Assembly: GCA_944358825.1 (NCBI GenBank)
Contig: CALVSA010000002.1
Location: 17,707 to 81,706 of the forward strand
Direction: 5' to 3'
Length of the DNA stretch: 64,000 nt
DNA from: an uncultured Bacilli bacterium
GTDB lineage: Bacteria; Bacillota_I; Bacilli_A; RF39; UBA660
Shown: positions 1 to 64,000 of the stretch, in pieces
Position numbering within the stretch: position 1 is the first letter of the stretch
Layout of the letters: every line of letters begins with the position of its first letter
The notes under the pieces: model-generated
Database searches by the model: none
What the model was told of the DNA's origin: nothing
The model's input: the letters and a program-made list of their open reading frames with translations, nothing else
Made by a program: the position numbers and the translations under genes

Positions 1-1608
1 ATCGGCTATTTTTATTTTCTCAAATTTATCATTAGTATATTTATAAACATCTTCTTCACTAATTAGACTATAACTTAAGGTTTCATTTAATCCTAGTGAT
101 ATCATTTTATTTCTAATATCTCTTTTTACTTTATTAAATTTTCCTAATTTAGTATCAAAAGTTGGTAACTTTCCTTTTATGTTATTCATTCCATAAAAAC
201 GCCCTATTTCTTCGATTAAGTCTTCTTTGATATTAATATCTAATCTTCTTGTTGGAACACTTACTGTTAATATATTATTGTTACTTTCTACTTTAAAGCC
301 TAAATTAGTCAATATTTCAATACAAGTATCTTCTGGTATTTTTATACCTAATACTTTTTCTACTTTATCTATTTGTAAAGTTATTATTTTATCTTCTTTA
401 GTTGTTTTATCATAAACACAACTTCCACCAACTATTGTAGCATCGGCATATTTTTCTAATAAATGGGCACTTCTTTCAAGAGCCATATATGTTCTTTTGG
501 GATCTATTCCTTTTTCAAATCGATTAGAGGCTTCACTTCTTAATATCTTTTTAGATGTTTTTCTTATTTTAACACTGTTAAATATTGCTGATTCAATTAT
601 AATGTTTTTAGTTGTTGGCTCTACTTCTGTAGAATAACCTCCCATAACGCCCGCTAATCCAATTGCTTCTTTATCTGTTGCAATTACTATATCTTCTTTA
701 GTTAAGGTTCTTTCAATTTTATCTAGTGTAACTACTTTTTCCCCATCAATAGCATTTCTTACAATTATTTTATTACCAAGGTTATTAGCATCATAAAAAT
801 GAAGTGGTTGTCCTGTTTCTAGCATAACATAATTTGATATATCAACAACATTATTAATTGGTCTAATTCCTGATGCGATAAGACGATTTTTTATAAAATC
901 AGGACTAGGTTTTATGTTTAAATTAACTATCTTTTTGGCTAAAAATAATGGACAATCTTCTGTTTTTACTTCTATGTTAAAGCTATTATTTATATCCTCA
1001 TCATTTTCTTTATAAGTTAAATCTATATTCTTTATTTGTTTTTTATAAATTGTTCCTAGCTCATAGGCCATACCTAAAATACTAAGTAAATCAGCACGAT
1101 TTGATGTAAGTTCAAAATCAATTACTTCATCATCTAATCCTAAAGCTTTAATTGCATCTATTCCTATTTCTACATCATCACTAAATTCATAAATACCATT
1201 TTTATCTTTTTCATCCAAAAATTTATTATCAAGTCCTAATTCTTGCAAAGAACATAACATTCCATTTGATTCTACCCCACGAATTGTTGTTTTTTTAATT
1301 TCTATGTTTGGTAGTTTAGCTCCATTTTTAGCAACAATTACTTTAATACCTTCTTTAGCATTAGGAGCACCGCATACAATATTTAAGACTTCATCTTTTA
1401 TATCAACTAAACAGATGTGAAGATGATTAGAATCAGGATGATTAGTGCATTTAATTATTTTTCCAACCACTAAATTAGTAGCGTTTATAAGTGGGGTTGC
1501 ACTATCATATTCGTTTCCTACATTTGTCATTGCATCAGCGATTTGTTTTATAGATAAGTTTGCATCTAAATCTATATAGTCGTTTACAAATTTTCTACTT
1601 AATTTCAT
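1..1608 (-). CDS. pheT: Phenylalanine--tRNA ligase beta subunit, N-terminal part (continues beyond the window start)
   Basis: The minus-strand frame is open from 1608 to the window edge. The translation starts MKLSRKFVNDYIDLDANLSIKQIADAM and has the tRNA-binding and B3/B4 domain pattern of PheT. Its ATG overlaps the pheS stop as TAATG. It was not in the ORF track because it is truncated at the edge. Confidence 0.85.
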   Translation of the reverse strand, partial: MKLSRKFVNDYIDLDANLSIKQIADAMTNVGNEYDSATPLINATNLVVGKIIKCTNHPDSNHLHICLVDIKDEVLNIVCGAPNAKEGIKVIVAKNGAKLPNIEIKKTTIRGVESNGMLCSLQELGLDNKFLDEKDKNGIYEFSDDVEIGIDAIKALGLDDEVIDFELTSNRADLLSILGMAYELGTIYKKQIKNIDLTYKENDEDINNSFNIEVKTEDCPLFLAKKIVNLNIKPSPDFIKNRLIASGIRPINNVVDISNYVMLETGQPLHFYDANNLGNKIIVRNAIDGEKVVTLDKIERTLTKEDIVIATDKEAIGLAGVMGGYSTEVEPTTKNIIIESAIFNSVKIRKTSKKILRSEASNRFEKGIDPKRTYMALERSAHLLEKYADATIVGGSCVYDKTTKEDKIITLQIDKVEKVLGIKIPEDTCIEILTNLGFKVESNNNILTVSVPTRRLDINIKEDLIEEIGRFYGMNNIKGKLPTFDTKLGKFNKVKRDIRNKMISLGLNETLSYSLISEEDVYKYTNDKFEKIKIAD

Positions 1609-2654
1609 TATTCTTCATCCCTTCTATCAAATTGAGTCAGAAATCTAATATCATTTCCATATATCGTTCTAATATCTGTAATGGAATATTTAAACATTGC
1701 AAAGCGATCTATTCCAGTTCCAAAAGCAAAGCCTTGATATTTATTTGGATCATAACCAGACATTTCTAATACATGAGGATGAACCATGCCCGCTCCTAAG
1801 ACTTCGATCCAACCTGTATGTTTACATAAGTTGCATCCTTTTCCGCCACATTTAAAGCATGAAATATCTACTTCTACTGATGGTTCGGTGAATGGAAAGA
1901 AACTTGGACGAAATCTTACTTCGGTGTTTTCTCCTAAAAATTTTTTTAAAAATAGTTCTAAAGTTCCTTTTAAGTCAGCCATTGATATATCTTTATCTAT
2001 TACTAATCCTTCTATTTGCATAAATTGATGAGAATGAGTTGCATCTTCATCACGGCGATATACTTTACCAGGGCATACTATTTTTAGTGGTCCTTTTTCT
2101 TTATTTTCTTCCATTGCTCTTACTTGTGCGGTTGATGTTTGAGTTCTAAGTAAATAGTTTTCATATTCTCCTTCTAAATAAAATGTATCTTGTGCATCAC
2201 GAGCTGGATGTCCTTTGGCAATATTTAATTTTTGGAAACAATTCTCATCACTTTCTAATTCTGGTCCATCATAAATTGTATATCCCATTGATAAGAATAA
2301 GTCCTCAAATTCTTCTTGAACTCTTGACATTGGATGTTTACTTCCTCTTTTTACTTTAGTAGCGGGTAATGTTATATCTATTTTTTCGCTTTGTAGTTTT
2401 TTATTTATTAATTCTTCATTTAATTTTGTATATATTTGATTATAATTTTCATTAAATAATTTTTTTAATTCATTTAATTTAATTCCAAATTCTTTTTTCT
2501 TATCATTATCTAGTGTTTTAACTTGTGATGTAAGTTCTGTTATTTTTCCTTTTTTACCTAAATATTCTACTTTTAAATTATTTAATTTTTCCATGCTATT
2601 TATTTTATCTAAATCAGCTAATAATTGTAATTTTACTTCTTCTATTTTAAACAT
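1608..2654 (-). CDS. pheS: Phenylalanine--tRNA ligase alpha subunit
   Basis: 348 aa with class II aaRS motifs (FRPSFFPFTEPS, GAGMVHP..). A GGAGG RBS lies upstream. It is immediately followed by pheT. Confidence 0.9.
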   Translation of the reverse strand: MFKIEEVKLQLLADLDKINSMEKLNNLKVEYLGKKGKITELTSQVKTLDNDKKKEFGIKLNELKKLFNENYNQIYTKLNEELINKKLQSEKIDITLPATKVKRGSKHPMSRVQEEFEDLFLSMGYTIYDGPELESDENCFQKLNIAKGHPARDAQDTFYLEGEYENYLLRTQTSTAQVRAMEENKEKGPLKIVCPGKVYRRDEDATHSHQFMQIEGLVIDKDISMADLKGTLELFLKKFLGENTEVRFRPSFFPFTEPSVEVDISCFKCGGKGCNLCKHTGWIEVLGAGMVHPHVLEMSGYDPNKYQGFAFGTGIDRFAMFKYSITDIRTIYGNDIRFLTQFDRRDEE

Positions 2655-2663
2655 ATTTCCTCC

Positions 2664-2945
2664 TTATTGATTTTCTAATAACATTATTACTTCTTCTTTA
2701 GTTAATCTTTTTTCATAGTCTTTTATACTTTTAATAAATTCATTATGATTAACAGTTATTTCTTCTAACATATTATAAATTACTTTATCAATATTAGTTA
2801 TTCCATATTTGATTAAATATCTAATATTTAAATCAGTATCGATATAGTTACTATGTAATTTATCTAATATATAGTCAGATTTCTTATTTATTTTTTTAAA
2901 TGTATCATTAGATACGTATTTTAATAAATAATCTATATTATACAT
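2664..2945 (-). CDS. Small hypothetical protein (~93 aa) encoded between the T-box leader and pheS
   Basis: The ORF has a GGAGG RBS 5 nt before ATG at 2945. The track start at 2957 is a TTG. There are no recognisable motifs. Confidence 0.4.
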   Translation of the reverse strand: MYNIDYLLKYVSNDTFKKINKKSDYILDKLHSNYIDTDLNIRYLIKYGITNIDKVIYNMLEEITVNHNEFIKSIKDYEKRLTKEEVIMLLENQ

Positions 2946-2961
2946 AAATACCTCCAAAAAG

Positions 2962-3160
2962 AAAAAAGATGGTATAAAAGGACGAGAAAACCCGCGGTAC
3001 CACCTTTTTTTATAACTATGTTATACACTCAATTCTTAACGCGATTAAACGATTAAAACTAAAGGGTGAATTCATATTTAATAACTAGCTCTACTCTCAT
3101 CATCTAGAACTTTCTGTATAGTTATTTTACAAATACTACTACTTCCTTATTATTGTTTTA
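2962..3160 (-). promoter_or_regulatory. T-box riboswitch leader (Phe specifier) controlling the small ORF-pheS-pheT unit
   Basis: The minus-strand transcript carries the conserved T-box core AAAGGUGGUACCGCGGG (plus coordinates 2992..3004). A terminator follows in which GGUGGUA pairs with UACCAUC and is followed by a U-run (2964..2976). Upstream there is a GAAUUCA specifier-like triplet, UUC for Phe. Confidence 0.6.
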
Positions 3161-3703
3161 TTAAATAGTCATTAATTCTTTTTCTTTTTCTTTTAATTTT
3201 TCATCAACTATTTTGTTAAAATCATTAATTAATTCTTGAACTTTTTCATTAGCTCTTTTTTCTTCATCTTCACTTAACTCTAAATTATCAATTGCCTTAT
3301 TTGCATCTTGTCTGATATTACGAAGAGCAATTCTTGCTTCTTCAGCGATTTGTTTTACTTGTTTTACTAGTTCTTTTCTCCTATCTTCTGTTAAAGCTGG
3401 AATAACTATAAATATTGATTCACCATTATTATTTGGTGTTAATCCTAAATCAGCTTCAAAAATTGCCTTTTCTATATCTTTTAAAATACTTTTATCAAAT
3501 GGCTTTATTGATAATTGACGAGCTTCTGGAATAGAAATATTTGCTAGTTGTTTGATTGGAGTGTCAACTCCATAATAACTAACTGTTATGTCATTTAATA
3601 TATTAGGATTTGCTCTACCCGCTCTTACGTTAGTAAATTTATGTTCTAATGAATTAATTGATAATTCCATTTTTTCTTTGGCATTTTCTAATACACTTTC
3701 CAT
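3161..3703 (-). CDS. frr: Ribosome recycling factor
   Basis: 180 aa with the typical RRF length and sequence pattern (VRAGRANPNIL.., DLGLTP). Confidence 0.9.
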   Translation of the reverse strand: MESVLENAKEKMELSINSLEHKFTNVRAGRANPNILNDITVSYYGVDTPIKQLANISIPEARQLSIKPFDKSILKDIEKAIFEADLGLTPNNNGESIFIVIPALTEDRRKELVKQVKQIAEEARIALRNIRQDANKAIDNLELSEDEEKRANEKVQELINDFNKIVDEKLKEKEKELMTI

Positions 3704-3736
3704 GTTTATCTTTCCCTTCTTAAATATTATAACATC

Positions 3737-4699
3737 TTACTTATTCAATGTCAAAACTTTTATTTTTTTATCATAGTTAAATGCCGCTTCCAAATATTTT
3801 TTATTATGAAACTTATATAAAGTATCTTTATAAATACTATAAGCTGTTTTCTTATCTTCTTGAAATAATAAATTAACACTATCAACATAGACAATATCTA
3901 ATATTTGATATATCAATTGTTGAGTAGGATCAGGTTCAACTAATTCATGTTGTGTTTCAAGAAAGTTGTATAAACTTTTTGATAAATAATCTGTTTTAAT
4001 TATGTTATAATTAAATATTAATCCTGCGTCTGTTTTTTCTAATACATCATATAGTAGTTTAGAATATAAATATGTATTTTCTAGGCTTTTATTTTTATTT
4101 AATAGTTCTAAATTATTTTTACCAAATACATTTACGACTATGTATTTATATTTAATTAGTGTTTCTTTAATTTCATTATTAGCTATTAAATTAATATAAG
4201 TATTTAAATTACATATAAATAGTTCTAATAGATCATTAAACAATTGACTTTCTACTAAATATGTATTTAATCGTCGCTCACAAAAAATTTCTTGTTCGTC
4301 ATCTTCAAAATCATAATAATCTGTTTCTATAAATTTAGTTTTTTTATTTTTAATTAAATAATTATCTTTTAATAATGATTTAAAACGAACATTACTACTA
4401 CTTCTAAAGTCTAAACTTAAAAGTGATAAAATCGTAAATTTTTCATTAATATTATCAAGACTATCATAAGCAGTACTTGCATCTATCATATCCATCATTT
4501 CTGTTACTTCCCTAGTAGATAATCTTTTATAGTCTTTTTCTTCTTTTTGAAGTTGTTCTTTAAGAACTTTATAAATTTTTTCATAAGTTAGTTTATCATT
4601 ATTTATTTCTGCTTGTGATAATTCTTCAAATAACATACTTATATCATCACTACATGATAATAGAAATTCCATTTCTGAACCAAATTGTTCTTCATTCAT
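3737..4699 (-). CDS. Hypothetical acidic protein (320 aa)
   Basis: Long ORF with an AAGGTG RBS. No recognisable domain. It is co-oriented and tightly spaced with the two upstream genes. Confidence 0.5.
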   Translation of the reverse strand: MNEEQFGSEMEFLLSCSDDISMLFEELSQAEINNDKLTYEKIYKVLKEQLQKEEKDYKRLSTREVTEMMDMIDASTAYDSLDNINEKFTILSLLSLDFRSSSNVRFKSLLKDNYLIKNKKTKFIETDYYDFEDDEQEIFCERRLNTYLVESQLFNDLLELFICNLNTYINLIANNEIKETLIKYKYIVVNVFGKNNLELLNKNKSLENTYLYSKLLYDVLEKTDAGLIFNYNIIKTDYLSKSLYNFLETQHELVEPDPTQQLIYQILDIVYVDSVNLLFQEDKKTAYSIYKDTLYKFHNKKYLEAAFNYDKKIKVLTLNK

Positions 4700-4741
4700 A
4701 AAATCACCTTGTTTAGTATTATAGCAACTTTTTTATTTTTT

Positions 4742-5587
4742 TCAATATATTTCTGATAATATTTGATCTAAAGATACTATTTTATATCCTTTAGAAACTA
4801 TAAAGTTTATTATTTGACTAAACTCATTTAATGTTTTAGTGTTTGGTTCTAATAATATTAAACTGCCATTTGTAATATTATTTTTAATATTATTATACGC
4901 ATGATTATTGGTAATAATAGTTGGATAAATTGTATGCATTTTTTTATTTTTACAAGTATTTAAGGTATTTTTATTTTTTTTATCAGTTAAACAATATAAA
5001 GATTTATTATTAAAATTATTATTAATCAAGTTATTAGCATACACCAAATTATCGGTTGTATAATTACTATTATCACCATAAGTATATATAAAATAATTAT
5101 CTTTTTTTAAATCATTTAAGTTGTCCGCTAATAATTTGTAGTCTATAAAAATATTTAGATAAACGTCTTTAATACTTAAAATCTGATTTAAATCATTTTT
5201 ATTTTTTATTGTAAAAATTAAGGCTACATTTTTTTTGATATTATTTCCTTTGACAATATATTTATCATAAATATTAGATAATGAATTTTCTACTTTTATT
5301 TGTTTGTATGAAAGAAGCATTTCTTTAAAAATTCCTACTTGTTTCATATCTTTATAGCTTTTTTCAACATCGACTTCATATCCATTTAAGCCTGGAGTTA
5401 TTGTATCTTTAGTAATAATAGCGTTAGTTGGTTCTTTTTTATATTTATCTTTTTCTTCGTTTATTTTTATCATTATTTCATCTTGTTCATTTACTACATC
5501 CATTATAGTTTCTGTATAAAAAAAACTAAAACATATTAAACTTATAAGGCCGATCATTTTAATAATATCTCTCAAAATATCACCCAT
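4742..5587 (-). CDS. Membrane-anchored polysaccharide deacetylase-like protein (PdaB-like, degenerate catalytic motif)
   Basis: It has an N-terminal TM helix. VALIFTIKNKND stands in place of the NodB TFDDG motif. The C-terminal GSLILLEP...KGYKIVSLDQIL resembles the NodB-fold C-terminus of B. subtilis PdaB. Confidence 0.35.
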   Translation of the reverse strand: MGDILRDIIKMIGLISLICFSFFYTETIMDVVNEQDEIMIKINEEKDKYKKEPTNAIITKDTITPGLNGYEVDVEKSYKDMKQVGIFKEMLLSYKQIKVENSLSNIYDKYIVKGNNIKKNVALIFTIKNKNDLNQILSIKDVYLNIFIDYKLLADNLNDLKKDNYFIYTYGDNSNYTTDNLVYANNLINNNFNNKSLYCLTDKKNKNTLNTCKNKKMHTIYPTIITNNHAYNNIKNNITNGSLILLEPNTKTLNEFSQIINFIVSKGYKIVSLDQILSEIY

Positions 5588-5600
5588 ATAAATATATGTT

Positions 5601-6914
5601 TTAATTAGCTTTAAATTCTTTTTTCTTGATTTTTATACTTTTAGTTTCCTCGATCATAGCATTTGAAAATTCTTCATCGATTAACTTATCGACAATACGA
5701 TTTAAAGATCTTGCTCCTTTATGATCTAAAAGAGCTAATTCAGCAATTTTTTCAATGGTTTTTTTGTCAATATTAAAATCTATTCCTAGACTTTTAAAAG
5801 TTTTTTTCATTAGTCCTAAACGTCCTTTAGGAGAGTTTAATATTTCAATTAATATTTCTTTAGTCATAGGATTTAATCTTCGTATTTTATTAATTCTACC
5901 CATTATTTCTGGTTCAAAACCATACTCTACTATTTTATCTGTTATGTTAGTTAGTTCATTATTTTGTTTAGTTCTAAATCCTTTATCATAATTAAATCCA
6001 ATTAAATTTTTATTTTTTTCTTCTTCTAAAGATGAGAAGGCTCCTAGAAAGATTATAGTAAGTCCATGAGTATTAAATTCAAAAACTTTATTACCAATAC
6101 TTACTTCACGATTACTTCCTTCAATCATTGTTAGTAACGATCTTTGTACTCCTTCTTTATTAATACCTGAACTTTTTGACTCTTTGTTTTTAGCTAGTTT
6201 ATCAAATTCATCAATTACTAATATTGAATGTTGTGCTAAATCTATGTTTTCATCAGCATTAATAAGTATTTTATAAAGCATATGATCAACACTGTTACCC
6301 ACATATCCTACTTCTGTATAAGTAGTAGCATCAACTATTGTTATAGGTATATTTAAATTAGCAGATATTTGTCTTATTATTTCTGTTTTACCAACACCAG
6401 TTGGTCCCATAATTAATAAGTTATGTTTTAATTTTGCTACTTCGTTTAATGTAAGAGAAGAATTATATAGTTTTTGGTTCCATTCAATAGATGCAAGAAT
6501 TGATTTTACATGTTCGTCTTGGCCTTTTACAACATCAACTACATTTTTATAAACATTAATTGGTTTTTGTTTTCCATTTATTAAATCAACTAATTCTGGA
6601 TTAGTAATAATTGCTAACTCTACTTTACCATTGCAAATTTTAGCTGTAAAATATTTACCACTGTAATCTTCATCGTATTTAGCTAAAATATCAATACCAT
6701 AATCATCAGTTCCTTTTGGATAAAAATAATATTCATTATTTGTCGTTGCAAATAAGTTAATATTATCTACAAATCTTTGTTCCCAAAATATTTGTCCTTG
6801 GGCTGCTTCTTCATTTCCATAACAACATGAGACAATATATTCGAATGTATCTATTTTTTCTCCTTTAAATTCTACTTCTTTTTTCTTCAAGACAAAACAA
6901 TAATTTTCATGCAT
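5601..6914 (-). CDS. ClpX-like AAA+ ATPase lacking the C4 zinc finger, with a novel ~150 aa N-terminal domain
   Basis: Walker A LLIMGPTGVGKTE, ClpX-like DATTYTEVGYVG, Walker B VIDEFDKL, and GVQRSLLTMIEGS matching ClpX GVQQALLKLIEGT. The N-terminus has no CxxC zinc-binding motif. Confidence 0.6.
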   Translation of the reverse strand: MHENYCFVLKKKEVEFKGEKIDTFEYIVSCCYGNEEAAQGQIFWEQRFVDNINLFATTNNEYYFYPKGTDDYGIDILAKYDEDYSGKYFTAKICNGKVELAIITNPELVDLINGKQKPINVYKNVVDVVKGQDEHVKSILASIEWNQKLYNSSLTLNEVAKLKHNLLIMGPTGVGKTEIIRQISANLNIPITIVDATTYTEVGYVGNSVDHMLYKILINADENIDLAQHSILVIDEFDKLAKNKESKSSGINKEGVQRSLLTMIEGSNREVSIGNKVFEFNTHGLTIIFLGAFSSLEEEKNKNLIGFNYDKGFRTKQNNELTNITDKIVEYGFEPEIMGRINKIRRLNPMTKEILIEILNSPKGRLGLMKKTFKSLGIDFNIDKKTIEKIAELALLDHKGARSLNRIVDKLIDEEFSNAMIEETKSIKIKKKEFKAN

Positions 6915-7000
6915 AATAACACCTCTAACTTGACTTTTATTTTATTATATCAAAAAGATAAAGTCAAGAAAAATAAATATTAATATTTGTATTTTTAATA

Positions 7001-7022
7001 ATAAAAACTGACACTATGTCAG
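7001..7022 (-). terminator. Rho-independent terminator downstream of rpoZ
   Basis: Palindrome CTGACActaTGTCAG (7008..7022), followed on the minus-strand transcript by a U-run. Confidence 0.5.
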
Positions 7023-7031
7023 CTTTATGAT

Positions 7032-7229
7032 TTATTTCTTCACATGAATTAAATTTTCATATACTTCTTCTAATGCTCTGCCGATATTTTTTGCTGAATG
7101 ATATTCTGATTCTTTCATTTGATAGTAACCAGTTCTTTCCATTTGTTTGCTACGACTAGCTACTATATATACTAACTCATATTTAGAATCAACAATATTT
7201 AGGATTTTATCAATTGAAGGATAAATCAT
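7032..7229 (-). CDS. rpoZ: DNA-directed RNA polymerase subunit omega
   Basis: 65 aa. MIYPSIDKILNIVDSKYELVYIVASRSKQM matches the Firmicute RpoZ/YloH N-terminus MLxPSIDxLxxKxDSKYxLV. Confidence 0.7.
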   Translation of the reverse strand: MIYPSIDKILNIVDSKYELVYIVASRSKQMERTGYYQMKESEYHSAKNIGRALEEVYENLIHVKK

Positions 7230-7307
7230 TTATATCACACTCCCTCTTCCCTACTAATACTAGAATATAATATTATCTTTTAAATTGCAATATGTTTTAC
7301 ATAAATT

Positions 7308-8198
7308 TTACAAATTACTCTTTTCGTGTTTAATAATATCAACTGCTGCAATTACTCCTTCATTGGCTGCGGTTACTAATTGATATACATCCTTTTTTAT
7401 TGCATCACCAATAGCATAAACATTAGGCAAAGATGTATGCATTTTAGAATCAACTATTATATAATTATTATCATTTTCTAACTTTAGCATATTGGCAATT
7501 GGTTCGTATCCTATAGCAATAAATACTCCATCTGCTTTTATTTCTCGATTATCTTTTAATTTTACTTTTGTTAGTTTGTCTTCGTTTGTTATATATTCTA
7601 CTACTTCATTATCATAAATTATTTGTGTATTAGGAAATTCTTTTAACTGTTCTACTAATTTATCTTCTGCTCTTAAATTATTACGACGATGTATTACACT
7701 AACTTTATTACAAATATTTGCTAAATAAATAGCGTCTTCAATAGCACTATTTCCACCACCAATTACTACTACGTCTTTGTTTTTATATAAGCTACCATCA
7801 CATAATGCACAATAACTTATTCCTTTTCCTATTAATCTTTCTTCATTTTCTAAATTTAGTTTACGTGGTGCTCTACCAGTTGCTATTATTAAATATTTGG
7901 TTTTTATTTCTTCTTTTTTAGTTTTGATAATAATGGTATCTTCTTTTGTTATATTTATTACTTCATCATATAAATATCTTACATCTAGTTTTTTTACTTG
8001 ATTATAAATATTAAAAGCTAAATCAGGTCCACTTATTTTTTCAAAACCAGGATAATTTTCAATAACATTTGCTTTATGTAATTGTCCTCCCGCTACTTCT
8101 TTTTCCATAATAAGTGGATCTATTCCTGCTCTTTTTAAGTATATTGCACTACTCATACCGGCAATTCCAGACCCTATTATAACTACTTTTTCTTCCAT
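7308..8198 (-). CDS. trxB: Thioredoxin reductase-like FAD/NAD(P) oxidoreductase
   Basis: 296 aa with GSGIAGMSSA and GGGNSA dinucleotide motifs and a CALCDG redox-active disulfide like TrxB CATCDG. Confidence 0.75.
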   Translation of the reverse strand: MEEKVVIIGSGIAGMSSAIYLKRAGIDPLIMEKEVAGGQLHKANVIENYPGFEKISGPDLAFNIYNQVKKLDVRYLYDEVINITKEDTIIIKTKKEEIKTKYLIIATGRAPRKLNLENEERLIGKGISYCALCDGSLYKNKDVVVIGGGNSAIEDAIYLANICNKVSVIHRRNNLRAEDKLVEQLKEFPNTQIIYDNEVVEYITNEDKLTKVKLKDNREIKADGVFIAIGYEPIANMLKLENDNNYIIVDSKMHTSLPNVYAIGDAIKKDVYQLVTAANEGVIAAVDIIKHEKSNL

Positions 8199-8953
8199 GT
8201 TATCCTCCTTTTTACTAATATTAGTATACCAATTAAGATAAATATTATTGATACTATTTGACTAATTCTAAAGCCTAGAAAATACAAACTATCTGTTCTA
8301 AGTCCTTCAATAAAGAAGCGAATTATTCCATAATAAATTAAATATGTAATAGTAAGTGTTCCTATTTTAGTATTTTTTTTGTATCTAAATACCATCATAA
8401 TAATAAAGCCAATTAAACAAAATATTGATTCATATAAAAATGTGGGATGATGATAATTACCATTAATATACATATTTTCAATAATAAAATTTGGTAGGTG
8501 TAAATTAGTCAAAAACTCATAACTAACTATACCACCATATGCTTCATGGTTGAAGAAATTTCCCCATCTACCAATAGCTTGTGCTAGTATTAATGATGGT
8601 GCGAATAAATCTAATAATTGTAAAAAATTTTGTTTATATTTCTTGGAATAAAAATAAATAAAAATAATTGCCGCGATTATTCCACCATAAATGGCTAATC
8701 CCCCTTCATAAATGGCGAAAATTGATAATAGTGAATCAAAATTTTGATAATTAAAAATAACATAATATAATCTAGCTCCAATTATTCCAATAATTACCAT
8801 ATAAAATATTAAATTTTCTAAAAAATTATTATCAATATTTTGTCTTTTAGCTTCTTTTTTTACTAATATATAACCAATTATTATACCAATTATTATTAAT
8901 ACAGAATACCAATATATATTAATATTTCCTATTGATATAAAAACTCTATCCAT
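8183..8953 (-). CDS. lgt: Prolipoprotein diacylglyceryl transferase
   Basis: 256 aa polytopic membrane protein with the Lgt signature GRWGNFFNHEAYG. Confidence 0.85.
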   Translation of the reverse strand: MDRVFISIGNINIYWYSVLIIIGIIIGYILVKKEAKRQNIDNNFLENLIFYMVIIGIIGARLYYVIFNYQNFDSLLSIFAIYEGGLAIYGGIIAAIIFIYFYSKKYKQNFLQLLDLFAPSLILAQAIGRWGNFFNHEAYGGIVSYEFLTNLHLPNFIIENMYINGNYHHPTFLYESIFCLIGFIIMMVFRYKKNTKIGTLTITYLIYYGIIRFFIEGLRTDSLYFLGFRISQIVSIIFILIGILILVKRRITWKKK

Positions 8954-9395
8954 CTTTTCCCCTATTAATAATTGGCTTTATAATCATTCCTTCCATTAAT
9001 ATATTTAAAAACGATATTAAAATAGCTATAAAAAATGGAATGATAAAACCTGATATTTGAAAATTATCTCCTAAAATAAGACTTGTTAGATATAAAATAA
9101 ATAAATTAATTAATGGATAAAATAGTCCCATTGTTAGGGCTGTTATTGGTAATGTTATATAAAATAATATTGGTTTTATTGTTTGATTAAATACATAAAT
9201 AATTATAGCTGCAAGTAGCGCATATAAACCAAAATAATCAAGATTAATATATATTGATTTAAATATACTAGATACAACTATTAAAACAATTGCATAACAA
9301 ATCATATACAATAACCATTCAAATATTTTATTATTAATTAATTTTTTACTAACATTTTTTGGTTCAATGATAATATTTTTTTTCATCGCAATCAC
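8946..9395 (-). CDS. Small polytopic membrane protein (4-TM, holin-like/DUF360-like)
   Basis: 149 aa and hydrophobic. Its end overlaps the lgt start, so the two are likely co-transcribed. Confidence 0.4.
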   Translation of the reverse strand: MIAMKKNIIIEPKNVSKKLINNKIFEWLLYMICYAIVLIVVSSIFKSIYINLDYFGLYALLAAIIIYVFNQTIKPILFYITLPITALTMGLFYPLINLFILYLTSLILGDNFQISGFIIPFFIAILISFLNILMEGMIIKPIINRGKDG

Positions 9396-9439
9396 CTTAA
9401 TTATAATATCACATTTTTTTTATAAAATAAATATATGTA

Positions 9440-9469
9440 TATCAATTTTTACTATATTTGTGTTATAAT
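9440..9469 (+). promoter_or_regulatory. Putative promoter of the FemAB-family gene (extended -10 TGtTATAAT)
   Basis: TGTTATAAT at 9461..9469, about 24 nt upstream of the GGAGG RBS. Confidence 0.4.
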
Positions 9470-9492
9470 ATTATTGTTTGGAGGTACTATTT

Positions 9493-10713
9493 ATGACAAT
9501 TGTTGAACTTAATGAAATTCAATTTAGAAATTATTCGAGACTACATAGTAGCAGAAATTATTTACAAACGGTTGAGTATGCAAATATGCAAAAGATTTAT
9601 GGTTTTGATGTTAGCTATGTTGGTTTAGTTGATGTTGATGACAAATTACTCGCGGCCACGATGATTATTAATAGAAAAGTCTTTTCAAAGTTTTTATATG
9701 GAATATCTCCAGGTGGATTTTTAATTGATTATAATAATTATGATTTACTTAAAACTTTTGTTAAGCAATTAAAAAAATATTTATTTAAAAACGATTATAT
9801 TTATTTGCAAGTCGAACCAAGATGTATCATAAATAGTGCTAATAAGAAGATGGGAACTGTTTATAGTGCTACTTCTATTATTAACAATATTAAAAATTTA
9901 GGTGGAATATTTGTTGAGAATAATTTAAATAATAAATATGCAGTTTATTTGAGTGTAAAAGATGAAAAAAGTTTATATAATAATTTTAGTCGTAGTTTAA
10001 GAAGAACTATTCAAGATTGCAAAGATATGGGAATTGCTATTTATAAGGGTGATGAGTCTAATATCGATGAGTTTTATAATTTGATTAAGAAAAAAACTAG
10101 TCAAGAGATTGATTATTATTATAATTTTGCTAATTCGTTTAATAATCCTAATAACATGTTTGAGATTTATTTTGCTCGTCTAGAGCCACAAGCTTATTTA
10201 AATAACGCAACTCTTCTTTTAAATAAAGAACAAAAGAAAAACGAAAAATTAAATAAAAAGATGCAAAATAGAGTTGTAACTAATGGACTTCTTAATCAAA
10301 AAATATCTTCTGATAAAAGAGTTCAAAAATACAATAAGAAGTTAAAAGATGCGATTAATATGTATGATATGTATCCAAATGGAATTATTGTTAGTGCTTG
10401 TGCAATTATTAAGACTAATAACGAAATTACTTTTCTAATTGATGGTTATGAAGAAAAATTAAGAAAAATACGTGCTAGTGTTATGTTAAGATATGAATTA
10501 ATTAAAGAATTTAGAAAGCAAGGTTATTCTAAATTTAATTTAGGTTTCTTACCTAAAGATAAAAGTAATGTTAATTTTAAGCATATTTATGATGTTAGAA
10601 TGAACTTTGGTGCTAATTTTGTAGAATTTCCTGATGCATTTCATCTAGTTGTCAATAAGATTTTATATTCTTTACCTACTTTACCAAAAACACAATCACG
10701 AAGTGATTCGTAA
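9493..10713 (+). CDS. FemAB-family peptidoglycan interpeptide-bridge aminoacyltransferase
   Basis: About 406 aa. Its length and pattern fit the FemX/FemA family. A GGAGG RBS precedes ATG at 9493. Confidence 0.7.
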   Translation: MTIVELNEIQFRNYSRLHSSRNYLQTVEYANMQKIYGFDVSYVGLVDVDDKLLAATMIINRKVFSKFLYGISPGGFLIDYNNYDLLKTFVKQLKKYLFKNDYIYLQVEPRCIINSANKKMGTVYSATSIINNIKNLGGIFVENNLNNKYAVYLSVKDEKSLYNNFSRSLRRTIQDCKDMGIAIYKGDESNIDEFYNLIKKKTSQEIDYYYNFANSFNNPNNMFEIYFARLEPQAYLNNATLLLNKEQKKNEKLNKKMQNRVVTNGLLNQKISSDKRVQKYNKKLKDAINMYDMYPNGIIVSACAIIKTNNEITFLIDGYEEKLRKIRASVMLRYELIKEFRKQGYSKFNLGFLPKDKSNVNFKHIYDVRMNFGANFVEFPDAFHLVVNKILYSLPTLPKTQSRSDS

Positions 10714-10866
10714 TAGTCCAAATATTCATTAATATTTTTCTTGTTTTTAGTATAATTATGATTATTTGTGTTAGAATATAGGTAAGAGGAAAAAATTTAC
10801 GAATGTCAATCATTCTTTATGATTTATTCATAAACTCGTAACTCCGTATTCCTCTTACATTAGGTG

Positions 10867-11553
10867 CTATCTAATTATGGTACCTAATTTTTTTATGACT
10901 CTTTTTTCTATTCTTGATATATATGATTGAGAAATACCTAACATATCCGCGACTTCTTTTTGAGTGAGTTCTTTTTTACCGTTTAAGCCATATCTATATT
11001 CTATTATTTCTTTATCGCGACTGTTTAATTTTTCTATTTCTTCATATAGAATTTTTTTATCATTTTCATCTTCTAAACCTTTAGTTACAATATCACTATC
11101 TGTTCCTAATACATCTTCTAGATGTAATTCATTTCCTTCTGTATCAAAACTAAGACTATCTTCAAAACTTATTTCACCTTTTTTTCTTTTTATTTTACGA
11201 AGATACATTAATATTTCATTATCAATACAACGAGATACATAAGTTGCAAGTTTAATGTTTTTATCTAATTTATAGGTATTTACACCTTTTATTAGTCCAA
11301 TTGTACCAATTGAGACTAAATCTTCTAAATCTACTGTTGTATTTTCATATTTTTTAGCTAAAAATACTACTAATCGAAGATTATGTTCAATTAATTTATT
11401 TCTAGCTTCGATATCACCATTTTGGGATAATTCTACGTATTTTATCTCTTCTTCTTTATCAAGTGGTGGTGGTAATATATCACTACTTCCTACATAAAAA
11501 ATATAATTAAATTTTAAAAATAATTTTTTAATTAATTTGATTAATTTTTTCAT
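10867..11553 (-). CDS. sigE: Sporulation sigma factor sigma-E (pro-sigma-E)
   Basis: YVGSSDILPPPL pro-sequence signature followed by LIEHNLRLVV, LVSIGTIGLIKGV, KLATYVSRCIDNEILMYLRK and MLGISQSYISRIEKR. It is near-collinear with B. subtilis SigE and lies directly downstream of spoIIGA. Confidence 0.85.
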   Translation of the reverse strand: MKKLIKLIKKLFLKFNYIFYVGSSDILPPPLDKEEEIKYVELSQNGDIEARNKLIEHNLRLVVFLAKKYENTTVDLEDLVSIGTIGLIKGVNTYKLDKNIKLATYVSRCIDNEILMYLRKIKRKKGEISFEDSLSFDTEGNELHLEDVLGTDSDIVTKGLEDENDKKILYEEIEKLNSRDKEIIEYRYGLNGKKELTQKEVADMLGISQSYISRIEKRVIKKLGTIIR

Positions 11554-12350
11554 ATGATATCTTCCTCCAATAATTTAGCATTTAAAATACAATCAACTCC
11601 ATCTATTTTTATTTCTTCTTCACTAATTCCGATTAGAAAGTTTTTCTTCATACCTACTTTATCAATATAAACTTTTTCTGGAACAATACATTTTAATAAG
11701 CCATGATTATTTAGGGAATCATAAGGTACTATTAATATGTTTGTATCTAAATAATTGAAATTAATTTGATTTTTATTGACTAAAATAATTGGTCTTTTAA
11801 AATAAGGATCAATTAGTTTATTTCCTGTATCAAGAAAAGCTGTTAATGGTTTAATTGTTCCATCTTTTAGATAAATATCAATATTATAATATTTAGAGTA
11901 ATTATCTTTTAGTTCTTTAGCTTGTTTTACGTAAAGATAAATTATAATTGGACTTAAGAAGATAAGAACACTAAAGTTTAGGCTAAGTCCATTATGGTAA
12001 AATAGCATGCCTTCGTTTTTATAGCAAAGTTCTAGTTCTAACATGTATAAAAAACCTCCTAAAACGATGCTTGATGTATATAGGTAAAAAACATTTTTTA
12101 AAGTATATCTTATATCCTTATATCCAAAGACTATAATTACCATTAAAAAAGCTGTAAATACTTTTAAGAATATTAAGAAAAAAGAATTAAGATTAAATAG
12201 TAAACTTATAATAGAGATACTACCAATTAATGCTCCAATTATTATTTTTTTTAGATTTGTTTGTCTTCTTAAAATGAGCGCTGTTGAAAATATTAAAATT
12301 AAATCAATTAAAAAATTTAATAATAATACTACATCAATATATACTTTCAT
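11550..12350 (-). CDS. spoIIGA: Sigma-E processing peptidase SpoIIGA
   Basis: N-terminal multi-TM domain plus a C-terminal aspartic-protease motif FLDTGNKLIDP. The likely start is MKVYIDVVLLLNF, which is like B. subtilis MKIYLDVIWLLNF. Confidence 0.8.
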   Translation of the reverse strand: MKVYIDVVLLLNFLIDLILIFSTALILRRQTNLKKIIIGALIGSISIISLLFNLNSFFLIFLKVFTAFLMVIIVFGYKDIRYTLKNVFYLYTSSIVLGGFLYMLELELCYKNEGMLFYHNGLSLNFSVLIFLSPIIIYLYVKQAKELKDNYSKYYNIDIYLKDGTIKPLTAFLDTGNKLIDPYFKRPIILVNKNQINFNYLDTNILIVPYDSLNNHGLLKCIVPEKVYIDKVGMKKNFLIGISEEEIKIDGVDCILNAKLLEEDII

Positions 12351-12404
12351 ATAATCACCAAAAAAAGTATATAAAAAAAACAACATAAATTATGTCGTTT
12401 ATTG

Positions 12405-14306
12405 TTATATTTGAAAATTATCTTCCAAAGAAAATTCGACGTTTTCTTCAATCCAATTTTTTCTTGGTTCTACTGCATCACCCATTAATATATTGACACG
12501 TTTTTCTGCTAATGCAAGATCAGTTATATTTATTTTAATTAAACTTCTTTCTTTAGGATCCATAGTTGTTTCCCATAATTGATCAGCATTCATTTCTCCT
12601 AATCCTTTGTAACGTTGAATTTTATAGTTTGTTTTGTTTTTCGTTATTTCTTTTAATTCTTCGTCAGTCCAAGCATATGTATTTTTGTTTCCAAAATTTA
12701 TCTTATATAGTGGTGGGTATGCGATATACAAGTGTCCTTGTTCTATTAAAGGACGCATATAACGATAGAAAAATGTAAGTAATAGACACTGAATATGAGC
12801 ACCATCAACATCAGCATCTGTCATAATGATTACTTTTCCATAGTTTATATCTTTTATATCAAAATCACTGCCGACTCCTGCGCCAATGGTATGGATTAAG
12901 GTATTTATCTCTTCGTTTTTAAATATGTCTTCTATTTTTGCTTTTTCTGTATTTATTACTTTACCACGAAGTGGTAAGACTGCTTGTGTTTTACGATCAC
13001 GGCCTTGTTTAGCAGAACCACCGGCAGAATCTCCTTCGACTATAAATAGTTCACGGGCTAATTTATCTTTTGTTTGAGCAGGAGTTAATTTTCCAGATAA
13101 TATTTTTTCTAATTTTTTACTATCTTTTCCTTTTCTTGTCTCTTCACGAGCTTTACGAGCTGCTTCTCTTGCTTCTTTTCCTTTTTGAGCTTTAGATATA
13201 ATTTTCGTAGCAACCGCTTTATTTTCTTCTAAATAAAATTTTAATTTCTCACTAACTACATTTTCAACAATGCTTCTGGCTATTGGTGTTCCTAATTTCG
13301 ATTTTGTTTGTCCTTCAAATTGCAATAAGTCTTCTGGTATTTGTACACTTATAATAGCAGTTAGTCCTTCACGAACATCACTACCTTCAAAGTTTTTATC
13401 TTTGGCTTTTAATATTCCTTTATCTTTGGCATAGTCATTTAATACTTTAGTAATAGCACTTTTAAACCCTACTTCATGACTTCCTCCATCACTTGTTTTA
13501 ACATTATTTACAAATGAGACAATATTTTCAGCATAACTATCGGTATATTGCATGGCAATTGATACTTTTATTTTATCTTTTTCTGAATTAAAACTAAATA
13601 CTTTATGCAATTTTTCCTTGCCTTCGTTTAAATACTCACAAAAAGCTTCAAGTCCATTATCGTAGCAATATTTTTCACTTCTATTTTCTATCTCATCTAT
13701 TATTTCAATCGTAAGTCCATTTATTAAAAAAGCACATTCTTGCATTCTTTCACAAATGGTTGAGAAGTTAAATATGGTTGATGGAAATATTTCTTTATCA
13801 GGCAAAAATTTAACAGTTGTTCCTGTTTTGTTAGTAGTCCCTATTTTTTTTAGCGGAATACTAACATGGCCACCATTTTCAAATTTTATGTAGTATTCTC
13901 CCCCATCACGTCTTGTTGTAACTTCCATAACGCTACTTAAGGCATTTACTACAGATGCTCCAACACCATGCAAGCCTCCAGAGACTTTATATCCACCTTC
14001 TGAAAACTTTCCACCAGCATGTAATACAGTGTAGATTACTTCTGGAGTTGATTTACCTGATGAATGCATTCCAACTGGTAGTCCACGTCCGTGATCAGTA
14101 ACACTAATGAAACCATCTTTGTGCATTATTATTTTTAAATGATTACCATAGCCATTTAAAGCCTCATCAACGCCATTATCTACTATTTCCCAGATTAAAT
14201 GATGCAAGCCTCTTTTATCAGTAGAACCAATATACATACCTGGACGTTTTCTAACAGCTTCTAATCCTTCTAGTATTTTTATTGAACTCTCATCATATTT
14301 TGCCAT
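12405..14306 (-). CDS. parE: DNA topoisomerase IV subunit B (GHKL ATPase, type IIA topoisomerase)
   Basis: The sequence is closer to ParE than to GyrB. Shared ParE features are FENGG, NGLEAF, SGKLTPA, RKTQAVLPLRGKVINTEKAKIEDIFKNEEINTLIH and KNWIEENVEF. The likely ATG is at 14306, and the track start at 14339 is a GTG. Confidence 0.8.
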   Translation of the reverse strand: MAKYDESSIKILEGLEAVRKRPGMYIGSTDKRGLHHLIWEIVDNGVDEALNGYGNHLKIIMHKDGFISVTDHGRGLPVGMHSSGKSTPEVIYTVLHAGGKFSEGGYKVSGGLHGVGASVVNALSSVMEVTTRRDGGEYYIKFENGGHVSIPLKKIGTTNKTGTTVKFLPDKEIFPSTIFNFSTICERMQECAFLINGLTIEIIDEIENRSEKYCYDNGLEAFCEYLNEGKEKLHKVFSFNSEKDKIKVSIAMQYTDSYAENIVSFVNNVKTSDGGSHEVGFKSAITKVLNDYAKDKGILKAKDKNFEGSDVREGLTAIISVQIPEDLLQFEGQTKSKLGTPIARSIVENVVSEKLKFYLEENKAVATKIISKAQKGKEAREAARKAREETRKGKDSKKLEKILSGKLTPAQTKDKLARELFIVEGDSAGGSAKQGRDRKTQAVLPLRGKVINTEKAKIEDIFKNEEINTLIHTIGAGVGSDFDIKDINYGKVIIMTDADVDGAHIQCLLLTFFYRYMRPLIEQGHLYIAYPPLYKINFGNKNTYAWTDEELKEITKNKTNYKIQRYKGLGEMNADQLWETTMDPKERSLIKINITDLALAEKRVNILMGDAVEPRKNWIEENVEFSLEDNFQI

Positions 14307-14411
14307 ATTATCAACTCTTTTCCTAAATAATTTTATCACAAAAGAAAGTTTGAGGCAAGTTTTGATGTCTAGTTTTTGTCAAAAAAAAATAAATGATTTT
14401 ACGCATTTATT

Positions 14412-15080
14412 TTATAACACTCTTCTAACCGCGACAATTGGCATAATCTGATAATCTGTTACAACTATACCTGTATTAGAATTAAGTGCGTGCACTACTT
14501 GGTTATTTCCAATATATAAAGCAGCATGAATTACTACTCCATCATAACCATGTAATACTAAATCTCCCGGTTGAATATCGCTTATATTAACTGTTCTTCC
14601 AACATAAGCTTGGGAGGCTGCTGTTCTAGGTAAGCTTATACCAAAGTTTTGAAATACTAAACTTGTAAAACCTGAACAATCTGTTCCATTTGTTAGGCTA
14701 TTTCCTCCATATACGTATGGATTTCCTACAAACTGTAAGGCATAATTTACTATTTGGCTAGCTAAACCTGTATTTGTAGAAGTATCACTAGTAACTGTTT
14801 TTGCTTGTATGCTTTCTTTTTTCTTTTTTGCTTCTTCTTCTTGTTGTTTTTTTACTTCTAACTCTTTAGCAGTTTTAATGATATCTTCGCTACTTTTTAC
14901 ACTTGATACTGCACTATCGATTTCATTTAAAATATTTGCAGTTTCAAAACTACTTGCATATGTTATTAATACTTTATTAACGCTTTTTTCTTGATTAACT
15001 AAAAAAACATATCTAGTTGCAAGGATCATTAAAAGCATAATTAAAAATATCATTTTAAACTTTTTATCGATAATAAACAC
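14412..15080 (-). CDS. NlpC/P60-family cell-wall hydrolase with an N-terminal membrane anchor and a coiled-coil region
   Basis: C-terminal NlpC/P60 motifs GTDCSGFTSLVF ... H ... H. Confidence 0.75.
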   Translation of the reverse strand: MFIIDKKFKMIFLIMLLMILATRYVFLVNQEKSVNKVLITYASSFETANILNEIDSAVSSVKSSEDIIKTAKELEVKKQQEEEAKKKKESIQAKTVTSDTSTNTGLASQIVNYALQFVGNPYVYGGNSLTNGTDCSGFTSLVFQNFGISLPRTAASQAYVGRTVNISDIQPGDLVLHGYDGVVIHAALYIGNNQVVHALNSNTGIVVTDYQIMPIVAVRRVL

Positions 15081-15129
15081 TTCAATCTCTCCTTTTTGTA
15101 AGGTGCGATAGTTATTATATCATAGTTAT

Positions 15130-15166
15130 AAAAAAATAGCAAATTTATATACTTATATTTGCTATT
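15130..15166 (-). terminator. Rho-independent terminator after the thioredoxin-membrane fusion gene
   Basis: Perfect 10-bp inverted repeat AATAGCAAAT / ATTTGCTATT with a 12-nt loop and a U-run on the minus-strand transcript. Confidence 0.55.
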
Positions 15167-15199
15167 AAACCCTTATAAGTAAAGGAAAAAATACTTATT

Positions 15200-16339
15200 T
15201 TATATTTTAAAAACTAATAAATTAGGATTCATTATAAAGACTAAACCAAGGATAAATAAAATAAATCCACTAGTTAGTTTAGCTACTACTTTATGTTTTG
15301 ATTTTATTTTATCTACTTTTAATGAAGTAATTATTATTATTAATATAATAAGCTCATCAATTAAAAAGAATAAAATATAAACTAATGTATATAATATTTG
15401 TTCTAATATCGTTACATTATTAATAAATAAAGTCTGATTAAACATAGATACTAATCCAAAAGATGAAGTTAATTCTAATAAATTTAGACTAATTATTAAG
15501 CTAGTTATTCCAATTATGATTAGTCTTTTATTATTTATCTTTCTTTTACTAATAAGTGGTTTTAGACTAAATACACCACCAATTATTATAATTAGACCTA
15601 TTATAAATCTTAATATATCATTACTAGATATTATTGTTGCTAAATTAGGTAATATTATTAATGATATAAAATATATAATACTAGAATTTAAAATAAACGC
15701 TGATCCTAATATTAGCATTCTTTTTTTATCTTCTAAACTAATTAAAGTAGCAATTAAAAATATAAGTATCCATATAGTACAAGGATTAAATCCATCGATA
15801 CTTCCCATGATTAATGCACTAATGGGAAGAGATAAATCATTAGTGTTTATATTTCCTATTAAAGGTAGGCTTATGGTATAATTTCCATAATTTTCTAAAT
15901 AATTATCAATATCAGGATCATTGGCATTTACTTGATAAGTTGGTTTTTCTAAATTTTGTAAATCTGCTACTTTATCTACGTATCCATAATTAGAAAAATA
16001 TTCAATCGCCCCAATGAATTTTCTTTTAGAAGTTTCAGTACTAAAACCACTAAAAGTTTTATTTCCTATAATAGTAAAAGGTACACTTGTAATTTTCGTA
16101 TTATAAATTTCAGATACTTGTGATAATAACATACTATTTTTAGTATCACTAATTTCATATTTATAAACTCTTATATTATCATATCTATCTTCTAGTTCAT
16201 CCAATATTTTTGTTTCTTCTTTACAATGTGGACAACTATTTGAATGAAATAAATAAATATTTACTAAATTTCTACTGTCTGCATCTACATTTGGTATAAG
16301 TATGAATAAACTTAATATAAATATTATTATTTTCTTCAT
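15200..16339 (-). CDS. Thiol-disulfide oxidoreductase: secreted thioredoxin-fold (CPHC) domain fused to a polytopic membrane domain
   Basis: Signal peptide, SNSCPHCKEE CxxC motif, and a C-terminal domain of about 200 aa with 5-6 TM segments. Confidence 0.5.
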   Translation of the reverse strand: MKKIIIFILSLFILIPNVDADSRNLVNIYLFHSNSCPHCKEETKILDELEDRYDNIRVYKYEISDTKNSMLLSQVSEIYNTKITSVPFTIIGNKTFSGFSTETSKRKFIGAIEYFSNYGYVDKVADLQNLEKPTYQVNANDPDIDNYLENYGNYTISLPLIGNINTNDLSLPISALIMGSIDGFNPCTIWILIFLIATLISLEDKKRMLILGSAFILNSSIIYFISLIILPNLATIISSNDILRFIIGLIIIIGGVFSLKPLISKRKINNKRLIIIGITSLIISLNLLELTSSFGLVSMFNQTLFINNVTILEQILYTLVYILFFLIDELIILIIIITSLKVDKIKSKHKVVAKLTSGFILFILGLVFIMNPNLLVFKI

Positions 16340-16343
16340 ATAA

Positions 16344-17468
16344 TCACTTTAAATTAAGTTTTTGATAACATTTATCAAATATTTCTAAAAATTTAATTAT
16401 TTCTTCTTTAGTTGTTTGATAAGATAGACTAATTCTAATAGAAGAAGATGCTAATTTATCATCTTGAGTTAGAGCTTTTATAGGTCTAGATATACTATCT
16501 ATTTTAGAACAAGCACTTTTAGTAGATACATATATATCATCTTCTTCTAGAGCATGAATAAAAGTTTCTGGTTTTATATTTATAATACTAATATTAATAG
16601 TATGTTTAATTGATTTATCAGTACTATTTATATGAACATTGGGATATGTTTTTAATTTATTAATAATTAGTTCATTTAGACTTTTTACTTTTTCATAATT
16701 TTCATCAATTTTATCTATTATTAATTCTAAAGCTTTTTTTAGAGATACAATTAAACCTAATGCTGGAGTTCCACTACGATAAATAGTAGTTGATTTTCCT
16801 CCGTGAATTAATGGTTCTAATTCGATATTTTCTTTTTTTATTAAAATTCCTATTCCTTTTAATCCATAAAATTTATGAGCTGAAATACTAGCTAGATCAA
16901 TATTTGTAAAATCAACTTTTACTTTACCAATTGCTTGAGTACAATCAACATGAAAATAGCACTTGGGATATTTTTTTATTATTTTTCCTATTTCTTCTAC
17001 TGGTTGTCTAATACCTAATTCACTATCTACACATGATATTGAAACTAATAGAGTATCATTAGTTAGTTTATTTTCTAAATCTTCTAAATTAACTGTTCCA
17101 TCTTTATTTAAATCAACGTAATCAATAATAAAACCTAATTTTTCTAAATAATTACAAGTCTCAATAATTGAAGAATGTTCTAATTTAGTTGTAATTATGT
17201 GATTAGCTCTATTTTTATATTTAAAACAAATACCTTTTAAGGCTAAATTATTAGCTTCACTAGCAGATGATGTATAAATTATTTCTTTTGGTTTTATATT
17301 TAAATATTTAGCTATATTCTTGGTTGCATAATCTTCTAGTTCCTTTGATTTTAAACCTAGTTTATGTAGAGAATTACTATTAGCAAAATACTCTTGTGAT
17401 ACTTTAGAGAAAACATCTATTACTTCCCTTTGGGGAGGAGTTGTTGCTGAATAATCTAAATATATCAT
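16344..17468 (-). CDS. Cysteine desulfurase / class V aminotransferase (NifS/IscS-like)
   Basis: 374 aa with the PLP-lysine motif SAHKFYGLKG and a fold-type I pattern. Confidence 0.75.
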   Translation of the reverse strand: MIYLDYSATTPPQREVIDVFSKVSQEYFANSNSLHKLGLKSKELEDYATKNIAKYLNIKPKEIIYTSSASEANNLALKGICFKYKNRANHIITTKLEHSSIIETCNYLEKLGFIIDYVDLNKDGTVNLEDLENKLTNDTLLVSISCVDSELGIRQPVEEIGKIIKKYPKCYFHVDCTQAIGKVKVDFTNIDLASISAHKFYGLKGIGILIKKENIELEPLIHGGKSTTIYRSGTPALGLIVSLKKALELIIDKIDENYEKVKSLNELIINKLKTYPNVHINSTDKSIKHTINISIINIKPETFIHALEEDDIYVSTKSACSKIDSISRPIKALTQDDKLASSSIRISLSYQTTKEEIIKFLEIFDKCYQKLNLK

Positions 17469-17512
17469 AAAAACACCTCTTTTTCTTAACTATTTTATCA
17501 TAAAAGAAAAAA

Positions 17513-17980
17513 TTATAAAACTATTTTTTTTAATAATTTTATAATTTCATTTATAACTTCTTGTTTACACTCCAATCTATTTTTCTTTTCTAATTTTATT
17601 TTTAGCTCGTAATATTTATCTAAATCTTTATCATAAATACTTACATAAACTACATCATTATCAGAATATAAGTTATATTTATCAACTTTATTTAATTTAC
17701 CAGTTATACCAACAGCATAATTAGAATTAGTAAAATTAGCTATAGTATAAGCCATATTATTAGCTACTTCTTGACTATAAACTGAATATTTATCTATTAA
17801 ACTAGCATTTATCTTCATTTTTATTTTAAACTCATTAGAATAAGTTACTGCTCCAAATTTAAAGACTTCACTTGCTCCTTCAATATTAGTAATTTCATTT
17901 GCTAAAGCACCACCTGTACAAGATTCCATGATAGATATTGTTTTGTTTAAGCTAGTTAATTTTTTAACAATCTCTTGCAT
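17513..17980 (-). CDS. CinA C-terminal domain protein (PncC-like NMN amidohydrolase)
   Basis: 155 aa with the CinA_C signature MESCTGGALANEIT. Confidence 0.65.
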   Translation of the reverse strand: MQEIVKKLTSLNKTISIMESCTGGALANEITNIEGASEVFKFGAVTYSNEFKIKMKINASLIDKYSVYSQEVANNMAYTIANFTNSNYAVGITGKLNKVDKYNLYSDNDVVYVSIYDKDLDKYYELKIKLEKKNRLECKQEVINEIIKLLKKIVL

Positions 17981-19005
17981 TATTTATTTAAATCAACCAT
18001 TATTTTAATCGAATTATTAGTATTTGATAATAATCTATCACAAGCATCTTGTGTATCTTCTAGAGAAATTATTTCATCTAAAAATTTTAAGACGTCGATT
18101 TTTTTAGTTGATATTAACTCAATACATCTTATAAATTCTTCTTTAGTATAGGCAATTGAACCAATTATCTTAAGTTCATTCATGACCGCTAGTACTGTTG
18201 GAATAGTAATTGGAGTTGGTGATACTCCTACTAAAACAACGCTTGAGCCTGGTTTAGCAAAAGTAAGGGCACTGCTAACTGCACTAGAATTTCCACAGCA
18301 TTCAATTGTTTTATCAAATGTAAACATATTGTTTTTAACATAATTATTGTATTCTTCTTCATCAGCCACATTTACAAATTCATCAACTACTTCTAATTTT
18401 AAAGCTTTGTTTGCTCTATTTTTATTAGTTTCTAATAAAGTTATCGAACTTGCTCCTGCTAGTTTGGCAAACATGGCACTAACAAGTCCAATTATTCCGC
18501 CTCCTATTATTAGAACTTTATCTCCTATTTCAATATCTGCTAAATTAACAGCGTGCAAGCCAACTGCTGTTGGTTCGACCATGGCTGCTTCTTCATCAGT
18601 TATATTATCATCTAATTTTATGACCATATCACTTCTTAACTTAATTTCTTGGCTTAAAGCTCCTGGATAATCTAGTGATAAACCAACGGCATGTGTCCAA
18701 GTTTCTTTGCAATAATGAATGTTTCCATTTAAACAAGCTTCACAATTTAGACAAGGAGATAATGGTAGAGCTGTTACTCTATCACCTACTTTTAAGTCTG
18801 TTCTATTTCCTGGATCAATTACAGTCCCACTAAATTCGTGTCCCATGATTAAACCAATTGGATTTCCTAATTCAAAATTATGTAGATCTGATCCACATAT
18901 TCCACATTTGCTTACTTTAATTATTACATGGTTATTATCTGCAATAGGTTCATTAGTTGTTGTTAATTCTAATTTCTTTTTATCTTTTATTTTTACACAC
19001 TTCAT
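17980..19005 (-). CDS. Zn-dependent alcohol/polyol dehydrogenase (MDR family; sorbitol/threonine dehydrogenase-like)
   Basis: CGICGSDLH and GHEFSGTV zinc motifs and a GxGxxG Rossmann motif. A GGAGG RBS is present. Confidence 0.8.
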   Translation of the reverse strand: MKCVKIKDKKKLELTTTNEPIADNNHVIIKVSKCGICGSDLHNFELGNPIGLIMGHEFSGTVIDPGNRTDLKVGDRVTALPLSPCLNCEACLNGNIHYCKETWTHAVGLSLDYPGALSQEIKLRSDMVIKLDDNITDEEAAMVEPTAVGLHAVNLADIEIGDKVLIIGGGIIGLVSAMFAKLAGASSITLLETNKNRANKALKLEVVDEFVNVADEEEYNNYVKNNMFTFDKTIECCGNSSAVSSALTFAKPGSSVVLVGVSPTPITIPTVLAVMNELKIIGSIAYTKEEFIRCIELISTKKIDVLKFLDEIISLEDTQDACDRLLSNTNNSIKIMVDLNK

Positions 19006-19016
19006 TTTCTACCTCC

Positions 19017-19098
19017 ATTTTCTTTATTATACTACAATATTTGATGTTAATAAATAAAATTTAGTAATTTATATAAAAAAACTAACAATTAAGTTAGT
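19017..19098. repeat. 82-bp direct repeat copy 1 (terminator hairpin plus -10 promoter), identical to 23620..23701
   Basis: Identical over 82 bp. It contains ACTAAC-aattaa-GTTAGT followed by a T-run on the minus strand, and TAgTATAAT just upstream of the ADH RBS. Confidence 0.9.
19026..19060 (-). promoter_or_regulatory. Putative promoter of the ADH gene inside repeat copy 1
   Basis: Minus-strand TATAAT at 19026..19031, about 15 nt upstream of GGAGGT and the ATG. Confidence 0.4.
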
Positions 19099-19101
19099 AT
19101 T

Positions 19102-21054
19102 TTATAGATTTCCTTTATAGAAATATATTTTCATTGCTTCTTCTGTATAAGTAGGTTTTGATATATCTATGTTAAGATAATTTGCTATATAATGGATTAG
19201 ATATTGTACTGCTACTAATAAGTCATATTCACATAGTATTCCATCATATCTACTTTCTATTATTAAAGCTTTGTTATTAGACAAATAATTTAGTAATTTT
19301 TCTTCGTATAAACTGGTACTTTTTTGTTTTAAATATATACTGTTTTTATTATTTAAATGTTCGTAATTTATGAATCTTCCATGTGAGAAATTTTTCTTTT
19401 CATGGACTAGACAATTATAAATGCCAGACTCTATTATTTTACTTTCTAAATCAATAGCAGACGATTCTGTAAAATCTCCCATAAAAATATTGAATTGATT
19501 ACCATTTTCTAACATCTCATTAAATTTTATTATATTGTTATTAAAATATTGTTTCCAATAATTAATACATTCTTTTATAAATTCTTCAACATTATTCATT
19601 TCTTTTTCTTCGAAATATAGCTTTAAAAACAAACTAGCGGGCACTAATGAACCCTCAAATGATAAAAAACCTCTTTCTTTTGATTTATTTGTTTTTGTAC
19701 GATATGAAATAATATTATTTTTATCTATTTTCGTTTGTTCTATAATTTTTTGTATTTCTCCCTTAGTTATTATGTATTTATTGTCATTTTTTATCGCGAA
19801 AGTGGAAACATATAAATCGTTAGTTGTACCTGAATATGTAAATAGAAAAGCTTTATCAACTTGAGAATTATTTCTATAATAAACATCTCTAGGCAATAAC
19901 GATAACGTTGTTATTCCATACACATCATTTATTATTTTAGATGCTATTTTAGCAGGGGCAAAAGACCCTCCTGTACCAATAAAGATACTATTTTTTAAAT
20001 TCAAAAAATCTATTGCTTTTATTTTGTTATATGCATCACTTTTAAGTGCGTTAATTACTCTTATTTCTAAATTATTTATATTAATATTACATCTTTTTAT
20101 TTTTTTTCTAATTGATAATTCAAAATTTTGACAAGAGCATGTATTTTTTATCTTTTTTATTTTATAAAGTCCTTGTATATGACCTCTTGCTCCAAGCTTT
20201 TTTACTACTTTTTTAGTTAATTTTGTTGCTTTTTCAAATGTTTCATCGATAAAATTTTTATCAATTATATAATCTTTTTTTATATACTCGCTAATGAAGC
20301 AAGAGAAAAATGCATCACCAGCACCAGTAGAATCAAGTTCTTCCGCTGGATTTGTAAGTTCTTTTGTAATTTTTGTATTATCAAAAGCAAAATCAGAACC
20401 TTTTTTCCCTCTTGTTACTATGATTAGCTTGGGATTAAACATATTATATATTTCTTCTAGTTTTTTTATTGAGTATCTTTTTTTTAAATATTTTTCTACT
20501 CTTTCATTTAAATTAATAATTTCAAATTTATTTTTAATTTTTTCTATAATTTCTTCATCTTTATAATTGTCTAGCTCAAAGTACTGTCCTAAATCCAGCA
20601 TTTTCTTGTTATGAGATTTATCTATTATTGTTTGATTTTTTAAATTTAAATTATCAAATACTAATATATCGTCTATATTTATTTTTTTTAATATATCTTC
20701 TACATCAATATTACTTTCTTCATACCAATTTTTTTGATTACATATAGGACATCTTTTTTTTGATGTAAATTCTAATTTCTCATTTTTCTCAAAATAAGAA
20801 ACATGAAAACATCTGGTCTTTAAATCTTTAATTATTTCTATATTATCTATATTTACACCTATATCTTCTAAACTTTTAATAGCTATTTTCCCTGCCATAT
20901 CATCTCCGCACACTCCATAGACAGCTGTTGGTATATTCATTGTAGCAATATTTGCAACGATATTGTGCGAAGTCATACCTCCGTTTATACCAACTAGTTT
21001 ATTATCTTTATAATAAAAATCTGTAACTAAATCACCAATACTAATTATTTTCAT
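19102..21054 (-). CDS. Fusion protein: PfkB-family sugar/nucleoside kinase (N-terminus) plus SIS phosphosugar-binding/isomerase domain (C-terminus)
   Basis: N-terminal ribokinase-like fold with the DSTGAGDAF anion-hole motif. C-terminal SIS motifs FIGTGGSFAPAKIAS and FLFTYSGTTND. A Cys cluster CPICN...CSCQN lies between them. Confidence 0.55.
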   Translation of the reverse strand: MKIISIGDLVTDFYYKDNKLVGINGGMTSHNIVANIATMNIPTAVYGVCGDDMAGKIAIKSLEDIGVNIDNIEIIKDLKTRCFHVSYFEKNEKLEFTSKKRCPICNQKNWYEESNIDVEDILKKINIDDILVFDNLNLKNQTIIDKSHNKKMLDLGQYFELDNYKDEEIIEKIKNKFEIINLNERVEKYLKKRYSIKKLEEIYNMFNPKLIIVTRGKKGSDFAFDNTKITKELTNPAEELDSTGAGDAFFSCFISEYIKKDYIIDKNFIDETFEKATKLTKKVVKKLGARGHIQGLYKIKKIKNTCSCQNFELSIRKKIKRCNININNLEIRVINALKSDAYNKIKAIDFLNLKNSIFIGTGGSFAPAKIASKIINDVYGITTLSLLPRDVYYRNNSQVDKAFLFTYSGTTNDLYVSTFAIKNDNKYIITKGEIQKIIEQTKIDKNNIISYRTKTNKSKERGFLSFEGSLVPASLFLKLYFEEKEMNNVEEFIKECINYWKQYFNNNIIKFNEMLENGNQFNIFMGDFTESSAIDLESKIIESGIYNCLVHEKKNFSHGRFINYEHLNNKNSIYLKQKSTSLYEEKLLNYLSNNKALIIESRYDGILCEYDLLVAVQYLIHYIANYLNIDISKPTYTEEAMKIYFYKGNL

Positions 21055-21096
21055 TTCTTACTCCTTATATAATTATTAATTTATTAACTTTACATT

Positions 21097-21124
21097 TTTG
21101 ACAATCTTAATTTTTTTTGTCAAA
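21097..21124. promoter_or_regulatory. Perfect 8-bp inverted repeat TTTGACAA-N12-TTGTCAAA between the two fusion-enzyme genes
   Basis: Seen directly in the sequence. It could be an operator, since it contains a TTGACA -35-like hexamer, or an intercistronic hairpin. Confidence 0.35.
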
Positions 21125-21151
21125 CTATTACATTTATTATCACACTATATC

Positions 21152-23473
21152 TTATTTTAATCTTTTTACATATTTTACCTCACTATTTTGAGAATAATCA
21201 CCATTTTTTGCTAAACATTCTAATATCTTCCTTCTGTTGAGATCAAAAATTCCCAACGAATCTTTATATGGATCTAAACTATTTGGATCTTTCCAACTAT
21301 AGGGACTTGGAAAATACAATCCTTGAATAAAACTAAAAAAGTATTTATAATCAACAGCGCCATGATTTGGCATAAACATTTGACTAATTCTGTTAACACC
21401 CGGATATCTAACGACAACAATTTTATCAATATTTATTCCTATATCATATAAACTTGTTATAGCAAGTTGCATTGTTTTTCCAGTTAGTAAATTATCATCC
21501 ATTAAAATGCATTTTTTATTTTTATCTATTTCTTTTTCTTCTATGCCACCTGCTTTAAATACATCAAAAAAGCGCAAATCTAACGACTGTTTTTTTGAAT
21601 AGCCGGAAACATTTTTATTAAAATTTAAAATCAATATATCTTCTAATTTATTGTTTATTGACTTTGTTATTATTGGAAGTTCTATTCCACCATAGCTCAA
21701 CCCACAAACTCCTTTATTTAATATTTCACAATCTTTACTTAAAGTCAAATAACATGTAATAAAATTCTCTGCAAAATTATCAATTTCACGATAAGCTCTA
21801 AAATCTTTTGAATAATTTTCTTTTCTTTTTTCATTAATAAACATCATTTTAAATTTTTCTGTAATAAAAATTGCATTGTTTATTAAGCAATATACATCTT
21901 TTATATTTATTTTATATTTTTTATCAAAAGATATCTTTTGCATCATTTGACTAACAAACAATAGAATACTATATATTTTAAATATTAAACTTTGATTATT
22001 AACTTTTTGCAAATTTACTAGCAAACTTTTTTGTGGGTTAACATTTATTATCTGCTGATTTAGTAATATAAGCAACTGATTTCTTATATTATCTATTAGG
22101 GCTAAAACCATTTTTGTATCGTTTAAATCCTCTATATATTGAAAATGTTTAATGGCATCTAATGCTTCTAAATAAAATTTCTTATTATTTTCTAACCAAT
22201 TATATACCATTTCTTTTGTTGTTACATCTTCTCCTGTTATTTCATTATGAAATCTTCTGGATAAAAAATAATAATATACTTGTGATCCTCTTAACAAAAT
22301 ATTTTCGTTATCAAACATTGAATATATCATATAGGAAGATACTTGTTTATTCCAAAATATTTTTAATGGATTATTATCATCTATACATATCCACTCATAC
22401 ATGGGTATTTTTATACTTCCACTTGACTTATCATATAATCCATATATACCATCCACTAGCTTGAACTTATCATTAATAATATTATTAAAAACCTGTACCC
22501 GCTGGTTTTTACCTAAATTCATTTGTTTTTCTATTTTTGAATATCCCTTAATATAATCATTTTCAATTGCGTGTACTAAACAAATTGTTGGTAAAAGTTT
22601 AACTTTATTTAATAATAATATAGTAGCATCAACACCAGTTATTATTTGTTTGTCATCATTTATTACTGGAAAACATTTGTCGTTAACTTTACTAGTTTTA
22701 TTAACACTAAATCCTTGTGAACAGTTAAGCATACTATAATCATTTCCTAATTCATCTCCACAGTCACCAATTCTTAACATCGAACTTTCTGGTATTCCAA
22801 TAATTCTTTCAGCGGTCATAATTGCTTTACTTTTAGTTGCTGCGCCTATTTGAATAATTTTATTACCATTGAATATTCCAATACTCATGTTTATGTTTTC
22901 TGAATTTATCATTTTTATAGAATCTTTTATCAAATTCAAAATATAATCATCTATTGTTTTGTTATTAGAATGTATTTCTATTATAATATTAATAATTTTT
23001 TTTAATTTTTTATCTATTGAATGTGTAACATTACAATACTTTGACATTCTTTTGTCTGTTAGTTTTTTTATTAATTCACTATTTACGTTTTTTAAGTTTT
23101 CTAAATCTGATGATGAGATAATATATTTATCTTGATCAAATACTTTTGTGCTATTTAAAGTTGTAGTGAAAATTCTTGCACCATCATTTGTGATAGCATA
23201 CAATCTAGACAATTGCTTATTACTAACTTTATATTTTATTTTTAATACTTCAATTATTTCTTTTTCTAATCTTTGCAATACTGTTTCGCCTCTACCAGTA
23301 ATAAACACAACTGGAATGTAATCTTTTAATATTTCGGCTAATATCGGTATAATCCTTTGGTCTATTTTTATTGAATTATTCTCTGTCAACGTTCCATCGA
23401 CATCTAAACATACTGCATTATATTTTTGACTTAATGCTTTATTATAATTTTGTATTAATTTTTCTTCTAACAT
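21152..23473 (-). CDS. Fusion protein: HAD-IIB (Cof-type) phosphatase N-terminus, central domain of unknown function, C-terminal type I phosphoribosyltransferase domain
   Basis: HAD motif I CLDVDGTLTEN. C-terminal PRPP-binding motif KCILMDDNLLTGKTM with GLSYGGIELP upstream. Total 773 aa. Confidence 0.55.
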   Translation of the reverse strand: MLEEKLIQNYNKALSQKYNAVCLDVDGTLTENNSIKIDQRIIPILAEILKDYIPVVFITGRGETVLQRLEKEIIEVLKIKYKVSNKQLSRLYAITNDGARIFTTTLNSTKVFDQDKYIISSSDLENLKNVNSELIKKLTDKRMSKYCNVTHSIDKKLKKIINIIIEIHSNNKTIDDYILNLIKDSIKMINSENINMSIGIFNGNKIIQIGAATKSKAIMTAERIIGIPESSMLRIGDCGDELGNDYSMLNCSQGFSVNKTSKVNDKCFPVINDDKQIITGVDATILLLNKVKLLPTICLVHAIENDYIKGYSKIEKQMNLGKNQRVQVFNNIINDKFKLVDGIYGLYDKSSGSIKIPMYEWICIDDNNPLKIFWNKQVSSYMIYSMFDNENILLRGSQVYYYFLSRRFHNEITGEDVTTKEMVYNWLENNKKFYLEALDAIKHFQYIEDLNDTKMVLALIDNIRNQLLILLNQQIINVNPQKSLLVNLQKVNNQSLIFKIYSILLFVSQMMQKISFDKKYKINIKDVYCLINNAIFITEKFKMMFINEKRKENYSKDFRAYREIDNFAENFITCYLTLSKDCEILNKGVCGLSYGGIELPIITKSINNKLEDILILNFNKNVSGYSKKQSLDLRFFDVFKAGGIEEKEIDKNKKCILMDDNLLTGKTMQLAITSLYDIGINIDKIVVVRYPGVNRISQMFMPNHGAVDYKYFFSFIQGLYFPSPYSWKDPNSLDPYKDSLGIFDLNRRKILECLAKNGDYSQNSEVKYVKRLK

Positions 23474-23619
23474 AGCTACCTCTCAATTATTTTTTCAAAC
23501 TTTTTATTGTTTTGAACTCTTCATTCAGTATCGAATATTACTCCGTCAAAATCTATTAAAATTTTCTTATTATTCACGTTTTTCCATCACTCCTTTTATT
23601 TTTAAAATCGTTTTAAATA

Positions 23620-23701
23620 ATTTTCTTTATTATACTACAATATTTGATGTTAATAAATAAAATTTAGTAATTTATATAAAAAAACTAACAATTAAGTTAG
23701 T
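23620..23701. repeat. 82-bp direct repeat copy 2, identical to 19017..19098
   Basis: Identical sequence. The terminator hairpin overlaps the stop codon of the ABC-2 permease gene. Confidence 0.9.
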
Positions 23702-24860
23702 TTGAAAACAAAATATTTTCTGATTTATATTGTTTTATTATTACTTTTAATACAATTGCAATAATTACAACTGTTGATATTAACATTAATACTATATTTA
23801 ATATATCAAAATTTCCATTAACTAAATCAGTAAATATCATTGTATAATTTAAAAATGGAATTATAGAATATATAGCACTATTTTCTAAATTAACCATAAA
23901 TGCAATCATTGATGGAAAGAAAGATATAAATGTAAGTGGTGTTAAAGCACTTTGAGCTTCTTTAAATGATTTTGATTTACTTGCTATTGCTATACATAAA
24001 CCACTAATTAATAAAGAGTATGCAATAATTGTAACGATTGCATAAATTATACTACTTAATGGTAACATCAAATTAGCATTTTGATATATTGTAAACATAT
24101 CTTTTGCTATAAATAATGATACTATAGTTAATATTAGACTAATTATACCAGTAATTATTGAAGATAAGGAAACACTAAAGAATTTACCTAAAATAATATC
24201 TTTACTTTTAATTGGAAAAGTTAGTAGAGTTTCTAATGTTCCTCTTTCTTTTTCTCCTGCAGTGGCATCAGTTGCAGGATAAGTTGCAGATACTGTAATA
24301 GCCATAATTATAAATAAGAAGGCATAAACTGTTATGTAATTTGCAAAATAATTTTCTTGTTCACTTATATTTTTATTAATATTAATTATATTTAAAACAT
24401 TATTTACATCTATATTATTATTTATTAAATACTCGTTTTGTAAATACTCTTTATATGTATTTAGATAAGTTTCCGCTAATATAGTGGCTAGTGATGATAT
24501 TTCATTATCGCTACCATTAATTGTATAATTATTATTTTCTTTAGTTATATATAAATCGATTTCACCATTATTATATTTTTCTACTAATTTCTCTTTGGTA
24601 TCGTATACTGTAACGATATTGGTATTTTTTATTATTTCTTGTTCAACTTTTTCCGGTTCATAATTAATACCAATAGTATTATATTCACTAATATCTCTAT
24701 TCATTTGTGCTTCAAATAATGCTGACATTCCTAATACTAATAGTGGTATCATAAATGGAATAATAAGCATCATTGCTAATGATTTTTTATCTCTAAACAT
24801 TTCTCTTAATTCTTTTTTTAATACAAATAATAGATTACTTTTCATGTTTTTCACTTCCAA
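23697..24860 (-). CDS. ABC-2 family transporter permease (NatB-like)
   Basis: 387 aa with a large first extracytoplasmic loop and then 5-6 TM segments. Its start overlaps the end of the ATPase gene. Confidence 0.7.
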   Translation of the reverse strand: MEVKNMKSNLLFVLKKELREMFRDKKSLAMMLIIPFMIPLLVLGMSALFEAQMNRDISEYNTIGINYEPEKVEQEIIKNTNIVTVYDTKEKLVEKYNNGEIDLYITKENNNYTINGSDNEISSLATILAETYLNTYKEYLQNEYLINNNIDVNNVLNIININKNISEQENYFANYITVYAFLFIIMAITVSATYPATDATAGEKERGTLETLLTFPIKSKDIILGKFFSVSLSSIITGIISLILTIVSLFIAKDMFTIYQNANLMLPLSSIIYAIVTIIAYSLLISGLCIAIASKSKSFKEAQSALTPLTFISFFPSMIAFMVNLENSAIYSIIPFLNYTMIFTDLVNGNFDILNIVLMLISTVVIIAIVLKVIIKQYKSENILFSN

Positions 24861-25593
24861 TCAAACTAAAGAAAGCATCTCTTAAATTAGTTGTGTTTGT
24901 ATCTTTTTTTATTTCTTTAGGTGTTCCTGTTTTTATGACTTTTCCTTTATTAATCATAATAACTTGATCACATATATTTTCTGCTTCTTCCATGTAATGG
25001 GTTGAATATAAAATAGTTTTACCTTTTTTCTTTTCTTCTTTTATAAAATCTAATATTATTTGACTAGATATAATATCAAGTCCACTAGTCGCTTCATCTA
25101 ATATGTAGTAACTGGGATTATGTATTAGGCATCTAGCAATATTTACTCTTTGAGTTTGTCCAGTTGATAGTTTTTCGATTCTATTATATAAAAAACTATT
25201 CATTTCTAATACTTTTGATATTTCTTTTATTCTTTTATCTATTTCATTTTTTTCTACTTGATAGAAATTAGCACACATACTAAGTAGTTCATAGGCTGAT
25301 AATGAATTATAGATTTTTGTATTACCTGATAAATAAGCAATATTTTTCTTTATTTCTATTTCATTATTTTTATAAGTCATTCCATCAAACTCTATGGTTC
25401 CTTTTGTCGGCTCAAGAATACCTGCGATCATACGTAGTAATGTTGTCTTCCCCGCTCCATTTGGTCCTAAAATGCCGATTATTTGGCCTTTATCAGCAGT
25501 AAAAGAAATATTTTTGTCTGCAAAAAATTCTTCTTTTTGCTTTTTAGCATTTACTCTTATAAACTTTTTTTCTAAATTAGTTACTTTTAGCAT
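24835..25593 (-). CDS. ABC transporter ATP-binding protein (NatA-like)
   Basis: Walker A GPNGAGKTT, signature LSTGQTQRV and Walker B ILDEATSGLD. Confidence 0.85.
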   Translation of the reverse strand: MLKVTNLEKKFIRVNAKKQKEEFFADKNISFTADKGQIIGILGPNGAGKTTLLRMIAGILEPTKGTIEFDGMTYKNNEIEIKKNIAYLSGNTKIYNSLSAYELLSMCANFYQVEKNEIDKRIKEISKVLEMNSFLYNRIEKLSTGQTQRVNIARCLIHNPSYYILDEATSGLDIISSQIILDFIKEEKKKGKTILYSTHYMEEAENICDQVIMINKGKVIKTGTPKEIKKDTNTTNLRDAFFSLIGSEKHEK

Positions 25594-25731
25594 AAATTTC
25601 TCCTTACTTTTTTATTTTTAATATTTAGCTTATCATCACATTTTTGTAATGTATCACATCCCTAGTAATTATATCATAATTATAATAATTAATATAGCTA
25701 TTAATATAAAATTAATTATTATAATAAAACC

Positions 25732-26700
25732 TCATTTTACAAAATATTTTTTTACTTTATTTATAATAAGAGCAAATATAATACTTATAATAACTACTAC
25801 TATATAATGTATTAGATTATTATATACTAGTATTTCTTCTAAATTAAATATTTTTGCTATAAATCTAACTACTACAATAAAAAATGGATGGAATATATAT
25901 ATAGTTGTTGCCATATTTCTATATTTAATATTTTCGCCTTTATAATTAATTAAAAAACTAAATAAGAAATACATTGTCGGTATTAACATTAAATACATAC
26001 TATCGTGTTTTTGAATGTTGAAATTATGTAAGATTAAGCCTTCTACTATCATTAGAAGATAAAATACTATAAATAGATATAAACTTTTTGTTTTATCGGT
26101 TTTCTTATTATTTAGAAAATATCCTAAAAATAGGAAAATTGGAACATAAAACAACCCATTTCTAGTATAATCAAATATAGTAAATATTTTGTTATAAATA
26201 TTTAAGAAAAACTCATTATTTAAATAATAATAACTATCTCCAAATAAACCAATTAGATATAAAATTATACTAATTATAAAAACTACATTGGTCTTAAAGT
26301 TTTTAACTAAAAAATATAAAATCCATATTCCTAATATTAAAGCAGGAAAATACCATAAATGATAAAATGCTCCTTCAATAAATATGTCTTTTAATATATT
26401 TGCAATACTAAACTCATAACCAGCATAGATATTGATTGGTAAATATAATAATATACAAAGAAGATATATTTTTATAATATTTATAGTATACTTTTTTAAA
26501 ACATTTATATTTTTTAGAGCTTTTGGAATAACAAAATAACCTGTTATCATTAAAAATAGTGGTACTCCTATTCTACATATTACATGAGTGAATATAAAAT
26601 CTAGAGTTGTATTAATCGTGTAGAATGGAAAAATGTGAATTGCTACAATTAATATGGCCGCAATTAATCTGGCAAAATCAAGATTTAATATTTTATTCAT
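25732..26700 (-). CDS. Acyltransferase family 3 membrane protein (O-acyltransferase)
   Basis: 322 aa and polytopic, with an acyltransferase_3-type N-terminus (..HIFPFY.., HLWYF). Confidence 0.65.
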   Translation of the reverse strand: MNKILNLDFARLIAAILIVAIHIFPFYTINTTLDFIFTHVICRIGVPLFLMITGYFVIPKALKNINVLKKYTINIIKIYLLCILLYLPINIYAGYEFSIANILKDIFIEGAFYHLWYFPALILGIWILYFLVKNFKTNVVFIISIILYLIGLFGDSYYYLNNEFFLNIYNKIFTIFDYTRNGLFYVPIFLFLGYFLNNKKTDKTKSLYLFIVFYLLMIVEGLILHNFNIQKHDSMYLMLIPTMYFLFSFLINYKGENIKYRNMATTIYIFHPFFIVVVRFIAKIFNLEEILVYNNLIHYIVVVIISIIFALIINKVKKYFVK

Positions 26701-26977
26701 ATTTATCCTTTCTATAAATTATATTTTTCTTTTAATTAAAATATTTCAATATTATTATACATTTTATATTTATAAATACTTTAAATATCACCTCACTTGT
26801 AATTAAACTATAACATGTAAAACATATGTTGGTCAACATTTTTTAAATCAAAAAGATTATTTTGTTACAGTTCTATATTTAGTTTTGTTAGAATTAAATC
26901 TGATGCGACTTTTTTGTTTGTTCTTGAACGAAGAACTTTCCTATTTAATAAATAAACTATTAAATAAAAAAGATAAT

Positions 26978-27616
26978 TTAAGTAAGCTTTTTACTATCAA
27001 CTATCTTTCCTTCTTCTAAAAATATTTCTTCATCACATAATATTTCTACATCTTCTTTATTATGGGTTGCAACTATTATTAAAGTATCTTTATTTTTTAT
27101 ACTTAAAATTAATTTTCTTATTTTATCAACACTTTTAGTATCTAATCCATTAAATGGTTCATCTAATAAAATAATATTTGGTTTTTCCATTAAGGCTTGA
27201 GCAAGAGCTAGTTTTTGTTTCATACCTAAAGAGTATTTAGAATATTTTTTATCTTTTTCTTCTAACAAGCAAACTTTATCTAATATATCTAATATGTCCT
27301 TTTTAGTTATTATTTTTTTGATGCTCGCTAATAATTCCAAGTTTTCATAACCTGTTAATTCGTTTAAAAATTTAGGTTTTTCTATTAAAACTCCAAAGTT
27401 ATATTTATAAAATTCTTCATCCATTTTTTTATCATTTATTAATATAGTTCCACTTGTTGGTTTAATTAAATTACAAAGCAAGCGAAGAAGCATGGTTTTT
27501 CCACTGCCATTTCTTCCAATTAAAGCATAAGTTTTTCCTTTTTTAAATGTATATGTTATATCTTTTAATACTATAGTTTTGTCTATTTCTTTTGATACTT
27601 TTTCTAATTTAATCAT
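26978..27616 (-). CDS. ABC transporter ATP-binding protein, short LanF-like ATPase of a three-gene ABC-2 exporter
   Basis: 212 aa. Walker A GRNGSGKT, signature SLGMKQKLALAQAL and Walker B ILLDEPFNGLD. Confidence 0.8.
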   Translation of the reverse strand: MIKLEKVSKEIDKTIVLKDITYTFKKGKTYALIGRNGSGKTMLLRLLCNLIKPTSGTILINDKKMDEEFYKYNFGVLIEKPKFLNELTGYENLELLASIKKIITKKDILDILDKVCLLEEKDKKYSKYSLGMKQKLALAQALMEKPNIILLDEPFNGLDTKSVDKIRKLILSIKNKDTLIIVATHNKEDVEILCDEEIFLEEGKIVDSKKLT

Positions 27617-28341
27617 TATTCTTCCTCGCTTTCTTGATAAAATTCTTTTTTATTTATAATTTTATTTAATATTATTATTGTTATTAGTAATATAATTAAA
27701 AAATATATACTACTAAATATAATATTACTTGTAATTGTATTAAATACTTGGTTTGTATCATATAAATAAATATTTGGTAAAATAAATTCTATATATGGTA
27801 TTATACCTAATAAATATTTAGAAAAATATAATATTGCTATTAATATAAAACTAGCTAAATTAGCAATTTTACTTTTTTTAAAGAAAAGATAAAAACTTAG
27901 AATAATAAATGAAAATATGATTAACCATACCCACATCTTAATAATAGCTAATATTAATAGATAAAAGTTTGCTAAATCTAGACCTAGATGAGAAGTTATA
28001 TTACACATTATTAATGTTAGTAATAGTAATAATATGTATATAATACTATTTACTTTAAAAACTGTCTTTAGCATAAACATAAGATAGCGTTTTCTATTTT
28101 TAAATCTAATTATTAAGTTATTATTATTTAGTTGTTTAAATAAATATGAGGTTATTAAAATAAATGATGGTAAAGTGAATATAAGATTAAAATTAGTATT
28201 AAAAAATGTATTTAAAAATTTATTTATATAATCAAAATTTATATAATAATTTGAAAATATATAAGCTCCAATTCCATAGTAGAAAATTATAAATAATACT
28301 AGTTTATTACTAGATAAATTATAAATATATTTACTACTCAT
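27616..28341 (-). CDS. ABC-2 type permease subunit (LanE/LanG-like 6-TM membrane protein)
   Basis: 241 aa and very hydrophobic. It overlaps the ATPase stop and start, so translation is coupled. Confidence 0.55.
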   Translation of the reverse strand: MSSKYIYNLSSNKLVLFIIFYYGIGAYIFSNYYINFDYINKFLNTFFNTNFNLIFTLPSFILITSYLFKQLNNNNLIIRFKNRKRYLMFMLKTVFKVNSIIYILLLLLTLIMCNITSHLGLDLANFYLLILAIIKMWVWLIIFSFIILSFYLFFKKSKIANLASFILIAILYFSKYLLGIIPYIEFILPNIYLYDTNQVFNTITSNIIFSSIYFLIILLITIIILNKIINKKEFYQESEEE

Positions 28342-29141
28342 TTTAGCACCACTTTTTCTTTATCTTTGTATGTTATATAAATTATTAATCCTAATATTAT
28401 ATTTCTAATAATTCCAAAAAATATATTTACAAAATAATTTCCACGAGCACAGAAGTAATCATCATATATATTAATGTTATAAAACATATCATTATTAGTT
28501 ATACTATATAATATATTTGATATTAAACTTCCTTCAATAAATGCAATTAGAAATACTATCATAAGTGTTAATCCTAATACTAGATAAAACTTTTTAAAAA
28601 AGCGTGATAATATAATAGCAATACTAGTAATTGTAAAACTATATAAACTAATTGATATCAATGAAAATATTACATGGACAAAAGGATTATCAACACTTGG
28701 AAAATTATGTATATGAAGTCCTGTTTCATTAATTTCGGGGCTAAAGAAAATTGATGCTATTATAAATATTATTAAAGAGAATAATGGAAATAATAATAAA
28801 GCTTTTTTATAGCAAGTTAACATACTTTTGGTCATAAACTTTTTATATGTTATTTTAGTAATTATACTTTCTATAAAACCAGAATTTATTATTTTAAAAA
28901 AGGAATAGACACATACAAAAGGAATAATTATTTGAGACAAAAAGCCGATTGCACTACCTATTCCATGATTCATAGTGTAAAACCAAAAGGAATAACTACT
29001 TACTTTAGTTATATCCATTACTCCAAATGGTGTATATATTGCTGTGATATAATTAATAATAGCAATAATTAATAAAAGCAAAAAAACAATAATTGATGTT
29101 TTGTATTTTTTTAATATCATGATTACCTCCAAATAAAGCAA
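28338..29141 (-). CDS. ABC-2 type permease subunit (LanE/LanG-like)
   Basis: 267 aa polytopic membrane protein. It overlaps the downstream permease gene by 4 nt. Confidence 0.55.
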   Translation of the reverse strand: MLYLEVIMILKKYKTSIIVFLLLLIIAIINYITAIYTPFGVMDITKVSSYSFWFYTMNHGIGSAIGFLSQIIIPFVCVYSFFKIINSGFIESIITKITYKKFMTKSMLTCYKKALLLFPLFSLIIFIIASIFFSPEINETGLHIHNFPSVDNPFVHVIFSLISISLYSFTITSIAIILSRFFKKFYLVLGLTLMIVFLIAFIEGSLISNILYSITNNDMFYNINIYDDYFCARGNYFVNIFFGIIRNIILGLIIYITYKDKEKVVLK

Positions 29142-29218
29142 GAGTATGAATATTATTTTCTATTAATAACTCCAATCAAAACTAGTATAAGTTGTTTTTG
29201 TATAATTCCAACGCGAAT

Positions 29219-29551
29219 CTATATACAAATAATAAGGTGCCGGTAATATTTCATCACGTCCATTGAAAAATGTTTTTTTCCATTTTGAATTTCTCTCCAC
29301 GGGCCAACTGGAAGATTATATTCGTTTTTTAAGATTACATCTAGTGTATCATTTGCTGGGCTTACAACGACATTTGAAAGAACTTCTTCTTTCATAAGAA
29401 GTTTATCAGTACTTGGTCTTAAGTCTGTTTGAACATGTCCATTAAATCCAGGAACATTAAAACTGTAATGTCCGCCACCTGCAAATACACTCATTGTAGA
29501 AGTAATGCAGGTAACTGCAAAAATTGCAATAAGTATCTTTAAATATTTCAT
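29219..29551 (-). CDS. Small secreted protein (signal peptide), possibly extended by a frameshift at an A7 run
   Basis: Signal peptide MKYLKILIAIFAVTCITSTMSVFA. A second frame is open for about 40 codons downstream of a poly-A tract. Confidence 0.4.
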   Translation of the reverse strand: MKYLKILIAIFAVTCITSTMSVFAGGGHYSFNVPGFNGHVQTDLRPSTDKLLMKEEVLSNVVVSPANDTLDVILKNEYNLPVGPWREIQNGKKHFSMDVMKYYRHLIICI

Positions 29552-29722
29552 GTTTATACCTTTTTAATATTCATACTCTATATGCTAATTATATAATTAA
29601 TATTTATTGTTATCTTCTCTTATCATATGAGTTTTTTTCATATTCGTCATATTTTATAGGTTACATAAAATATTTATTTTTTAATAATAAATAAGAGAAT
29701 ATAGAATTAATATTCTCTTGCA

Positions 29723-30163
29723 TTATTTACAGAAATTTCTCTGATAATTTAAGTCACTATTTCCGATATAAACATCATTATTGCCCTCTGTCGTACCACA
29801 GCGAATAACAGTTATATTATCGTTTTTATAAATTCTTGTACCACCATCATCTAATACTGATGTTAGTTGTAGTGATGAAGTTATTTCCATTATATTTGCG
29901 TCAATTGCTTTATCATCGCTGTCCATATGTTCTTTTAAACTTTTTTGATTCCCTTGTTCATCAGTTACGTTAATATCATTAACACATACTCCATAAATTG
30001 TTATTTCACCTTCTTGATAATATTCTCTTGCTTCTGCTACGCAATCATCCATTGGTGTTACCGTAAAATCATATTTATGAGTGGTTGTATTTTCTTCTTT
30101 TTCACCGCAACCTACTAGTAATAACAAAACCCCTGCGATAAGTAATACTTTTTTCATTTTCAT
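29723..30163 (-). CDS. Lipoprotein (146 aa)
   Basis: Lipobox LLVGC after a signal peptide. AAGGAAG RBS. Confidence 0.6.
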   Translation of the reverse strand: MKMKKVLLIAGVLLLLVGCGEKEENTTTHKYDFTVTPMDDCVAEAREYYQEGEITIYGVCVNDINVTDEQGNQKSLKEHMDSDDKAIDANIMEITSSLQLTSVLDDGGTRIYKNDNITVIRCGTTEGNNDVYIGNSDLNYQRNFCK

Positions 30164-30304
30164 CTTCCTTTCACTAATTTTAGCAATTTACTCCTATGTA
30201 TTTATATTTTAACATCTTAATTATTCTTTATCAATAGTTTTGTTATTTATTATTATATATTTTACATTTTTTAATAATTGATTGGCTTTATAAATTATGC
30301 TTTG

Positions 30305-31015
30305 TTATTTACAAAAATCATCTATCTTATCTTTATCATATTTTTGATTTTTAATTACTCTAAATGTTTCATTATCTTTATTTACATTGCATCTTATTAC
30401 ATCATAAAATGGTGTATCATAATAAATAACATTTTCTCCTGATACTTTTATTAATGAAAATCTTGGTGCTTGATGAATATTAACAACTCCTATGTAATCT
30501 ATTATCATTAATATTAGTATAAATATGATAAAATAACCAAAATTACATATTAATCGTTTGGGATATGTTAATCGTTTTGTAAACTTACTTATACCGATTA
30601 AGGAAATTATTACTCCAAAAACAGAATATATACTCCCCCAACTACTTTCACTAGGAAATATTGCAACAGCAGTAATTGAAATTAAGACTCCAAATATTAT
30701 TAATATTAAACCTATAAAATTATTGTGGTTTTTAATTTTTGTATTAGTATAATCTATTGTATTAATTATATTTTCTTCTAATTTTTCTTGGTATTCTTTT
30801 TCTTCTACTATCTCTCCACTCATTAAATCATTTAAAGAAATATTAAATTCTTTACATAAAGGTTTAAATAATGATAAATCCGGCATATTTCTGCCATTTT
30901 CCCAGTTTCCAACTGTACGATCTGATACTCCTAATTTTTCTGCTAATTCTTGTTGAGTCATGTGTTTATCTTTTCTGCACTTTGCAATGAATTTTCCGAT
31001 TTTTTCTTGGTTCAT
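30305..31015 (-). CDS. Membrane-anchored XRE-family HTH transcriptional regulator
   Basis: N-terminal Cro/C1-type HTH (MTQQELAEKLGVSDRTVGNWENGRNMP), then three TM helices and a C-terminal extracytoplasmic domain. Confidence 0.75.
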   Translation of the reverse strand: MNQEKIGKFIAKCRKDKHMTQQELAEKLGVSDRTVGNWENGRNMPDLSLFKPLCKEFNISLNDLMSGEIVEEKEYQEKLEENIINTIDYTNTKIKNHNNFIGLILIIFGVLISITAVAIFPSESSWGSIYSVFGVIISLIGISKFTKRLTYPKRLICNFGYFIIFILILMIIDYIGVVNIHQAPRFSLIKVSGENVIYYDTPFYDVIRCNVNKDNETFRVIKNQKYDKDKIDDFCK

Positions 31016-31188
31016 AATCTCTCTCCTTTCACAATATTATTTTATAATGTAGAAGTTTTTTATTACAGGAAATATTTCAAGGGTTTTATTTTTTCATTTA
31101 TTATAAGTATTAAATATAGGTTAATTATACCATATTATATCTTGTTTTTTTATTTAATATATGCTATTCTTATGGTAAGGAGGAGCTT

Positions 31189-31635
31189 ATGAAAAAAACA
31201 ATATTGACTATTTTATTATTTGGAATTATGTTATTTGGGATTAGTGGATGTAAAACAAGCAATGATTTTAATGTAGGTGGTGTATCAAATATTAAAACTA
31301 GTAATAATGATGTTTCATTATCTATTAAAGATCAAACATTAAAAAATACTGGTGCGACATTGATTTTAACAAATGATAGTGATAAATTACTTTATTATGA
31401 TGCAATTTATGAAATAGAAATAAAAAAAGATGATGAGTGGCACAAGATTAATGTTGAAATAGATTTTAATCTCCCACTTTTTCAAGTAGAGCACAATTCT
31501 AACAAAGAAATTGAGTTAAACTGGGAACATGGATATGGAAAATTAGCACCTGGAGAATATAGAATAATCAAGGAAGTATATTTTGATACTCAAGAGTCAA
31601 AATTTTATGTTTCTGCTGAATTTACTATAGAATAA
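31189..31635 (+). CDS. Lipoprotein (148 aa)
   Basis: Signal peptide and lipobox ISGC. GGAGGAG RBS. Confidence 0.6.
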   Translation: MKKTILTILLFGIMLFGISGCKTSNDFNVGGVSNIKTSNNDVSLSIKDQTLKNTGATLILTNDSDKLLYYDAIYEIEIKKDDEWHKINVEIDFNLPLFQVEHNSNKEIELNWEHGYGKLAPGEYRIIKEVYFDTQESKFYVSAEFTIE

Positions 31636-32001
31636 TAAGATCAATTAATTAGATTAACATATTATGGATGAAGTTTAAGATAAAGCTAGACATAAAAGTT
31701 AATTATTTTAGCACTTTTTTAAGTGTACTCACTTGTTTTAAAAAGATTTCTATGTATAATTTTTTAATTCTATCTTTAATCATCATTATCTTCTTATTAA
31801 TTGACTTACTTTTTACATTGGTAAAATGTAACCTATATAAGAAAAATAGCACTCAATCTCATAGATTAAGTGCTTAACCATTTATATGGGCAAGTACTCA
31901 ACTATCTGAAGTTAAGTCTTCCCTTTTTTATTTTATGTAAATTATCTTGTTTGCATACTAATAATAACAAAAAAGACTTTTGGTAAGTCTTTCATATTCT
32001 T

Positions 32002-32051
32002 ATGGCGTCCCCGATTGGAATTGAACCAACGACCTATCGCTTATGAGGCGA
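32002..32051. repeat. attL-type core repeat (tRNA 3' half)
   Basis: Matches 37842..37891 at 49 of 50 positions. Confidence 0.8.
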
Positions 32052-32079
32052 AGGCATTTTCCTATTATGCTACAGGGAC
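32003..32079 (-). tRNA. tRNA-like gene with anticodon CAT (Met/Ile2-type), probably the element-derived attP-side hybrid copy
   Basis: 77 nt that fold as a cloverleaf with a perfect 7-bp acceptor stem and a D stem GCAT/ATGC. The anticodon stem has a U-U mismatch at its top. It has 3' CCA. Its 3' half is identical to that of tRNA-Arg at 37843. Confidence 0.5.
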
Positions 32080-32529
32080 ATATACCTTAATTTTAAAATA
32101 TTAATATCAAAATCAAGGTTATTTTTTCAAATTTTCATTGTTTTTTTTAAAGATAAAGACAATTTTTCGCGACTATTTTGCGACTATCTTATTTCTTTAA
32201 AACCTGTCCTTCCTCGTAAAATAAAGGTTTCTAATACATTTTCCTTTATTTTAAACAACTCCTTAGGAGAGAAGAGTTTTAAATTTCAAAATCAATCCGT
32301 TTTTTTCAAAACCCTTGTTTTTTCTAACAAAACCGCGATATTTTTAAAATTTAATTTTCAATACAAAGTGTAGATTTTAAATAATTTTAAATATAACTAT
32401 TTAATTGTTGCGACAAAATCGCGACATCTAACTTTGAAATTCTGTCCTAATTAGTTCTTCGCCTCAAGAACTCCCATTTCTCATCAATATTATAACAATT
32501 TTTTTCTATAATAACAACAACTATATAAT

Positions 32530-34308
32530 TCATGGAAGTGGAATTAATATATATTCATTACCATATTTTTCTTTATAATATTCTAACTTATCCCACACAT
32601 TATTAAAGTCAATTTCTTCTACATTTATTTTTTTAAATATAGGATATCTATTATCAAAATATTTCTGAATTTTAGACAACTTGTTTTCCCTATCCTCATC
32701 AGCATTATTAACTGCATATTTGAGTAAATCATCTATTTCTTTTGTAGGAGCAAAATTAATTCCTGTATATAAAGAAAGCATTTGATTAAAAGTAGTTTTA
32801 ACTTCTCCCTTTGCATTATAATATTTATCAAATACAGAAATTGCATCTAGTGTTTTATCTTCATTTGAATGTGTATAGATAAAAGTAGTAGATAGTTGTG
32901 AATGTCCCATTAACTTTTGAACATCAGCTGGAGATAAGTTTGGATTTTCATTCATTTGCATAGTACAATAACTATGTCTTAATCCATGTAACGATACATT
33001 TCTTATTTCTGGATGTCTTTTTCTAAAATCTAACCATTTACTAGAAACAGAATCAGGGAACATTATTCCCCCATATTTGCTTAAAAACAGATTTTCCGGT
33101 GGATTATAATTATCAAATTTTCTTTTAAACCTTTGAATAATCCTATCTCTTAACTTAAAATATTCTCTAATAATTTCTGTGCAAAATAATGGTATTGGGA
33201 CATTTCTAACACTATTTTTTGTTTTAGTATCTTTTTCAACTATTTTTTGTTTTTCCTTATCTCAAACGACTGCTCGTTTTACTGAAATTGAATTGTTTAT
33301 AAAATCAATGTCATCAATGTGTAAGCCAAGTATTTCTCCTCTTCTTAACCCTGTGCATATTGAAATTGTAAACATAGTTTCAATTAATAACCCTTCTTCT
33401 TTCAATAAATCTAATATTTTCATTAATTCTTCTCGATTGTAGGACTGCTTTTCTTTTTTAGAAACCTCGGGTGTCTTTACTTTTAACACAGGATTAGTTT
33501 CAATATAGTCCCAAGCAACTGCTTTATTAAGAATCTTCCTCAAAAGTCTATATACCCCATTAACAGTTGTTTCAGATAATTTTTTTACACTACCATCTTT
33601 TTCTTTTCTTTCTTTATCTCTATCTTTTAAATTGTTAATAATTTTTTGAATTACTAATACATCAATTTTATTTAAAGGATAATTAGCAATCTCTGGCAAT
33701 ATATATGTTCTTAATGAACTCTTACCACTTGCAACAGTTGTAGGACTTAACTCCACTTCTGCATATTCTTTATAATAAATTCTTACAAAATCAATAAATC
33801 TAATATTCCCTTTATCACTTTTCCCATTTTTTAATTTTAGCTCTGCTAATCTCTTATCCCTTTCCTTTTTAGCCTGTGCTAAAGTCCCTTCAAATACTTT
33901 TGAATAGTATTCTCCCTTTTGACCATTTTAGCCACCCTTTCTAATAAATATCCTATATTTTTTCCCTTTTTCAATCTCATATAAGTATTTATCTACTTTT
34001 TTAGTATCTTTCCCTGATACTGTTGCCCGTGGTTTTGTTGGATTAGTTTTAGTTTGCTTTTTTTCCTTTGCATCAAATTCAGCAAAGAAATAAGTTTTCT
34101 TCTTTTCAGTTTCTAAACATAATCCATTTTCTTTTAATTTATTATCTCTTAAATTTCTGGCCTCATCTAAACTACCATTAATATATTGATCAAAACTAAT
34201 TCGAATATTACGTGTCTTATCTACTTTTAAAAACTTTACCCTATATCTGTTTTCAGAAACATAATAAATATATTTATCTACTTTTTCTTGCATTTTTCCA
34301 CCCTCCAT
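32530..34308 (-). pseudogene. Tyrosine site-specific integrase, disrupted by an in-frame TAA at 33928..33930 and a frameshift near 33250..33265
   Basis: Three ORF pieces are collinear with one phage integrase. 33928..34308 is the arm-binding N-terminus. 33262..33756 is the core-binding region and box I R (TGLRRGEILGL). 32530..33063 is the catalytic HGLRHSY...GHSQLSTTFIYTH region. The first two pieces are in the same frame, separated by a single stop. The second and third are in different frames. Confidence 0.75.
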
Positions 34309-34568
34309 TAAATTTCATATTTATTTTTTTCATTATTCATAAAAAAACTCCCTCCTTTTGACCAAAGAGAGAAAAAAATCTTTTCAAATTAATATTTTTG
34401 TGTATAATATTAAGTGTGTTGGATTTATTAATCTCCTTGGTCGGAAATTATAATAAACCAACACATTTTATTTTGCAATATTTTTTTGCCAGAAAATAAA
34501 GACTTTTCGTTAGAAATTTGGTACAATTAGATATATGAAATGTTATTCATATTTAGGAGATGATATTT

Positions 34569-35387
34569 ATGGAAAAATTAAATCTAGATACTTTAGAAGA
34601 AACATTGTTTGTTCCAATGAGAGGAAGAGTCTTTTGCAGTAGAACTTTTCCAGATACTTTTAAAGATGAAAAAGCATTGGAAATAGCAAAAGAGTTACCA
34701 GAAGAATATATGAATTTAGAAAGAGAAACAGAATATACTTTAATGGCTAGTGCTATTAGAAGTAAAAATATGGATATTTATATCAAAAAATTCTTATCAA
34801 AGAATCCTAATGGAACAATTATAAATGTTGGATGTGGAATGGAAACAACATTCTATAGAAATGATAATGGTAAATGTATATTTATTGAAATGGATTTAGA
34901 AGAAGTAACATCAATGAGAGAAAAAGTTTTTGGCAAGAATAAAAGAGATATTATACTAACTAAATCATTACTTGATTATAGTTGGATTGAAGATGTTAAA
35001 AAAATAGCAAAAGGTCCATATTTAATAATTGCAAGTGGAGTGTTCTATTATTTTCCTAAAGATCAAATAATAGATTTTTTAAGAAAAGTAAAATTATTAG
35101 GTAATGTAGAAATATTATTTGATACTGTTTCTAAAAGTGGAATGAAGAGAACAAAAAAATATATGAAACAATTAGGAAAAGAAGATGCAACAATGTATTT
35201 CTATGTAGAAAAAGGAAAAGAATTAATTAATGAAATTGGAAATAATTGCAAATTAATTGATGAACATGATTTTTATGATTTTACCGAAAATAAAAGTAAA
35301 TTTAAATTTAAAACAAAACTATATATGGTTATTTCAGATAAACTTCATATGGTTAAAATGATACAATTAAAATATGGAGATGAATAA
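34569..35387 (+). CDS. SAM-dependent methyltransferase, TcmP/LCM (leucine carboxyl methyltransferase-like) family
   Basis: IINVGCGMETTFYR resembles the VVnLGaGlDTRayR motif of the LCM/TcmP family. An AGGAGA RBS precedes ATG at 34569. Confidence 0.55.
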   Translation: MEKLNLDTLEETLFVPMRGRVFCSRTFPDTFKDEKALEIAKELPEEYMNLERETEYTLMASAIRSKNMDIYIKKFLSKNPNGTIINVGCGMETTFYRNDNGKCIFIEMDLEEVTSMREKVFGKNKRDIILTKSLLDYSWIEDVKKIAKGPYLIIASGVFYYFPKDQIIDFLRKVKLLGNVEILFDTVSKSGMKRTKKYMKQLGKEDATMYFYVEKGKELINEIGNNCKLIDEHDFYDFTENKSKFKFKTKLYMVISDKLHMVKMIQLKYGDE

Positions 35388-35388
35388 T

Positions 35389-36165
35389 ATGAATATATTA
35401 TTGGGATTATTGATACCTTTTGTTGGAACCACATTAGGAGCTGCAATGGTATTCCTAATGAAAAACAAATTAAATAAAAAGGTCGAAAAAGTATTATTAG
35501 GTTTTGCTTCTGGTGTTATGGTAGCTGCTTCCGTCTGGTCATTACTTATTCCATCAATTGATATGGCAAAAGAGCAAAATATAATAGCTTGGTTACCAGC
35601 AACCGTGGGATTCATTTTAGGAATTGTATTCTTATTAATATTAGATAATATAATTCCCCATTTACATATTAAAAGCAAAGAACCAGAAGGATTAAAATCT
35701 AAATTAGGAAAATCTGCAATGATGGTATTAGCTGTAACACTTCATAACATTCCAGAAGGTATGGCTGTTGGAGTTGCTTTAGCTGGAGCAATTAGTGGTA
35801 ATAGTACGATTACCGTGATGGGAGCAATTGCTTTATCAATAGGAATTGCAATTCAAAACTTCCCAGAGGGTGCGATTATATCAATGCCATTAAAAGAAGA
35901 AGGAAATACTAAAAGTAAGTCATTTATATATGGTACATTATCAGGTATAGTTGAACCTATATTTGGAGGACTTACTATTTTACTAACTTCATTAGTAGTT
36001 CCAATTTTACCTTATTTATTATCATTTGCAGCAGGAGCTATGATATATGTAGTTGTAGAAGAATTAATACCAGAATCACAGGTTGGCAAACATTCAAATT
36101 TGGGAACGATAGGATTTGCGTGCGGGTTTATCTTAATGATGATCTTGGATGTAGCATTAGGTTAA
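35389..36165 (+). CDS. ZIP-family divalent metal transporter (ZupT-like)
   Basis: Eight TM helices with the ZIP signature HNIPEGMAVG and the second motif QNFPEGAII. Its start codon abuts the methyltransferase stop, so translation is coupled. Confidence 0.8.
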   Translation: MNILLGLLIPFVGTTLGAAMVFLMKNKLNKKVEKVLLGFASGVMVAASVWSLLIPSIDMAKEQNIIAWLPATVGFILGIVFLLILDNIIPHLHIKSKEPEGLKSKLGKSAMMVLAVTLHNIPEGMAVGVALAGAISGNSTITVMGAIALSIGIAIQNFPEGAIISMPLKEEGNTKSKSFIYGTLSGIVEPIFGGLTILLTSLVVPILPYLLSFAAGAMIYVVVEELIPESQVGKHSNLGTIGFACGFILMMILDVALG

Positions 36166-36376
36166 AATAGATCGGAAGATTAAGATATTGTGATTAATGA
36201 GATAGTTGAAAAACCTATCTTTTTATTTTTTTGTCTTATTATAAGAAACGCGAAAGGAAATATGCTATTGCATTATGCTATTGCATTATAAAAACTTAAA
36301 TAAAAAACAAGTTTTTTCACAAAAGTCATAAAAAGGCAATAAAGCCCCTTACCCCATAAAAAGTATTATGTGATTA

Positions 36377-37790
36377 TTAAGTTAATAATGTTTTTTTAGT
36401 ATAAATTAGAATACTATTAATAATCTTTCTACCAGAAGTAGTCAAATAATATTTATTCTTATTGGCTACTTTTTTAATAAGTCCATGGGCTTTTAATTTT
36501 GATAACAGTCTAGTAGTCTTGTTAATAGTTTTCTTATCTTCACTATTTTCAAAAATATTTTTTCTAATCATTTTGTTAGTAAAACCATTAATTAAGTATT
36601 CGCCTTTAGATATTTCAGAAAATATTTTTAAATTTTGTTCATTTAAAATATTAATTCCAGAATAAACTTTATTATTAATTTCTGCTCTTTTAGATATCCT
36701 TTCAATTTCCTTTAAAGGAACTTCATCAATATTAATATCAGGTAATGCTTCTATATATCTTTTTATAATGTTTTTACTTATTTCTACATATCGATATAAA
36801 TTTGCAATACTTTTTCCCATAGGAACCCATTGTTTTGTTTCTACAATTTCTCCAGTTTCATCATTTTCTTTAGTTTTCAACACTTTAAAATCCTTAGGAT
36901 TATTGATAGTAACTTCAATCCTTAAATTGTTTCCTTTATCATACATTTTGATTTGATTATTATTAATCTTAAATTTTATTCGGTAACCTTGATACCTGTT
37001 TCTTAAATCGGAAACAATTTCTCCTTTTTTTAAAGTATTAATATAATTCACATTTCTACCAAAGAAAGAATATATATCTTCACTACTAAATGTAAAGTAT
37101 GTAGTTTCAACCAGTGTCTTATAAAATAAACTTAAGTCTTCACGACTTTTAAAATTAATATCAGTTGCAAACTCACATTGATCAATACACCAGTAATATG
37201 AATGATTAAATATGTTTCTAATTTTAGGTAAATGAATATTTATCTTCTCAACTAATCCATCAAAAGAATCAGATATTTTTTTATTCAAAATACTATCTGC
37301 AAGTTTTTGAGATTTTTCAAAATCTTCAATATATGAAAAAGAATTGTTATACATTTCATATTTAATATTATTCTTATCAAGTAATTTAGATAAATATTCT
37401 CTTCCATTGATATAAATTTGGACATTATAAGGAAACCAAGTTTGGATTTTTAGAAACATTAAACCAAACTCTTCATCATTAAAGTAAAAATAATAATGCT
37501 TACATTTAGTAGGTCTTGGGGGAACCTCTAACTTTTTCTATTTCTAAATAATGATACTCTTGCAATTCCTTTAGTATGGATCTAATTCCATCTCTACCCT
37601 CTTTACTTATAGAGCAAAGACCTGCCAAAGAATAATCCCAATCTTCTGGCAAACTTAACATAAACGATAATAACCCTTTAGCTTTATACGATAAATTTTT
37701 ATCTCTTAAGTGATAATTAGACATAACAGTATAGTTATTATTTTTTTCTATTTTAAAAACTGACATATTTACACCTCCTAACATTTGCAA
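36377..37790 (-). pseudogene. Replication initiator with a RepA_N-family N-terminus, split by a frameshift at a C5 run (37478..37482) into 94-aa and 360-aa ORFs
   Basis: The N-terminal ORF carries the RepA_N pattern YTVMSNYHLRDKNLSYKAKGLLSFMLSLPEDWDYS. The downstream ORF's frame stays open upstream across GGTTCCCCCAAGACC, where the two frames overlap. Confidence 0.5.
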
Positions 37791-37841
37791 AATAAAACTG
37801 ATTTAGTTTATAGTATCTAAATCAGTTGAATTAACACAAAA

Positions 37842-37891
37842 ATGGCGTCCCCGATTGGAATTGAACCAACGACCTATCGCTTAGGAGGCGA
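37842..37891. repeat. attR-type core repeat (tRNA-Arg 3' half)
   Basis: Matches 32002..32051. Confidence 0.8.
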
Positions 37892-37919
37892 TTGCTCTAT
37901 CCTACTGAGCTACGAGGAC
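37843..37919 (-). tRNA. tRNA-Arg (anticodon CCT)
   Basis: 77-nt cloverleaf with acceptor GUCCUCG/CGGGGAC, D arm GCUC-AGUAGGAUA-GAGC, anticodon arm AUCGC-CUCCUAA-GCGAU, T arm GUUGG-UUCAAUU-CCAAU and an encoded CCA. Confidence 0.8.
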
Positions 37920-37924
37920 AGATG

Positions 37925-38434
37925 CTAAAATCTTACTAATACAAGCATCAATACAGCAGCAATATTTTCAAGTTTTAAGAAACATAATTTATGATAAGAT
38001 AAAATAAACTCATAGGCTGCAACTACTTTATCTACCATACTAACTAGCCAACTTTCTAAATATTTAGGGGGTCTAGTAGGTATTAACGGAAACATATGCG
38101 AATAAATTATATCTTTTTGCATATCAGATAAAACAAAGTATTTGTTTGCATTTTTTAAACACTTTTTAGGATGAGTAAATGCACTTAAGCTATGCTCTTT
38201 TTTTGTTAATTGATCATCTGTAAAAAAGTCATGTAATAGGCTAGCAACTGCTGTTTCTTTGTAATTTAACTTTAATTTTTTACTTATTTTATAAGAAAAA
38301 TAAGAAACTCGTAATGAGTGTTCTAATCTAGTAATTCCATGATGACGACAATTATTTATTTTTAAAAATTCTTCATTTGTTAAGACATGATTTATTATTT
38401 TATTATACTCACAATCTTTTTGAAAATGATTCAT
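37925..38434 (-). CDS. HD-domain phosphohydrolase (169 aa)
   Basis: HG..R..HSLRV ... LLHD metal-binding motifs. Confidence 0.55.
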   Translation of the reverse strand: MNHFQKDCEYNKIINHVLTNEEFLKINNCRHHGITRLEHSLRVSYFSYKISKKLKLNYKETAVASLLHDFFTDDQLTKKEHSLSAFTHPKKCLKNANKYFVLSDMQKDIIYSHMFPLIPTRPPKYLESWLVSMVDKVVAAYEFILSYHKLCFLKLENIAAVLMLVLVRF

Positions 38435-38533
38435 TGTTCACCTCTTAATATTCACGTTCGTATTACATTATATCATATTTTTTCAAAAATGACAGTCTAT
38501 TTTTTAGTTTTTGTAAAAAAAATAGGAAAAATC

Positions 38534-38953
38534 CTATTTTTCAATCATGTTTAATAAATTAATTTTAAATATATCTTTTTCAGCATGACTTTTAGATACC
38601 ATTACTCCTTTATAAGTAGTAAGTTCTCTTTGGTGTCCTTCTGTTAATATTTCTTCTGGTGTAATTGTATCTAACATAACTATCTTTTGATTAGCGTATA
38701 CTGTATAATGTAATACTATGTCTCCATGAACTTTAGAAAACATCTCATCAGTTGGTAATTTTAATTCATATTTTGTAATTCCATCTTTAGTGTTTTTAGA
38801 AACGGCAACCCCCTTAAATTCACCGTCTCTAAAAGAAGGATAATAATCAAACATCATTTTTTTGTAAGCAAGCATATTATACTTCTTAATAGATCTTTCC
38901 TTTTTTCTAAATTCATTTTCATTTAAATATTCAATAACATAAGCATTTTTCAT
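38534..38953 (-). CDS. Hypothetical protein (139 aa)
   Basis: ORF with an AAGGGGG RBS. No confident family. Confidence 0.4.
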   Translation of the reverse strand: MKNAYVIEYLNENEFRKKERSIKKYNMLAYKKMMFDYYPSFRDGEFKGVAVSKNTKDGITKYELKLPTDEMFSKVHGDIVLHYTVYANQKIVMLDTITPEEILTEGHQRELTTYKGVMVSKSHAEKDIFKINLLNMIEK

Positions 38954-39089
38954 TTAAAATACCCCCTTTTTTCCATCTATTATTCAACCAGTGTATATAA
39001 ATTATAGCACTTTTTTCCTTGTTTGTCAACACTTTTTTACAAAAAACATAAACATGTGTTCTAACAAACAATCGTTAAATTATTTTAAA

Positions 39090-39118
39090 TTGCATAAATA
39101 GTTAATTTTTGATATAAT
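39090..39118 (+). promoter_or_regulatory. Sigma-A-type promoter of the sortase gene
   Basis: TTGCAT -35 (39090..39095), a 17-nt spacer and TATAAT -10 (39113..39118). Confidence 0.55.
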
Positions 39119-39134
39119 TATGATGGTGATATAC

Positions 39135-39971
39135 ATGAGTAATAAAAAACAGGTAGTAAAAAAAAGAAGAAGAGTTAAACTATGGGTATGGGTAGTTATT
39201 GCAACTATTCTACTTAGTACAGTATTTATTTCTATAGGAAAAATAATATTATGGCAACTTGATAACAATAAATCTAAAGGTATTAAAGATGAAGTTGATA
39301 CAATTGCTGAAGTTGATGAGATTGAAGATAATGAAAACACAGAATTAATTAATGAACCTACTGATCAAAATAGTGATTATTGGTATTATATATCTTTTCC
39401 GCTTATTAATGTTGATTTTAGCGAACTAAAAAAGAAAAATTCTGATACTGTTGCATGGATTAATGTTAATAATACTAATATTAATTATCCAATTGTGCAA
39501 ACTTCCGATAATGATTTTTATTTAGATCATTCTTATGATAAGTCTTATAATGAGGCCGGATGGGTATTTTTAGATTATCGTAATGATTCTTCATTTAGTG
39601 ATAAAAACACTATTATATATGCTCATAGTAGATTGGATAAAACTATGTTTGGTAGTTTAAGTAAAACACTTAAACCAGAATGGTATGAAAATAAGGATAA
39701 TCATATTATTAGAATTTCAAATGAAAAAGAAAATAGTTTATGGCAAATATTTTCAGTTTATGTAATTGAGACTGAAAGTTATTATATTACTACTAATTTT
39801 AATAGTGATGAGGAATATTTAACTTTTTTAGAAACAATGAAATCACGTAGTAGATATGATTTTGATACTAATTTGTCCGCTAGTGATAGAATAATTACTT
39901 TATCTACTTGTTATGATGATGATAGAAAAACTGTTGTTCATGCAAAATTAATTAAACGTGAATTAAAATAG
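39135..39971 (+). CDS. srtB: Class B sortase
   Basis: N-terminal TM anchor and the catalytic TLSTCYDDDRKTVVHAKL TLxTC motif. The His region IIYAHSR is present. Confidence 0.75.
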   Translation: MSNKKQVVKKRRRVKLWVWVVIATILLSTVFISIGKIILWQLDNNKSKGIKDEVDTIAEVDEIEDNENTELINEPTDQNSDYWYYISFPLINVDFSELKKKNSDTVAWINVNNTNINYPIVQTSDNDFYLDHSYDKSYNEAGWVFLDYRNDSSFSDKNTIIYAHSRLDKTMFGSLSKTLKPEWYENKDNHIIRISNEKENSLWQIFSVYVIETESYYITTNFNSDEEYLTFLETMKSRSRYDFDTNLSASDRIITLSTCYDDDRKTVVHAKLIKRELK

Positions 39972-39981
39972 CACTTTTGTG

Positions 39982-41100
39982 CTATTTTATTTTAATATCT
40001 TTATTTTTCACTTCATCTATAGTACTTACATAAGTAATTTTAAATACTTTATCATAATAAATTTTTCCATTTTTTAATAACAAAAACATATTAGTAAGAT
40101 AAAAAATTATAATAATTATAAAACATATAAAATATATCCATATAGAATATAATTCTGATAAGTTTAGAGTATTTACTACCATTATACCGGCTATTAATAT
40201 TAAAATTGGTAATATGAAATAGTAAAAGTAATTAAATATATTTTTAAAAATTAATCTTATAAACTTCATATTAGGAAAACTAAGTCTAATATTTAAAAAG
40301 TTACTAGCAATTGTTTTACCATTCCAAAAACAAGGAATTAATACATAATATATTATGAAAACTACTACTGTTGTTAATAATGTTTTAGAAAACATTGAAA
40401 CTATCATCAATAAAAAGAAGTATACAAAACAATCTAGAAAAAATAAAGTCATTCTTCTAAAACCTGATACTTTCTTACCTTCTTCAAATGTATCTTCATC
40501 TATCTCATCACGTGTTGGTAGAAAATTATCTACTATTCCCATTATAAAGTAGCCTATAAGACCTCCTAGAGTATTTGTTATTAAATCATCTACATCAAAG
40601 AGTCTATATGCTTTTGGATATATTCCATAAAGACCAGTAAGTTGTGTGATTTCAAAAAATAATGAAAGTAATAATGTCAATATAAATGTCTTTTTTAAAC
40701 TACATTTATAGTAATATCTCAAATACATTCCAAATGGAATTGTCATTACAATATTAAAAACAAAGGTATAAACAATTGGATGACATAATGTAGGTATATA
40801 AGTGGAAGGATCTGTTATAGAAAAATTAGTTTCTCTAGCAATATTAGAAATAAAGGAAAATGGAGTTAATTGAAGTGCTTTTCCTGTCATATTTGCTACT
40901 TCTTCCCTACTAGGAAGTGGGAGTATTACTAGAAAATATATTGTGATTAGATAAAGTATAAATGAATATATTATTAAAACTCTAAATTTATTTATAGATC
41001 CATATTTATGATATTGATGTAGTATAAAAGGGATAGTAAATATAAATGATATGATTGGAAATATAATTACTGCTGTTTTTATTGGTTCTAAATATCCCAT
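39982..41100 (-). CDS. VanZ-like family membrane protein with an additional C-terminal multi-TM domain
   Basis: 372 aa. N-terminal VanZ-like 4-TM region, then additional TM helices. Confidence 0.55.
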   Translation of the reverse strand: MGYLEPIKTAVIIFPIISFIFTIPFILHQYHKYGSINKFRVLIIYSFILYLITIYFLVILPLPSREEVANMTGKALQLTPFSFISNIARETNFSITDPSTYIPTLCHPIVYTFVFNIVMTIPFGMYLRYYYKCSLKKTFILTLLLSLFFEITQLTGLYGIYPKAYRLFDVDDLITNTLGGLIGYFIMGIVDNFLPTRDEIDEDTFEEGKKVSGFRRMTLFFLDCFVYFFLLMIVSMFSKTLLTTVVVFIIYYVLIPCFWNGKTIASNFLNIRLSFPNMKFIRLIFKNIFNYFYYFILPILILIAGIMVVNTLNLSELYSIWIYFICFIIIIIFYLTNMFLLLKNGKIYYDKVFKITYVSTIDEVKNKDIKIK

Positions 41101-41183
41101 AAAATAGTAGTAAAATATACTAATTTCTTTTTATTATTAATGTTTTTTAAAACAGCATTTAAATTATAATTTCCAACCATCAT

Positions 41184-43232
41184 TTATCTCTCCTTTATAA
41201 TGTTTTTACTACATAAATAAGTAATTAAGAAATATCCACCATAGATAAATACGATAACTCCTGCAGTTACTATAATTGATTTTATTAATTCGTCTTTACC
41301 GAAAGTTTCTAATAAATATGCACAAAATTTAATTCCAAAAATAGAATGAATAATTGCTAATATAAGTGGGAATAAGAAAAATATTCCAATTTGTCTAAAT
41401 AGTGCTTTATTAAGCATTTTCTCATCTGTACCAATCTTTCTTAACATATTAAATCTCTCTTTATTATCAGTAGATTCTGATAATTCTTTTAACGCTAAAA
41501 TTGCTGCACTGGCAATTAAGAATATGATACCTAAATATAATCCAATGAAAGTAATCATGGCTCCAAGTCCAATACTAGATTCATATAAAGATATTTTGGT
41601 ACTTGCTTCTATAGTAGTACTTGATGCATAAGGACTATTTTCAGTTGCAATTATCATATCTTCTATTTCTTGTTTTTCTTCATCCGTATTAGCATTATAA
41701 TTAGCAACCATTATTCCAGTTTCTTTTTCAATGTTATTAACTGCATTATCTGGAACAACAAATACTCCTGTATTTATATGGCTACTTGTCATATAAATAA
41801 ATCCATTTACACATTCATCATATTTTGGAGTTAATGTAACATCATTTAAAGTAATTGAAGTATTATTTTTTAAGCTTTGATTTCTAATATTAACCCAAGA
41901 ATCAAAATCAGCTATAATTATATATTCATTATTATTTAGATGAACTTGGTCTAATCCATATAATTTAGCTATTTTATTATAATCGCTTACTTTGATAAAA
42001 GTCTCAGCACTATCATAGTTTAAATACGGAAACTGTTTAGCTATCTCTTCGTAAGAACTACCTAAAGTATCTCTTATTAAAATATCATTAGTTGCATATA
42101 AATTAACTTCAACTATGTCTTTAAAATATTTATCTACATCAAAGCCTAATCTATTTAAGCTTTCTTTTATAGAGACTTTTGAATCTTCTATAATATTTTT
42201 TGAATATTCATTATTTTCTTCTAAATCTAACTTTTTATCAAGTTGTATATCAGCAGGTACCATAGTTGTTAAATTACTTGTCATAGAATTTCTTATAGAA
42301 ATTGCACTTGATAATACACAAATTGTAAAAAATAGCATTAAACATATAACAGTCATTGAAAATACTGTTGTATTAATTTTACTACTAAATTGTCTTAATG
42401 TAAAACTATTTAATCCTTTATAGTAGACATTTTTCATATTCATAAATATTTTCAATAATAATCCTGATAAAGACCAGAAAATAAAAAATGTCGATAATGC
42501 TCCTATAGCAATTGGAATTAATATTTTATCAGCTGTTTGCATATCAGTTGCACCAGTTGTTACACAAAAGTAAGCGTACGCTAATGCGCAAACTGAAATT
42601 ATAAATACAATGATACAAAGCCATGGATTTTTCAACTTAATTTGTTCTGATTTTTTATTGGCATTTAGTAAGTCAATTAGCTTACAACGACTTACATTAT
42701 ATGTGTTAAAAATCATAACAAGTACATACATTACACTAAAATATATAAGTGTTTTTATGCAAGCTGATGATGAGAAGATAAATTCAAATTCAGTCATCTT
42801 AGCTTCAAACATATTTGCAACAAGTAAGCTCATAACTTGTGATAATGCTGTTCCAAGCACTAGACCTACAATTAATGATATACATCCAATAATTAATGTT
42901 TCAAAGAATAATATTAATGATATTTTTCTTTTACTCATACCTAAAGTTAAATATATACCAAACTCTTTATTTCTTCTTTTCATCAAAAATCTATTGGCAT
43001 AAATAATTAAAAATCCTAATACACTTGCAACAAAGACACTTACACCAGATAACATACTATTCATAAGATCAATAATCTCATAAGTTGATGATGATACATT
43101 CATCATAACAGTTTGACTTTCAATCGCATTAAATATATAAAATATTGCCACACCTAATATTAAAGTAAAAAAGTAGATGGCATAATCTTTTATACTTCTA
43201 GCAATATTTTTTAATGATAGCTTAAAGAGCAT
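41184..43232 (-). CDS. BceB-type ABC transporter permease (FtsX-family, 10 TM with a large extracellular domain)
   Basis: 682 aa. Duplicated FtsX-like 4-TM modules with a domain of about 230 aa between TM7 and TM8. It overlaps the ATPase gene. Confidence 0.75.
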   Translation of the reverse strand: MLFKLSLKNIARSIKDYAIYFFTLILGVAIFYIFNAIESQTVMMNVSSSTYEIIDLMNSMLSGVSVFVASVLGFLIIYANRFLMKRRNKEFGIYLTLGMSKRKISLILFFETLIIGCISLIVGLVLGTALSQVMSLLVANMFEAKMTEFEFIFSSSACIKTLIYFSVMYVLVMIFNTYNVSRCKLIDLLNANKKSEQIKLKNPWLCIIVFIISVCALAYAYFCVTTGATDMQTADKILIPIAIGALSTFFIFWSLSGLLLKIFMNMKNVYYKGLNSFTLRQFSSKINTTVFSMTVICLMLFFTICVLSSAISIRNSMTSNLTTMVPADIQLDKKLDLEENNEYSKNIIEDSKVSIKESLNRLGFDVDKYFKDIVEVNLYATNDILIRDTLGSSYEEIAKQFPYLNYDSAETFIKVSDYNKIAKLYGLDQVHLNNNEYIIIADFDSWVNIRNQSLKNNTSITLNDVTLTPKYDECVNGFIYMTSSHINTGVFVVPDNAVNNIEKETGIMVANYNANTDEEKQEIEDMIIATENSPYASSTTIEASTKISLYESSIGLGAMITFIGLYLGIIFLIASAAILALKELSESTDNKERFNMLRKIGTDEKMLNKALFRQIGIFFLFPLILAIIHSIFGIKFCAYLLETFGKDELIKSIIVTAGVIVFIYGGYFLITYLCSKNIIKER

Positions 43233-43989
43233 CGTTTAAATCTCCACCTAATAGGGTTACAACATCAATAATTTTATCAAAAAATTCTTTTCTTGAATCA
43301 TCACCTTTATGTAATTCATTAAAAATTTTACCATCCTTGATAAAAATTACACGTGTTGCATAACTAGCTGTAAAAGCATCATGAGTAACCATTAAAATTG
43401 TGGCCTTAAGTTCTTTATTTAAATAATCGAATCTCTCTAATAGCATTTTAGCTGATTTAGAATCTAGTGCACCAGTTGGTTCATCTGCTAAAACGAGTTT
43501 AGGATTAGTAATAATTGCTCTAGCAGAGGCAACTCTTTGTTTTTGTCCGCCACTCATTTGATATGGATACTTTTTCAAAACATCTTTAATATCTAACTCT
43601 TTAGCGACTTTATCAACTCTTTTAGCGATTTCATTAAAGCCTACATTTTGAATAGATAAAGCTAGAGCAATATTTTCATAAGCATTCAAGGTATCAAGTA
43701 AATTAAAGTCTTGAAAAATAAATCCTAATTCTTCTCTTCTAAATTTATTAAGACTATTACCTTTTAATTTAGTAATATCTTGTCCATCTACAAAGATATG
43801 TCCACTTGTAACTCTATCGATTGTAGAAATACAATTTAGTAGTGTTGTTTTACCGCTACCACTTGCGCCCATTATGGCAACAAATTCACCTTTTTCTACT
43901 TCAAAAGATATATTATTTATAGCTTTTGTAAGACTTGATTTACTACCATAATATTTTTCAATATTATTAATTTTTAAAATACTTTCCAT
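43222..43989 (-). CDS. BceA/MacB-type ABC transporter ATP-binding protein
   Basis: Walker A GASGSGKTT, signature MSGGQKQRVASARA and Walker B LADEPTGALD. Confidence 0.85.
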   Translation of the reverse strand: MESILKINNIEKYYGSKSSLTKAINNISFEVEKGEFVAIMGASGSGKTTLLNCISTIDRVTSGHIFVDGQDITKLKGNSLNKFRREELGFIFQDFNLLDTLNAYENIALALSIQNVGFNEIAKRVDKVAKELDIKDVLKKYPYQMSGGQKQRVASARAIITNPKLVLADEPTGALDSKSAKMLLERFDYLNKELKATILMVTHDAFTASYATRVIFIKDGKIFNELHKGDDSRKEFFDKIIDVVTLLGGDLNDAL

Positions 43990-44087
43990 ATAATTTCTCC
44001 TTTCATGCTTAAATTTTACGATAAAAAAAGAACTTTGTCGTTATTTTAATATTACACTACATTACAATTTTGTAATAGTTAAAATTA

Positions 44088-45107
44088 TTAGTTTTTTATT
44101 TTATAAAAATCATTTTTAGAAAATGATATTATAACATCTGTATATTCATTTTGAACTGATTTAACAACAATTTTATGTCCTAATTTTTCGCATAATCTTT
44201 TAACTATATATAATCCCATTCCTGTTGTTTTTGATCTATTTCTTCCATTTTCTCCTGTAAATGTTTTTTCAAAAACTCTTTTTATATCTTTAGCAGGTAT
44301 TCCAATACCATTATCATAAATATGTAGATCTATTTGTTTTGAGTGTTCTTCTGTCTTTAATTTAATAATACTGTCTACATCATCTCTAGTATATTTAATA
44401 CTATTACTTATAATTTGATTAATAATAAATTCTAACCATTTAGAATCAGTAAGTACCATCTCATCATTAACTTCTACATTTAAACTGATATTATTTGCAA
44501 GTAAATCATCTTTATTTTTCATAGCGACATTATTTATAATTTTTTTTAAATTAGTCTCTTTAATCAAATAATCTTTTTCGGCATTTTCACTTCTTACAAA
44601 ATATAATATTTGATCTACATAACTATCTATTTTTCTAATTTGTTCTTCATATCTTTTATAGAGCTTATTTTTTTGATTGTGATTCATCAGGGTTAAACTA
44701 GATATAGGTAATTTTATTTCATGAATCCAAAGTTCAATATATTCTTTAAAGTCTATTAAGCTAATTTCATATTGTTTTACATTTTCGTTCATTGATTTAT
44801 TTATTTCATATAAAACTTGATAAAATATTTTCCCATCATAAAAAGATGGTTCATTTAACATTTCTAAAACTAAATATTTTTTGTCTAATTTATCTACATT
44901 ATTAATTAAATTATTATAAAATTTTCTTCTTTTTATATATCCAATTAATATTACACCAAAACAGCTAATAATTAAGATTATTGTTATACCAATAATAACT
45001 TGACTAGGCACTTTAAAGGCAAATAGCATCATGAGAATTATTATATATCCAAAAATAACAATTAATATTTCTATATATTTATCTATCAGATATTTTCCAA
45101 ATTTCAT
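44088..45107 (-). CDS. Intramembrane-sensing histidine kinase (BceS-like)
   Basis: Two N-terminal TM helices with no extracellular domain, an H-box EIKLPISS and HATPase motifs (DNGIGIP, GMGLYIV). Confidence 0.8.
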   Translation of the reverse strand: MKFGKYLIDKYIEILIVIFGYIIILMMLFAFKVPSQVIIGITIILIISCFGVILIGYIKRRKFYNNLINNVDKLDKKYLVLEMLNEPSFYDGKIFYQVLYEINKSMNENVKQYEISLIDFKEYIELWIHEIKLPISSLTLMNHNQKNKLYKRYEEQIRKIDSYVDQILYFVRSENAEKDYLIKETNLKKIINNVAMKNKDDLLANNISLNVEVNDEMVLTDSKWLEFIINQIISNSIKYTRDDVDSIIKLKTEEHSKQIDLHIYDNGIGIPAKDIKRVFEKTFTGENGRNRSKTTGMGLYIVKRLCEKLGHKIVVKSVQNEYTDVIISFSKNDFYKIKN

Positions 45108-45766
45108 AATAATTTATATCCTTGTCCTTTTTTTGTTTCAATTGCATTTTCTATACCAAAGTCTTCTAATTTTGCTCTTAATCTACTAATATTTACCGTT
45201 AAGGCATTTTCATTAACATATTCTTCATTATTCCAAAGTTCAGTCATAAGTTCGTCTCTTGTTACGATATTTCCTCTATTTCTTAAAAGAAGAGAAAATA
45301 TTATCATTTCATTTTTAGTTAAATCTAGTTCTTTATTATCTTTTACTAACATTCCTTTATTTTGATATACTTTTATATCATCATAAGTAATTACATTAAT
45401 ATTTTTCTCCATTCTTTTAAAAATATTGCCAATTCTTAAGAGTAATATATTTGGATTATATGGTTTTGTTATATAATCATCAGATCCATAAGACATAGAT
45501 AATACTTCATCAGTAACATTTGCTCTACTTGTTAGCATAATAATTGGTACGTTAGTTGTTTTTCTAATTTCTTTTAAAATGAATTCACCATTTACTTTTG
45601 GAAGATTTATATCTAAAAGTAGTAAATCAAATTCAGTATTTAAAATATCATTTAAAGTATTATCAAATTTTTCTAGTAAGATTACATTATAACCAGAAGT
45701 TTCTAATAATTCTTTTAACTCATCTCTAATTGTCTTTTCATCTTCAACGACTAAAATTGTTTTCAT
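45104..45766 (-). CDS. OmpR-family response regulator (BceR-like)
   Basis: Receiver domain (DEKT.., LLLLDINLP) plus a winged-helix trans_reg_C C-terminus. It overlaps the kinase gene. Confidence 0.85.
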   Translation of the reverse strand: MKTILVVEDEKTIRDELKELLETSGYNVILLEKFDNTLNDILNTEFDLLLLDINLPKVNGEFILKEIRKTTNVPIIMLTSRANVTDEVLSMSYGSDDYITKPYNPNILLLRIGNIFKRMEKNINVITYDDIKVYQNKGMLVKDNKELDLTKNEMIIFSLLLRNRGNIVTRDELMTELWNNEEYVNENALTVNISRLRAKLEDFGIENAIETKKGQGYKLL

Positions 45767-45934
45767 AAATTATCACTTCCTATATCAATTATACCATTAT
45801 TTACTCTTTTTTGATATTACAATACCGTAATACTATATTAATAATTAATATAGTATAAATAACTTCATCATATGATGAAGTTATTCTACATTTTCTAAAA
45901 ATATTAATAAGTATATATTTATAATCACTTATAG

Positions 45935-48565
45935 CTAATTATTCTCTTTTTTTCGTATCGTTGCTTGAGCCGCGGCTAATTTGGCTATAGGTATTCTATA
46001 AGTGGAACAAGATACATAATTTAATCCTAGTTTTTGACAAAATTCAATTGATTTAACTTCTCCGCCATGTTCACCACAAATACCTAATTTAATATTTGGT
46101 TTGGCTTTTTTAGCTAAATGAACTGATATTTGCATTAATTTGCCTACTCCTTTTTGATCTATGGTTTCAAAAGGATTAAAGCTTAATATATTTTTCTTAT
46201 AATAATCGTTTAAGAATTTTTCTGAATCATCGCGAGAAAATCCAAATGTTAATTGTGTTAAATCATTAGTTCCATAACTAAAGAAGTCTGCTTTAGTGGC
46301 TATTTCATTAGATAAAACGGCTGCTCTTGGTACTTCTATCATTGTTCCAACTTTATAGCTTATTTGTTTATTTTTCTTCTTCATTATTAATTTAGCTGTA
46401 TCATCAACTACTTTTTTTACATATTCTAATTCTTTTATATCTCCTACTAATGGGATCATTATTTCTGGTTCTATTTGTATTTTGTCATTACTTACATTAA
46501 TTGCTGCTTCGATAATTGCACGGGCTTGCATTATAGCAATTTCTTTATAAGTTATAGATAAGCGACAACCACGATGTCCCATCATTGGATTAAATTCTCT
46601 TAATTCTTCAATTCTTTTTTCAATTTTTGCTACTGTTACATTTAAGGTATCTGCTAATTTTTTAACATCTTCTTTTGTTTTTGGTAAAAATTCATGAAGA
46701 GGTGGATCTAATAATCTGATTGTAACTGGTTTATCTTGCATAACTCTAAATATTTCTTCATAATCTTGTTTTTGATAACCAAGTAATTTAGCAATTGCCT
46801 TATTTCTATCTAAATCATTATCTGCAATTATCATTTGTCTTATAGCAAGTATTCTTTTATCTTCAAAAAACATATGCTCACTACGACAAAGACCTATGCC
46901 TTCCGCTCCAAATGCTAAAGCTTGTTTAGCATCTTTAGCATTATCAGCATTTACATATACTCCTAGATTTTTTATCTCTTCTACGTAAGACATAAATGTT
47001 TTAAAATCACCGGTTATACTTGGTTCTACTAAATCTATTTTATCTAAATATACTAATCCTGTTGAACCATCCAGAGAAATATAATCTTTCTCATGTAAAG
47101 TTAAATTATTTTTAAAAGTTATTGTCTTATTATTTTCATTAACTATTACATCACTTGCTCCAGATACACAGCATTTACCCATTCCTCTTGCCACAACTGC
47201 AGCATGGGAAGTTTTTCCTCCATGAACTGTTAATATTCCATTAGCACTATTTATTCCTTCTATATCTTCGGCTGATGTTTCATTTCTTACTAGTATTACA
47301 TCTTCTCCATTTTTATGAGCGATTATTGCTTCTTTGGCATTAAAATATATTTTACCTACTGCTGCTCCTGGGGAAGCCGCTAATCCTTCTGCAATTATTT
47401 TTGCTTCTTTTAATTTTTCTTCATCAAATGTTTTATGTAATAGTTGATCTAGAGTATTAGCATCTACCATTAATATAGCTTCTTCTTTAGTAATTAATTT
47501 TTCTTTATACATATCAACTGCTATTTTTATTGCGGATTTTGCTGTTCTTTTTCCATTTCTTGTTTGTAAAATATATAATTTTTTATTTTCAATAGTAAAT
47601 TCCATATCTTGCATATTAGCATAGTGTTTTTCCAATTTTTTAGCACACATTAAAAATTCATCATAAATACTTGGCATTTCTTTTTTTAATTTAGAAATAT
47701 CAGATGGAGTTCTAGAGCCTGATACAATGTCTTCTCCTTGAGCATTTATTAAATATTCTCCATATAGTTTATCTTCTCCTGTTACAGGATTTCTAGAAAA
47801 TGCTACTCCAGTTCCACTAGTATCTCCCATATTTCCATATACCATTTCTTGAACATTTACGGCTGTTCCAAAGCAATCTGTTATATGATTCATTTTCCTA
47901 TATGCAATTGCTCTATCATTATTCCATGATTCAAATACAGCACAAATTGCTTCTTGTAGTTGTTCTTTTGGATCTTGTGGAAATTCTCTATTAGCATATT
48001 TTTTATAAATATTTTTAAATTCATATGTGATTTTTTCCATATCATCGCCAGATAATTTAGTCTCACTGCTGACGTTCGCTTCTTTTTTTACTCTTGTTAA
48101 TACTTCTTCAAAATCACTAATTGGATATCCTTTTACAACATCGGAATACATCATTATTAAGCGACGATATGAATCGTAGGCAAAGAATTTATTATTAGTT
48201 AATTTGGAAATAACTTCTACTACTTTATCGTTCATACCTAAATTTAATATACTATCCATCATTCCTGGCATCGATACTTTGGCGCCACTTCTTACTGATA
48301 ATAATAAAGGATTTTGATCATCATTTAGTTTTTTATTAGTTTTTGTTTCTACTTCTTTTATTTTCTCTTCTATTTCTGAAATTAATGATTTTGATAATGT
48401 TTTGTTTTCTTTATAATAATTACTACAAGCTTCAGTAGTTATTGTAAATCCTTTAGGAACTGGCAAGCCTAAATTAGTCATTTCTGCTAAATTTGCACCT
48501 TTACCTCCTAGTAAAGCACGCATATCTTTGTTACCTTCGTTAAAAGCATAAACATATTTTTTCAT
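45935..48565 (-). CDS. ppdK: Pyruvate, phosphate dikinase
   Basis: 876 aa. The PPDK N-terminus is MKKYVYAFNEGNKDMRALLGGKGANLAEM. The phospho-His domain is GGKTSHAAVVARGMG, and there is a C-terminal PEP-utilising TIM barrel. Confidence 0.9.
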   Translation of the reverse strand: MKKYVYAFNEGNKDMRALLGGKGANLAEMTNLGLPVPKGFTITTEACSNYYKENKTLSKSLISEIEEKIKEVETKTNKKLNDDQNPLLLSVRSGAKVSMPGMMDSILNLGMNDKVVEVISKLTNNKFFAYDSYRRLIMMYSDVVKGYPISDFEEVLTRVKKEANVSSETKLSGDDMEKITYEFKNIYKKYANREFPQDPKEQLQEAICAVFESWNNDRAIAYRKMNHITDCFGTAVNVQEMVYGNMGDTSGTGVAFSRNPVTGEDKLYGEYLINAQGEDIVSGSRTPSDISKLKKEMPSIYDEFLMCAKKLEKHYANMQDMEFTIENKKLYILQTRNGKRTAKSAIKIAVDMYKEKLITKEEAILMVDANTLDQLLHKTFDEEKLKEAKIIAEGLAASPGAAVGKIYFNAKEAIIAHKNGEDVILVRNETSAEDIEGINSANGILTVHGGKTSHAAVVARGMGKCCVSGASDVIVNENNKTITFKNNLTLHEKDYISLDGSTGLVYLDKIDLVEPSITGDFKTFMSYVEEIKNLGVYVNADNAKDAKQALAFGAEGIGLCRSEHMFFEDKRILAIRQMIIADNDLDRNKAIAKLLGYQKQDYEEIFRVMQDKPVTIRLLDPPLHEFLPKTKEDVKKLADTLNVTVAKIEKRIEELREFNPMMGHRGCRLSITYKEIAIMQARAIIEAAINVSNDKIQIEPEIMIPLVGDIKELEYVKKVVDDTAKLIMKKKNKQISYKVGTMIEVPRAAVLSNEIATKADFFSYGTNDLTQLTFGFSRDDSEKFLNDYYKKNILSFNPFETIDQKGVGKLMQISVHLAKKAKPNIKLGICGEHGGEVKSIEFCQKLGLNYVSCSTYRIPIAKLAAAQATIRKKENN

Positions 48566-49150
48566 CTAATCACCCTTTTTTAATATTTTCTTTTTACAAA
48601 ATCTACATAAAGAATCATATGTTATTTCTTCATTTGCTCCATCAATTACGATTTGTTTTCCTTTATCAGTTGCTATACCATTTACATATCTAATTACTTC
48701 TGTTGCTTTATTTCCACATGAGCATACAGTTTTGATCTCTTCAATACTATTGGCAGTTTCTACTAATCTTTTACTGCCCACGAATAGATGAGAAGTAAAA
48801 TCTTTTAATAACCCATAACATATAACTGGAATATTTAAATAATCTACTACATCTGTTAGCTCATCTACATGATGTTCTTCTAAAAATTGTGCTTCATCTA
48901 TTAGAATACAACTAATTTTTTTATTTTGATTTTTTATTAATTCAAATAAATTATCTTCTTTAGTTATTAAATGATCAACCATCATAGTCTCTGAATTTCT
49001 TGGTACTATTTTATCATCACCTTTTGTATCTATTGATGGTTTCATTATATATGTTTGCATTCCTCTTTCTTTGTAGTTATAAAATACTGATATAAGTTGT
49101 CTAGATTTACCAGAATTCATTGGTCCATATCTAAAATATAATTTTGCCAT
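48566..49150 (-). CDS. tdk: Thymidine kinase
   Basis: 194 aa with the P-loop YGPMNSGKS and a C-terminal zinc ribbon CSCG...CRFC. Confidence 0.85.
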   Translation of the reverse strand: MAKLYFRYGPMNSGKSRQLISVFYNYKERGMQTYIMKPSIDTKGDDKIVPRNSETMMVDHLITKEDNLFELIKNQNKKISCILIDEAQFLEEHHVDELTDVVDYLNIPVICYGLLKDFTSHLFVGSKRLVETANSIEEIKTVCSCGNKATEVIRYVNGIATDKGKQIVIDGANEEITYDSLCRFCKKKILKKGD

Positions 49151-49162
49151 AATTCACTTCCT

Positions 49163-50017
49163 TTATGCTCTTGGATGAGCATTTTCATATACTTTTTTTA
49201 CTTGTTCATTGGTAACATGTGTATAAATACTTGTTGTATCTAGTGATTCATGTCCTAATAATTTTTTAACACTTACTAAATCTGCACCATTATTTAACAT
49301 ATCTGTTGCAAAGGTATGTCTTAACATATGTGGTGTTATTTTAGTTTTAGCACCTGATATTAATTTTATTTTATTTAATATATTTCTTATCGAGGTAGTA
49401 CTTATTTTACCACCATTTTTATTTAGTATTAAGTAGTTAGAATTCTTTTTATTTATTTTATCTCTTTCTTTTAGATAATTATTAAGATTATTTAGACAAT
49501 TAGTAGAAAAGATAACTATTCTTTCTTTGGATCCTTTACCAAATATTTTTATTTCTCGATTATATAAATTAATATCATTTATTTTAATATTAACTAATTC
49601 ACTAACACGAATTCCTGTTACAAATAATAATTCTAATATTAATTTATCACGAATATTTTTAGTTTTAGAAAACATTAACTCTAAATCTTCATCTTTTATA
49701 TATTTTGGTAGTATTTTATCTTTTTTAGGATTTTTATGATTATTAAAATAATTATAAGCAATTATATCATTATTTACTAAATAATTATAAAAACTCCGAA
49801 GAGAGCTTAATTTTCTAGAAATACTATTTTTATTATATTTTTGATTATATAAATATTCTAGATAATAAACTACATCTTCATCTTTTATTTTCAAATAATC
49901 TACTTTATCTAGATAATTTATAAAATCAATAATATCTTTGTAATAATTATTAATAGTATATACAGAATATCTTTTATTACTCTTTATATAAGTAATATAA
50001 TCATCTAAATACTTCAT
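49163..50017 (-). CDS. Tyrosine site-specific recombinase, XerC/XerD family
   Basis: 284 aa. R (GIRVSEL), HMLRHTFAT and GHESLDTTSIYTH catalytic motifs. Confidence 0.75.
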   Translation of the reverse strand: MKYLDDYITYIKSNKRYSVYTINNYYKDIIDFINYLDKVDYLKIKDEDVVYYLEYLYNQKYNKNSISRKLSSLRSFYNYLVNNDIIAYNYFNNHKNPKKDKILPKYIKDEDLELMFSKTKNIRDKLILELLFVTGIRVSELVNIKINDINLYNREIKIFGKGSKERIVIFSTNCLNNLNNYLKERDKINKKNSNYLILNKNGGKISTTSIRNILNKIKLISGAKTKITPHMLRHTFATDMLNNGADLVSVKKLLGHESLDTTSIYTHVTNEQVKKVYENAHPRA

Positions 50018-50118
50018 ATTATCACCTTAACTACTATTTCATTATATAATTATAAATACTTAAAGTCAATTATTTTACAATAATTTGATAATATAAAAAC
50101 TGTATTTTTACACAGTAA

Positions 50119-51462
50119 TTAGTTAATTAATTGATAAGGAGAACTCGAAGTTCCATTACCAGAAGTTATTGTAACATTAGAGTTTAGATAAAGGACTGGG
50201 CGGGAGGAGCCGGAGTTAGTAGCATTGTTGAGGTCAACATAACCCATACTATGAACGATAAAGACGCGGTAGGAAATACCAGCGTGAGAAGCGAGTGTCC
50301 ATTGACGATTAGATGAATCATATAAATAATCATTGTTTTTACAATCACTATAACTTGAGCTATCCCAGTTATATAATTCTTTGGCTAAACATGATGCTCT
50401 ATTAGTTGTTGTTCCACCACTTGTTGCATACCCATAATCTGATGGATACATTAGGGCTATTTTACCTACCCATGTGGTTGGATTTCCAGAATATACTGTC
50501 GTTCCTCTTTCATAATTATAAAAGTGGCTGGCTAGTCCATTAGATGCACTTGTATATGAATTTGTTCCACCTAAATTCCATAAAGTGTTGCCAATCATAG
50601 ACTCTGCTTCACTTGTTAAGCTATTTAAATATTCACCATTTAAATATGTATTTAATGAGGCTGTTGACCAGTTGTTTCTATCATTTGAATCCCATACATA
50701 TTTTCCTATACTCTCATCTCTTATTATTTTTAATCTCTTTTCACTTTCGCCATTTTCACTAGATTTTACATCAAATACTCCTATTATTCTCCATAATTCA
50801 TTATTAAAACTTACATAGTTATTAGGATCTGCTCCCATATATCTTATATTACCATCTAGATCATCGTTATTCATGGTAGTTGGATTACTATCAAGTAATG
50901 ATGTTATTACATCAGTAGCTAATTTTGATTTAATATATTCACTACTTATTCCATCACTTACTATTTTTGCACTAAAAATCTTACCAATTTCCGTATTTGG
51001 TGTATTTATATCTAACCATATTCTTATACTTATTATCTTACTTTCTCCTGGATTTAGAGTTAAATCACTGGCTATAATATTATTCTCTAGATTAGATAAA
51101 CTAACAGGTTCATTATTATCTACCATTATTTTTATATAATTAGGATTTATTTGATTAGATGTAGTAGTGTTATTTAATAACAAATCAAAAGTATAAGCTA
51201 AATTACCTTTATTTGTTATTTTAAATCTATAAGGAGTACTACTCTTTCCCTCTTCATCTGTTATAGGCAAACTATTTGTAAGATTTAGTACCTCTCCTAA
51301 TCCTTCTTCATCATTTTCTATTACTATATCTAATATACCCGCAGTATAACTTTCTGTATTTTCTAGTTTATCTTTTCTAAAAAATAAAGCATAAGTAGTA
51401 GTTGATAAAATTAATAAAACTACTATTATTGATATAACTAATATAATTACTTTCTTTTTCAT
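50119..51462 (-). CDS. Secreted protein with a TasA/camelysin-like (SipW-cognate signal-peptide class) N-terminal domain and a unique Asn/Ser/Tyr-rich C-terminal domain
   Basis: The N-terminus MKKKVIILVISIIVVLLILSTTTYALFFRKDKLENTESYTAGILDI resembles TasA/CalY TWAAFNDIK...FASGTLDL. VLNLTNSLP...FKITNKGNLAYTFDL resembles VNLSNLKPGD..FENNGSLAI. The first ~180 aa are ~90% identical to the paralog at 61057. Confidence 0.5.
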   Translation of the reverse strand: MKKKVIILVISIIVVLLILSTTTYALFFRKDKLENTESYTAGILDIVIENDEEGLGEVLNLTNSLPITDEEGKSSTPYRFKITNKGNLAYTFDLLLNNTTTSNQINPNYIKIMVDNNEPVSLSNLENNIIASDLTLNPGESKIISIRIWLDINTPNTEIGKIFSAKIVSDGISSEYIKSKLATDVITSLLDSNPTTMNNDDLDGNIRYMGADPNNYVSFNNELWRIIGVFDVKSSENGESEKRLKIIRDESIGKYVWDSNDRNNWSTASLNTYLNGEYLNSLTSEAESMIGNTLWNLGGTNSYTSASNGLASHFYNYERGTTVYSGNPTTWVGKIALMYPSDYGYATSGGTTTNRASCLAKELYNWDSSSYSDCKNNDYLYDSSNRQWTLASHAGISYRVFIVHSMGYVDLNNATNSGSSRPVLYLNSNVTITSGNGTSSSPYQLIN

Positions 51463-51601
51463 ATTTTTACTCCTTTACATAACAAAAAAACAGAAAAAGA
51501 TTCTAAAATTTAGAATTATTTTCTGTTTTTACTGTTTTATTATTAAATATTTTACTATTTTTTAGTAATAAATTTGACCCCCGCATTTACTTATAGTTAA
51601 C
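50938..51601. repeat. Duplicated ~665-bp segment, copy A (5' coding region plus promoter plus upstream terminator), paralogous to 61648..62312
   Basis: About 90% nucleotide identity with long identical runs, including the hairpin AAAAACAGAAAAAGATTCTAAA-ATTTAGAATTATTTTCTGTTTTT. Confidence 0.85.
51486..51530 (-). terminator. Rho-independent terminator (long imperfect hairpin plus U-run) upstream of the TasA-like gene
   Basis: AAAAACAGAAAAAGATTCTAAAATTTAGAATTATTTTCTGTTTTT. Confidence 0.5.
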
Positions 51602-51633
51602 ATATTTATTTTCATTATTACACCTTCTTATTC

Positions 51634-52218
51634 TTATAAACTACTACGAAATGATTTTAATTCCTTAATAAAATCAGTAGTTTCTTCTTCATCTGTTATA
51701 TTATATAATTTTTCTTTATTTGTATTTAATAATTCTTTATATGAGATAATTGCTTCTTCTTCTTGCTTTTTCTCATAATCAGTAAGTTCTATAGTTTGTG
51801 GTTTATATTCGTTTTCTAGTTTTCTTGTTACTTCTTCAGTAAATGAAATATTTTCTTTTTTATCTAATTTATCTATTTTTATTTCATCATTTACAATATT
51901 AATTGGAGAAGTTTGATACCTTGCTGATATATCTTTTAATACATTTTTAGAATAAGGTCCTTCTTGTTTTTTTATTTCTTCTTTTACCTCTTCTACTTTT
52001 GGTACTTCTTTTATAACTTCTTTAATTACTTCTTTTACTATTTCTTTTGGTTCATTTTCTTTTAATTTAATAATTTCTTTTAACTTCTTATTTTTAATCG
52101 ATAAACTAATAGAAATAATAATTAATAATATAAAAGTAAAAATAACTACCCACAGTATTATCAACTCAATTGTACTTAAATTATTATAAATATTTACAAA
52201 ATTATCGATTACATACAT
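51634..52218 (-). CDS. Membrane-anchored protein with a KE-rich repeat region (KEVIKEVIKEV)
   Basis: 194 aa. N-terminal TM helix, then a charged repeat region. Confidence 0.45.
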   Translation of the reverse strand: MYVIDNFVNIYNNLSTIELIILWVVIFTFILLIIISISLSIKNKKLKEIIKLKENEPKEIVKEVIKEVIKEVPKVEEVKEEIKKQEGPYSKNVLKDISARYQTSPINIVNDEIKIDKLDKKENISFTEEVTRKLENEYKPQTIELTDYEKKQEEEAIISYKELLNTNKEKLYNITDEEETTDFIKELKSFRSSL

Positions 52219-52222
52219 AACA

Positions 52223-52933
52223 TCACTTCCTACAATTATAATTAATAATACTTGCTACATATATTGCAGCTGTCTCTACTCTTAAGATTAATTTACCAAA
52301 AGATACACTTATAAAATCACTTTTATTTAATTCTTCTTCCTCTTTTGGTTCAATCCCGCCTTCAGGGCCAATTACTACTATAATTTTATCATATTTTTTT
52401 ATGTTTTGTAAATAGTTAGAGATTAAATTTTCTTCTTTTGTACTTGCAATTAATTTTAGATCGTAATCTTCTTTTATTAACTCTTTTATTGTCATTGGTT
52501 TTTCAATTTTTGGAATTAAATCTCTTTTTGATTGTTCACTTGCTTCTTTGCATATACTATGCCATCTATCTAATTTTTTATCTATTTTTTTATCTTCTAG
52601 TTTAACAATACTTCTATTTAATTTTAAAGGTATAATTTTCTTTACACCTAGTTCTGTTAACTTTTGTAAAATTAAATCCATCTTTTGTTCTTTAACTAAA
52701 CCAATAGCAATTGTAATATCTATATCTAATTCATTATTTTCTTCTATAGTTTTGATTATTTCTATATCATTATTATTTATATTATTAATATTTGCAATAT
52801 ATAATTTTTCCTCATAAACTACTTCTATTTTATCATTATCTTTATATCTCATAACATTTTTTAGATGATGATAATCACTATCTAATAGAGTTACTTTATT
52901 ATTTTCTATATTTTTAACAAAATATCTTTGCAT
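52223..52933 (-). CDS. rsmE: 16S rRNA (uracil1498-N3)-methyltransferase RsmE family
   Basis: 236 aa. The C-terminal SPOUT motif is IIVVIGPEGGIEPKEEEEL. It lies downstream of dnaJ, as in Bacillus. Confidence 0.7.
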   Translation of the reverse strand: MQRYFVKNIENNKVTLLDSDYHHLKNVMRYKDNDKIEVVYEEKLYIANINNINNNDIEIIKTIEENNELDIDITIAIGLVKEQKMDLILQKLTELGVKKIIPLKLNRSIVKLEDKKIDKKLDRWHSICKEASEQSKRDLIPKIEKPMTIKELIKEDYDLKLIASTKEENLISNYLQNIKKYDKIIVVIGPEGGIEPKEEEELNKSDFISVSFGKLILRVETAAIYVASIINYNCRK

Positions 52934-52996
52934 AAAATCACCTACTAATTATTTTATCAAATAATTTTATATTAATCTATAATAAAAAGAAAGTTT

Positions 52997-54109
52997 TTAA
53001 TCTCTTAAGAACTTTCTTATTTTATTTAGAAAAGAATTATCTTCTTTCATAACATTATTTAAATTTTCAAAAGCTTTTTTCTCTTCTTTAGTTAATTTAG
53101 TTGGAATTTGTACTTTTATAGTAACATACATATCTCCTTTTTTAGAAGTATTTACATTGGCTACTCCTTTTGATCTTAATTTTAATTTACTATTACTTTG
53201 TGTACCTGCAGGTATTGTTAAATCTACTTTACCATATAAAGTTGGTATTTCTTTTTTACATCCTAGTACTGCTTCCGGAATTGTAATTGGTAAATCTAGA
53301 TATATATCATCGTCTTCTCTTTGATATATTTCATGGTCTTTAACACTAAATTCGATATATAAATCTCCATTACGACCACCATTTATTCCAGCTTCACCTT
53401 TTTGGGCAAGACGAAGTCTATTTCCATCATCGATACCCGCTGGTATATTTACTTCAATAGTTTTAGTTGTTTTAATACGACCTATTCCACGACAATTGCT
53501 GCATTTTTTAGCGTAAGTTTTTCCTTTTCCTTGACATTCTGGACAAGTAGTTCTAGTTAAGAATGATCCGAAAATTGTTCTTTGCTCACTAGTGATGGTT
53601 CCACTTCCATGACACTGGCTACATGTTGTCTCATCAAAGCCACCCTTACCATTACATTCACTACATGTATCTTCTAAAGTTACTTTTAGATCTTTTTTAC
53701 AACCAAATACTGCTTCTTCAAAAGTTAGATTCATATGTTCTAATATATCATCGCCACGACGGGCATTGGAGCTTTTACTTCTAGATGATGAAAATCCAAA
53801 GCCCATACCTCCTAGGATGTCATCAAATATATCTGACATACTACCAAAATCAAAGCCATCAAAACCACTAAAGCCACCTTGAGCATTTGTAAATGCACTA
53901 TGTCCAAATTGATCATATTTTCTACGTTTTTCTTCATCAGATAAAACTGCATATGCTTCTTGGGCTTCTTTAAATTTTTCAGCAGCATTTTCTTCTTTTG
54001 AAACATCCGGATGATATTTTTTTGCTAGCTTTCTAAAGGCTGATTTTATTTCATCTTGGCTTGCTGTTTTAGAAACACCAAGTATTTCATAATAGTCTTT
54101 TTTATTCAT
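52997..54109 (-). CDS. dnaJ: Chaperone DnaJ
   Basis: J domain (DYYEILGV...KKYHPD), G/F region and four CxxCxGxG zinc-finger repeats. Confidence 0.9.
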
Positions 54110-54156
54110 AAATAACCTCTTTCTATTATATAAGAGAAGTCCTAGTTACCTAGAAC

Positions 54157-56001
<1,845 letters not shown>

Positions 56002-56052
56002 TTATTTTTTCGCCCAATTATAAAGGGCATGTTTTCCCTTTTTATTCTTTAT

Positions 56053-56259
56053 TTATTCATCATCATTTTTAGCATCAATTATTTTTACTTTTTTATTACT
56101 TTTAGTTGTCTTTTTTGGTTTCATTGAATTATATATTAGAAAAGCTACTATTATAATTAAAACTATTGGTAATAACCAAATAAATAATTTAACAGCAATT
56201 ATAGCAATAACAATTGCAAGTATTATATATAATATTTGTTTTATATTATTTTTATCCAT
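56053..56259 (-). CDS. Small membrane protein (68 aa) inserted between grpE and dnaK
   Basis: AGGAG RBS. A two-TM hydrophobic core with a lysine-rich tail. Confidence 0.45.
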   Translation of the reverse strand: MDKNNIKQILYIILAIVIAIIAVKLFIWLLPIVLIIIVAFLIYNSMKPKKTTKSNKKVKIIDAKNDDE

Positions 56260-56269
56260 TACTCATCTC

Positions 56270-56791
56270 CTAACTATTTACTTTAACCATTGCTGGTCTT
56301 ATTACTTTATCTTTATAAGTATAACCTTTTTGCATGACATCTAATATAATACCTTCTTCTTTAGTATCATCATGTTCCTGCAAAACAGCTTGATGATAAG
56401 TTGGATCAAATTTAGTGTTTAAGGCATTTATTTCTTTTACTTCTAATTTGTCTAATACATTTTTTAAATCAGCATAAATCATTTTAAAACCACTTAAGAA
56501 TTTAGATACTTCATCTTCTAAATTATCATCATCCATATTAATTGCTCTTTCAAAGTTATCAAGAATTGGTAGTATTTGTTTTATTATATCTTCATTAGCA
56601 TATTTTAACATTTTTGAGACTTCTTCATCACGTCTTCTTTTATAATTCATAAGTTCTGCTTGATTGCGAAGCAAACTGTTTTCTAATTCTTTTATTCTAT
56701 TACCAAGTAATTCTACTTCATTATTTGTTATTTCTTCTTCTATTTCTTCATTTTCTATTTTTTTCTTTTTATCTTCTTTTTTAGTTTTCAT
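56270..56791 (-). CDS. grpE: Nucleotide exchange factor GrpE
   Basis: 173 aa with the GrpE pattern (..ILPILDNFERAI.., DVMQKGY..). Confidence 0.85.
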   Translation of the reverse strand: MKTKKEDKKKKIENEEIEEEITNNEVELLGNRIKELENSLLRNQAELMNYKRRRDEEVSKMLKYANEDIIKQILPILDNFERAINMDDDNLEDEVSKFLSGFKMIYADLKNVLDKLEVKEINALNTKFDPTYHQAVLQEHDDTKEEGIILDVMQKGYTYKDKVIRPAMVKVNS

Positions 56792-57785
56792 CTTGACCTC
56801 CTATATTTTGTTTTATATAATCGAGCAATCCAACAACTTTATCATATTCCATTCTTTTTGGTCCAATAATGGCAATAGTTCCTTCATCACCATCAATATT
56901 ATATTTTGTTTTTACTATCGATAAATCATCAGAAATATCACTATCACTACCGATATAGATATTTACTCCATTATCATCTTCAGTCATTTTATCTACAAAA
57001 GAAATATTATCAAATTTATTTAAAATATCTTTTACTTTATCAATATCATTAAATTCTGGTTGATTTAAAAATTTAGTTTTGCCCGCGAAGTGAACATCAC
57101 TATTTTTATGATTTATTTCATTAAAAGCATCATAGAAAGTATTATATAATATTTCATGTTGTTTTACATATTTAGCGATAATTGGTTTTACTGAATATTC
57201 TAATTTCTCACTTATTTCATCAAGTGGTGTACCAACGACTAATTTATTTATTAAATCAACTGTTTTTTTAACCTCTTCAGTAGAAATTGTTAATGGTAAA
57301 TTAAGTGTTTTATGTTCAACAAAACCTTTATCAGTAATTACCATAGTTAGTACTTTATTAGCTTCTAGTGGAATTGTTTCTACTTTTTTCAATCTATTAT
57401 CTTGGGCACTTTTACCTAATACTAGTGTAGTATAATTAGTAATTTCAGAAACTATCTCAATACTTTTTTTAATTGTATCATTTAAATCAAGAGTACTATT
57501 ATGAAAAATTGTTTGTAATTTTAACATATCTTCGCCACTCATATTTTTAGGTTGCATCAAATTATTTACATAATAACGATATCCTTCTTCACTTGGTTGG
57601 CGTCCTGATGCAAAATGATTTTTCTCTAAAAGATGATAGTCTTCTAAAATTACCATTTCATTTCTAATTGTTGCTGAAGAACAATTTAGTTTATTGCATA
57701 TTTTATTTGAACTTACTGGTTTAGCTGTTTTTATATATTCTTCAACAATGTATTTTAATATTTCTTTTTGTCTTTCTGTAAGCAT
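56781..57785 (-). CDS. hrcA: Heat-inducible transcription repressor HrcA
   Basis: 334 aa. N-terminal winged helix MLTERQKEILKYIVEEYIKTAKPVSS. First gene of the dnaK operon. Confidence 0.85.
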   Translation of the reverse strand: MLTERQKEILKYIVEEYIKTAKPVSSNKICNKLNCSSATIRNEMVILEDYHLLEKNHFASGRQPSEEGYRYYVNNLMQPKNMSGEDMLKLQTIFHNSTLDLNDTIKKSIEIVSEITNYTTLVLGKSAQDNRLKKVETIPLEANKVLTMVITDKGFVEHKTLNLPLTISTEEVKKTVDLINKLVVGTPLDEISEKLEYSVKPIIAKYVKQHEILYNTFYDAFNEINHKNSDVHFAGKTKFLNQPEFNDIDKVKDILNKFDNISFVDKMTEDDNGVNIYIGSDSDISDDLSIVKTKYNIDGDEGTIAIIGPKRMEYDKVVGLLDYIKQNIGGQDEN

Positions 57786-57925
57786 TTTATCACTTCCTTG
57801 GCAATGCTATTATATGACTGCTAAAGTAATTATATGATATTTTTTTAGCAGTGTCAATAGAAAACTGCTAATTTTTTGTTTTTTTTATAAAAAAAACTTC
57901 GAGTTTGACTCAAAGTTTATTAAAA

Positions 57926-58705
57926 CTATAATGTTTTTTTATTTGCATCTCTATAATTTAAATCTTCTTGGTAGTTATATAACTCTTCATAACTAATATC
58001 TATAGTATCATTTAAATTATAATAATTAGTTATACTAGAAATTGCTAAATTAGGATCACCAATAATGGCGTTTTTAACATTCTCGCATTCACTACCTACT
58101 CCATCTTGATAGTAACTAATAAGTTGTCCGTCATAATAAATTGCCTTACTACTAATAGTATCTCCTTCTTTAAATTCTTTTTTTCCTTCTGGCAAAACTA
58201 TTTTTGTATCTAAATCTCTTTTAGCACTCATAGAAGAGCTTATTACATCATAAGTAACACCTGCTAGTTCGCTTATTTTCTGATGTTTTAATGTATAGTC
58301 AAAATTATCAGAGTTTAACCACTCATTAGTGTTATACATACTATATGAATCAGGTAAAACTATTTTTATGTTTTCACGATAAAATGCTGAAGTCTTATCG
58401 TTAAAAATATTTGTTCCATATTCTTCACTTTGTTCTATTTTAGCAAAATTAAGAGTTCTAATAGTATTATTAAAATCATAATTTTCACTATAAAAATTAC
58501 TTCTATCAACGACATAAGTATATAATCCATCTTTTGTTCCTACAAGAGAACTACTTACATTATAACCTATTTCTTTTTCTTCTTTTCCTTTATTATTACA
58601 AGATGTAAGTCCCAATAATGTGGTAGCTGCTAAAGCTAAACTGATGGTTCTTTTGCTCATTTTCTTTAAAAATTCTTTGTTTACATTTAAGTTATTTATT
58701 TTCAT
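57926..58705 (-). CDS. Lipoprotein (259 aa)
   Basis: Signal peptide with lipobox LTSC. Confidence 0.55.
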   Translation of the reverse strand: MKINNLNVNKEFLKKMSKRTISLALAATTLLGLTSCNNKGKEEKEIGYNVSSSLVGTKDGLYTYVVDRSNFYSENYDFNNTIRTLNFAKIEQSEEYGTNIFNDKTSAFYRENIKIVLPDSYSMYNTNEWLNSDNFDYTLKHQKISELAGVTYDVISSSMSAKRDLDTKIVLPEGKKEFKEGDTISSKAIYYDGQLISYYQDGVGSECENVKNAIIGDPNLAISSITNYYNLNDTIDISYEELYNYQEDLNYRDANKKTL

Positions 58706-58923
58706 ATAACTCTTTCCCCCTTTTTTAAATTGCTGTTATTATAGCACTTTATATCTTACTTGTCAAGTATTTTATAATACATTTGTTTTTATCAAAATTA
58801 AAAAAATTTAATTTATTTATTTTTTTGTATAATTTATTTATTTATAGAACATAATATTAACGGAAAACAAAATAGTTTTCCATTAAAAGAAGCACTTGGG
58901 TATTTACTCAAGTGCTTTTTATT

Positions 58924-59796
58924 TTATCCATTTATTTGTTTTGCAACTTCATCAGCAAAGTTTTCTTCTTTTTTCTCCATTCCTTCACCAACTTCATAAC
59001 GTACAAAACTATTTATTTTACTATTTTTAGATTCAACATATTTACCAACTTTAGTTTTATTTTCTTTTACAAAGCCTTGATCAACTAAACATACTTCTTC
59101 ATAAAATTTATTTAGGCGTCCATTTACTATCATTGGTATTTTATTAGTATCTAAACCTTCATTTTCAGCTTGTTCTGTTAAAATAGTTTTTTCTTTTTCA
59201 ATTACTTCACTTGGAACTTCTTCTCTAGTTAAATAACTAGGACGCATTGCAGCAATTTGCATGGCAATATCTTTAGCTAGTTCTACGTCATTTCCATCCA
59301 TTACACATAATGTTACTATTTTACCACCCATATGTGAATATGTTCCAAATACTTGATTATCTTCTTTTGTTACTTTTGTAAATCTTCTAAATGATAATTT
59401 TTCACCAATTGTAGATATTTTTTCAACAATTAACTCTTCTAATGTTTTATCATCAACATTTAATTTTAGTGCATCTTCAACATTAGTAACATTACTTTCT
59501 AATAAAATATCAGCAATTTTATCTACTAAAGATTTAAACTCTTCATTTTTAGCAACAAAATCAGTTTCAGAATTTACTTCTAATATAACTGCATTATTAC
59601 CGTTTACTTTTGTAAGTCCAAGTCCTTCTGCTGCGATTCTTGAAGCTTTTTTAGCGGCTTTAGAGATACCTTTTTCTCTTAACCATGTAATTGCTTCTTC
59701 CATATTACCATTAGTTTCTTCTAATGCTTTTTTACAATCTAACATGCCGGCGCCAGTTGTTTCTCTTAATTCTTTAACCATGCTTGCACTTATCAT
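58924..59796 (-). CDS. tsf: Elongation factor Ts
   Basis: 290 aa. N-terminal UBA-like region VKELRETTGAGMLDCKKALEE. Confidence 0.9.
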   Translation of the reverse strand: MISASMVKELRETTGAGMLDCKKALEETNGNMEEAITWLREKGISKAAKKASRIAAEGLGLTKVNGNNAVILEVNSETDFVAKNEEFKSLVDKIADILLESNVTNVEDALKLNVDDKTLEELIVEKISTIGEKLSFRRFTKVTKEDNQVFGTYSHMGGKIVTLCVMDGNDVELAKDIAMQIAAMRPSYLTREEVPSEVIEKEKTILTEQAENEGLDTNKIPMIVNGRLNKFYEEVCLVDQGFVKENKTKVGKYVESKNSKINSFVRYEVGEGMEKKEENFADEVAKQING

Positions 59797-59810
59797 TTTA
59801 CTCTTCCTTT

Positions 59811-60788
59811 CTATTTTAAGCTTGCTATTAATTCATCTTTTTTCATTTTTGAATAGCCTTTTATTTCTTTTTTCTTGGCTAATTCACGTAGTTCAGATAC
59901 TGTTAATATTTCTAAATCTATTTTAGTTTCAACTTCTTTATTAACTGTTTCTTCTTTTTTTGGCTCTTCTTTTGTTTCTTTTACTTCTTTATTTTCTTTT
60001 TTCTCTTCTTTTTTAGTTTCTTTTTTTACTTCTTTGGTCTTTTTGCTTTCGCTTTTATCGAATTTAGTTTTCTTATTTTCATCTTCTGTTACATAATCTA
60101 CTAAAGTACCACCATTAGCTTCTACTATTGCATTTGTTAATGCTCCAAGAACAACTTTAATACTTCTTACTGCATCATCGTTTCCTGGAATTACATAATC
60201 TACCATATCTGGATCACAATTTGTATCAATTATTCCAAATACTGGTATTTTTAATTTTCTAGCCTCACGAATAGCGTTGTATTCTTTAGTTGAATCAACA
60301 ATAATAATTGCTTGTGGTAATCTTTGCATATCGCGAATACCATGTAGGTTACGATCTAATTTTTCGTATTCTTTTTTAAGACCAATTACTTCTTTTTTAG
60401 GTAATTTTTCAAATGTACCATCTTTTTCCATCTTTTCGATTTCTTCTAATCTGTTAACTCTTTTTCTAATTGTTCTAAAATTAGTTAGTGTTCCTCCTAA
60501 CCATCTTTCAGTAACATAATACATTCCTGCTCTTTCAGCTTCTTCTTTGCAAACTTCACTAGCTTGTTTTTTAGTTCCAACGTATAGAACTTTTCCACCT
60601 TCTTGAGCAATTTTGTGTAAAGCATTATATGCTTCTTCTATTTTTTCTACTGTTTTAGATAAATCGATAATATAAATATCGTCTCTTGAGTTGTAGATAT
60701 ACTCTTTCATTTTTGGATTCCATCTTTTGGTTTGATGACCAAAATGAACTCCAGCTTCTAATAAGTAGCTCATAGATACTACTGCCAT
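59811..60788 (-). CDS. rpsB: 30S ribosomal protein S2 with a ~100-aa Lys/Glu-rich C-terminal extension ending in a Rho_N/SAP-like helix-extended-helix motif
   Basis: [27 protein letters not shown] is a canonical S2 N-terminus, with an AAGGAGG RBS before ATG at 60788. The tail is [54 protein letters not shown]. Confidence 0.9.
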
Positions 60789-61056
60789 TTTATTTCCTCC
60801 TTTTGTTTTTCCTCCAAATACTTCTTCTTTAAACATCACCTAATAGGCACTAGATATTTAAATCAGTATTTGTGTGTATTTTTGAAAAGCCATAAATATA
60901 TTATCATGTTTTATGGCTTTTTACAACTATATTTTGTTATTTTTTTATGTTTTTTTAAAGCGATGCTTAATGATTTATCTAAATACTATTATATATTATG
61001 TTTATTTATATATATGATGTATGTATATGATAAATTATTATATACATAATAGCAAC

Positions 61057-62172
61057 TTAACAACTAAATCCGCCATTTCCAATATCTTCTGCTCCACCTC
61101 CACCTTTTGCATAAACAACACCACCATTTATTCTAATTATACCTGTAACAGAAGCCTCTTTATAACCTCCAATTCCTGCACCACCACCTGCTCCACTTCC
61201 ATTATCATAACCTTCCATATTAGTTGCTCCTATTCCTACTCCTCTACCTTCTGAATTTAATACCCCTGTTCCATCTATTATTAATTTTGATGAATAAGAA
61301 ACATATAAACCAACTGATGGTGAAGCACTTGAAGAAGAATTTGTTTTTAAACTATTTTCTCCTTCAATTTGCAAATTAACTACTGAATCATTAAATAATC
61401 TAAATGTGCCTCCATTAAATCTATCTTCTGTTATACTAACATTATTTAATGTTATATTAGATTCTCCTCCATTAATAGTTACTCCTCTATTATCTGTTGC
61501 AGTTCCTGTTATAACAATAGGTGTTTTATTTGATATTTCTTGTTGAGAATCTAGTCCTCCACCACTTACTAATAATGTATTATCACCATTTCCTTTATCT
61601 ATAGTAATTGCTCCTTTTGATATACCTAAATTCATTATTTCTGGAGCCTCACTACCTACTCCATCACTTACTATTTTTGCACTAAAAATTTTTCCTATTT
61701 CACTATTTGGTGTATTTATATCTAACCATATTCTTATACTTATTACCTTACTTTCTCCTGGATTTAGAGTTAAATCACTGGCAATAATTGAATCTTTTAA
61801 ATTAGATAAAGTAACTAGCTCTTTATTATCTACCATTATTTTTATATAATCAGAATTTATTTGATTAGAAGTAGTTGTATTATTTAACAACAAATCAAAT
61901 GTATAAGATAAATTACCCTTATTAGTTATCTTAAACTTATATGGATTACTTTTCTTACCTTCTTCATCTGTTATAGGCAAACTATTTGCAAGATTTAGAG
62001 TTTCCCCTAATCCTTCTTCATCGTTTTCTATTACTATATCTAGTATTCCAGCAGTATAACTTTCCGTATTTTCTAGTTTATCTTTTCTAAAAAATAAAGC
62101 ATAAGTAGTAGTAGATAATATAACTAAAACCACTATTATTGATATAACTAATATAATTACTTTTCTATTCAT
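61057..62172 (-). CDS. Secreted protein with a TasA/camelysin-like N-terminal domain and a Gly-rich (beta-helix-like repeat) C-terminal domain; paralog of 50119..51462
   Basis: The N-terminal ~180 aa are near-identical to the paralog. The C-terminus is GGGLDSQQ...GSGAGGGAGIGGYKEASVTG...GGGGAEDIGNGG. A GAAGGAG RBS precedes ATG at 62172. The track start at 62193 is further upstream. Confidence 0.5.
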   Translation of the reverse strand: MNRKVIILVISIIVVLVILSTTTYALFFRKDKLENTESYTAGILDIVIENDEEGLGETLNLANSLPITDEEGKKSNPYKFKITNKGNLSYTFDLLLNNTTTSNQINSDYIKIMVDNKELVTLSNLKDSIIASDLTLNPGESKVISIRIWLDINTPNSEIGKIFSAKIVSDGVGSEAPEIMNLGISKGAITIDKGNGDNTLLVSGGGLDSQQEISNKTPIVITGTATDNRGVTINGGESNITLNNVSITEDRFNGGTFRLFNDSVVNLQIEGENSLKTNSSSSASPSVGLYVSYSSKLIIDGTGVLNSEGRGVGIGATNMEGYDNGSGAGGGAGIGGYKEASVTGIIRINGGVVYAKGGGGAEDIGNGGFSC

Positions 62173-62312
62173 ATTACTCCTTCTTTCACACAATAAAAAA
62201 ACAGAAAAAGATTCTAAAAATTAGAATTATTTTCTGTTTTTATTATTTTATTATTAAATATTTTATTATTTTTTAGTAATAAATTTGACCCCCATATTTA
62301 CTTGTAGTTAAC
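61648..62312. repeat. Duplicated ~665-bp segment, copy B
   Basis: Paralogous to 50938..51601. Confidence 0.85.
62196..62241 (-). terminator. Terminator hairpin, duplicate of 51486..51530, downstream of the aminopeptidase gene
   Basis: AAAAAAACAGAAAAAGATTCTAAAAATTAGAATTATTTTCTGTTTTT. Confidence 0.5.
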
Positions 62313-62413
62313 TTGTTATTTACTTTATTATTTATATTTAGGCTTTGCTCTTTTAACATATTAACCACTTCCTTTACTATTTAAGTATATCACATTAGTT
62401 AATTTTCTGCAAT

Positions 62414-63532
62414 TTATTTTTCATCAAAATTTAGTGGTTTTAAACTATCTATTACAAATTTTCCATCTTTTCTAATTAATACATCATCAAAATATATTTC
62501 ACCACCACCATAATCTTTAGTTTGAATTAAAACTAAATCCCAATGTATTGCTGATTTATTACCATTAAATGCTTCAGCATAAGCCATTCCAGGGGTAAAA
62601 TGAATACTTCCATATATTTTTTCATCAAATAAAATATCTCCCATTGGCTTTCTAATTAAAGGATTAATTCCTATTGCAAATTCTCCTATATATCTACTAC
62701 CTTCATCAGTATCAAAAATTTCATTTAATTTATCATTATCTTCATTACAAGTAGCATTTATTATTTTACCATCTTTAAATTCCAAACTTATATTATTATA
62801 AACATTATCACGATATGGAGATGGTGTGTTATAAGTTATTTTACCATTAACACTTGTTTTTATCGGGGCAGTAAATACTTCTCCATCTGGAATATTAAAT
62901 TCGCCTGCACATATAATCGCGGGCATTGCTTTTATTGAAAATGTTATATCTGTATTTTTAGATACTATTCTTACTTTATCTGTATCTTCCATTAACTCTT
63001 TTAAAGGTAGCATTAAATCATATAGTTTATGATAATCAAAACACATTGTATCTAGGGCAAAATCAAAAAATTCTTTGGTAGTCATTTTTGCTTTATGAGC
63101 ATCTAGTAATGATGGATAATTTAATAAAACCCATTTTTTCTTATTTATTCTTATATCATCTAAATTTTCTGTTATTTCATGATATTTATTTAACATTTTT
63201 AAATTAACATTTTTATTTTCATGATCGTTTGTTGAATAACATATTGTAATAAAACTATTATAAGTTTTTACTTCATGTTCTAAATTAGCTCTACTTAATA
63301 ATATTTGATTTTCTGTTAATTTACTATTTAAAAATGCACTTATTTCATTATCTATTATTTTTACTAAAACACCTGCATTTTTTTGTAATATTTTTTCTAT
63401 TAATTTATTTATTAAGTCTTCTGATACTCCTTTTTCTACTGTTATTAATATGTTTTCTTTTTCTTCTACTTTAATTGAATAATTAACTATTGTTTCTGCT
63501 AAAATTTCAAATTTTTCATTCATTTTAGACAC
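62414..63532 (-). CDS. Aminopeptidase, M29 (AmpS/PepS) family
   Basis: 372 aa. GEFAIGINP...DEKIYGSIHFTPGMAY resembles the M29 conserved metal-binding region. Confidence 0.65.
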   Translation of the reverse strand: MSKMNEKFEILAETIVNYSIKVEEKENILITVEKGVSEDLINKLIEKILQKNAGVLVKIIDNEISAFLNSKLTENQILLSRANLEHEVKTYNSFITICYSTNDHENKNVNLKMLNKYHEITENLDDIRINKKKWVLLNYPSLLDAHKAKMTTKEFFDFALDTMCFDYHKLYDLMLPLKELMEDTDKVRIVSKNTDITFSIKAMPAIICAGEFNIPDGEVFTAPIKTSVNGKITYNTPSPYRDNVYNNISLEFKDGKIINATCNEDNDKLNEIFDTDEGSRYIGEFAIGINPLIRKPMGDILFDEKIYGSIHFTPGMAYAEAFNGNKSAIHWDLVLIQTKDYGGGEIYFDDVLIRKDGKFVIDSLKPLNFDEK

Positions 63533-63575
63533 TCTCCTATTCTTTTTTTATATAATATATTGAAGGAGGAATTTT

Positions 63576-63791
63576 ATGTACCCAAATTACCAAAATGTTT
63601 ATTCTAATAATATGAGAAGACCCCCAATGCGTCCTGGGCGACCAATTGGCCCAAATAATAGGTTTTTTGGCGGAGGATTTTTAGGACCATTTATCCTTGG
63701 TGGAATAACTGGCGGTTTGCTTGCACCATCTTTTTACCCTCGTCCTATGCCTTATGGTCCACCTCCACCACCATATCCTATATATTATTAA
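63576..63791 (+). CDS. Small Pro/Gly/Tyr-rich protein (71 aa)
   Basis: Strong GGAGG RBS. Low-complexity composition: PPMRPGRP..GGGFLGPFILGG..PPPPPYPIYY. A perfect terminator follows. Confidence 0.5.
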   Translation: MYPNYQNVYSNNMRRPPMRPGRPIGPNNRFFGGGFLGPFILGGITGGLLAPSFYPRPMPYGPPPPPYPIYY

Positions 63792-63817
63792 ACTGTCCAA
63801 AAAGACAGTTTTTATTT
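63790..63817 (+). terminator. Rho-independent terminator (ACTGTC-caaaaa-GACAGT plus T-run), shared with the convergent minus-strand gene
   Basis: Perfect 6-bp stem at 63792..63809, followed by TTTTATTT. Confidence 0.6.
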
Positions 63818-63822
63818 ACATT

Positions 63823-64000
63823 TTTGATCATCTAACTCTATTTTATAATCATTATTTTCTCTAGTTGCATTTATTATTAAACAACTACTTATGTCTTTAT
63901 TTTGACTATTGGTTAGGCTTTTAAAATAACCTGCTTCTATTAAATCATTTGCACTAAAACTAGTTTGATTATTTTTCCATACATAATTACATGGTAATAA
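63823..64000 (-). CDS. C-terminal end of a hypothetical protein that continues beyond the window end
   Basis: The minus-strand frame is open from the window edge to TAA at 63823..63825. The translation reads ...NDLIEAGYFKSLTNSQNKDISSCLIINATRENNDYKIELDDQKCK. Confidence 0.35.

Follow-up and report, generated by a model that had tools for sequence, protein, structure and literature searches.

ClpX ranks with the most thoroughly studied AAA+ unfoldases, and adaptors as well as many substrates engage it through its zinc-binding N-domain. A family member without this domain has been described in Myxococcus xanthus, where ClpX3, a ClpX paralogue lacking the zinc-binding dimerisation domain, exists alongside other ClpX copies (PMC11423568). 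Among the CE4 proteins of spore-formers, B. subtilis ylxY is sigma-E dependent and its product carries a single membrane anchor (PMC9332280), and Ba3943 is devoid of the TFDDG motif (PMC6115787). Here we analyze a 64-kb stretch of DNA (hereafter the window) in which a gene for a ClpX-like ATPase is followed by a YlxY-like gene and by a gene encoding an acidic protein. A previous interpretation made from the letters alone (hereafter the sequence-only reading) had taken these three genes for an operon.

Results

Organization of the locus

All genes of the region lie on the minus strand, in the order rpoZ, ATPase, NodB-type, acidic and frr, with a terminator after rpoZ:

7032-7229, minus strand: rpoZ (RNA polymerase omega), 5' neighbour of the ATPase gene (Pfam RNA_pol_Rpb6, E 4e-11)
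7004-7026, minus strand: intrinsic terminator 3' of rpoZ, with a 10-bp stem, a 3-nt loop and a T-run
5601-6914, minus strand: ATPase ORF, 437 aa (gene call)
4742-5587, minus strand: NodB-type ORF, 281 aa (gene call), a YlxY-like CE4/NodB pseudo-deacetylase (TIGR02873 spore_ylxY; PDB 6hm9/6hpa/7bkf, E ~1e-12)
3737-4699, minus strand: acidic-protein ORF, 320 aa (gene call), pI 4.8, predicted all-helical and cytoplasmic, of a clade-restricted family (sequence searches)
3161-3703, minus strand: frr (ribosome recycling factor), 3' neighbour of the acidic gene (TIGR00496, 198.6 bits, exceeding the cut-off)

The ATPase and YlxY-like genes are separated by 13 nt and the YlxY-like and acidic genes by 42 nt, while rpoZ scores 41.5 bits against a TIGR00690 cut-off of 23.6. 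Gene calls, gaps and profile score together bear out the initial description of three tightly packed, same-strand genes 3' of rpoZ. The rpoZ terminator is the sole minus-strand terminator predicted in 3000-7400, and none is predicted between the ATPase gene and frr. Because SpoIIGA and SigE are both encoded within the window, the organism is read as a spore-former. A search of the PADLOC defence models returned no specific match for any of the three proteins and none at all for the second and third; the ATPase was rejected as a PADLOC defence protein, its similarity being of the generic AAA kind (best IetA, 36 bits).

A ClpX-type unfoldase with a replaced N-domain

The ATPase divides into two parts:

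6552-6914, minus strand: N-domain, residues 1-121, alpha/beta, acidic (pI 4.7), without a zinc site
5601-6551, minus strand: ClpX-type AAA+ module, residues 122-437 (ClpX profile, PDB matches, E. coli ClpX alignment)

The best profile match of the ATPase is the NCBIfam ClpX model, which covers residues 114-433 in one stretch at 193 bits, and its top PDB matches are ClpX without exception. Pairwise alignment to E. coli ClpX gives 31% identity. The Walker A (GPTGVGKT), pore-1 (GYVG), Walker B (DE), arginine finger and sensor II (GAR) motifs are all present, and at residue level GYVG, DE, IGF, the arginine finger and GAR stand in register with ClpX. The IGF/LGF loop through which ClpX docks on ClpP, a feature that the sequence-only reading had left to be looked for, is present as LIGFN, aligned to GIGFG of E. 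coli and VLGFT of H. pylori. That reading had credited the protein with every ClpX hallmark except the zinc finger. This holds for Walker A and B, GYVG, IGF, the arginine finger and sensor II, but not for the RKH loop, which is missing through a 7-residue deletion opposite E. coli GGRKHPQQE, nor for the overall score, which falls below both ClpX equivalog cut-offs (193 vs 359 for NF003745; 165 vs 371 for TIGR00382). Assignment to HslU was rejected, since the HslU profile reaches only 110 bits in three pieces against 193 for ClpX and Walker A and Walker B are joined by uninterrupted, ClpX-like sequence.

Pfam detects no PF06689 zinc finger in the ATPase, which contains no CxxC motif; across the family the C4 site occurs in 0 of 69 members, and a single CxxC in one. 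An upstream start concealing a finger is impossible: no start codon lies between the called one and the stop codon before it, and the homologues begin at the same point with a shared N-terminal sequence. On these sequence criteria the ATPase is a ClpX-family protein truly without a zinc finger. What stands in its place was first described as about 150 aa with no recognisable motif; replacement and want of a recognised motif are upheld, but the length is closer to 120 aa. The structure model of the N-domain is confident (pLDDT 89), and its fold found no structural match in the PDB or among viral structures. A profile search for the domain in other architectures, of a sensitivity limited by the word index, recovered just fragments or split genes of the same family, and a literature search turned up no description of an N-domain of this kind in a ClpX-like protein. 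The N-domain is previously undescribed, and the ATPase is a ClpX-type unfoldase in which the zinc finger has been replaced.

A widespread family and the question of ClpP

The ATPase family is carried by uncultured Bacilli, in about 70 MAGs at species level. They include CALVVX01 (L003), with an ATPase 74% identical to the present one, and the circular 1.2-Mb JBAMOY01 (L045). The 69 full-length members occupy 67 loci, with titles that are almost all those of uncultured Bacilli, Tenericutes or Erysipelotrichaceae MAGs. Their neighbours are variable and of the housekeeping kind (lysS, hisS, dnaE, rimM-trmD-fmt, secA, murD-greA-tig), and in none of the ~67 other family loci does a YlxY-like or acidic gene lie beside the ATPase. 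In one close relative (L086) the gene order is greA-tig-ATPase; clpX in Bacilli is usually found directly after tig. The variable housekeeping contexts and the greA-tig-ATPase order point to an ATPase that is probably a general unfoldase rather than one dedicated to its neighbouring genes here.

The IGF loop has been lost in 48 of the 69 members, and the family as a whole may thus not depend on ClpP. The ATPase could accordingly be imagined as a chaperone or remodeller that acts without ClpP, a role open to the mitochondrial ClpX of eukaryotes, with a vestigial IGF and an N-domain family that has left proteolysis behind. The missing RKH loop would fit such a protein, as would a tandem ATPase paralogue in close relatives, whose dead Walker B (DNFD) and missing pore tyrosine suggest a specialised hetero-oligomer; neither clpP nor a canonical clpX was found in the 64-kb window or near family members in ~80 loci. 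We regard this explanation as improbable for the clade at hand, within which (I/P/F)GF(N/D) is conserved even in the degenerate paralogue. The tripeptide aligns exactly with the IGF/LGF loop of ClpX, which argues for selection for ClpP docking, and clpP is frequently unlinked to clpX in Bacilli, so that its absence from 64 kb says little. The ATPase may instead act together with ClpP and be the only ClpX equivalent of its genome.

A degenerate YlxY-like protein and a clade-specific acidic protein

TIGR02873 is the only NCBIfam family matched by the second gene and, likewise, by its orthologues in L002, L003 and L083. The match spans model positions 1-267 of 268 (E 3.7e-21), scoring 75.6 bits where the cut-off is 391.5. 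The protein had been called PdaB-like, a label now discarded in favour of YlxY-like: the NCBIfam search yielded no PdaB model at E 0.1 or better and matched the YlxY model alone. Its description as a membrane-anchored NodB-fold protein with a degenerate motif agrees with both hydropathy, which reveals one N-terminal hydrophobic membrane segment, and alignment to the CE4 protein of PDB entries 6hm9/6hpa/7bkf, which we take to be the pseudoenzyme BA3943 of B. anthracis. At the position of motif 1 (TFDDG) this alignment places FTIKN, with the catalytic Asp changed to Thr, and motif 2 (H(S/T)xxH) corresponds to SNYTT, in which both metal-binding histidines are gone. An active CE4 deacetylase was rejected on the loss of these catalytic and metal-binding residues; Pfam Polysacc_deac_1 is not detected in the protein. 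Given the single N-terminal membrane segment, the NodB domain is predicted to lie outside the cytoplasm. Alignment of the ribosome-binding site indicates TTG at 5575 as the likely true start.

The third gene was said to have no recognisable domain, and indeed its product has no match in Pfam, NCBIfam, PADLOC or the PDB, nor does a profile of its family match the PDB or Pfam. Searches for this family recovered just 3 clusters among 5.8 billion proteins and 11 representatives among 1.84 billion. The AlphaFold2 model, built from a 3-sequence alignment, is poor (pLDDT 52) and insufficient for a fold search. The most distant family member (L091) lies apart from any ATPase or YlxY gene.

Separate promoters

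Promoter elements were located for each of the three genes and for frr:

6939-6967, minus strand: sigma-A-type promoter of the ATPase gene, TTGACT-17-TAAAAT, overlapping a perfect extended -10, TGATATAAT, at 6952-6944
5591-5618, minus strand: candidate sigma-E-type promoter of the YlxY-like gene, GAATTTA-N13-CATATATT, within the last ATPase codons
4718-4745, minus strand: own sigma-A promoter of the acidic gene, TTGAAA-16-TGCTATAAT (promoter prediction and alignment)
3726-3754, minus strand: consensus sigma-A promoter of frr, TTGACA-17-TATAAT with TG, in the last acidic-gene codons (VLTLNK)

The -10 region of the ATPase promoter, ATAATAAA, is invariant in three relatives (L001, L002 and L003). 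The -35, TG, -10 and RBS of the acidic gene are conserved in all five lineages aligned, and the frr promoter, with 12 of 12 consensus matches, is invariant in five lineages. For the SigE, SigK or SigG promoters that the sequence-only reading had thought worth seeking, the result is divided: a strict scan for the sigma-E/K/F/G consensus in the 300 nt 5' of each gene gave no match, but a relaxed, alignment-guided search that followed it yielded the sigma-E-like candidate before the YlxY-like gene. The pattern GAATTWW-N13-CATAWANT occurs directly 5' of this gene in 5 of 6 contigs and at the same position in L002, L003, L084 and L085, with its CATAxAxT element conserved just before the RBS. Across the window the sigma-E-like motif is no more frequent than expected by chance, and it is therefore position and conservation that speak for the candidate.

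Probable neighbours rather than a dedicated module

The order ATPase, YlxY-like, acidic, frr is common to 7 of 7 close relatives and absent elsewhere, and the order ATPase[-ATPase2]-YlxY-like-acidic persists while the upstream gene varies among rpoZ, surface-protein genes and tig. The 13-nt gap between the ATPase and YlxY-like genes, together with the lack of a terminator before frr, makes co-transcription and a functional link possible. On such evidence the three genes might be read as a sporulation or envelope module, in which the acidic protein is the adaptor or substrate bound by the N-domain of a dedicated unfoldase, and the two jointly control or remodel YlxY-like or other spore-envelope proteins; the analogue would be CmpA-ClpXP, which checks spore-envelope quality in B. 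subtilis. Also in line with a module are the roughly similar, narrow distributions of the acidic family and this ATPase subclade, the standing of YlxY as a signature sporulation gene, and the spoIIGA and sigE genes of the organism.

We nonetheless judge such a module unlikely. Synteny is just as strong for frr, orf97 and pheS, so that common descent could by itself account for the conserved order. Each gene has a separate conserved promoter, that of the YlxY-like gene being a candidate, the sigma types differ, and that of the ATPase is of the sigma-A type. The NodB domain, predicted to be extracytoplasmic, would be beyond the reach of a cytoplasmic unfoldase, and the distant acidic homologue is uncoupled from the other two genes. 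Co-occurrence of the three genes extends to 7 of 7 clade contigs, but the ATPase lacks these partners in ~67 other loci. The original proposal of a three-gene operon with a dedicated unfoldase is hence not sustained, given the separate promoters and the wide occurrence of the ATPase family without these partners. A literature search found no paper linking ClpX to YlxY.

One further element had been put forward as a candidate operator:

6929-6968, no strand assigned: perfect 9-bp inverted repeat (exact), CTTGACTTT-N22-AAAGTCAAG

The repeat is exact, brackets the ATPase promoter and has a pattern unique within the window, but we find it very hard to credit as the operator of a repressor, because its arms are absent from the three relatives (L001, L002, L003) in which the promoter is conserved, one arm is merely the -35 hexamer (the other coincides with the predicted start of transcription), there is no neighbouring regulator gene, and perfect 9-bp repeats whose arms each hold 3 or more G/C are common in the window (8 distinct against 2.4 expected by chance). 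An RNA hairpin at this site was likewise rejected (fold z-score -1.9, T-run absent).

Discussion

Taken as a whole, the region is, in our cautious preference, best explained as a run of separately promoted genes that includes a ClpX-offshoot ATPase, and not as one dedicated module. Under this explanation the ATPase would belong to a large, undescribed ClpX offshoot in uncultured, low-GC, host-associated Bacilli, in which another alpha/beta N-domain of about 120-190 aa appears to have replaced the C4 zinc-binding domain. In this clade the ATPase retains all residues for ATP hydrolysis and translocation as well as the IGF loop, and it is most likely a hexameric unfoldase that docks on ClpP. It would serve as a general ClpX equivalent, expressed vegetatively from its sigma-A promoter. 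Recognition of substrates and adaptors would pass to the new N-domain, and the loss of the RKH loop suggests an altered tag specificity. YlxY is a CE4-family sporulation protein made in the mother cell under sigma-E, and the second gene would be its highly diverged, catalytically dead version in this lineage; it is probably driven by a sigma-E-like promoter of its own and, in addition, by read-through from the ATPase gene. The third would encode a fast-evolving, clade-specific, cytoplasmic helical protein expressed from its own sigma-A promoter. Shared ancestry would best account for the conserved gene order within the clade.

If correct, a domain swap across dozens of uncultured gut species, combined with a variable loss of the ClpP-docking loop, would show wholesale rewiring of substrate selection. 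It would also expose an annotation blind spot, since proteins of the ATPase family score under the ClpX model cut-off. The gene cluster itself matters less and offers at most a lead to the function of YlxY-type pseudo-deacetylases in sporulation. At its most speculative, and with little expectation that all of it is true, the story would be that a large radiation of gut Bacilli replaced the universal zinc-finger domain of ClpX by a structurally new one and, by lineage, gained a dead tandem paralogue or lost IGF, while at this locus unfoldase, YlxY-like protein and acidic adaptor or substrate make up a new quality-control module for the spore envelope.

Relation to known systems

With ClpX (E. 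coli, B. subtilis, H. pylori; PDB 1um8, 3hws, 6wr2) the ATPase shares a single AAA+ module of the HCLR clade and a C-terminal small domain. In contrast to ClpX, it lacks the C4 zinc-binding domain and carries an unrelated alpha/beta domain of ~120 aa instead, and its Walker A resembles that of HslU (GVGKTE). Similarity to HslU (ClpY) extends over the Walker A region, GPTGVGKTEI, and the next 90 residues; unlike HslU, the ATPase has no I-domain insertion and possesses the IGF loop that HslU lacks. M. xanthus ClpX3 is likewise a ClpX-family ATPase without the zinc-binding dimerisation domain, but there the domain is simply absent, whereas here a conserved, foldable new domain takes its place.

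Like YlxY and the PDB CE4 proteins, the product of the second gene has a degenerate motif 1, a single anchor and an extension N-terminal to the NodB domain; with YlxY it may also share control of the sigma-E type, for which there is a candidate promoter here and sigma-E dependence in B. subtilis. It is far more diverged than YlxY, and where the PDB CE4 protein has HSYTH and retains both metal-binding histidines, the YlxY-like protein has SNYTT. With PdaB it has in common that both are sporulation-associated proteins of the NodB family.

Results

A ClpX-type module without a zinc finger or RKH loop

The region has a G+C content of about 25%, and all genes concerned lie on the minus strand, in the following order of transcription.

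7032-7229, minus: rpoZ (TIGR00690, above cut-off)
7026-7004, minus: predicted intrinsic terminator between rpoZ and the ATPase gene
6914-5601, minus: AAA+ ATPase, 437 aa
5587-4742, minus: YlxY-like protein, 281 aa, 13 nt after the ATPase gene
4699-3737, minus: acidic protein, 320 aa, 42 nt after the YlxY-like gene
3703-3161, minus: frr, after the acidic gene, followed by a 97-aa ORF (orf97) and pheS

The best family match of the ATPase is the ClpX model NF003745, which covers residues 114-433 in one stretch at 193 bits (equivalog cut-off 359); the HslU model scores 110 bits in three fragments, and the top PDB sequence matches are ClpX throughout. The ATPase and E. coli ClpX are 31% identical, and Walker A (GPTGVGKT), the GYVG pore-1 loop, Walker B (IDEFD), the arginine finger (GRI) and sensor II (GARS) all align in register. 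The ClpP-docking IGF/LGF-type loop is likewise present, with LIGFN aligned to GIGFG of E. coli. The ATPase contains no CxxC motif and its ORF permits no start further upstream; the zinc finger is therefore truly absent, as the sequence-only reading had claimed. That reading credited the protein with every other ClpX hallmark, which holds for the motor motifs and the IGF loop but not for the RKH loop, removed by a 7-residue deletion.

An AlphaFold2 model of the N-domain, computed from residues 1-121 and 38 diverse homologues, is confident (pLDDT 89.4, pTM 0.81) and predicts a long beta-hairpin, more strands and three helices. Foldseek returned best E values of 0.15 against PDB and 0.04 against BFVD, no Pfam model covers the domain, and a profile search retrieved nothing but fragmentary or split members of the same ATPase gene family; the N-domain is therefore new to the libraries searched and tied to this family. 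In a lineage represented by 10 contigs from several samples (L088, L089 and L090 among them), the N-domain is its own 123-aa ORF (5001-5372) with a separate AAA+ ORF directly after it (5397-6446); the same protein also occurs at full length (P0040). Judged from sequence, either the gene is naturally split where the two domains meet or an in-frame stop has recurred.

A widespread, apparently diversifying family

A protein search with the ATPase found more than 100 clusters of 430-500 aa that share the N-terminal pattern, and none of them carries the ClpX zinc-finger Pfam. A scan of GTDB species representatives yielded 69 full-length members in 67 loci, titled almost without exception as uncultured Bacilli, 'Tenericutes' or Erysipelotrichaceae MAGs. 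The closest genome, L003, is likewise a MAG of uncultured Bacilli and encodes an ATPase with 74% identity. The C4 site occurs in none of the 69 and a single CxxC in one. Walker B DE is kept in 65 of 69, and the IGF-type loop in only 21; it is deleted in the other 48, which retain the N-domain and Walker motifs, and 22 are also without a GY(V/Q)G pore loop. Within the family, diversification seems to be leading away from unfolding coupled to ClpP.

The ATPase gene is duplicated in tandem in most close relatives (second copy at L002 2165-3424; L083 1801-3051; L084 1905-3149; L001 7323-8354; L086 5134-5715), but not in the window or L003. In the second copy Walker B reads DNFD, with the catalytic Glu lost, and DGDG/DGEG replaces the GYVG pore loop, the N-domain and IGF-type loop being retained; from these residues it looks like a catalytically dead partner subunit.

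Family neighbourhoods are varied and of housekeeping type (lysS, hisS, dnaE, a two-component system, rimM-trmD-fmt, secA/RNase J, rplM-rpsI, murD-greA-tig). The close relative L086 has the order greA-tig-ATPase, and the greA-tig-adjacent spot is the usual clpX position in Bacilli. No clpP was found in the window or at any family locus. A 139-aa protein without an NCBIfam match, encoded 32 kb from the ATPase (38534-38953, minus), has homologues near the ATPase homologue: adjacent to it on the upstream side in L009 and L061, and two genes upstream in L064.

Conserved neighbours with separate predicted promoters

Among close relatives (ATPases 47-74% identical), every contig reaching far enough, namely the window, L002, L003, L083, L084, L085 and L092, has the order ATPase[-ATPase2]-YlxY-like-acidic-frr. 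The gene upstream of the ATPase differs (rpoZ, surface-protein genes or tig). Outside this clade, no family locus has a YlxY-like or acidic neighbour, and the most distant acidic-family member (L091) has a tRNA and transketolase as its neighbours, its surroundings containing neither an ATPase nor a YlxY gene. The conserved order is genuine, but since frr, orf97 and pheS are conserved alike with the three genes, clade synteny does not separate function from ancestry. The proposed sporulation module with a dedicated unfoldase finds no support beyond it.

The three genes had also been read as an operon. Their shared orientation, short gaps and clade-wide order agree with this, and no terminator is predicted between the ATPase gene and frr, so read-through is possible; the transcription signals nevertheless speak against one transcription unit. 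Between the rpoZ terminator and the ATPase gene lies a sigma-A-type promoter (TTGACT-17-TAAAAT, which overlaps a perfect TGnTATAAT) whose -10 region is conserved in relatives. A separate promoter (TTGAMW-16/17-TGnTATAAT) and RBS, conserved in five lineages, precede the acidic gene, and a consensus frr promoter inside the last codons of the acidic gene is invariant in five lineages. The YlxY-like gene has a candidate promoter resembling the sigma-E consensus: a conserved GAATTWW-N13-CATAWANT directly before its RBS, identically placed in the window, L002, L003, L084 and L085. The motif occurs 5 times in the window against 5.0 expected by chance, so only its position and conservation count.

A perfect inverted repeat at 6929-6968 had been put forward as an operator. 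The repeat is exact, one arm comprising the -35 hexamer with its flanks and the other lying at the predicted transcription start, but an operator is not supported: L003, L002 and L001 keep the promoter and not the arms; perfect 9-bp inverted repeats with gaps of 3-30 nt number 84 in the window, where Markov simulations give 44 +/- 8.5, and 8 distinct ones among them have at least 3 G/C per arm (2.4 expected); and the fold z-score as RNA is -1.9.

The YlxY-like and acidic proteins

The second protein had been called PdaB-like. It is a degenerate NodB-type protein with a single N-terminal hydrophobic segment, but its sole NCBIfam match is the YlxY model TIGR02873, 'probable sporulation protein, polysaccharide deacetylase family' (E 3.7e-21 across the full model length, far under cut-off), and the orthologues in L002, L003 and L083 behave likewise. 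It matches PDB chains 6hm9, 6hpa and 7bkf, structures of the B. anthracis CE4 pseudoenzyme BA3943, at about 1e-12. The alignment places Thr where the catalytic Asp would be, and HSxxH becomes SNYTT, with both histidines gone. Ba3943 has been reported to lack the TFDDG motif (PMC6115787); the YlxY-like protein, having lost the Asp and both His, is more degenerate still, which rules out metal-dependent deacetylase activity. ylxY counts among the signature genes of sporulation, and in B. subtilis its expression depends on sigma-E (PMC9332280). Further along in plus-strand coordinates, and so upstream of rpoZ as the genes are read, come trxB-like, lgt and holin-like genes and, beyond these, SigE (320 bits) and SpoIIGA (133 bits); the organism therefore has mother-cell sporulation machinery. 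The annotated ATG (5587) of the YlxY-like gene falls within a stretch aligning with the relatives' RBS (GGGTGAT), and the gene probably starts at TTG 5575 instead, which shortens it by four codons (window 5573-5587).

For the acidic protein (pI 4.8, no membrane segment), a low-confidence model (pLDDT 52) predicts helices throughout. Homologues are few: 3 clusters in a set of 5.8 billion proteins and, by exhaustive HMMER, 11 representatives in one of 1.84 billion. A 10-sequence family profile has no match in Pfam or PDB. Relatives are 33-54% identical against 84-87% for frr in the same contigs; by these comparisons the family is clade-restricted and fast-evolving. Its invariant C-terminal peptide KVLTLNK is encoded by the DNA of the frr promoter -35 box (TTGACA; window 3737-3760), and its conservation may reflect that promoter rather than the protein.

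Elsewhere in the window, rpsB-tsf (58924-60839) is not followed by pyrH-frr, unlike in many bacteria; frr (3161-3703) lies 55 kb off, where it follows the acidic gene and has a consensus promoter to itself. Translations, as read by eye, suggest tyrosine-recombinase/integrase fragments (32530-33063, 33262-33756) and a transposase-like ORF (36377-37459), so that 32530-37459 probably holds what is left of a mobile element. In the predicted surface proteins encoded at 50119-51462 and 61057-62193 (minus), which are paralogues, the N-terminal 180 aa or so are nearly identical; the C-terminal region of the first resembles that of genes which several relatives carry as insertions immediately upstream of the ATPase (L001 2913-4780; L083 3-368; L084 2-502), and this family appears variable and possibly mobile.

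Discussion

The original observation is largely right, with the corrections described. The ATPase would assemble as a hexamer, dock ClpP via its IGF loops and act as a general ClpX-type unfoldase of the lineage, the N-domain taking over the zinc finger's role as substrate and adaptor platform, with altered tag specificity. The YlxY-like protein would be a non-catalytic, membrane-anchored mother-cell sporulation protein working outside the cytoplasm. A role for the acidic protein as adaptor or anti-adaptor of the ATPase is the most attractive, if purely speculative, possibility.

The main interest is the widespread ATPase family itself, whose window member has a sigma-A promoter. The ATPase is a ClpX-derived AAA+ protein that keeps its motor residues and an IGF loop, lacks the zinc finger and RKH loop, and carries a new N-domain. 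The family is thus a new ClpX variant whose N-domain is undescribed; it is common among uncultured gut Bacilli and falls under the current ClpX model cut-off.

Follow-up and report, generated by a model that had tools for sequence, protein, structure and literature searches.

How did two large fusion-enzyme genes come to lie between identical copies of an 82-bp sequence on the minus strand of the 64-kb window (the whole 64,000-nucleotide stretch of DNA analysed here)? The initial annotation had reported the same sequence at 19017..19098 and 23620..23701, and our window comparison bears this out: the copies agree at 82/82 nt and form the longest exact direct repeat of the window (hereafter R; the runner-up is 47 nt), where 17-22 nt is expected by chance in 20 first-order Markov simulations. 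Because both copies are also 100% identical in all block-bearing contigs from other samples that span the two (L001/L009, L007, L008, L010, L011 and L017), we ruled out the pair as an assembly artefact. On the minus strand the gene order is ABC ATPase, ABC-2 permease, R copy 2, HAD-like remnant, 773-aa gene, 650-aa gene, R copy 1, ADH and CinA, with the following features.

23697..24845, minus strand: ABC-2 family permease (host flank), 382 aa from the ATG at 24845, with its stop codon inside R copy 2
23620..23701, minus strand: R copy 2, the transcriptionally upstream copy, which now precedes the block; it holds the last 2 nt of the permease gene and its TAA stop (23699-23697), a hairpin (23701-23684), a T7 run (23684-23678), a -35-like TTTATT (23657-23652) and TATAAT (23634-23629)
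19099..23619, minus strand: inserted block, 4521 bp, missing in the sister species and in the commonest conspecific lineages
23476..23577, minus strand: small HAD pseudogene remnant, 102 nt, reading VNNKKILIDFDGVIFDTE-stop-RVQNNKKFEKIIER-stop
21152..23473, minus strand: 773-aa gene, with HAD-IIB, middle and PRTase-like domains
21055..21151, minus strand: 97-nt intergenic spacer between the 773-aa and 650-aa genes, with the inverted repeat TTTGACAA...TTGTCAAA at 21124-21097
19102..21054, minus strand: 650-aa gene, with a PfkB kinase half and a SIS-like half
19017..19098, minus strand: R copy 1, the downstream copy, with its hairpin at 19098-19081 and TATAAT at 19031-19026
17980..19005, minus strand: zinc-type alcohol/polyol dehydrogenase (ADH; host flank), which in the sister species immediately follows the ABC-2 permease

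For the permease, a TTG at 24860 is an alternative start, giving 387 aa.

R is the native permease/ADH spacer of this species and not a generic element. Each half is anchored to a host gene, one to the permease stop codon and the other to the ADH RBS: copy 2 starts 2 nt ahead of the permease stop codon, and copy 1 starts 3 nt past the stop of the 650-aa gene and ends 11 nt before the ADH ATG, immediately upstream of GGAGG. In block-less strains the halves are seen separately beside those genes, the hairpin half next to ABC-2 in contig L022 and the promoter half next to ADH. When either half of R was searched with up to 3 mismatches, no third copy was found in the 64-kb window; R-like sequence was absent from 1.45 Mb of relatives' loci, an exact match was absent from JGI metagenome contigs, and nothing in Rfam matched R or the block. 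The idea of a portable promoter-terminator cassette, or of a REP-like element, did not survive these searches.

The block is a derived, strain-variable insertion, since the sister species has the permease/ADH adjacency without it and the commonest conspecific lineages without it carry an IS605-family element in R. In the sister species (ADH 79% identical) the order is acyltransferase, ABC ATPase, ABC-2, ADH and CinA; 48 nt separate ADH from the gene before it, and block and R are both absent. Relatives in which ADH abuts the permease, for which the initial annotation had proposed to look, therefore exist, and most conspecific lineages also lack the block. Contig counts for the species are about 75 in the ADH 90% cluster, 18 in the 650 cluster and 19 with the exact 773 protein, and no match of ~100% to the 773 protein occurs among GTDB species representatives. 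All three V50/K120 ADH alleles examined (P0122, P0123 and P0128) have an IS605-family right end at R position 26/27, and those contigs hold no block-derived sequence in the 68-307 nt upstream of ADH (24 contigs listed from 48 read). Physical linkage of ABC-2 to the IS in block-less lineages is presumed, the ends being seen on separate contigs. The unoccupied site, with the flanking genes adjacent and the repeat present once, is represented by the sister adjacency together with the separate R halves in block-less conspecifics, and the description of the block as a discrete accessory module, inserted with duplication of intergenic sequence, stands. Block-bearing strains form a minority clade, with ADH-side flanks diverging by 0.04-0.5% among themselves versus ~1% to block-less lineages. 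Among strains the block differs by 0-2 nt per 4.5 kb and the flanks of the same strains by ~0.3%, a low block diversity that is partly built in, the contigs having been retrieved by the exact 773 protein. The three states at one locus (block, IS605-family insertion and ancestral adjacency) amount to a usable natural experiment within one species.

An intact single R was found only in contig L023. We downgraded this contig as proof of an empty site, as it is probably a chimera of two strains: the permease side matches the block-bearing strain with 0/1296 mismatches, and on the ADH side it has the P0122 allele, which elsewhere is always IS-bearing. The two strains have 56 nt in common there that could bridge them in an assembly graph. 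The tail of L022, a candidate left end of the IS, is a 95.5% match to window positions 26947-26881, and the left-end region of the sister species' TnpB element is unmatched.

The block contains only the HAD remnant and the 773 and 650 genes, none of which has a recombinase domain. Nothing in its composition shows the block to be foreign, the proposed check of GC and codon usage against the flanks having given no signal (block GC 0.24 and GC3 0.14-0.16 vs flanks GC 0.20-0.31 and GC3 0.05-0.15). The block is the truncated back half of a four-gene cassette that encodes a WYL regulator, a small HAD-like protein of 159 aa (HAD159), the 773-aa HAD-IIB/PRTase protein and the 650-aa PfkB/SIS-like protein. 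The truncated HAD-like ORF reported behind R copy 2 is real (23577-23476) and derives from the HAD159 gene; it keeps its own RBS, aligns to the N- and C-termini of HAD159, and has a nonsense at codon 19 and an internal deletion of ~120 codons. Cassette homology in the window starts near the RBS of this remnant, ~25 nt past R. The window copy is without the WYL regulator; its two large enzyme genes remain intact and now begin just behind the upstream R copy. At the 773/650 junction in relatives the genes abut, overlap or flank optional genes, and the 97-nt spacer of the window may be the scar of a lost insert.

The cassette family is widespread and unnamed in uncultured gut Bacilli, being present in at least 107 species (species-level genomes); the 773 protein has ~600 homologues and the 650 protein >1100. 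R itself is an ordinary insertion signature, yet it exposes this family; the occurrence of the WYL cassette in more than 100 species, its recurrent bracketing by host repeats and the IS605-family insertion in R all lie beyond the initial annotation. Most of the 80 loci compared, and also L025-L031, retain the order WYL, HAD159, 773, 650; a WYL gene was detected in 72/80 and HAD159 in 67/80. Cassette neighbourhoods are unrelated, with 219 of 268 neighbour clusters being singletons and 116 immediate neighbours falling into 152 Pfam families; we found neither shared synteny nor integrase enrichment among these neighbours (serine recombinases are 3/116 of the immediate ones), and ADH, ABC-2 and CinA are never beside the cassette in the relatives' 80 loci. 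The nearest cassette homologues are only 64-74% identical to the window block, and no donor is therefore identified; the 650-aa family as a whole is 54-74% identical across species. PLSDB yielded one distant partial 773 homologue only, and a literature search found no description of a WYL/HAD/773/650 cassette.

Host-derived direct repeats of 29-300 nt also enclose the complete cassette, with no recombinase between them, in at least six further insertion groups. These measure 286-300 nt in L100, 39 nt in L101, 30 nt in L095, 32 nt in L081, 30 nt in L070/L043 and 29 nt in L060, and in all of these the downstream repeat starts -5 to +1 nt from the 650 stop; the inverted-orientation control reached no more than 16 nt. 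L109 has a 41-nt repeat whose downstream copy begins 38 nt past the last aligned codon, and in L044 and L072 the repeats, of 43 and 40 nt, are the secA 3' end. That relatives carry a fuller cassette with similar duplications at other sites indicates that R marks how a mobile cassette inserts. A single site-specific integrase cannot explain the repeats, because they differ in every insertion group, and 82-300 nt of identity is long for att cores. There is no recombinase in or beside the window block, the sole integrase of the window being a split pseudogene 9 kb off, in a separate tRNA-associated element. An integrase-bearing relative was found in the secA group only, where the cassette of L028 sits within a secA-bounded island containing a tyrosine integrase; none turned up for the permease/ADH site or in the remaining groups with tight bracketing.

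We consider it probable that the mobile four-gene cassette inserted at the permease 3' end in one clade, duplicating the spacer, and that it was truncated afterwards or before entry. The ancestral state would have been a single native R between the ABC-2 permease and ADH. A horizontally mobile copy of the cassette would then have inserted at the 3' end of the permease gene in one clade, duplicating the spacer so as to leave one R copy on each side. The cassette would have decayed from its left side, or arrived already truncated, losing the WYL gene and its native promoter region, whose place the upstream R copy would have taken. Insertion may have worked, in a CIME-like way, as it does for integrative elements whose att sites lie at gene 3' ends, with a recombinase supplied in trans or since lost. 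Once in place, the two 82-bp copies could recombine through RecA so that the block is precisely removed, and a circle of block plus R could be put back by the same route. The locus offers a concrete example, open to testing, of how cassettes that lack an integrase move and become coupled to host transcription.

Att-flanked, integrase-less derivatives of ICEs and IMEs that target gene 3' ends in Firmicutes are known as CIMEs (PMC5704250). As in a CIME, the direct repeats of the window take in the 3' end of the gene targeted (R opens 2 nt ahead of the permease stop codon, and its copies are identical), the block is without integration or transfer genes and is strain-variable, and in the secA group a target is shared between the integrase-bearing L028 and the integrase-less L044 and L072. 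Unlike in a CIME, the permease/ADH site has no known cognate integrase or ICE, and the cassette repeats, at 29-300 nt, are different in every insertion group. Moreover, the repeats hug a 4.5-5.6 kb cassette in six groups and in the window, with the right junction at the stop codon, which is not what random decay of a larger element would produce. A second comparison is with the minimal mobile elements, or genomic islets, of Neisseria, which, through transformation and homologous recombination, are swapped in and out between conserved neighbouring genes. These share with the block a small size, the lack of mobility genes, a position between two conserved genes, presence that varies by strain, and alternative occupants of one site (here the IS605-family element). 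They are not known to be defined by a duplicated target, whereas here an 82-bp spacer is duplicated, and the cassette type of the window sits at unrelated sites in other species.

A somewhat unlikely alternative is a Campbell-type event, in which a circle of block plus R (arising, for example, by excision between R copies in another strain, and taken up by transformation) recombines with a single chromosomal R via RecA. The present arrangement has the expected form, an insert between two identical direct copies, which could recombine to release it again. A perfect match of 82 nt, and of as much as 300 nt in L100, suits homologous recombination better than a recombinase core, and no recombinase lies inside the repeats. 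The block's 0-2 differences per 4.5 kb, set against ~0.3% in the flanks, are also what recent spread between backgrounds would leave, but retrieval by the exact 773 protein accounts for part of this, and ADH-side flanks of 0.04-0.5% versus ~1% also fit a single acquisition and vertical descent. Such a route would explain spread of the block within the species and not the first duplication: it leaves the origin unexplained, because an R-flanked copy must pre-exist, and the source of a circle carrying host sequence is unaccounted for at a first insertion into a new species. Nor does it account for the position of the right junction, at the 650 stop, in the independent insertions of other species.

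More doubtful is a reading in which the cassette is itself a self-contained element without a recombinase, inserting at gene 3' ends and terminators through a mechanism not yet described, duplicating 20-300 nt of target and placing its right edge on the final codon of its last gene, and encoding a new small-molecule conflict or signalling pathway tuned by optional pairs of adding and removing enzymes. The pairs in question are acetyltransferase with esterase and kinase with phosphoesterase, and the molecule would be a nucleoside or sugar-phosphate.

It is improbable that the block-bearing state is ancestral in the species and that block-less lineages lost the block by deletion between the R copies. 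Direct repeats of 82 nt would ease such precise deletion, and the closest homologues are only 64-74% identical, so that no sampled species can have donated the block recently. The sister species, however, has neither block nor R, the diversity of the block is far below that of its flanks, and its bearers are a minority clade; even with some losses, an earlier insertion and duplication would still be required.

A two-step history appears more improbable again. Here a promoterless block would have entered between the ADH promoter and its RBS, and a later duplication of the spacer downstream would have been retained for restoring ADH expression. The layout is neat, each transcription unit ending with a hairpin and beginning with TATAAT, and L109 has the same kind of terminator-plus-promoter-like repeat before both the cassette and the next host gene. 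This history needs two precise illegitimate events, however, and bracketing recurs in at least six groups, including at promoterless coding 3' ends (secA; a 286-nt gene end), which points to one insertion process and not to repeated selection for promoter restoration. Finally, it is scarcely credible that R is a dispersed element, REP- or MITE-like or a portable promoter-terminator, that flanks the block by chance, for although it is compact, hairpin-containing and AT-rich like many small dispersed repeats and is targeted by an IS605-family element in other strains, the searches above returned its two copies alone and its halves are tied to the permease stop and the ADH RBS.

Returning to insertion with spacer duplication, the sequence features named for R by the initial annotation, a hairpin, a T-run and a -10 box, are present (ACTAAC-TTAATT-GTTAGT, T7 and TATAAT), and R carries a putative terminator and a putative promoter, both weak by consensus. 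The hairpin has a 6-bp stem with 2 G-C pairs and a predicted energy of -5.0 kcal/mol alone, or -7.3 to -9.1 once neighbouring A/T pairs are included. R has a perfect TATAAT at its positions 68-73, and the best -35 is TTTATT, a 3/6 match at 17-nt spacing. Both the hairpin and the promoter-like boxes fail a consensus scan, which is itself uninformative in DNA of 23% GC (51 promoter-like sites vs 46 expected). Judged from these motifs, the upstream R copy may now supply a promoter for the block and the downstream copy a terminator, with ADH keeping its own signals; a host spacer with an ADH promoter-like sequence would stand in for the lost WYL-controlled promoter. The 48-nt spacer before ADH in the sister species has neither hairpin nor promoter-like box, and ADH may therefore simply be co-transcribed with the permease.

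The two large fusion enzymes that form the cargo are highly conserved. Residues ~1-290 of the 773 protein are a Cof-type HAD-IIB phosphatase, with the HAD core, the type IIB cap and the DxDGT motif, and residues ~590-773 form a type-I PRTase-like domain with the PRPP loop LMDDNLLTGKT. The catalytic-motif residues of this protein are conserved, D659, D660, N661, T664 and K666 being invariant in the family; PF00156 scores 18.2 bits against a cut-off of 26.3 and matches 18/35 family members (best E 9e-5). For the middle domain (~296-572) no family was found, the best PDB match being a CDC123 homologue at E 0.029. The N-terminal half of the 650 protein is a ribokinase/PfkB-family kinase (PF00294, 49.7 bits vs a cut-off of 25.8), with the GAGD motif (G244-A245-G246-D247) invariant in the family and Foldseek matches in the PDB to AIR-riboside, fructo- and nucleoside kinases at E 8e-15. 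Its C-terminal ~320 aa resemble a double SIS of the GlmS/AgaS type and carry GxGGS and SGTT motifs. PF01380 (SIS) matches 13/18 members of the family below threshold (best E 0.0015) and leaves the window protein itself unmatched; all ten PDB profile matches to this half are SIS sugar-phosphate isomerase/deaminase proteins (best E 0.0024), nine of them GlmS-type or glucosamine-6-P deaminase. The fold search confirmed the kinase half only, because residues 502-650, the C-terminal 150 or so of the structure model, are of low confidence. From these domains, the cassette is likely to act, under WYL control, on a small molecule resembling a nucleoside or sugar phosphate, by phosphoribosyl transfer, dephosphorylation, phosphorylation and isomerisation; this could serve metabolism, antibiotic-like chemistry or defence.

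WYL regulators are known from other accessory operons, among them BrxR with BREX and CapW with CBASS. PRTase-containing defence systems include ShosTA (PMC11961720) and the effector of retron III-A3 (PMC12746101). The cassette resembles these in being a mobile accessory operon with a PRTase-type domain that, in relatives, opens with an HTH-WYL regulator gene. It differs in having no toxin/antitoxin, reverse-transcriptase or nuclease partner; neither the 650 nor the 773 protein has a match in PADLOC-DB v2 at E up to 0.1, no 773 relatives occur in IMG/VR viral contigs, and the window copy is without the WYL gene. A different likeness is to the FrlD/FrlB pairs of kinase and SIS deglycase and to GlmS/AgaS, as the 650 protein joins a PfkB kinase to ~320 aa that are double-SIS-like, and NCBIfam fructoselysine 6-kinase is among the weak matches to its kinase; scores are far under the family thresholds, however, and the 650 protein is a single fused polypeptide. 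Outside the cassette, the setting of a 773-like protein on Bacillus cereus plasmid pRML02 (NZ_CP011157.1, 105228-106649) is unlike that of the window, looking biosynthetic, with an ACP, an adenylate-forming enzyme, PLP enzymes, ABC exporters and an extra metG, and with no HAD-IIB domain, PfkB/SIS partner or WYL gene. The 473-aa plasmid protein nonetheless matches residues 322-770 of the 773 protein at 27.8% identity (E 2e-20), and a CatA-like O-acetyltransferase follows it, as in many relatives' cassettes.

The 82-nt direct repeat R is the duplicated target of a cassette insertion at the permease gene's 3' end. Its two copies, as the initial annotation had reported, are identical at 82 of 82 positions. 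No exact direct repeat in the window is longer; the runner-up measures 47 nt, and chance repeats in 20 first-order Markov simulations of the window reached 17-22 nt. Contigs from other samples that cover both copies all have them in perfect form, which rules out an assembly artefact. The local gene order, all on the minus strand, is as follows.

ABC ATPase, minus strand
ABC-2 permease, minus strand
R copy 2, 23620-23701, minus strand
short HAD-like ORF, minus strand
773-aa gene (773, a HAD-IIB/unknown/PRTase-like fusion protein), minus strand
650-aa gene (650, a PfkB kinase/SIS-like fusion protein), minus strand
R copy 1, 19017-19098, minus strand
ADH, minus strand
CinA, minus strand
cysteine desulfurase, minus strand

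On the coding strand, the first 2 nt of R precede the stop codon of the permease gene, and its other end lies just ahead of GGAGG, 11 nt short of the start codon of ADH. It contains a hairpin (ACTAAC/GTTAGT stem, then seven T) and a promoter-like motif (TTTATT-17 nt-TATAAT). With a predicted energy of -5.0 kcal/mol alone, and -7 to -9 kcal/mol with flanking A/T pairing, the hairpin would be a weak one of low stability. Neither hairpin nor promoter passed a consensus scan, which was uninformative here (51 sites vs 46 expected), and no Rfam family was matched.

R is the native permease/ADH spacer of the window's species. Its promoter-like half adjoins ADH in block-less conspecific contigs, and its hairpin half adjoins the permease in L022 (L-numbers denote contigs or genome loci compared). 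There is no third copy in the 64 kb when each half is searched with up to 3 mismatches, no similarity to R across 1.45 Mb of relatives' loci, and no exact match in JGI metagenome contigs. We therefore rejected R as a dispersed element, given that its halves are anchored to ADH and permease in conspecifics and that these searches gave no further copy; the suggestion of a portable promoter-terminator cassette also fails, since R is a native spacer present only twice in the 64 kb.

The block between the R copies (19099-23619) is a derived insertion that varies between strains. The closest other species (ADH 79% identical) shows the gene order acyltransferase, ABC ATPase, ABC-2 permease, ADH, CinA, with a permease-ADH spacer of 48 nt that has neither hairpin nor block. 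This bears out the initial annotation, which had proposed a discrete accessory module gained by insertion or duplication and had suggested looking for relatives with ADH next to the ABC-2 permease. In the window's species, the ADH cluster occurs on about 75 contigs, as against 18 for the 650-aa cluster and 19 for the exact 773-aa protein; among GTDB species representatives, 773 has no match near 100%. On the ADH side, block-bearing contigs differ from the window by 0.04-0.5% and form a closer group among themselves, whereas lineages with an insertion sequence (IS) in R differ by ~1%. One short contig, L023, reads permease, one intact R, then ADH; its permease side shows 0/1296 mismatches to a block-bearing strain, and its ADH side is the P0122 allele. 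Because the two sides match different strains, L023 is probably a two-strain chimera, and we do not take it as proof of an empty site.

The IS lineages carry V50/K120-type ADH alleles (P0122, P0123 and P0128; 24 contigs shown from 48 read). Each of these contigs breaks off at a point 68-307 nt upstream from ADH that falls within the 3' and right end of a TnpB element inserted between R positions 26 and 27 (window 19073/19072); its assignment to the IS605 family rests on similarity to a sister species' annotated OrfB_IS605 element. The right end abuts R position 27 (...TTTGTTCT joined to ATAAATTAC...) in L032-L041, L125-L134 and L136-L139, contigs of the commonest conspecific lineages, and the element splits the hairpin and T-run from the TATAAT box that precedes ADH. 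Lineages P0123 and P0128 have, in addition, one SNP in R, TTTTATTT to TTTTGTTT. The sister species (L122/L123, 9401-10606) has an IS605-family TnpB element immediately after CinA, and the 3' end of that element shares 70% identity with the one in R. In L022 (1857-1950), the permease end is followed by R positions 1-26, with one loop mismatch, and then by a tail 95.5% identical to window 26881-26947 (minus strand), a spacer that lies ahead of the acyltransferase gene. Both sequences are preceded by TTTAT, and the tail contains a small hairpin (GTTCTT..AAGAAC). The tail could be an IS left end or MITE-like remnant, or it could be a tandem-duplication or circle junction of the acyltransferase-ABC-ABC-2 segment.

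The block belongs to a widespread, unnamed and recombinase-less cassette. The 773-aa protein has ~600 full-length homologues at 48-65% identity, and the 650-aa protein more than 1100, with 68-74% identity among the matches listed. The pair closes a four-gene cassette in all the relatives that were examined.

Cassette gene 1: HTH_11-WYL regulator, ~197 aa
Cassette gene 2: 159-aa protein with a DxDG HAD motif
Cassette gene 3: 773-type protein
Cassette gene 4: 650-type protein

A scan of species-representative genomes found relatives in at least 107 species of uncultured gut Bacilli, including Ca. Faecisoma, Onthousia, Caccenecus, Coprosoma, CAG:302, CAG:321 and CAG:472. By tblastn, most of the 80 loci retained have this gene order (WYL detected in 72, the small HAD gene in 67), and ADH, ABC-2 or CinA adjoins the cassette in none of them. 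Neighbourhoods are unrelated: 219 of 268 neighbour clusters are singletons, and the 116 immediate neighbours spread over 152 Pfam families. Recurring neighbours in the 80 loci are NUDIX (5), Ham1/ITPase (3) and HD_4 (3), a weak hint of a link to nucleotide housekeeping. In many relatives, the 773-type gene is separated from the 650-type gene by optional genes.

Optional insert 1: CAT-family acetyltransferase and carboxylesterase
Optional insert 2: esterase alone
Optional insert 3: DHH phosphoesterase and APH-type kinase

The inserts all occupy one fixed point (L042, L044, L047, L049, L051, L057, L086, L087, L092, L097, L099, L107 and L030), and their enzymes add or remove acetyl or phosphate groups.

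Compared with this layout, the window block is a truncated member of the family. It lacks the WYL gene and the native cassette promoter region, and its 159-aa gene is reduced to VNNKKILIDFDGVIFDTE, a stop, RVQNNKKFEKIIER and a second stop, which leaves its first ~26 codons, the one at position 19 being a nonsense codon, and its last ~8. Cassette homology begins near the RBS of that gene, ~25 nt after R, and reaches 3 nt past the stop codon of 650. Between 773 and 650, where the genes of relatives either abut or enclose the optional inserts, lies a 97-nt spacer that contains an inverted repeat. Both genes look functional, since the catalytic-motif residues are invariant and present in the window proteins. 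The N-terminal half of 650 is a ribokinase-family kinase (Pfam above threshold; Foldseek E about 1e-14 to nucleoside and sugar kinases). A profile of its C-terminal ~320 residues matched only SIS-domain sugar-phosphate proteins in the PDB (best E 0.0024), 9 of 10 being GlmS-type or glucosamine-6-P deaminase. PF01380 matched 13 of 18 family members, all below threshold, and not the window 650 itself; from residue 500 onwards the structure model is unreliable. Neither protein has a PADLOC model, and both are absent from IMG/VR. B. cereus plasmid pRML02 encodes one distant, partial homologue, adjoining a CatA-like acetyltransferase in a biosynthetic-looking cluster (L135; NZ_CP011157.1 97315-114625). 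This 473-aa hypothetical protein is homologous to residues 322-770 of 773. The cluster also encodes an ACP, PLP enzymes, an adenylate-forming enzyme and ABC transporters, together with an additional, plasmid-borne metG; it has the look of natural-product biosynthesis genes accompanied by a resistance copy of the target.

Comparison of 4 kb upstream with 4 kb downstream of the cassette at 64 loci revealed direct repeats of local sequence at many of them; the inverted-orientation control gave at most 16 nt.

Direct repeats around the cassette in other species
L100: 286-300 nt, 3' end of upstream gene
L101: 39 nt
L095: 30 nt
L081: 32 nt
L070/L043: 30 nt
L060: 29 nt, degenerate in L120, L062 and L061

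In six groups besides the window, the downstream copy begins -5 to +1 nt from the 650 stop codon and 32-111 nt separate the end of the upstream copy from the start of WYL, with only the cassette, and no recombinase, between the copies. In the window, the downstream R copy begins 3 nt after that stop codon. At L109 the repeat measures 41 nt, extends to 75 nt at 85% identity, and begins 38 nt after the last aligned 650 codon; it looks like a terminator plus promoter feeding WYL and the next host gene, a layout as in the window. In L044 and L072 the repeat is the last 40-43 nt of secA, and in L028 the cassette sits in a 10.3-kb island bounded by a 20-nt secA-end repeat, with a tyrosine integrase. 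Host-sequence repeats of 20-300 nt, differing per group, were seen in L100, L101, L095, L081, L070, L043, L060, L109, L044, L072, L110, L112, L092, L071 and L104. Cassette insertions repeatedly duplicate long stretches of host sequence.

Within the species, the block shows 0-2 differences per 4.5 kb vs ~0.3% in the flanks, an estimate partly biased by the contig retrieval method. Such near-zero diversity is compatible with spread by RecA excision and Campbell-type re-integration via R, which is plausible, and also with a single acquisition plus recombination imports in the flanks. Simple decay of an integrase-bearing island does not fit the varied targets, the repeat length and the tight right junction anchored at the stop codon. 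For a target duplication at the permease end, the nearest described category is the CIME, an integrase-less, att-flanked element at a target gene's end (PMC5704250). Following the insertion, the upstream R copy would now drive the block and the downstream copy would terminate it.

Elsewhere in the window, tRNA-Met (32003-32079) and tRNA-Arg (37843-37919), both on the minus strand, share an identical 42-nt 3' half, and the 5.8 kb between them holds a tyrosine integrase split in two ORFs (33756-33262 and 33063-32530); 32003-37919 resembles a small integrated element whose integrase has decayed. A T-box leader lies at 2975-3162 on the minus strand (97.8 bits, above the Rfam gathering score). Finally, 50939-51606 and 61649-62317, which lie 10.7 kb from each other, share 88-90% identity across stretches of 300 nt and 136 nt and are probably paralogous genes.

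Follow-up and report, generated by a model that had tools for sequence, protein, structure and literature searches.

A PfkB–SIS kinase–isomerase and a HAD–X–phosphoribosyltransferase form the enzymatic core of a mobile cassette in gut Bacilli

The two genes at 19102–21054 and 21152–23473 of the window, the 64-kb stretch of DNA analysed here, are real, and we read them as the core enzymes of a small mobile cassette, in which the genes ancestrally ran HTH-WYL regulator, small HAD, HAD-IIB/X/phosphoribosyltransferase (PRT) and PfkB/SIS. Full-length homologues number in the hundreds, at 48–74% identity, and between genera both fusion proteins retain 55–74% identity, that is, they evolve at housekeeping-like rates. 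The 773-aa and 650-aa genes are a two-gene operon with tight spacing. We propose, tentatively and with somewhat less than even confidence, that the cassette encodes an inducible, PRPP-consuming pathway to a nucleoside-like (N-ribosyl) small molecule used as a toxin or signal in conflict. A preliminary description had placed isomerase, kinase, phosphatase and PRPP-dependent transferase activities in these two polypeptides. Both ORFs and all four of the motifs it quoted were recovered where it had put them, and the domain calls support all four as predicted activities. It did not recognise the combination as a described pathway, and Pfam, the NCBIfam equivalogs, the PADLOC models and the literature searched hold no description of it. 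The two-gene unit is genuine but incomplete, since in full it is a mobile cassette of four genes under a WYL regulator, degenerate in the window. The features are as follows.

23620–23701, no strand: upstream copy of an 82-bp repeat; contains the stop codon of the ABC-2 permease, a terminator hairpin and a region with TATAAT
23494–23577, minus strand: small HAD gene remnant (N-terminal 18 codons, a stop, then a C-terminal tail in another frame; deletion of ~125 codons)
21152–23473, minus strand: HAD-IIB/X/type I PRT fusion, whole gene, 773 aa (ORF, translation, homologues, AlphaFold model)
22589–23473, minus strand: HAD-IIB (Cof/ISN1-like) phosphatase domain, aa ~1–295; motifs D24xD26GT, T59GR, K214, G236D...GND245
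21749–22588, minus strand: X domain, helical and family-specific, aa ~296–575; motifs LLRG..YYYF, LDNxRN, YSKDFRAYREIDNFAENF
21152–21748, minus strand: type I PRT-fold domain, aa ~576–773; YGGIELP PPi loop and D659-D660-N-L-L-T-G-K-T PRPP motif
19102–21054, minus strand: PfkB/Cys-rich linker/probable double-SIS fusion, whole gene, 650 aa (ORF, translation)
20170–21054, minus strand: PfkB (ribokinase/nucleoside-kinase-like) domain, aa ~1–295; GG switch, NxxE, D241-x-T-G-A-G-D247
20065–20169, minus strand: linker with C306/C308; C102, C105 and C306 invariant in distant homologues
19102–20064, minus strand: SIS region, aa ~331–650; GxGxS, YSGTT, second half ESK..E...HEKKNFSHGRF, PDB profile matches
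19017–19098, no strand: downstream copy of the 82-bp repeat; starts 3 nt past the PfkB-SIS stop codon, with the Zn-ADH gene coming next

The AlphaFold model of the 773-aa protein has a pLDDT of 88.4 and a pTM of 0.87. Its N-terminal domain, with CLDVDGTLTEN at aa 22–32, carries four HAD motifs and the cap fold of type IIB (Cof-type) enzymes, and its best fold match is ISN1, a 5'-nucleotidase. The central X domain had been put at about 330 aa with no recognisable motifs; its extent is smaller (~280 aa, about 296–575), but the lack of any match stands, with zero sequence matches in Pfam or the PDB, and the model predicts it with confidence as mostly helical. X and PRT are conserved jointly in stand-alone proteins of ~470 aa. 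The C-terminal domain, in which ILMDDNLLTGKTM occupies aa 655–667 and both D659-D660-N-L-L-T-G-K-T and Y-G-G-I-E-L-P are conserved, has a type I PRT fold, from which PRPP-dependent transfer is predicted. The window protein is sub-threshold for Pfam Pribosyltran (PF00156; 18.2 bits against a cut-off of 26.3, E 1.6e-3), but the orthologue P0274 passes (26.6 against 26.3) and type I PRT folds account for 35 of the 37 PDB profile matches. PRPP synthetase 1u9y is the top match (E 1.8e-3), and PyrR and ComF are also among them.

By Pfam curated thresholds, PfkB is the only domain of the window proteins that passes (PF00294, 49.7 bits against 25.8, aa 30–290); support for SIS, type I PRT and HAD-IIB comes from profile searches, the AlphaFold model and distant orthologues above the Pfam cut-offs. 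The catalytic motifs of the HAD, PRT and PfkB domains are invariant across homologues, the exception being N181 and E184 of the PfkB N181-x-x-E184 motif, which are invariant within the gut clade only. The remaining kinase motifs are G25-G26 and D241...D247, with DSTGAGDAF at aa 241–249, and G25, G26, D241 and G244–D247 are invariant down to 24% identity. MJ0406 nucleoside kinase is the best PDB profile match (E 3e-15). The NCBIfam models for fructoselysine-6-kinase, fructokinase, ribokinase and ribose-1-phosphate-kinase are also matched, all far under their equivalog cut-offs; identity as a fructoselysine 6-kinase was rejected, the score against the FrlD model NF007321 (44.2 bits, cut-off 247) being not equivalog-level. 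C102-P-x-C105 of the kinase and a second Cys pair, C306/C308 in the window and CxxC in distant members, form a predicted four-Cys metal site. The SIS region, with FIGTGGSFAPAKIAS at aa 358–372, is GlmS/AgaS/FrlB-like, probably with two SIS repeats. It has no match to Pfam SIS (PF01380) in the window protein. The C-terminal 335-aa profile finds nothing but SIS proteins in the PDB (1j5x at E 4e-4, or 4e-6 when the profile is broadened; GlmS 3tbf), and the orthologues L088 and L093 (31.1 and 26.5 bits) pass the Pfam SIS cut-off of 25. The best matches are double-SIS proteins of ~340–375 aa (1j5x, GlmS, 2aml); the second repeat is called from motif and length alone, and its match in a dedicated search is not significant.

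The gene order across 80 related loci, drawn from MAGs of gut Bacilli, is WYL regulator, small HAD, HAD-X-PRT and PfkB-SIS. The core genes are an obligate pair, with PfkB-SIS directly downstream of HAD-X-PRT in all 77 testable loci and the pairing kept in relatives at ~25% identity; distant loci that retain it are L087–L090, L092 and L093. The WYL regulator is found in 72 of the 80 loci. The cassette occurs in more than 100 gut bacterial species, its hosts having small genomes. The window copy has no WYL regulator, and tblastn with 65 small-HAD orthologues gave a match confined to 23577–23494. This unit is an insertion cassette. In the window it is bracketed by a perfect direct repeat of 82 bp (100% identity, spacing 4603 bp in the repeat search), and four metagenome contigs break within the downstream copy; target-derived flanking repeats are kept in 16 of 51 related loci, compared with 1/51 and 0/51 in controls. 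A recombinase is absent. The window copy is probably transcribed from a duplicated promoter-like region, whose other copy lies ahead of the Zn-ADH gene. The genes that flank the gut Bacilli copies are mostly housekeeping, and only ~5 of the 147 protein families among them match candidate defence models. The two-gene core has no exporter or resistance gene conserved alongside it, and the cassette, whose regulator is WYL, has neither a conserved transporter nor a regulator of sugar type (GntR, LacI, RpiR); envelope genes are not linked to it, and the gut cassettes contain no nuclease, helicase, methylase or transglycosylase.

In the wider family, X-PRT is the invariant core and the partners vary among PfkB-SIS, PRAI, APH-like kinase, CAT and aaRS-like domains. 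Fusions bring in TIR and metallophosphoesterase (both N-terminal), PRAI and aaRS-like domains, and the partner downstream of the TIR-fused form is PfkB only. One protein (P0278) is a HAD-X-PRT fused to PRAI and an RPE-like barrel, one locus (L096) has HAD and PRAI in place of PfkB-SIS, and FN3K/APH-like kinases are recurring partners. Because PRAI is fused to or downstream of family members, the product would be an N-phosphoribosyl-amine that is isomerised afterwards. The family is located in defence islands and natural-product-like clusters, rather than in core carbohydrate metabolism. Distant copies adjoin type III-A CRISPR and a ShosT/PsyrT-like gene, and their other neighbours are AbiE, Bub/ThiF, toxin-antitoxin modules and an RT with an HD (dGTPase-like) protein. 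At L093–L095 the pair shares a single island, bounded by a 42-bp direct repeat, with an HNH-like protein, a ZorD/DpdE/DrmD-like SNF2 helicase and an N6A methyltransferase. Immediately beyond the L093 island there is a lone TerC gene. Of the 8 informative distant loci, about 6 have a defence-island context, a count that is not a statistical survey, and the neighbourhoods of distant relatives are the only basis for any defence role of the cassette; PADLOC 2.0 returned no family at E <= 0.01 for the 650-aa or the 773-aa protein. Stand-alone X-PRT sits in a biosynthetic-looking cluster on the Bacillus cereus plasmid pRML02, which runs second MetRS, aminotransferase, X-PRT, CatA-like acetyltransferase, NT5C-like, ACP, PLP decarboxylase, adenylating enzyme and ABC exporter. 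Seven of these cluster genes are common to a metagenomic locus (L085), and orthologous CAT, APH-like and NT5C-like genes sit inside or beside gut cassettes.

The analysis shows what the domains are, that their catalytic motifs are conserved, that the two genes form an obligate pair linked to WYL, that the cassette is mobile and in which genomic contexts it lies; the substrates, the order of steps and the biological role are inferred. The type I PRT, with X as an acceptor-binding hood, would couple PRPP with a nitrogen nucleophile (an amine or base) to give a 5'-phosphoribosyl adduct, from which the fused ISN1/Cof-like HAD-IIB phosphatase would strip the 5'-phosphate to leave a riboside. The PfkB domain and the GlmS/FrlB-type SIS may then put a phosphate back on the ribosyl-amine or ketoamine moiety and isomerise it by Amadori-type chemistry, so that the product is matured, or else inactivated as immunity. 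The product would act as a toxin or a signal against phage, mobile elements or competitors, and an envelope precursor is not envisaged. A PRPP-derived ribosylated or base-conjugate product, as suggested in the preliminary description, is our best guess. The catalytic motifs, the obligate linkage of the two genes, the PRAI and FN3K partners, the biosynthetic X-PRT clusters, the ISN1 and nucleoside kinase affinities, the conflict contexts and the mobility count in favour of such a riboside pathway. Against it count the sub-threshold SIS and PRT calls in the window, the mostly housekeeping flanks of the gut clade, the lack of a conserved exporter or resistance gene and the absence of a PADLOC model for either protein. 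A kinase and a phosphatase on one ribose look futile unless their intermediates differ, and the housekeeping-like evolutionary rates would also fit a core metabolic role.

The pair might instead be a metabolite-depleting, abortive-infection or toxin-antitoxin-like system, which we consider rather unlikely; a ShosT-like HAD-X-PRT toxin would drain PRPP or nucleotides, with PfkB-SIS counteracting it until infection or stress. ShosT is a hydrolase–PRTase toxin whose toxicity requires PRPP binding (PMC12961424), HAD and calcineurin-CE modules deplete dNTPs (PMC12871103), and metallophosphoesterase- and TIR-fused members exist in this family; the tightly spaced operon, the distant copies within defence islands and the linked WYL regulator also agree. 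However, the PADLOC ShosT, PsyrT and retron PRTase models find no match, and X-PRT is also encoded in biosynthetic-looking clusters alongside tailoring enzymes and exporters, an argument for synthesis of a product. The window genome has kept both genes, with the tested catalytic motifs intact, after losing the regulator, which argues against strong toxicity. We regard as improbable a route for the catabolism or salvage of ribosides or Amadori compounds derived from the gut, in which PfkB-SIS would work like FrlD/FrlB (kinase and deglycase) and PRT and HAD would recycle the released base or amine. The sugar-kinase models matched, a SIS of GlmS/FrlB/AgaS type, the small-genome gut hosts and the high cross-genus conservation are all compatible with it, but every NCBIfam score is far below its equivalog cut-off, WYL takes the place of a GntR/LacI/RpiR regulator with no conserved transporter, and the mobility, the TIR, metallophosphoesterase and PRAI fusions and the defence-island contexts are atypical of a nutrient operon.

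The repeat-bounded island at L093–L095, with its HNH-like protein, SNF2 helicase and N6A methyltransferase, would suit a pathway that supplies precursors for modified bases in DNA or RNA and belongs with a restriction-like system, but it is found in a single lineage and the gut cassettes lack such enzymes; we consider this reading very unlikely. Smaller still is the chance of a nucleotide-sugar-like precursor pathway for the cell envelope, which follows from the analogy to ADP-heptose (GmhA/HldE/GmhB) in the preliminary description. An isomerase, kinase and phosphatase set is formally present, and the kinase weakly matches the NCBIfam HldE kinase domain (E 1.4e-10, 40.8 bits against 345). The analogy fails, however, on the GlmS/FrlB-type SIS, whose double-SIS matches speak against a GmhA-type isomerase, on the capped, IIB/ISN1-like HAD, and on the absence of a nucleotidyltransferase and of linked envelope genes.

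Several known systems share parts of this logic. Anantharaman, Iyer and Aravind predicted a Ter-linked PRTase and HAD module for a 'nucleoside-like metabolite' (summarized in PMC7824862). That module, itself a prediction only, likewise joins a PRTase to a HAD phosphoesterase, which together would make a derivative of a nucleoside or nucleotide in the setting of stress or phage resistance. Among viral fold matches, the HAD of Acinetobacter phage ME3, a phage with such a Ter system, ranks second (E 4.5e-4). Unlike it, the cassette PRT bears a unique X domain and is fused to HAD, with PfkB-SIS as partner, and no terB, terD, terY or ATP-grasp linkage was found in the 80 gut loci or the distant loci. 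ShosT (ShosTA), PsyrT and retron III-A PRTase effectors also fuse a hydrolase domain to a non-canonical type I PRTase and lie in defence islands, and ShosT-type toxicity is PRPP-dependent; however, neither core protein matches PADLOC ShosT, PsyrT or PRTase_III-A, and the cassette protein has 773 aa with an X domain and a kinase–isomerase partner, where ShosTA has a DprA-like antitoxin. FrlD/FrlB (fructoselysine 6-kinase and fructoselysine-6-phosphate deglycase) and GlmS/AgaS, the group with the best SIS matches, resemble the cassette in pairing a PfkB kinase with a double-SIS enzyme acting on amino-ketose phosphates. In the cassette, by contrast, kinase and SIS are fused via a Cys-rich linker, the gene is always coupled to PRT, and the conserved catalytic Glu/His arrangement could not be matched. 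TrpD/TrpF and HisG/HisA also place a PRT before an Amadori isomerase, as do family members fused to or preceding PRAI, but TrpD is not a type I PRT, SIS replaces PRAI in the cassette, and no tryptophan or histidine genes are linked to it. The dual-domain ribofuranosyltransferases of the Whitfield laboratory reportedly combine a gPRT with a HAD-type phosphoribosyl-phosphatase, and would resemble the cassette in PRPP-dependent transfer followed by 5'-phosphate removal by a fused HAD.

A broader possibility, which we put forward as speculative and on balance doubtful, is that the cassettes represent a new family of systems acting chemically against phage or competitors, in which PRPP and an amine or base would, on induction, be turned by X-PRT into a ribosylamine-derived nucleoside analogue, and which spread as cassettes without a recombinase. 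The WYL regulator would sense damage or a nucleotide ligand and trigger induction, and X-PRT would be an enzyme domain of a kind not recognised before. Insertion would make variable target duplications of 29–286 bp, and on the right the cassette would end at the final codon of the PfkB-SIS gene. If this is true, recombinase-free cassette spread would amount to a new insertion mechanism besides a new chemical system.

The window carries two large open reading frames, encoding a fusion of PfkB kinase, Cys-rich linker and SIS region (PfkB-SIS) and a fusion of HAD-IIB phosphatase, helical X domain and type I phosphoribosyltransferase (HAD-X-PRT). Both were found on the minus strand exactly where the preliminary description had placed them, and all four motifs it quoted are present in the two proteins. 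They lie in chromosomal DNA of ~25% G+C, among the following features:

10867-12386: spoIIGA and sigE
15200-19005, minus strand, downstream of the cassette: genes for a Zn-dependent alcohol dehydrogenase (Zn-ADH), a stand-alone CinA/PncC-type domain (155 aa), an IscS-like cysteine desulfurase and a 379-aa protein without Pfam match
19017-19098 and 23620-23701: perfect 82-bp direct repeat, bracketing exactly the small-HAD remnant and the two large genes
19102-21054, minus strand: PfkB-SIS gene, 650-aa ORF
21152-23473, minus strand: HAD-X-PRT gene, 773-aa ORF
23577-23494: small-HAD remnant, with 18 N-terminal codons, a stop and an out-of-frame C-terminal tail

The presence of spoIIGA and sigE marks the host as a spore-forming Firmicute, and human-gut metagenome contigs carry proteins identical to those of the window. 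A promoter and terminator scan of the window gave the background level for AT-rich DNA. None of the pair's other neighbours here (ABC transporters, Zn-ADH, CinA, IscS, the 379-aa protein, gyrB-like, spoIIGA/sigE) is kept beside it elsewhere, and a link to NAD salvage was dropped because CinA is not conserved beside the pair in relatives.

With curated HMMs, the PfkB call for the 650-aa protein is clear (49.7 bits), the Pribosyltran (18.2 bits) and HAD-IIB (TIGR01484, 29.9 bits) calls for the 773-aa protein fall under their cut-offs, and SIS gives no match in the window protein, so that these models confirm the original domain calls only in part. Single-sequence searches against the PDB found only weak PfkB matches for the 650-aa protein and were uninformative for the 773-aa protein. 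Family profiles and orthologues above Pfam cut-offs back both the SIS and the PRT domain. A profile of 40 sequences covering the last 335 residues of the 650-aa protein matched SIS proteins exclusively in the PDB, led by double-SIS proteins of ~340-375 aa (1j5x, E 4e-4, improving to 4e-6 with a broader family profile; the GlmS isomerase domain 3tbf; 2aml), and orthologues at ~25% identity pass the Pfam SIS cut-off of 25 with 31.1 and 26.5 bits. Length and motif are consistent with two putative SIS repeats; hhalign of the first half against the second aligned the expected motif with a non-significant E of 0.39. The AlphaFold model of this protein is poor (pLDDT 64, under 50 in the C-terminal part) and was excluded from structural claims. 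For the PRT, a profile of 16 sequences covering the C-terminal 480 residues of the 773-aa protein returned 37 PDB matches, 35 of them type I PRT folds (PRPP synthetase, PyrR, purine PRTs and ComF among them), and the orthologue P0274 lies above the Pfam cut-offs for both Hydrolase_3 and Pribosyltran.

HAD, PRT and PfkB keep their catalytic residues throughout the aligned homologues. The kinase is nearest to MJ0406 nucleoside kinase and ribokinases (profile against PDB, E 3e-15), and its core residues (D12, the GG switch and DTxGAGD) are kept down to 24% identity. C102, C105 and C306 of the same protein are also invariant, which suggests a 4-Cys metal site joining kinase to SIS. The X domain (residues ~296-575 of the 773-aa protein), first described as a central region devoid of recognisable motifs, indeed has no sequence match in Pfam or, by single-sequence or profile search, in the PDB, and no family model exists for this core domain. 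Structure prediction gave a confident, mostly helical fold, and the domain holds strongly conserved polar motifs (LLRG..YYYF, LDNxRN and RAYREIDNFAENF).

A species-level scan, with one genome for each species, found relatives in 107 species, and 80 loci were retained, nearly all from metagenome-assembled genomes of uncultured gut Bacilli (among them Ca. Faecisoma, Onthousia, Caccenecus, Coprosoma, CAG:302, CAG:321 and CAG:472). PfkB-SIS lies directly downstream of HAD-X-PRT on the same strand in 77 of these loci, and the other three contigs stop before it; the two genes are an obligate pair. De novo clustering of neighbours across the 80 loci added two genes upstream, an HTH_11 and WYL regulator of ~197 aa (72/80 loci; WYL E 8e-15) and a small HAD-like protein of ~160-175 aa (65/80) with a DFDG motif and weak NT5C similarity, whose profile gave nothing informative against the PDB. 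The order WYL, small HAD, HAD-X-PRT, PfkB-SIS is invariable. The pairing proposed at the outset thus stands, but the conserved unit comprises four genes and is degenerate in the window, where the WYL gene is absent and the small HAD is a remnant.

This four-gene unit is an insertion cassette. The ABC-2 permease gene upstream ends inside the 82-bp repeat, with its stop codon and terminator hairpin, and there follows a TATAAT-containing region that likewise stands ahead of Zn-ADH downstream, so an intergenic region was duplicated on insertion, and the window cassette is probably now transcribed from the copied host promoter. Among 53 relatives with 1 kb on either side, nine have exact flanking repeats of 29-286 bp, against never more than 17 bp in flank-versus-interior controls; with mismatches allowed, 16/51 exceed the control range, compared with 1/51 and 0/51 of the controls. 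The repeats are target-derived and have a different sequence at each site (the 3' end of SecA, terminator hairpins, 286 bp from a gene's 3' end), and they usually take in the stop codon and terminator of the gene upstream. Two perfect examples are those of L060 (8961-9246 / 14276-14561) and L093 (9618-9659 / 19410-19451, 42 bp), both loci of relatives. The right-hand junction of the gut cassettes lies at the final PfkB-SIS codon. It is no more than a few nucleotides away from that gene's stop codon at seven independent sites, and at two of them the repeat supplies the last PfkB-SIS codons. The cassettes encode no recombinase gene, and a search of metagenome contigs for an empty site via the Zn-ADH protein showed none, the contigs ending within the 82-bp repeat.

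The space between the two large genes is itself an insertion hot spot in gut cassettes, occupied either by a CAT-family acetyltransferase with an alpha/beta-hydrolase esterase (11-14 loci) or by a DHH/DHHA1 protein with an APH-like kinase. The window has a 97-nt gap at the same position (21055-21151; ~8-12 nt in most relatives), with an inverted-repeat-like sequence inside, TTGACAAAAAAAATTAAGATTGTCAA. CAT-family (chloramphenicol-acetyltransferase-like) genes lie between the large genes at L001, L003, L006, L009, L013, L014, L030, L044, L068 and L076, and further copies are at L083 (10726-11355), L085 (9386-10042) and L104 (11341-12009); they adjoin X-PRT in four widely separated types of cluster, in many cases together with an esterase. 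Their recurrence suggests acetylation and deacetylation of a pathway product, not a stray resistance gene. Tandem AMP-binding (ANL) enzymes of ~600 aa (families f7 and f8) adjoin the cassette on either side in ~10 gut loci (L029, L027, L034, L035, L025, L026, L064, L065 and L077 among them), and may reflect either a shared function or a site prone to insertion.

For the wider family, an exhaustive profile search gave 188 representative clusters (E < 1e-30) in three groups. Full-length relatives of ~800 aa come from non-gut metagenomes, with PfkB(-SIS) again directly downstream in L087-L090, L092 and L093; X-PRT also occurs stand-alone (~470 aa); and fusions form the third group. N-terminal partners in these are a metallophosphoesterase, an APH-like kinase (weak TCAD9 match) or TIR, the last alongside a PfkB without SIS, and C-terminal partners are a TyrRS/TrpRS-like domain or PRAI with an RPE-like barrel. 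The L096 lineage has HAD and PRAI in place of PfkB-SIS. At L090, a 312-aa stand-alone HAD-IIB paralogue (9073-10011; E 9e-30 to the HAD-X-PRT N-terminus) replaces the small HAD. Viral collections held no relatives, and BFVD gave HAD-level matches only.

The contexts of these relatives are mixed, some resembling defence islands and others biosynthetic clusters. In L092 (279-14168) the HAD-X-PRT/PfkB pair directly follows a complete type III-A csm operon (cas10 to cas6) and precedes a gene for a 211-aa ShosT/PsyrT-like protein, which may be a CRISPR-ancillary association in this one lineage. Elsewhere the neighbours are WYL, AbiEi/AbiEii and SocA (L090), HicA, ParE and Phd (L089), Bub/ThiF and an AAA ATPase (L096), or a reverse transcriptase and an HD dGTPase-like protein (L082), and in L093-L095 the pair shares one island, ended by the 42-bp repeat, with an HNH-like protein, a SNF2 helicase and an N6A methyltransferase. 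Gut-clade flanks, unlike those of the distant pairs, are mostly housekeeping genes.

The plasmid collection gave a single match, a stand-alone X-PRT (WP_063539171) annotated as hypothetical on Bacillus cereus HN001 plasmid pRML02 (L104, record 99718-115042). Its biosynthetic-looking cluster comprises a second metG (MetRS), DUF6005, an aminotransferase, X-PRT, a CatA-like acetyltransferase, an NT5C-like HAD, an ACP, a PLP decarboxylase, an adenylate-forming enzyme and an ABC transporter. Seven of its genes are common to metagenomic locus L085, on a conjugative element, and the CAT, APH-like and NT5C-like genes are orthologous (29-44% identity) to those in or beside gut cassettes. At L083, a fusion of X-PRT to a TyrRS-like domain, a CAT, a HAD and an APH/FN3K-like kinase are linked to a YgjV-type transporter and a TyrRS gene. 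X-PRT is thus the constant scaffold enzyme, with variable tailoring partners. An extra aminoacyl-tRNA synthetase (aaRS) copy is a classic self-resistance marker, and by that analogy the aaRS-bearing clusters hint at production of aminoacyl-nucleotide mimics, with pRML02 as a candidate source of a nucleoside-like compound directed at MetRS.

For the cassette itself we prefer, tentatively and at somewhat short of even chances, an inducible pathway to a nucleoside-like product that serves as toxin or signal. The PRT, with X as hood, would join PRPP to a nitrogen nucleophile, the ISN1-like HAD would remove the 5'-phosphate, and PfkB-SIS would act on the ribosyl or ketoamine part and so either mature or destroy the product. 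This last step is supported by PRAI as a recurrent substitute (the enzyme carries out an Amadori rearrangement), by the FN3K/APH-like kinases and by the similarity of SIS to GlmS/FrlB. A ShosT-like pair that depletes PRPP or nucleotides is the foremost rival, if an unlikely one: ShosT (PMC12961424) is among the closest known ideas, but PADLOC gave no match for the window pair, nor any system when run on both proteins and eight neighbours. Its sole strong match there was IscS against SspA/DndA models, a generic one. Precursor supply for nucleic-acid modification, another rival, we consider improbable.

Catabolism of ribosides or Amadori compounds is a shade less probable than depletion; FrlD/FrlB is likewise among the closest ideas, and the window proteins score far under the NCBIfam equivalog cut-offs. 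An envelope nucleotide-sugar pathway, the reading that corresponds to the ADP-heptose comparison first drawn for this locus, ranks last and is very improbable. The predicted Ter-linked PRTase and HAD module (PMC7824862) is another near idea, yet no Ter genes are linked to the cassette. TrpD/TrpF logic also comes close, as do dual-domain ribofuranosyltransferases (gPRT-PRP), membership of which we rejected because they are absent from the top fold matches and the PRT here has a type I fold. Every test of membership beyond superfamily level (PADLOC, NCBIfam equivalogs, Ter linkage, ribofuranosyltransferase fold) was thus negative. Literature searches on PRTase-CE and on PfkB/PRTase/HAD/SIS/defence combinations found no description of the cassette system, and the few database names for these proteins are generic throughout (“hypothetical protein”, “HAD family hydrolase”), in keeping with the initial view that no described pathway matches.

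The cassette belongs with PRPP- and nucleotide-centred biosynthetic or conflict modules, with a core domain that is unrecognised and an insertion mode that is unexplained. Some 1,400 enzyme residues with intact catalytic motifs have gone nameless in at least 107 Bacilli species of human and animal guts and in many environmental lineages, and the recombinase-free, repeat-bounded form of the cassette poses a separate puzzle of how small islands move. The coupling of a PRT to an isomerase, SIS or PRAI, suggests N-ribosyl-amine/Amadori chemistry beyond tryptophan and histidine biosynthesis. The pRML02 cluster with its second MetRS points to aaRS-targeting compounds and offers a cultivable entry point, and should the product prove to be a toxin or signal of nucleoside type, the family would add a class of chemical defence or antibiotic biosynthesis built on PRPP.

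Follow-up and report, generated by a model that had tools for sequence, protein, structure and literature searches.

We analysed a 64,000-nt window, to which all positions refer, from an uncultured Bacilli bacterium (RF39; UBA660; contig CALVSA010000002.1 of assembly GCA_944358825.1), using metagenome assemblies as the comparison material throughout. Within it lies a 5.9-kb degenerate, stripped-down mini-element in a tRNA-Arg(CCT) gene, in which a methyltransferase gene and a zinc-type (ZIP) transporter gene are intact and the integrase is inactive (Table 1). Consistent with the original prediction made from this DNA, a 50-bp direct repeat is present at the two ends with 49/50 matches, the sole mismatch being the middle base of an anticodon (32044 versus 37884).

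Table 1. Features of the mini-element and its tRNA genes, with positions in the 64,000-nt window.
Feature	Position	Strand	Remarks
Direct repeat, left copy	37842..37891		50 bp; tRNA positions 28-76 plus one base
Direct repeat, right copy	32002..32051		50 bp
Host tRNA-Arg(CCT), attL side	37843..37919	-	Host 5' half, anticodon-loop core, 3' half next to P' arm
Core CTCCTAAG (anticodon loop), probable crossover region at left junction	37880..37887	-	Homology to the attP junction of contig L021 begins exactly here
P' arm TTTTTGTGTTAATTCAACTG..., with hairpin	37791..37842	-	Between tRNA 3' end and rep
rep'	37506..37790	-	First ~88 initiator codons (wHTH), then 8 out-of-frame codons and a stop
Fusion junction, 13-bp microhomology AAAAAGTTAGAGG	37525..37537	-	Common to rep and the IS-like gene
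IS-like remnant	36272..37537	-	3' 1266 bp (two-thirds) of a 1872-bp multicopy element
Methyltransferase-ZIP module	34519..36479	+	Own TGnTAnAAT promoter-like start plus adjoining IS end
ZIP-family metal transporter (ZupT-like), intact	35374..36165	+	Pfam Zip 84.2 bits, gathering 35.1
LCM/TcmP-type class I SAM methyltransferase, intact	34560..35387	+	Pfam LCM (PF04072) 26.1 bits, cut-off 22.3
Tyrosine integrase pseudogene	32530..34308	-	592 codons, single frame, two nonsense codons
P arm (P1) of integrase module	32270..32529	-	GTCGC pair 32410-32425 (candidate arm sites)
Internal core CTCCTAAG, attR core of integrase module	32262..32269	-	Identical to the anticodon loop
Y-X	32080..32261	-	Hairpin 32218-32252; second P-arm-like stretch with GTCGC pair 32169-32184
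Hybrid tRNA	32003..32079	-	5' half of element type (E5), 3' half of host type; anticodon CAT here

The repeat had been read as the 3' half of a tRNA, which is correct insofar as both copies are the 3' ends of tRNA genes. Neither is a fragment, however: ARAGORN and Rfam both return full-length tRNAs, at 67.4 bits for 37843-37919 and 60.2 bits for 32003-32079. The cloverleaf is the minimum-energy fold of the tRNA-Arg at 37843-37919, and the adjacency of this gene to an HD hydrolase gene is kept in the loci of 21 related species, which identifies it as the host gene and makes the HD hydrolase a conserved core neighbour of the tRNA rather than the accessory island gene it had been taken for. In the window, the left junction rebuilds tRNA-Arg. 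The P' arm that follows is also found 3' of the tRNA 3' half in contig L021, where the attP junction was observed, and in the occupied sites of other species. Integration has split the target tRNA-Arg and regenerated it, leaving direct repeats at the two ends; a full hybrid tRNA and an internal core, the third, come in addition. That the locus is an integration hotspot, as had been suggested, is evident from three different occupants within the same species and from tandem arrays in other species.

The integrase was originally described as being in three pieces. Its domains (Pfam Phage_integrase and SAM-like) are indeed spread over three open reading frames, but these all lie in one frame and are split by nonsense substitutions (TAA at 33928-33930 and TGA at 33262-33264, TGA being a true stop in this genome), with no indel or frameshift relative to intact copies. 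Intact 592-aa homologues exist at 95-99% identity. The catalytic R..HxxR..Y motifs (GLRRGE, HGLRHS, IYTH) align with those of the solved integrases 3nkh and Tn1549 Int (6en0), and the protein, which at 592 aa is unusually long, has two copies of an arm-binding-like motif at its N terminus and ~100 extra residues at its C terminus. All relatives keep the P1 arm alongside int, and the window's arms share 92-99% identity with their counterparts in elements whose integrase is intact. Homology between the related integrase modules ends in every case at the core at 32262-32269, beyond which other contigs have, between them, seven different tRNA 3' halves. This internal core, 218 bp inward of the right repeat copy, is the boundary at which the integrase module itself recombines, and we infer that crossover occurs within its 8 bp.

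Adjoining the P' arm, a frameshifted RepA_N gene had been proposed. We found none: the 94-aa open reading frame encodes a replication initiator's N-terminal wHTH (PHROG 4707/428, replication initiation) whose only Pfam match is HTH_36, with none to RepA_N (PF06970), and the gene is truncated at codon ~88. Intact initiators of 258 aa and 264 aa are present in L005 and L021, and their homology to the window's rep' stops at 37525. Across the fusion junction, the open reading frame at 36377-37459 is the C-terminal 360 aa of a 510-aa IS-like protein. Full 1872-bp copies of the IS-like element, identical to one another, occupy at least four chromosomal loci; its ends are direct, not inverted, and its gene has no transposase match in Pfam or NCBIfam. 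The 360-aa frame, which is frameshifted in five related contigs, was also considered as a Rep candidate and rejected, being the 3' part of this unrelated multicopy gene.

The methyltransferase and ZIP genes, predicted to be intact, are undamaged in 10/10 contigs. Their longest open reading frames overlap by 14 nt, whereas in gene-caller output ZIP begins 2 nt past the methyltransferase stop. The proteins resemble LCM/TcmP-type O-methyltransferases and ZupT/ZIP importers in that both score above the Pfam thresholds. Unlike ZupT equivalogs, the ZIP protein scores 126 bits against NCBIfam ZupT, under the equivalog cut-off of 252, and is therefore assigned to the ZIP family and not to the equivalog. 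Homologues of the methyltransferase carry PF04072; a search for a solved structure or characterised relative of it returned none. The pairing of the two genes recurs at 65% identity, in a methyltransferase homologue that likewise adjoins a ZIP gene, beside a CDF exporter. An identical methyltransferase protein is indexed in 186 blocks of the contig collection, and the whole module is found at ~99% identity in unrelated contexts in contigs L041 and L048, both of which also hold IS91-family Y2 transposase genes (directly adjacent to the module in L041). Such near clonality in gut metagenomes, spanning several species and genomic contexts, is the sequence pattern that recent spread under selection would leave, and the trait selected is likely metal acquisition.

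The tRNA at the right end differs from the host gene in its 5' half by compensatory D-stem changes (GCTC/GAGC versus GCAT/ATGC), and it has a U27-U43 mismatch and a cloverleaf that is not its minimum-energy fold. Its anticodon is polymorphic among 12 same-species contigs, CAT in eight and CCT in four. The mismatch in the repeat is a SNP segregating in a full hybrid tRNA rather than a sign of wear in an attachment site. The E-type 5' half belongs to a complete, perfectly paired tRNA in L002 and L049, and the 5' half of the hybrid derives from such a complete tRNA-Arg(CCT) carried by the element family; relatives have the complete form, of which the window retains the 5' half inside the hybrid.

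Y-X, the next tRNA 5' half and its core together form a 221-bp unit, U, which is found after broken host tRNA-Arg 5' halves in at least 13 contigs of other species. At 9/11 species loci with an E-type tRNA, a broken host 5' half is followed by CTCCTAAG and then Y-X, and the broken halves vary between species; at a tenth (L060) the contig begins 18 bp upstream, inside X. Four additional contigs with a broken host half and an E-type tRNA came from metagenomes. Junctions that leave the host tRNA unrestored are found in L002, L054, L062, L070, L078, L081, L083, L088, L097, L115 and L125-L128, with L125 containing both junctions of a single integrated element. Two tandem copies of U are present in L083, and L002 has U at both ends, which indicates that the core before Y and the one within the element tRNA are interchangeable in recombination. 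In L078 and L060, housekeeping genes directly border the complete E-type tRNA and the host 3' half is not visible, an arrangement unexplained by a simple two-core model. A promoter call in X was no better than chance in AT-rich DNA.

Where relatives are intact, they are conjugative elements, and their hosts are uncultured gut Bacilli of low GC content. The integrases of the family are 585-592 aa long, and the backbone associated with an intact integrase includes a TraG/VirD4-type coupling protein (present, for example, in L029), a 2115-aa SNF2 helicase and an excisionase-like gene. Of the genes for conjugation, none for a coupling protein, type IV secretion or a relaxase is present in 32002-37935, so classification of the window copy as an ICE was rejected; it is a derivative. 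Copies of the 5.6-kb mini-element with an identical rep'/IS' junction are present in at least two other species (L115 and L083), and L045 and L049 have it with the integrase intact. These copies contradict the proposal of decay and shrinkage in place and imply that the mini-element formed once and then spread. Judged from the sequences compared, it would already have been reduced on arrival, with the integrase the only loss seen in this species. The original prediction had suggested looking for an empty site. All 12 same-species contigs were occupied, single-tRNA sites occurred only in more distant species, and sites located by the HD orthologue that lacked the element's P' arm or rep were likewise confined to distant species. 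The predicted empty junction had no match in the JGI metagenomes. Because neither an empty site nor one holding U alone was recovered for this species, the order of events given below is a reconstruction.

From the anatomy, junctions, polymorphisms and distribution that we observed, we consider it very probable that this segment represents a mini integrative element, composite and inactivated, which occupies the host tRNA-Arg(CCT) at its anticodon loop, with the derivation that follows and a hybrid tRNA based on U. The original interpretation is thereby supported in part: an integrative element in tRNA-Arg with an inactive integrase and a preserved methyltransferase and ZIP transporter is what we find. 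The ancestor would have been a member of the conjugative-element family with a tyrosine integrase recombining at CTCCTAAG, of whose backbone only the two ends appear to survive, namely the left junction with P' arm and 88 rep codons, and the integrase with P arm and core. A deletion across the 13-bp microhomology would have joined rep to an IS-like element beside the methyltransferase-ZIP module, giving a 5.6-kb unit with the methyltransferase and the ZIP transporter as its only intact genes. This unit presumably spread between species, and the integrase nonsense codons would have been acquired in this one. U may be seen as a hairpin, a P-arm-like stretch (possibly with a promoter), the 5' half of the element's own tRNA-Arg(CCT) and a core. 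It is usually followed by the matching 3' half, so that the element would supply a whole replacement tRNA on breaking the host gene; here, U lies between the integrase-module core and the displaced host 3' half, and a hybrid tRNA results. Expression and function of the element-borne tRNA are presumed in this scheme.

The same anatomy could have another history, in which a circle carrying U integrated via the second core, in the anticodon loop of the tRNA it carried, and produced both hybrids in one step, rather than entering a site that already held U. The interchangeable cores implied by L083 and L002 speak for this route, but it predicts an E-type 3' half in the left tRNA, which is host-like at 10/10 left junctions, and we regard it as rather unlikely. 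We attach about the same doubt to the view that the element is not immobilised in practice, its intact att sites and arms allowing a co-resident full-length relative to act on it in trans, excising and transferring it as with integrative mobilizable elements. The close match of its arms to those of integrase-positive elements agrees with this, as does the fact that the mini-element has crossed species boundaries; another strain (L005) also has an intact rep at the same site, meaning that the variant there is not truncated at the rep/IS junction. Against it, no empty site was seen among the same-species contigs, and neither an excisionase gene nor a recognised origin of transfer or relaxase is present in it. 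A single 5.9-kb element bounded by the 50-bp repeats as attL and attR, with the right copy a displaced tRNA 3' fragment, decay in place and a mismatch due to wear, is very improbable. The repeat is real and the inactive integrase adjoins one end, yet the right copy sits in a complete tRNA with its own 5' half, the integrase module stops short of it at the internal core, the rep'/IS' junction is shared with other species, and CCT and CAT alleles are both in circulation. Finally, two independent, conserved native tRNA genes (Arg and Met) with 3' halves alike by family similarity and unrelated genes between, which the original prediction had itself set against its reading, would account for both scoring as tRNAs but can be dismissed almost entirely, given that the 'Met' gene is CCT in 4/12 same-species contigs, that its 5' half is element-type and stands beside broken host tRNAs in many species, and that at most related-species loci tRNA-Arg is followed by sequence unlike the element's P' arm or rep.

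Turning to known systems, the anticodon loop is reportedly one of the sublocations of integration into tRNA genes in Williams' scheme. The classical comparison is with Islander-type genomic islands, which use tyrosine integrases and tRNA genes (PMC4383910). The composite mini-element shares with them a tyrosine integrase by one end, a tRNA target, crossover in the anticodon loop and a displaced fragment marking the other end, and since the element carries a tRNA 3' half (attP in L021), the host gene is restored in the same way. In contrast to Islander-type islands, the family also has a second right arm, U, that supplies a whole tRNA without restoring the host gene, and the window has two full tRNAs and three cores in place of a gene and a fragment. 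By analogy, the closest counterpart appears to be the tRNA-dependent lysogeny of actinobacteriophages (Guerrero-Bustamante & Hatfull 2024, PMC10865867), alongside which the Lj965 prophage of Lactobacillus johnsonii is mentioned. Both systems have a short common core in a tRNA gene, and in both the junction fails to restore the host tRNA (in our case, in the relatives). They differ in that ours involves conjugative or mobilizable elements from gut Bacilli in place of phages, and in that the attachment region itself contains our replacement tRNA, at ~190 bp from the core. The anticodon loop of this tRNA can serve as another core, so that U occurs in zero, one or two copies and hybrid tRNAs arise. 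Restoring and replacing forms also coexist within one family. Firmicutes ICEs and mobilizable elements of the Tn916/Tn1549 type are similar in that Tn1549 Int (6en0) is among the closest solved integrases and the intact relatives carry a coupling protein, SNF2 helicase and excisionase-like gene, but the window copy is without transfer, excision or complete replication genes.

The strategy of breaking and replacing a host tRNA may thus extend to conjugative and mobilizable elements of abundant uncultured human-gut Bacilli, with the replacement built into the attachment site itself. For annotation, the lesson is that an element may truly end elsewhere than at a repeated tRNA 3' half. More tentatively, and with somewhat less than even confidence, we suggest that the portable 221-bp cassette plus an element 3' half installs a complete, self-sufficient tRNA-Arg(CCT), and that the second core in its own anticodon loop lets cassettes be gained, lost, left behind and re-paired with host halves. 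The spare hybrid would have shifted to CAT, the predominant allele, and may be read as Met or Ile2. If so, one integrase could use the tRNA-Arg genes of many species whose acceptor stems would fail to pair with a borrowed 3' half. The anticodon-shifted hybrid tRNA offers a natural case for studying tRNA identity change. Viewed as such a cassette, the hairpin is terminator-like and the arm sites lie with a possible promoter. One point against our main reading is that the 3' half of the left tRNA is host-like, not E-type, which calls for an element variant with that half (compare L021) or gene conversion between the repeats.

The direct repeat on which the original prediction rested was confirmed, with 49 of 50 positions identical between 32002-32051 and 37842-37891 and the middle anticodon base (32044 versus 37884) as the sole difference. 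Its reading as a tRNA 3' half is correct for the sequence but not for the idea of a lone fragment, as ARAGORN and Rfam recognise two complete tRNA genes and each 50-bp copy is the 3' part of one of them. The 5' halves of the two tRNAs are unlike each other, with compensatory changes in the D-stem. Since both copies lie in complete genes with differing 5' halves, the downstream copy is more than a displaced fragment. The earlier observation was partly confirmed and its interpretation partly supported.

Features of the integrated element and the two tRNA genes in the window
Feature	Position	Strand	Details
tRNA-Met(CAT)	32003-32079	minus	ARAGORN; Rfam 60.2 bits
Integrase pseudogene	34308 to 32530	minus	Three ORFs forming one 592-codon frame
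IS-like remnant	36272-37537		Last 1266 bp of a 1872-bp element
tRNA-Arg(CCT)	37843-37919	minus	ARAGORN; Rfam 67.4 bits

We used related loci, all from metagenome assemblies and many of these independent, to locate the attachment sites. Homology to the integrase module spans 34337 to 32262 in every relative and ends there, at an internal CTCCTAAG (32262-32269) that is the same sequence as the anticodon loop. On the 3' side of this core, seven distinct tRNA-Arg 3' halves are found in various contigs, with flanks that differ too. One contig, L021, has the order integrase, P arm, CTCCTAAG, tRNA 3' half, TTTTTGTGTTAATTCAACTG, rep, an attP junction from a circular form or a tandem array. This junction, and the core shared with the anticodon loop, indicate that the anticodon loop is where the element family recombines, and that the element's own 3' half normally restores the tRNA gene.

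Beside this 'restoring' mode, comparison of the junctions identifies what we read as a 'replacing' mode. Beyond the internal core, the window has a hairpin (Y), a stretch like a second P arm (X) and E5, the 5' half of another tRNA-Arg. X shares its AGGACAG start and its GTCGC pair with the first P arm; a promoter scan of X gave no signal above background. E5 is joined at the anticodon loop to a host-type 3' half in the window, and lies within a complete, perfectly paired tRNA-Arg(CCT) in the same-species contig L002 and in L049, another carrier of the element. Across species, this E-type tRNA nearly always has Y-X upstream and, before Y-X, a host tRNA-Arg 5' half that varies by species and ends exactly after CTCCTAAG. 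The combination of broken host half, Y-X and E-type tRNA was found at 9 of 11 genome loci and on 4 further metagenome contigs; at a tenth locus, L060, the contig starts 18 bp upstream, within X. L125 contains a small element complete with its two junctions, in the order host 5' half, core, Y-X-E tRNA, P' (the arm beside rep), rep, further genes, degraded integrase, P arm, core, host 3' half, and the contig L083 carries the 221-bp unit Y-X-E5-core (U) twice in tandem. Together, these two structures imply that the core preceding Y and the element tRNA's anticodon loop can stand in for each other as crossover sites. The core-Y junction had 0 matches in an IMG/VR scan.

A simple two-core model does not explain the loss of the host 3' half at L078 and L060, where the complete E-type tRNA abuts housekeeping genes and no host 3' half is visible. 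The layout listed for these two loci (L078 283-550; L060 1-100) is host 5' half, core, U, complete E-type tRNA and housekeeping genes, the neighbours being RecD2 and SpoVAD, and RlmN and a PASTA kinase. The only E-type tRNA-Arg(CCT) without Y-X upstream, L055 7396-7472, has its own TATAAT-like promoter, and the species that carries it may be the natural source of the element-borne tRNA. At L115 (~7200-7300), the loop of the broken host 5' half is mutated, reading CCACCTGAG in place of CTCCTAAG, as would be expected of a dead stub; the change would also prevent re-use of that core. Three loci (L068, L072, L095) hold a second U-cassette lineage, ~78% identical, with a variant E-type tRNA (acceptor GTCCTCG/CGGGGAC), and the cassette family has therefore diversified and is probably old.

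The window, with the layout host 5' half, core, 3' half, P', intervening genes, integrase, P1 (the P arm of the integrase module), core, U, host 3' half, combines the two modes. We favour a route in which a restoring-form element inserted at a site already holding U, as each of the ten left junctions carries a host-like 3' half. A U-bearing circle inserted via its own tRNA is another possible route to the same layout, against which those host-like left junctions count.

To place the native target, we surveyed uncultured gut Bacilli MAGs, one genome per species, and obtained 70 tRNA-Arg(CCT) loci. In the window, 5 bp separate the tRNA-Arg from the end of an HD-domain gene upstream; an orthologue of this gene (37-57% identity) accompanies 21 of the 70 loci, mostly immediately upstream of the tRNA, and at most of the 70 the sequence 3' of the tRNA has no match to the window element. 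This conserved and mostly element-free neighbourhood marks the tRNA-Arg(CCT) gene as the native target and the HD gene as a core gene, not the accessory neighbour it had been taken for. The suggestion of an integration hotspot fared better, being supported by two variants at the same site in this species, L002 with an extra U and E-type 3' half and L005 with an intact rep. The proposed comparison with relatives yielded no same-species empty site: a look-up of flanking proteins found none, and the host 3' half plus right flank had 0 matches in a JGI metagenome scan. Elsewhere in the window, 29219-29551 is strain-variable, with a 110-aa ORF here and in L011-L015 and 39-aa and 129-aa ORFs in its place in L001, L016 and L017, and a T-box leader (2975-3162, minus strand; Rfam 97.8 bits) has no relation to the element.

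Among same-species contigs, the hybrid tRNA reads CAT in the window, L011, L012, L013, L016, L017, L043 and L047 and CCT in L001, L002, L044 and L046, so the repeat mismatch is a C-to-A polymorphism of a spare gene. The repeat copies of L001 and L044 differ at another place, position 57 of the T loop, suggestive of gene conversion between them. The hybrid has a U27-U43 mismatch and a minimum-energy fold other than the cloverleaf, and is probably a weaker tRNA. ArgRS requires C35 and CAU is the chief MetRS determinant; under these identity rules, the CAT hybrid is predicted not to insert Arg at AUG.

The integrase is indeed broken into three ORFs, through two nonsense codons in a single frame (TAA 33928-33930 and TGA 33262-33264), with no indels relative to other contigs; L002 has TAC at the first site and L012 TGG at the second. 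Every same-species copy carries one or two stops. Rescue by reading TGA as Trp was rejected: TGA ends 7/51 ORFs and 68/68 Trp codons are TGG, making TGA a true stop in this genome. For two pairs of the TAA/TAC, TGA/TGG and CAT/CCT sites all four haplotype combinations occur, which implies recombination or recurrent mutation. Gut metagenomes commonly contain intact copies of 586-592 aa at 95-99% identity, the wider family at 61-75% identity is large, and alignment with the solved integrases 3nkh and Tn1549 Int matches the catalytic R, HxxR and Y residues. In L029, a related contig, an intact integrase gene closes a backbone with a TraG/VirD4-type coupling protein, an XRE regulator, a 2115-aa SNF2 helicase, three small genes and an excisionase-like gene (HTH_17 match in the L020 counterpart), from which we conclude that the parent family is conjugative. 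A prophage origin was rejected, as no phage structural genes were seen and relatives carry a coupling protein. Plasmid and phage databases gave matches only to generic ZIP genes and tRNAs; MT839188, a 7.8-kb 'Bacteriophage sp.' record, is in fact a chromosomal fragment.

In its restoring mode the family has the layout of a textbook tRNA island, and its replacing mode follows the logic of tRNA-dependent lysogeny, described for actinobacteriophages with a possible Lactobacillus prophage case (PMC10865867). What is new is a tRNA-replacing mode in a conjugative or mobilizable family, with the replacement tRNA within the attachment region and both cores in use, leaving cassettes and hybrid tRNAs behind.

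The replication initiator described as frameshifted is instead a fusion. The similarity of its 94-aa ORF to replication initiators is confined to their N-terminal wHTH; intact versions have 258 and 264 aa (L005, L021), and homology to them ends at 37525. The adjoining 360-aa ORF corresponds to the C-terminal portion of a protein of 510 aa, in which Tyr140, Tyr142 and Tyr323 are invariant; the element that encodes this protein occurs in identical copies at at least four chromosomal sites within single samples. At the joint (37525-37537), AAAAAGTTAGAGG is common to rep and the IS-like gene, so the fusion arose by a microhomology deletion. In a related genome, a diversity-generating retroelement (bAvd and reverse transcriptase; L032 9058-10469) lies ~1.5 kb from one IS-like copy. 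An identical rep'/IS' junction occurs in two other contigs, L115 and L083, with HD orthologues only 46-50% identical to that of the window, and the mini-element has an intact integrase in L045 (where the adjoining host 3' half and flank are different) and L049. The 5.6-kb unit thus had a single origin and then passed between species; of the decay originally proposed, inactivation of the integrase, the only loss detected in this species, stands.

As predicted, the cargo is intact beside decayed genes. The LCM-type methyltransferase and ZIP transporter genes, both above Pfam thresholds, are intact in 10/10 contigs with at most three differences per gene; the neighbouring IS remnant is frameshifted in five of the same contigs. 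PDB sequence searches gave nothing significant for the methyltransferase or the IS-like protein. The methyltransferase-ZIP module (from 34519) recurs at ~99% identity in unrelated contexts on two contigs that also carry IS91-family (Y2) transposase genes, lying directly upstream of one in L041 (6648-9898) and on the same contig in L048 (131-8708), a hint that rolling-circle transposition moves it. A tie between the module and metal handling is plausible: elsewhere, a 65%-identical methyltransferase also adjoins a ZIP gene, at a locus that holds a second LCM gene, a PEMT-type methyltransferase, a phosphatase and a CDF exporter.
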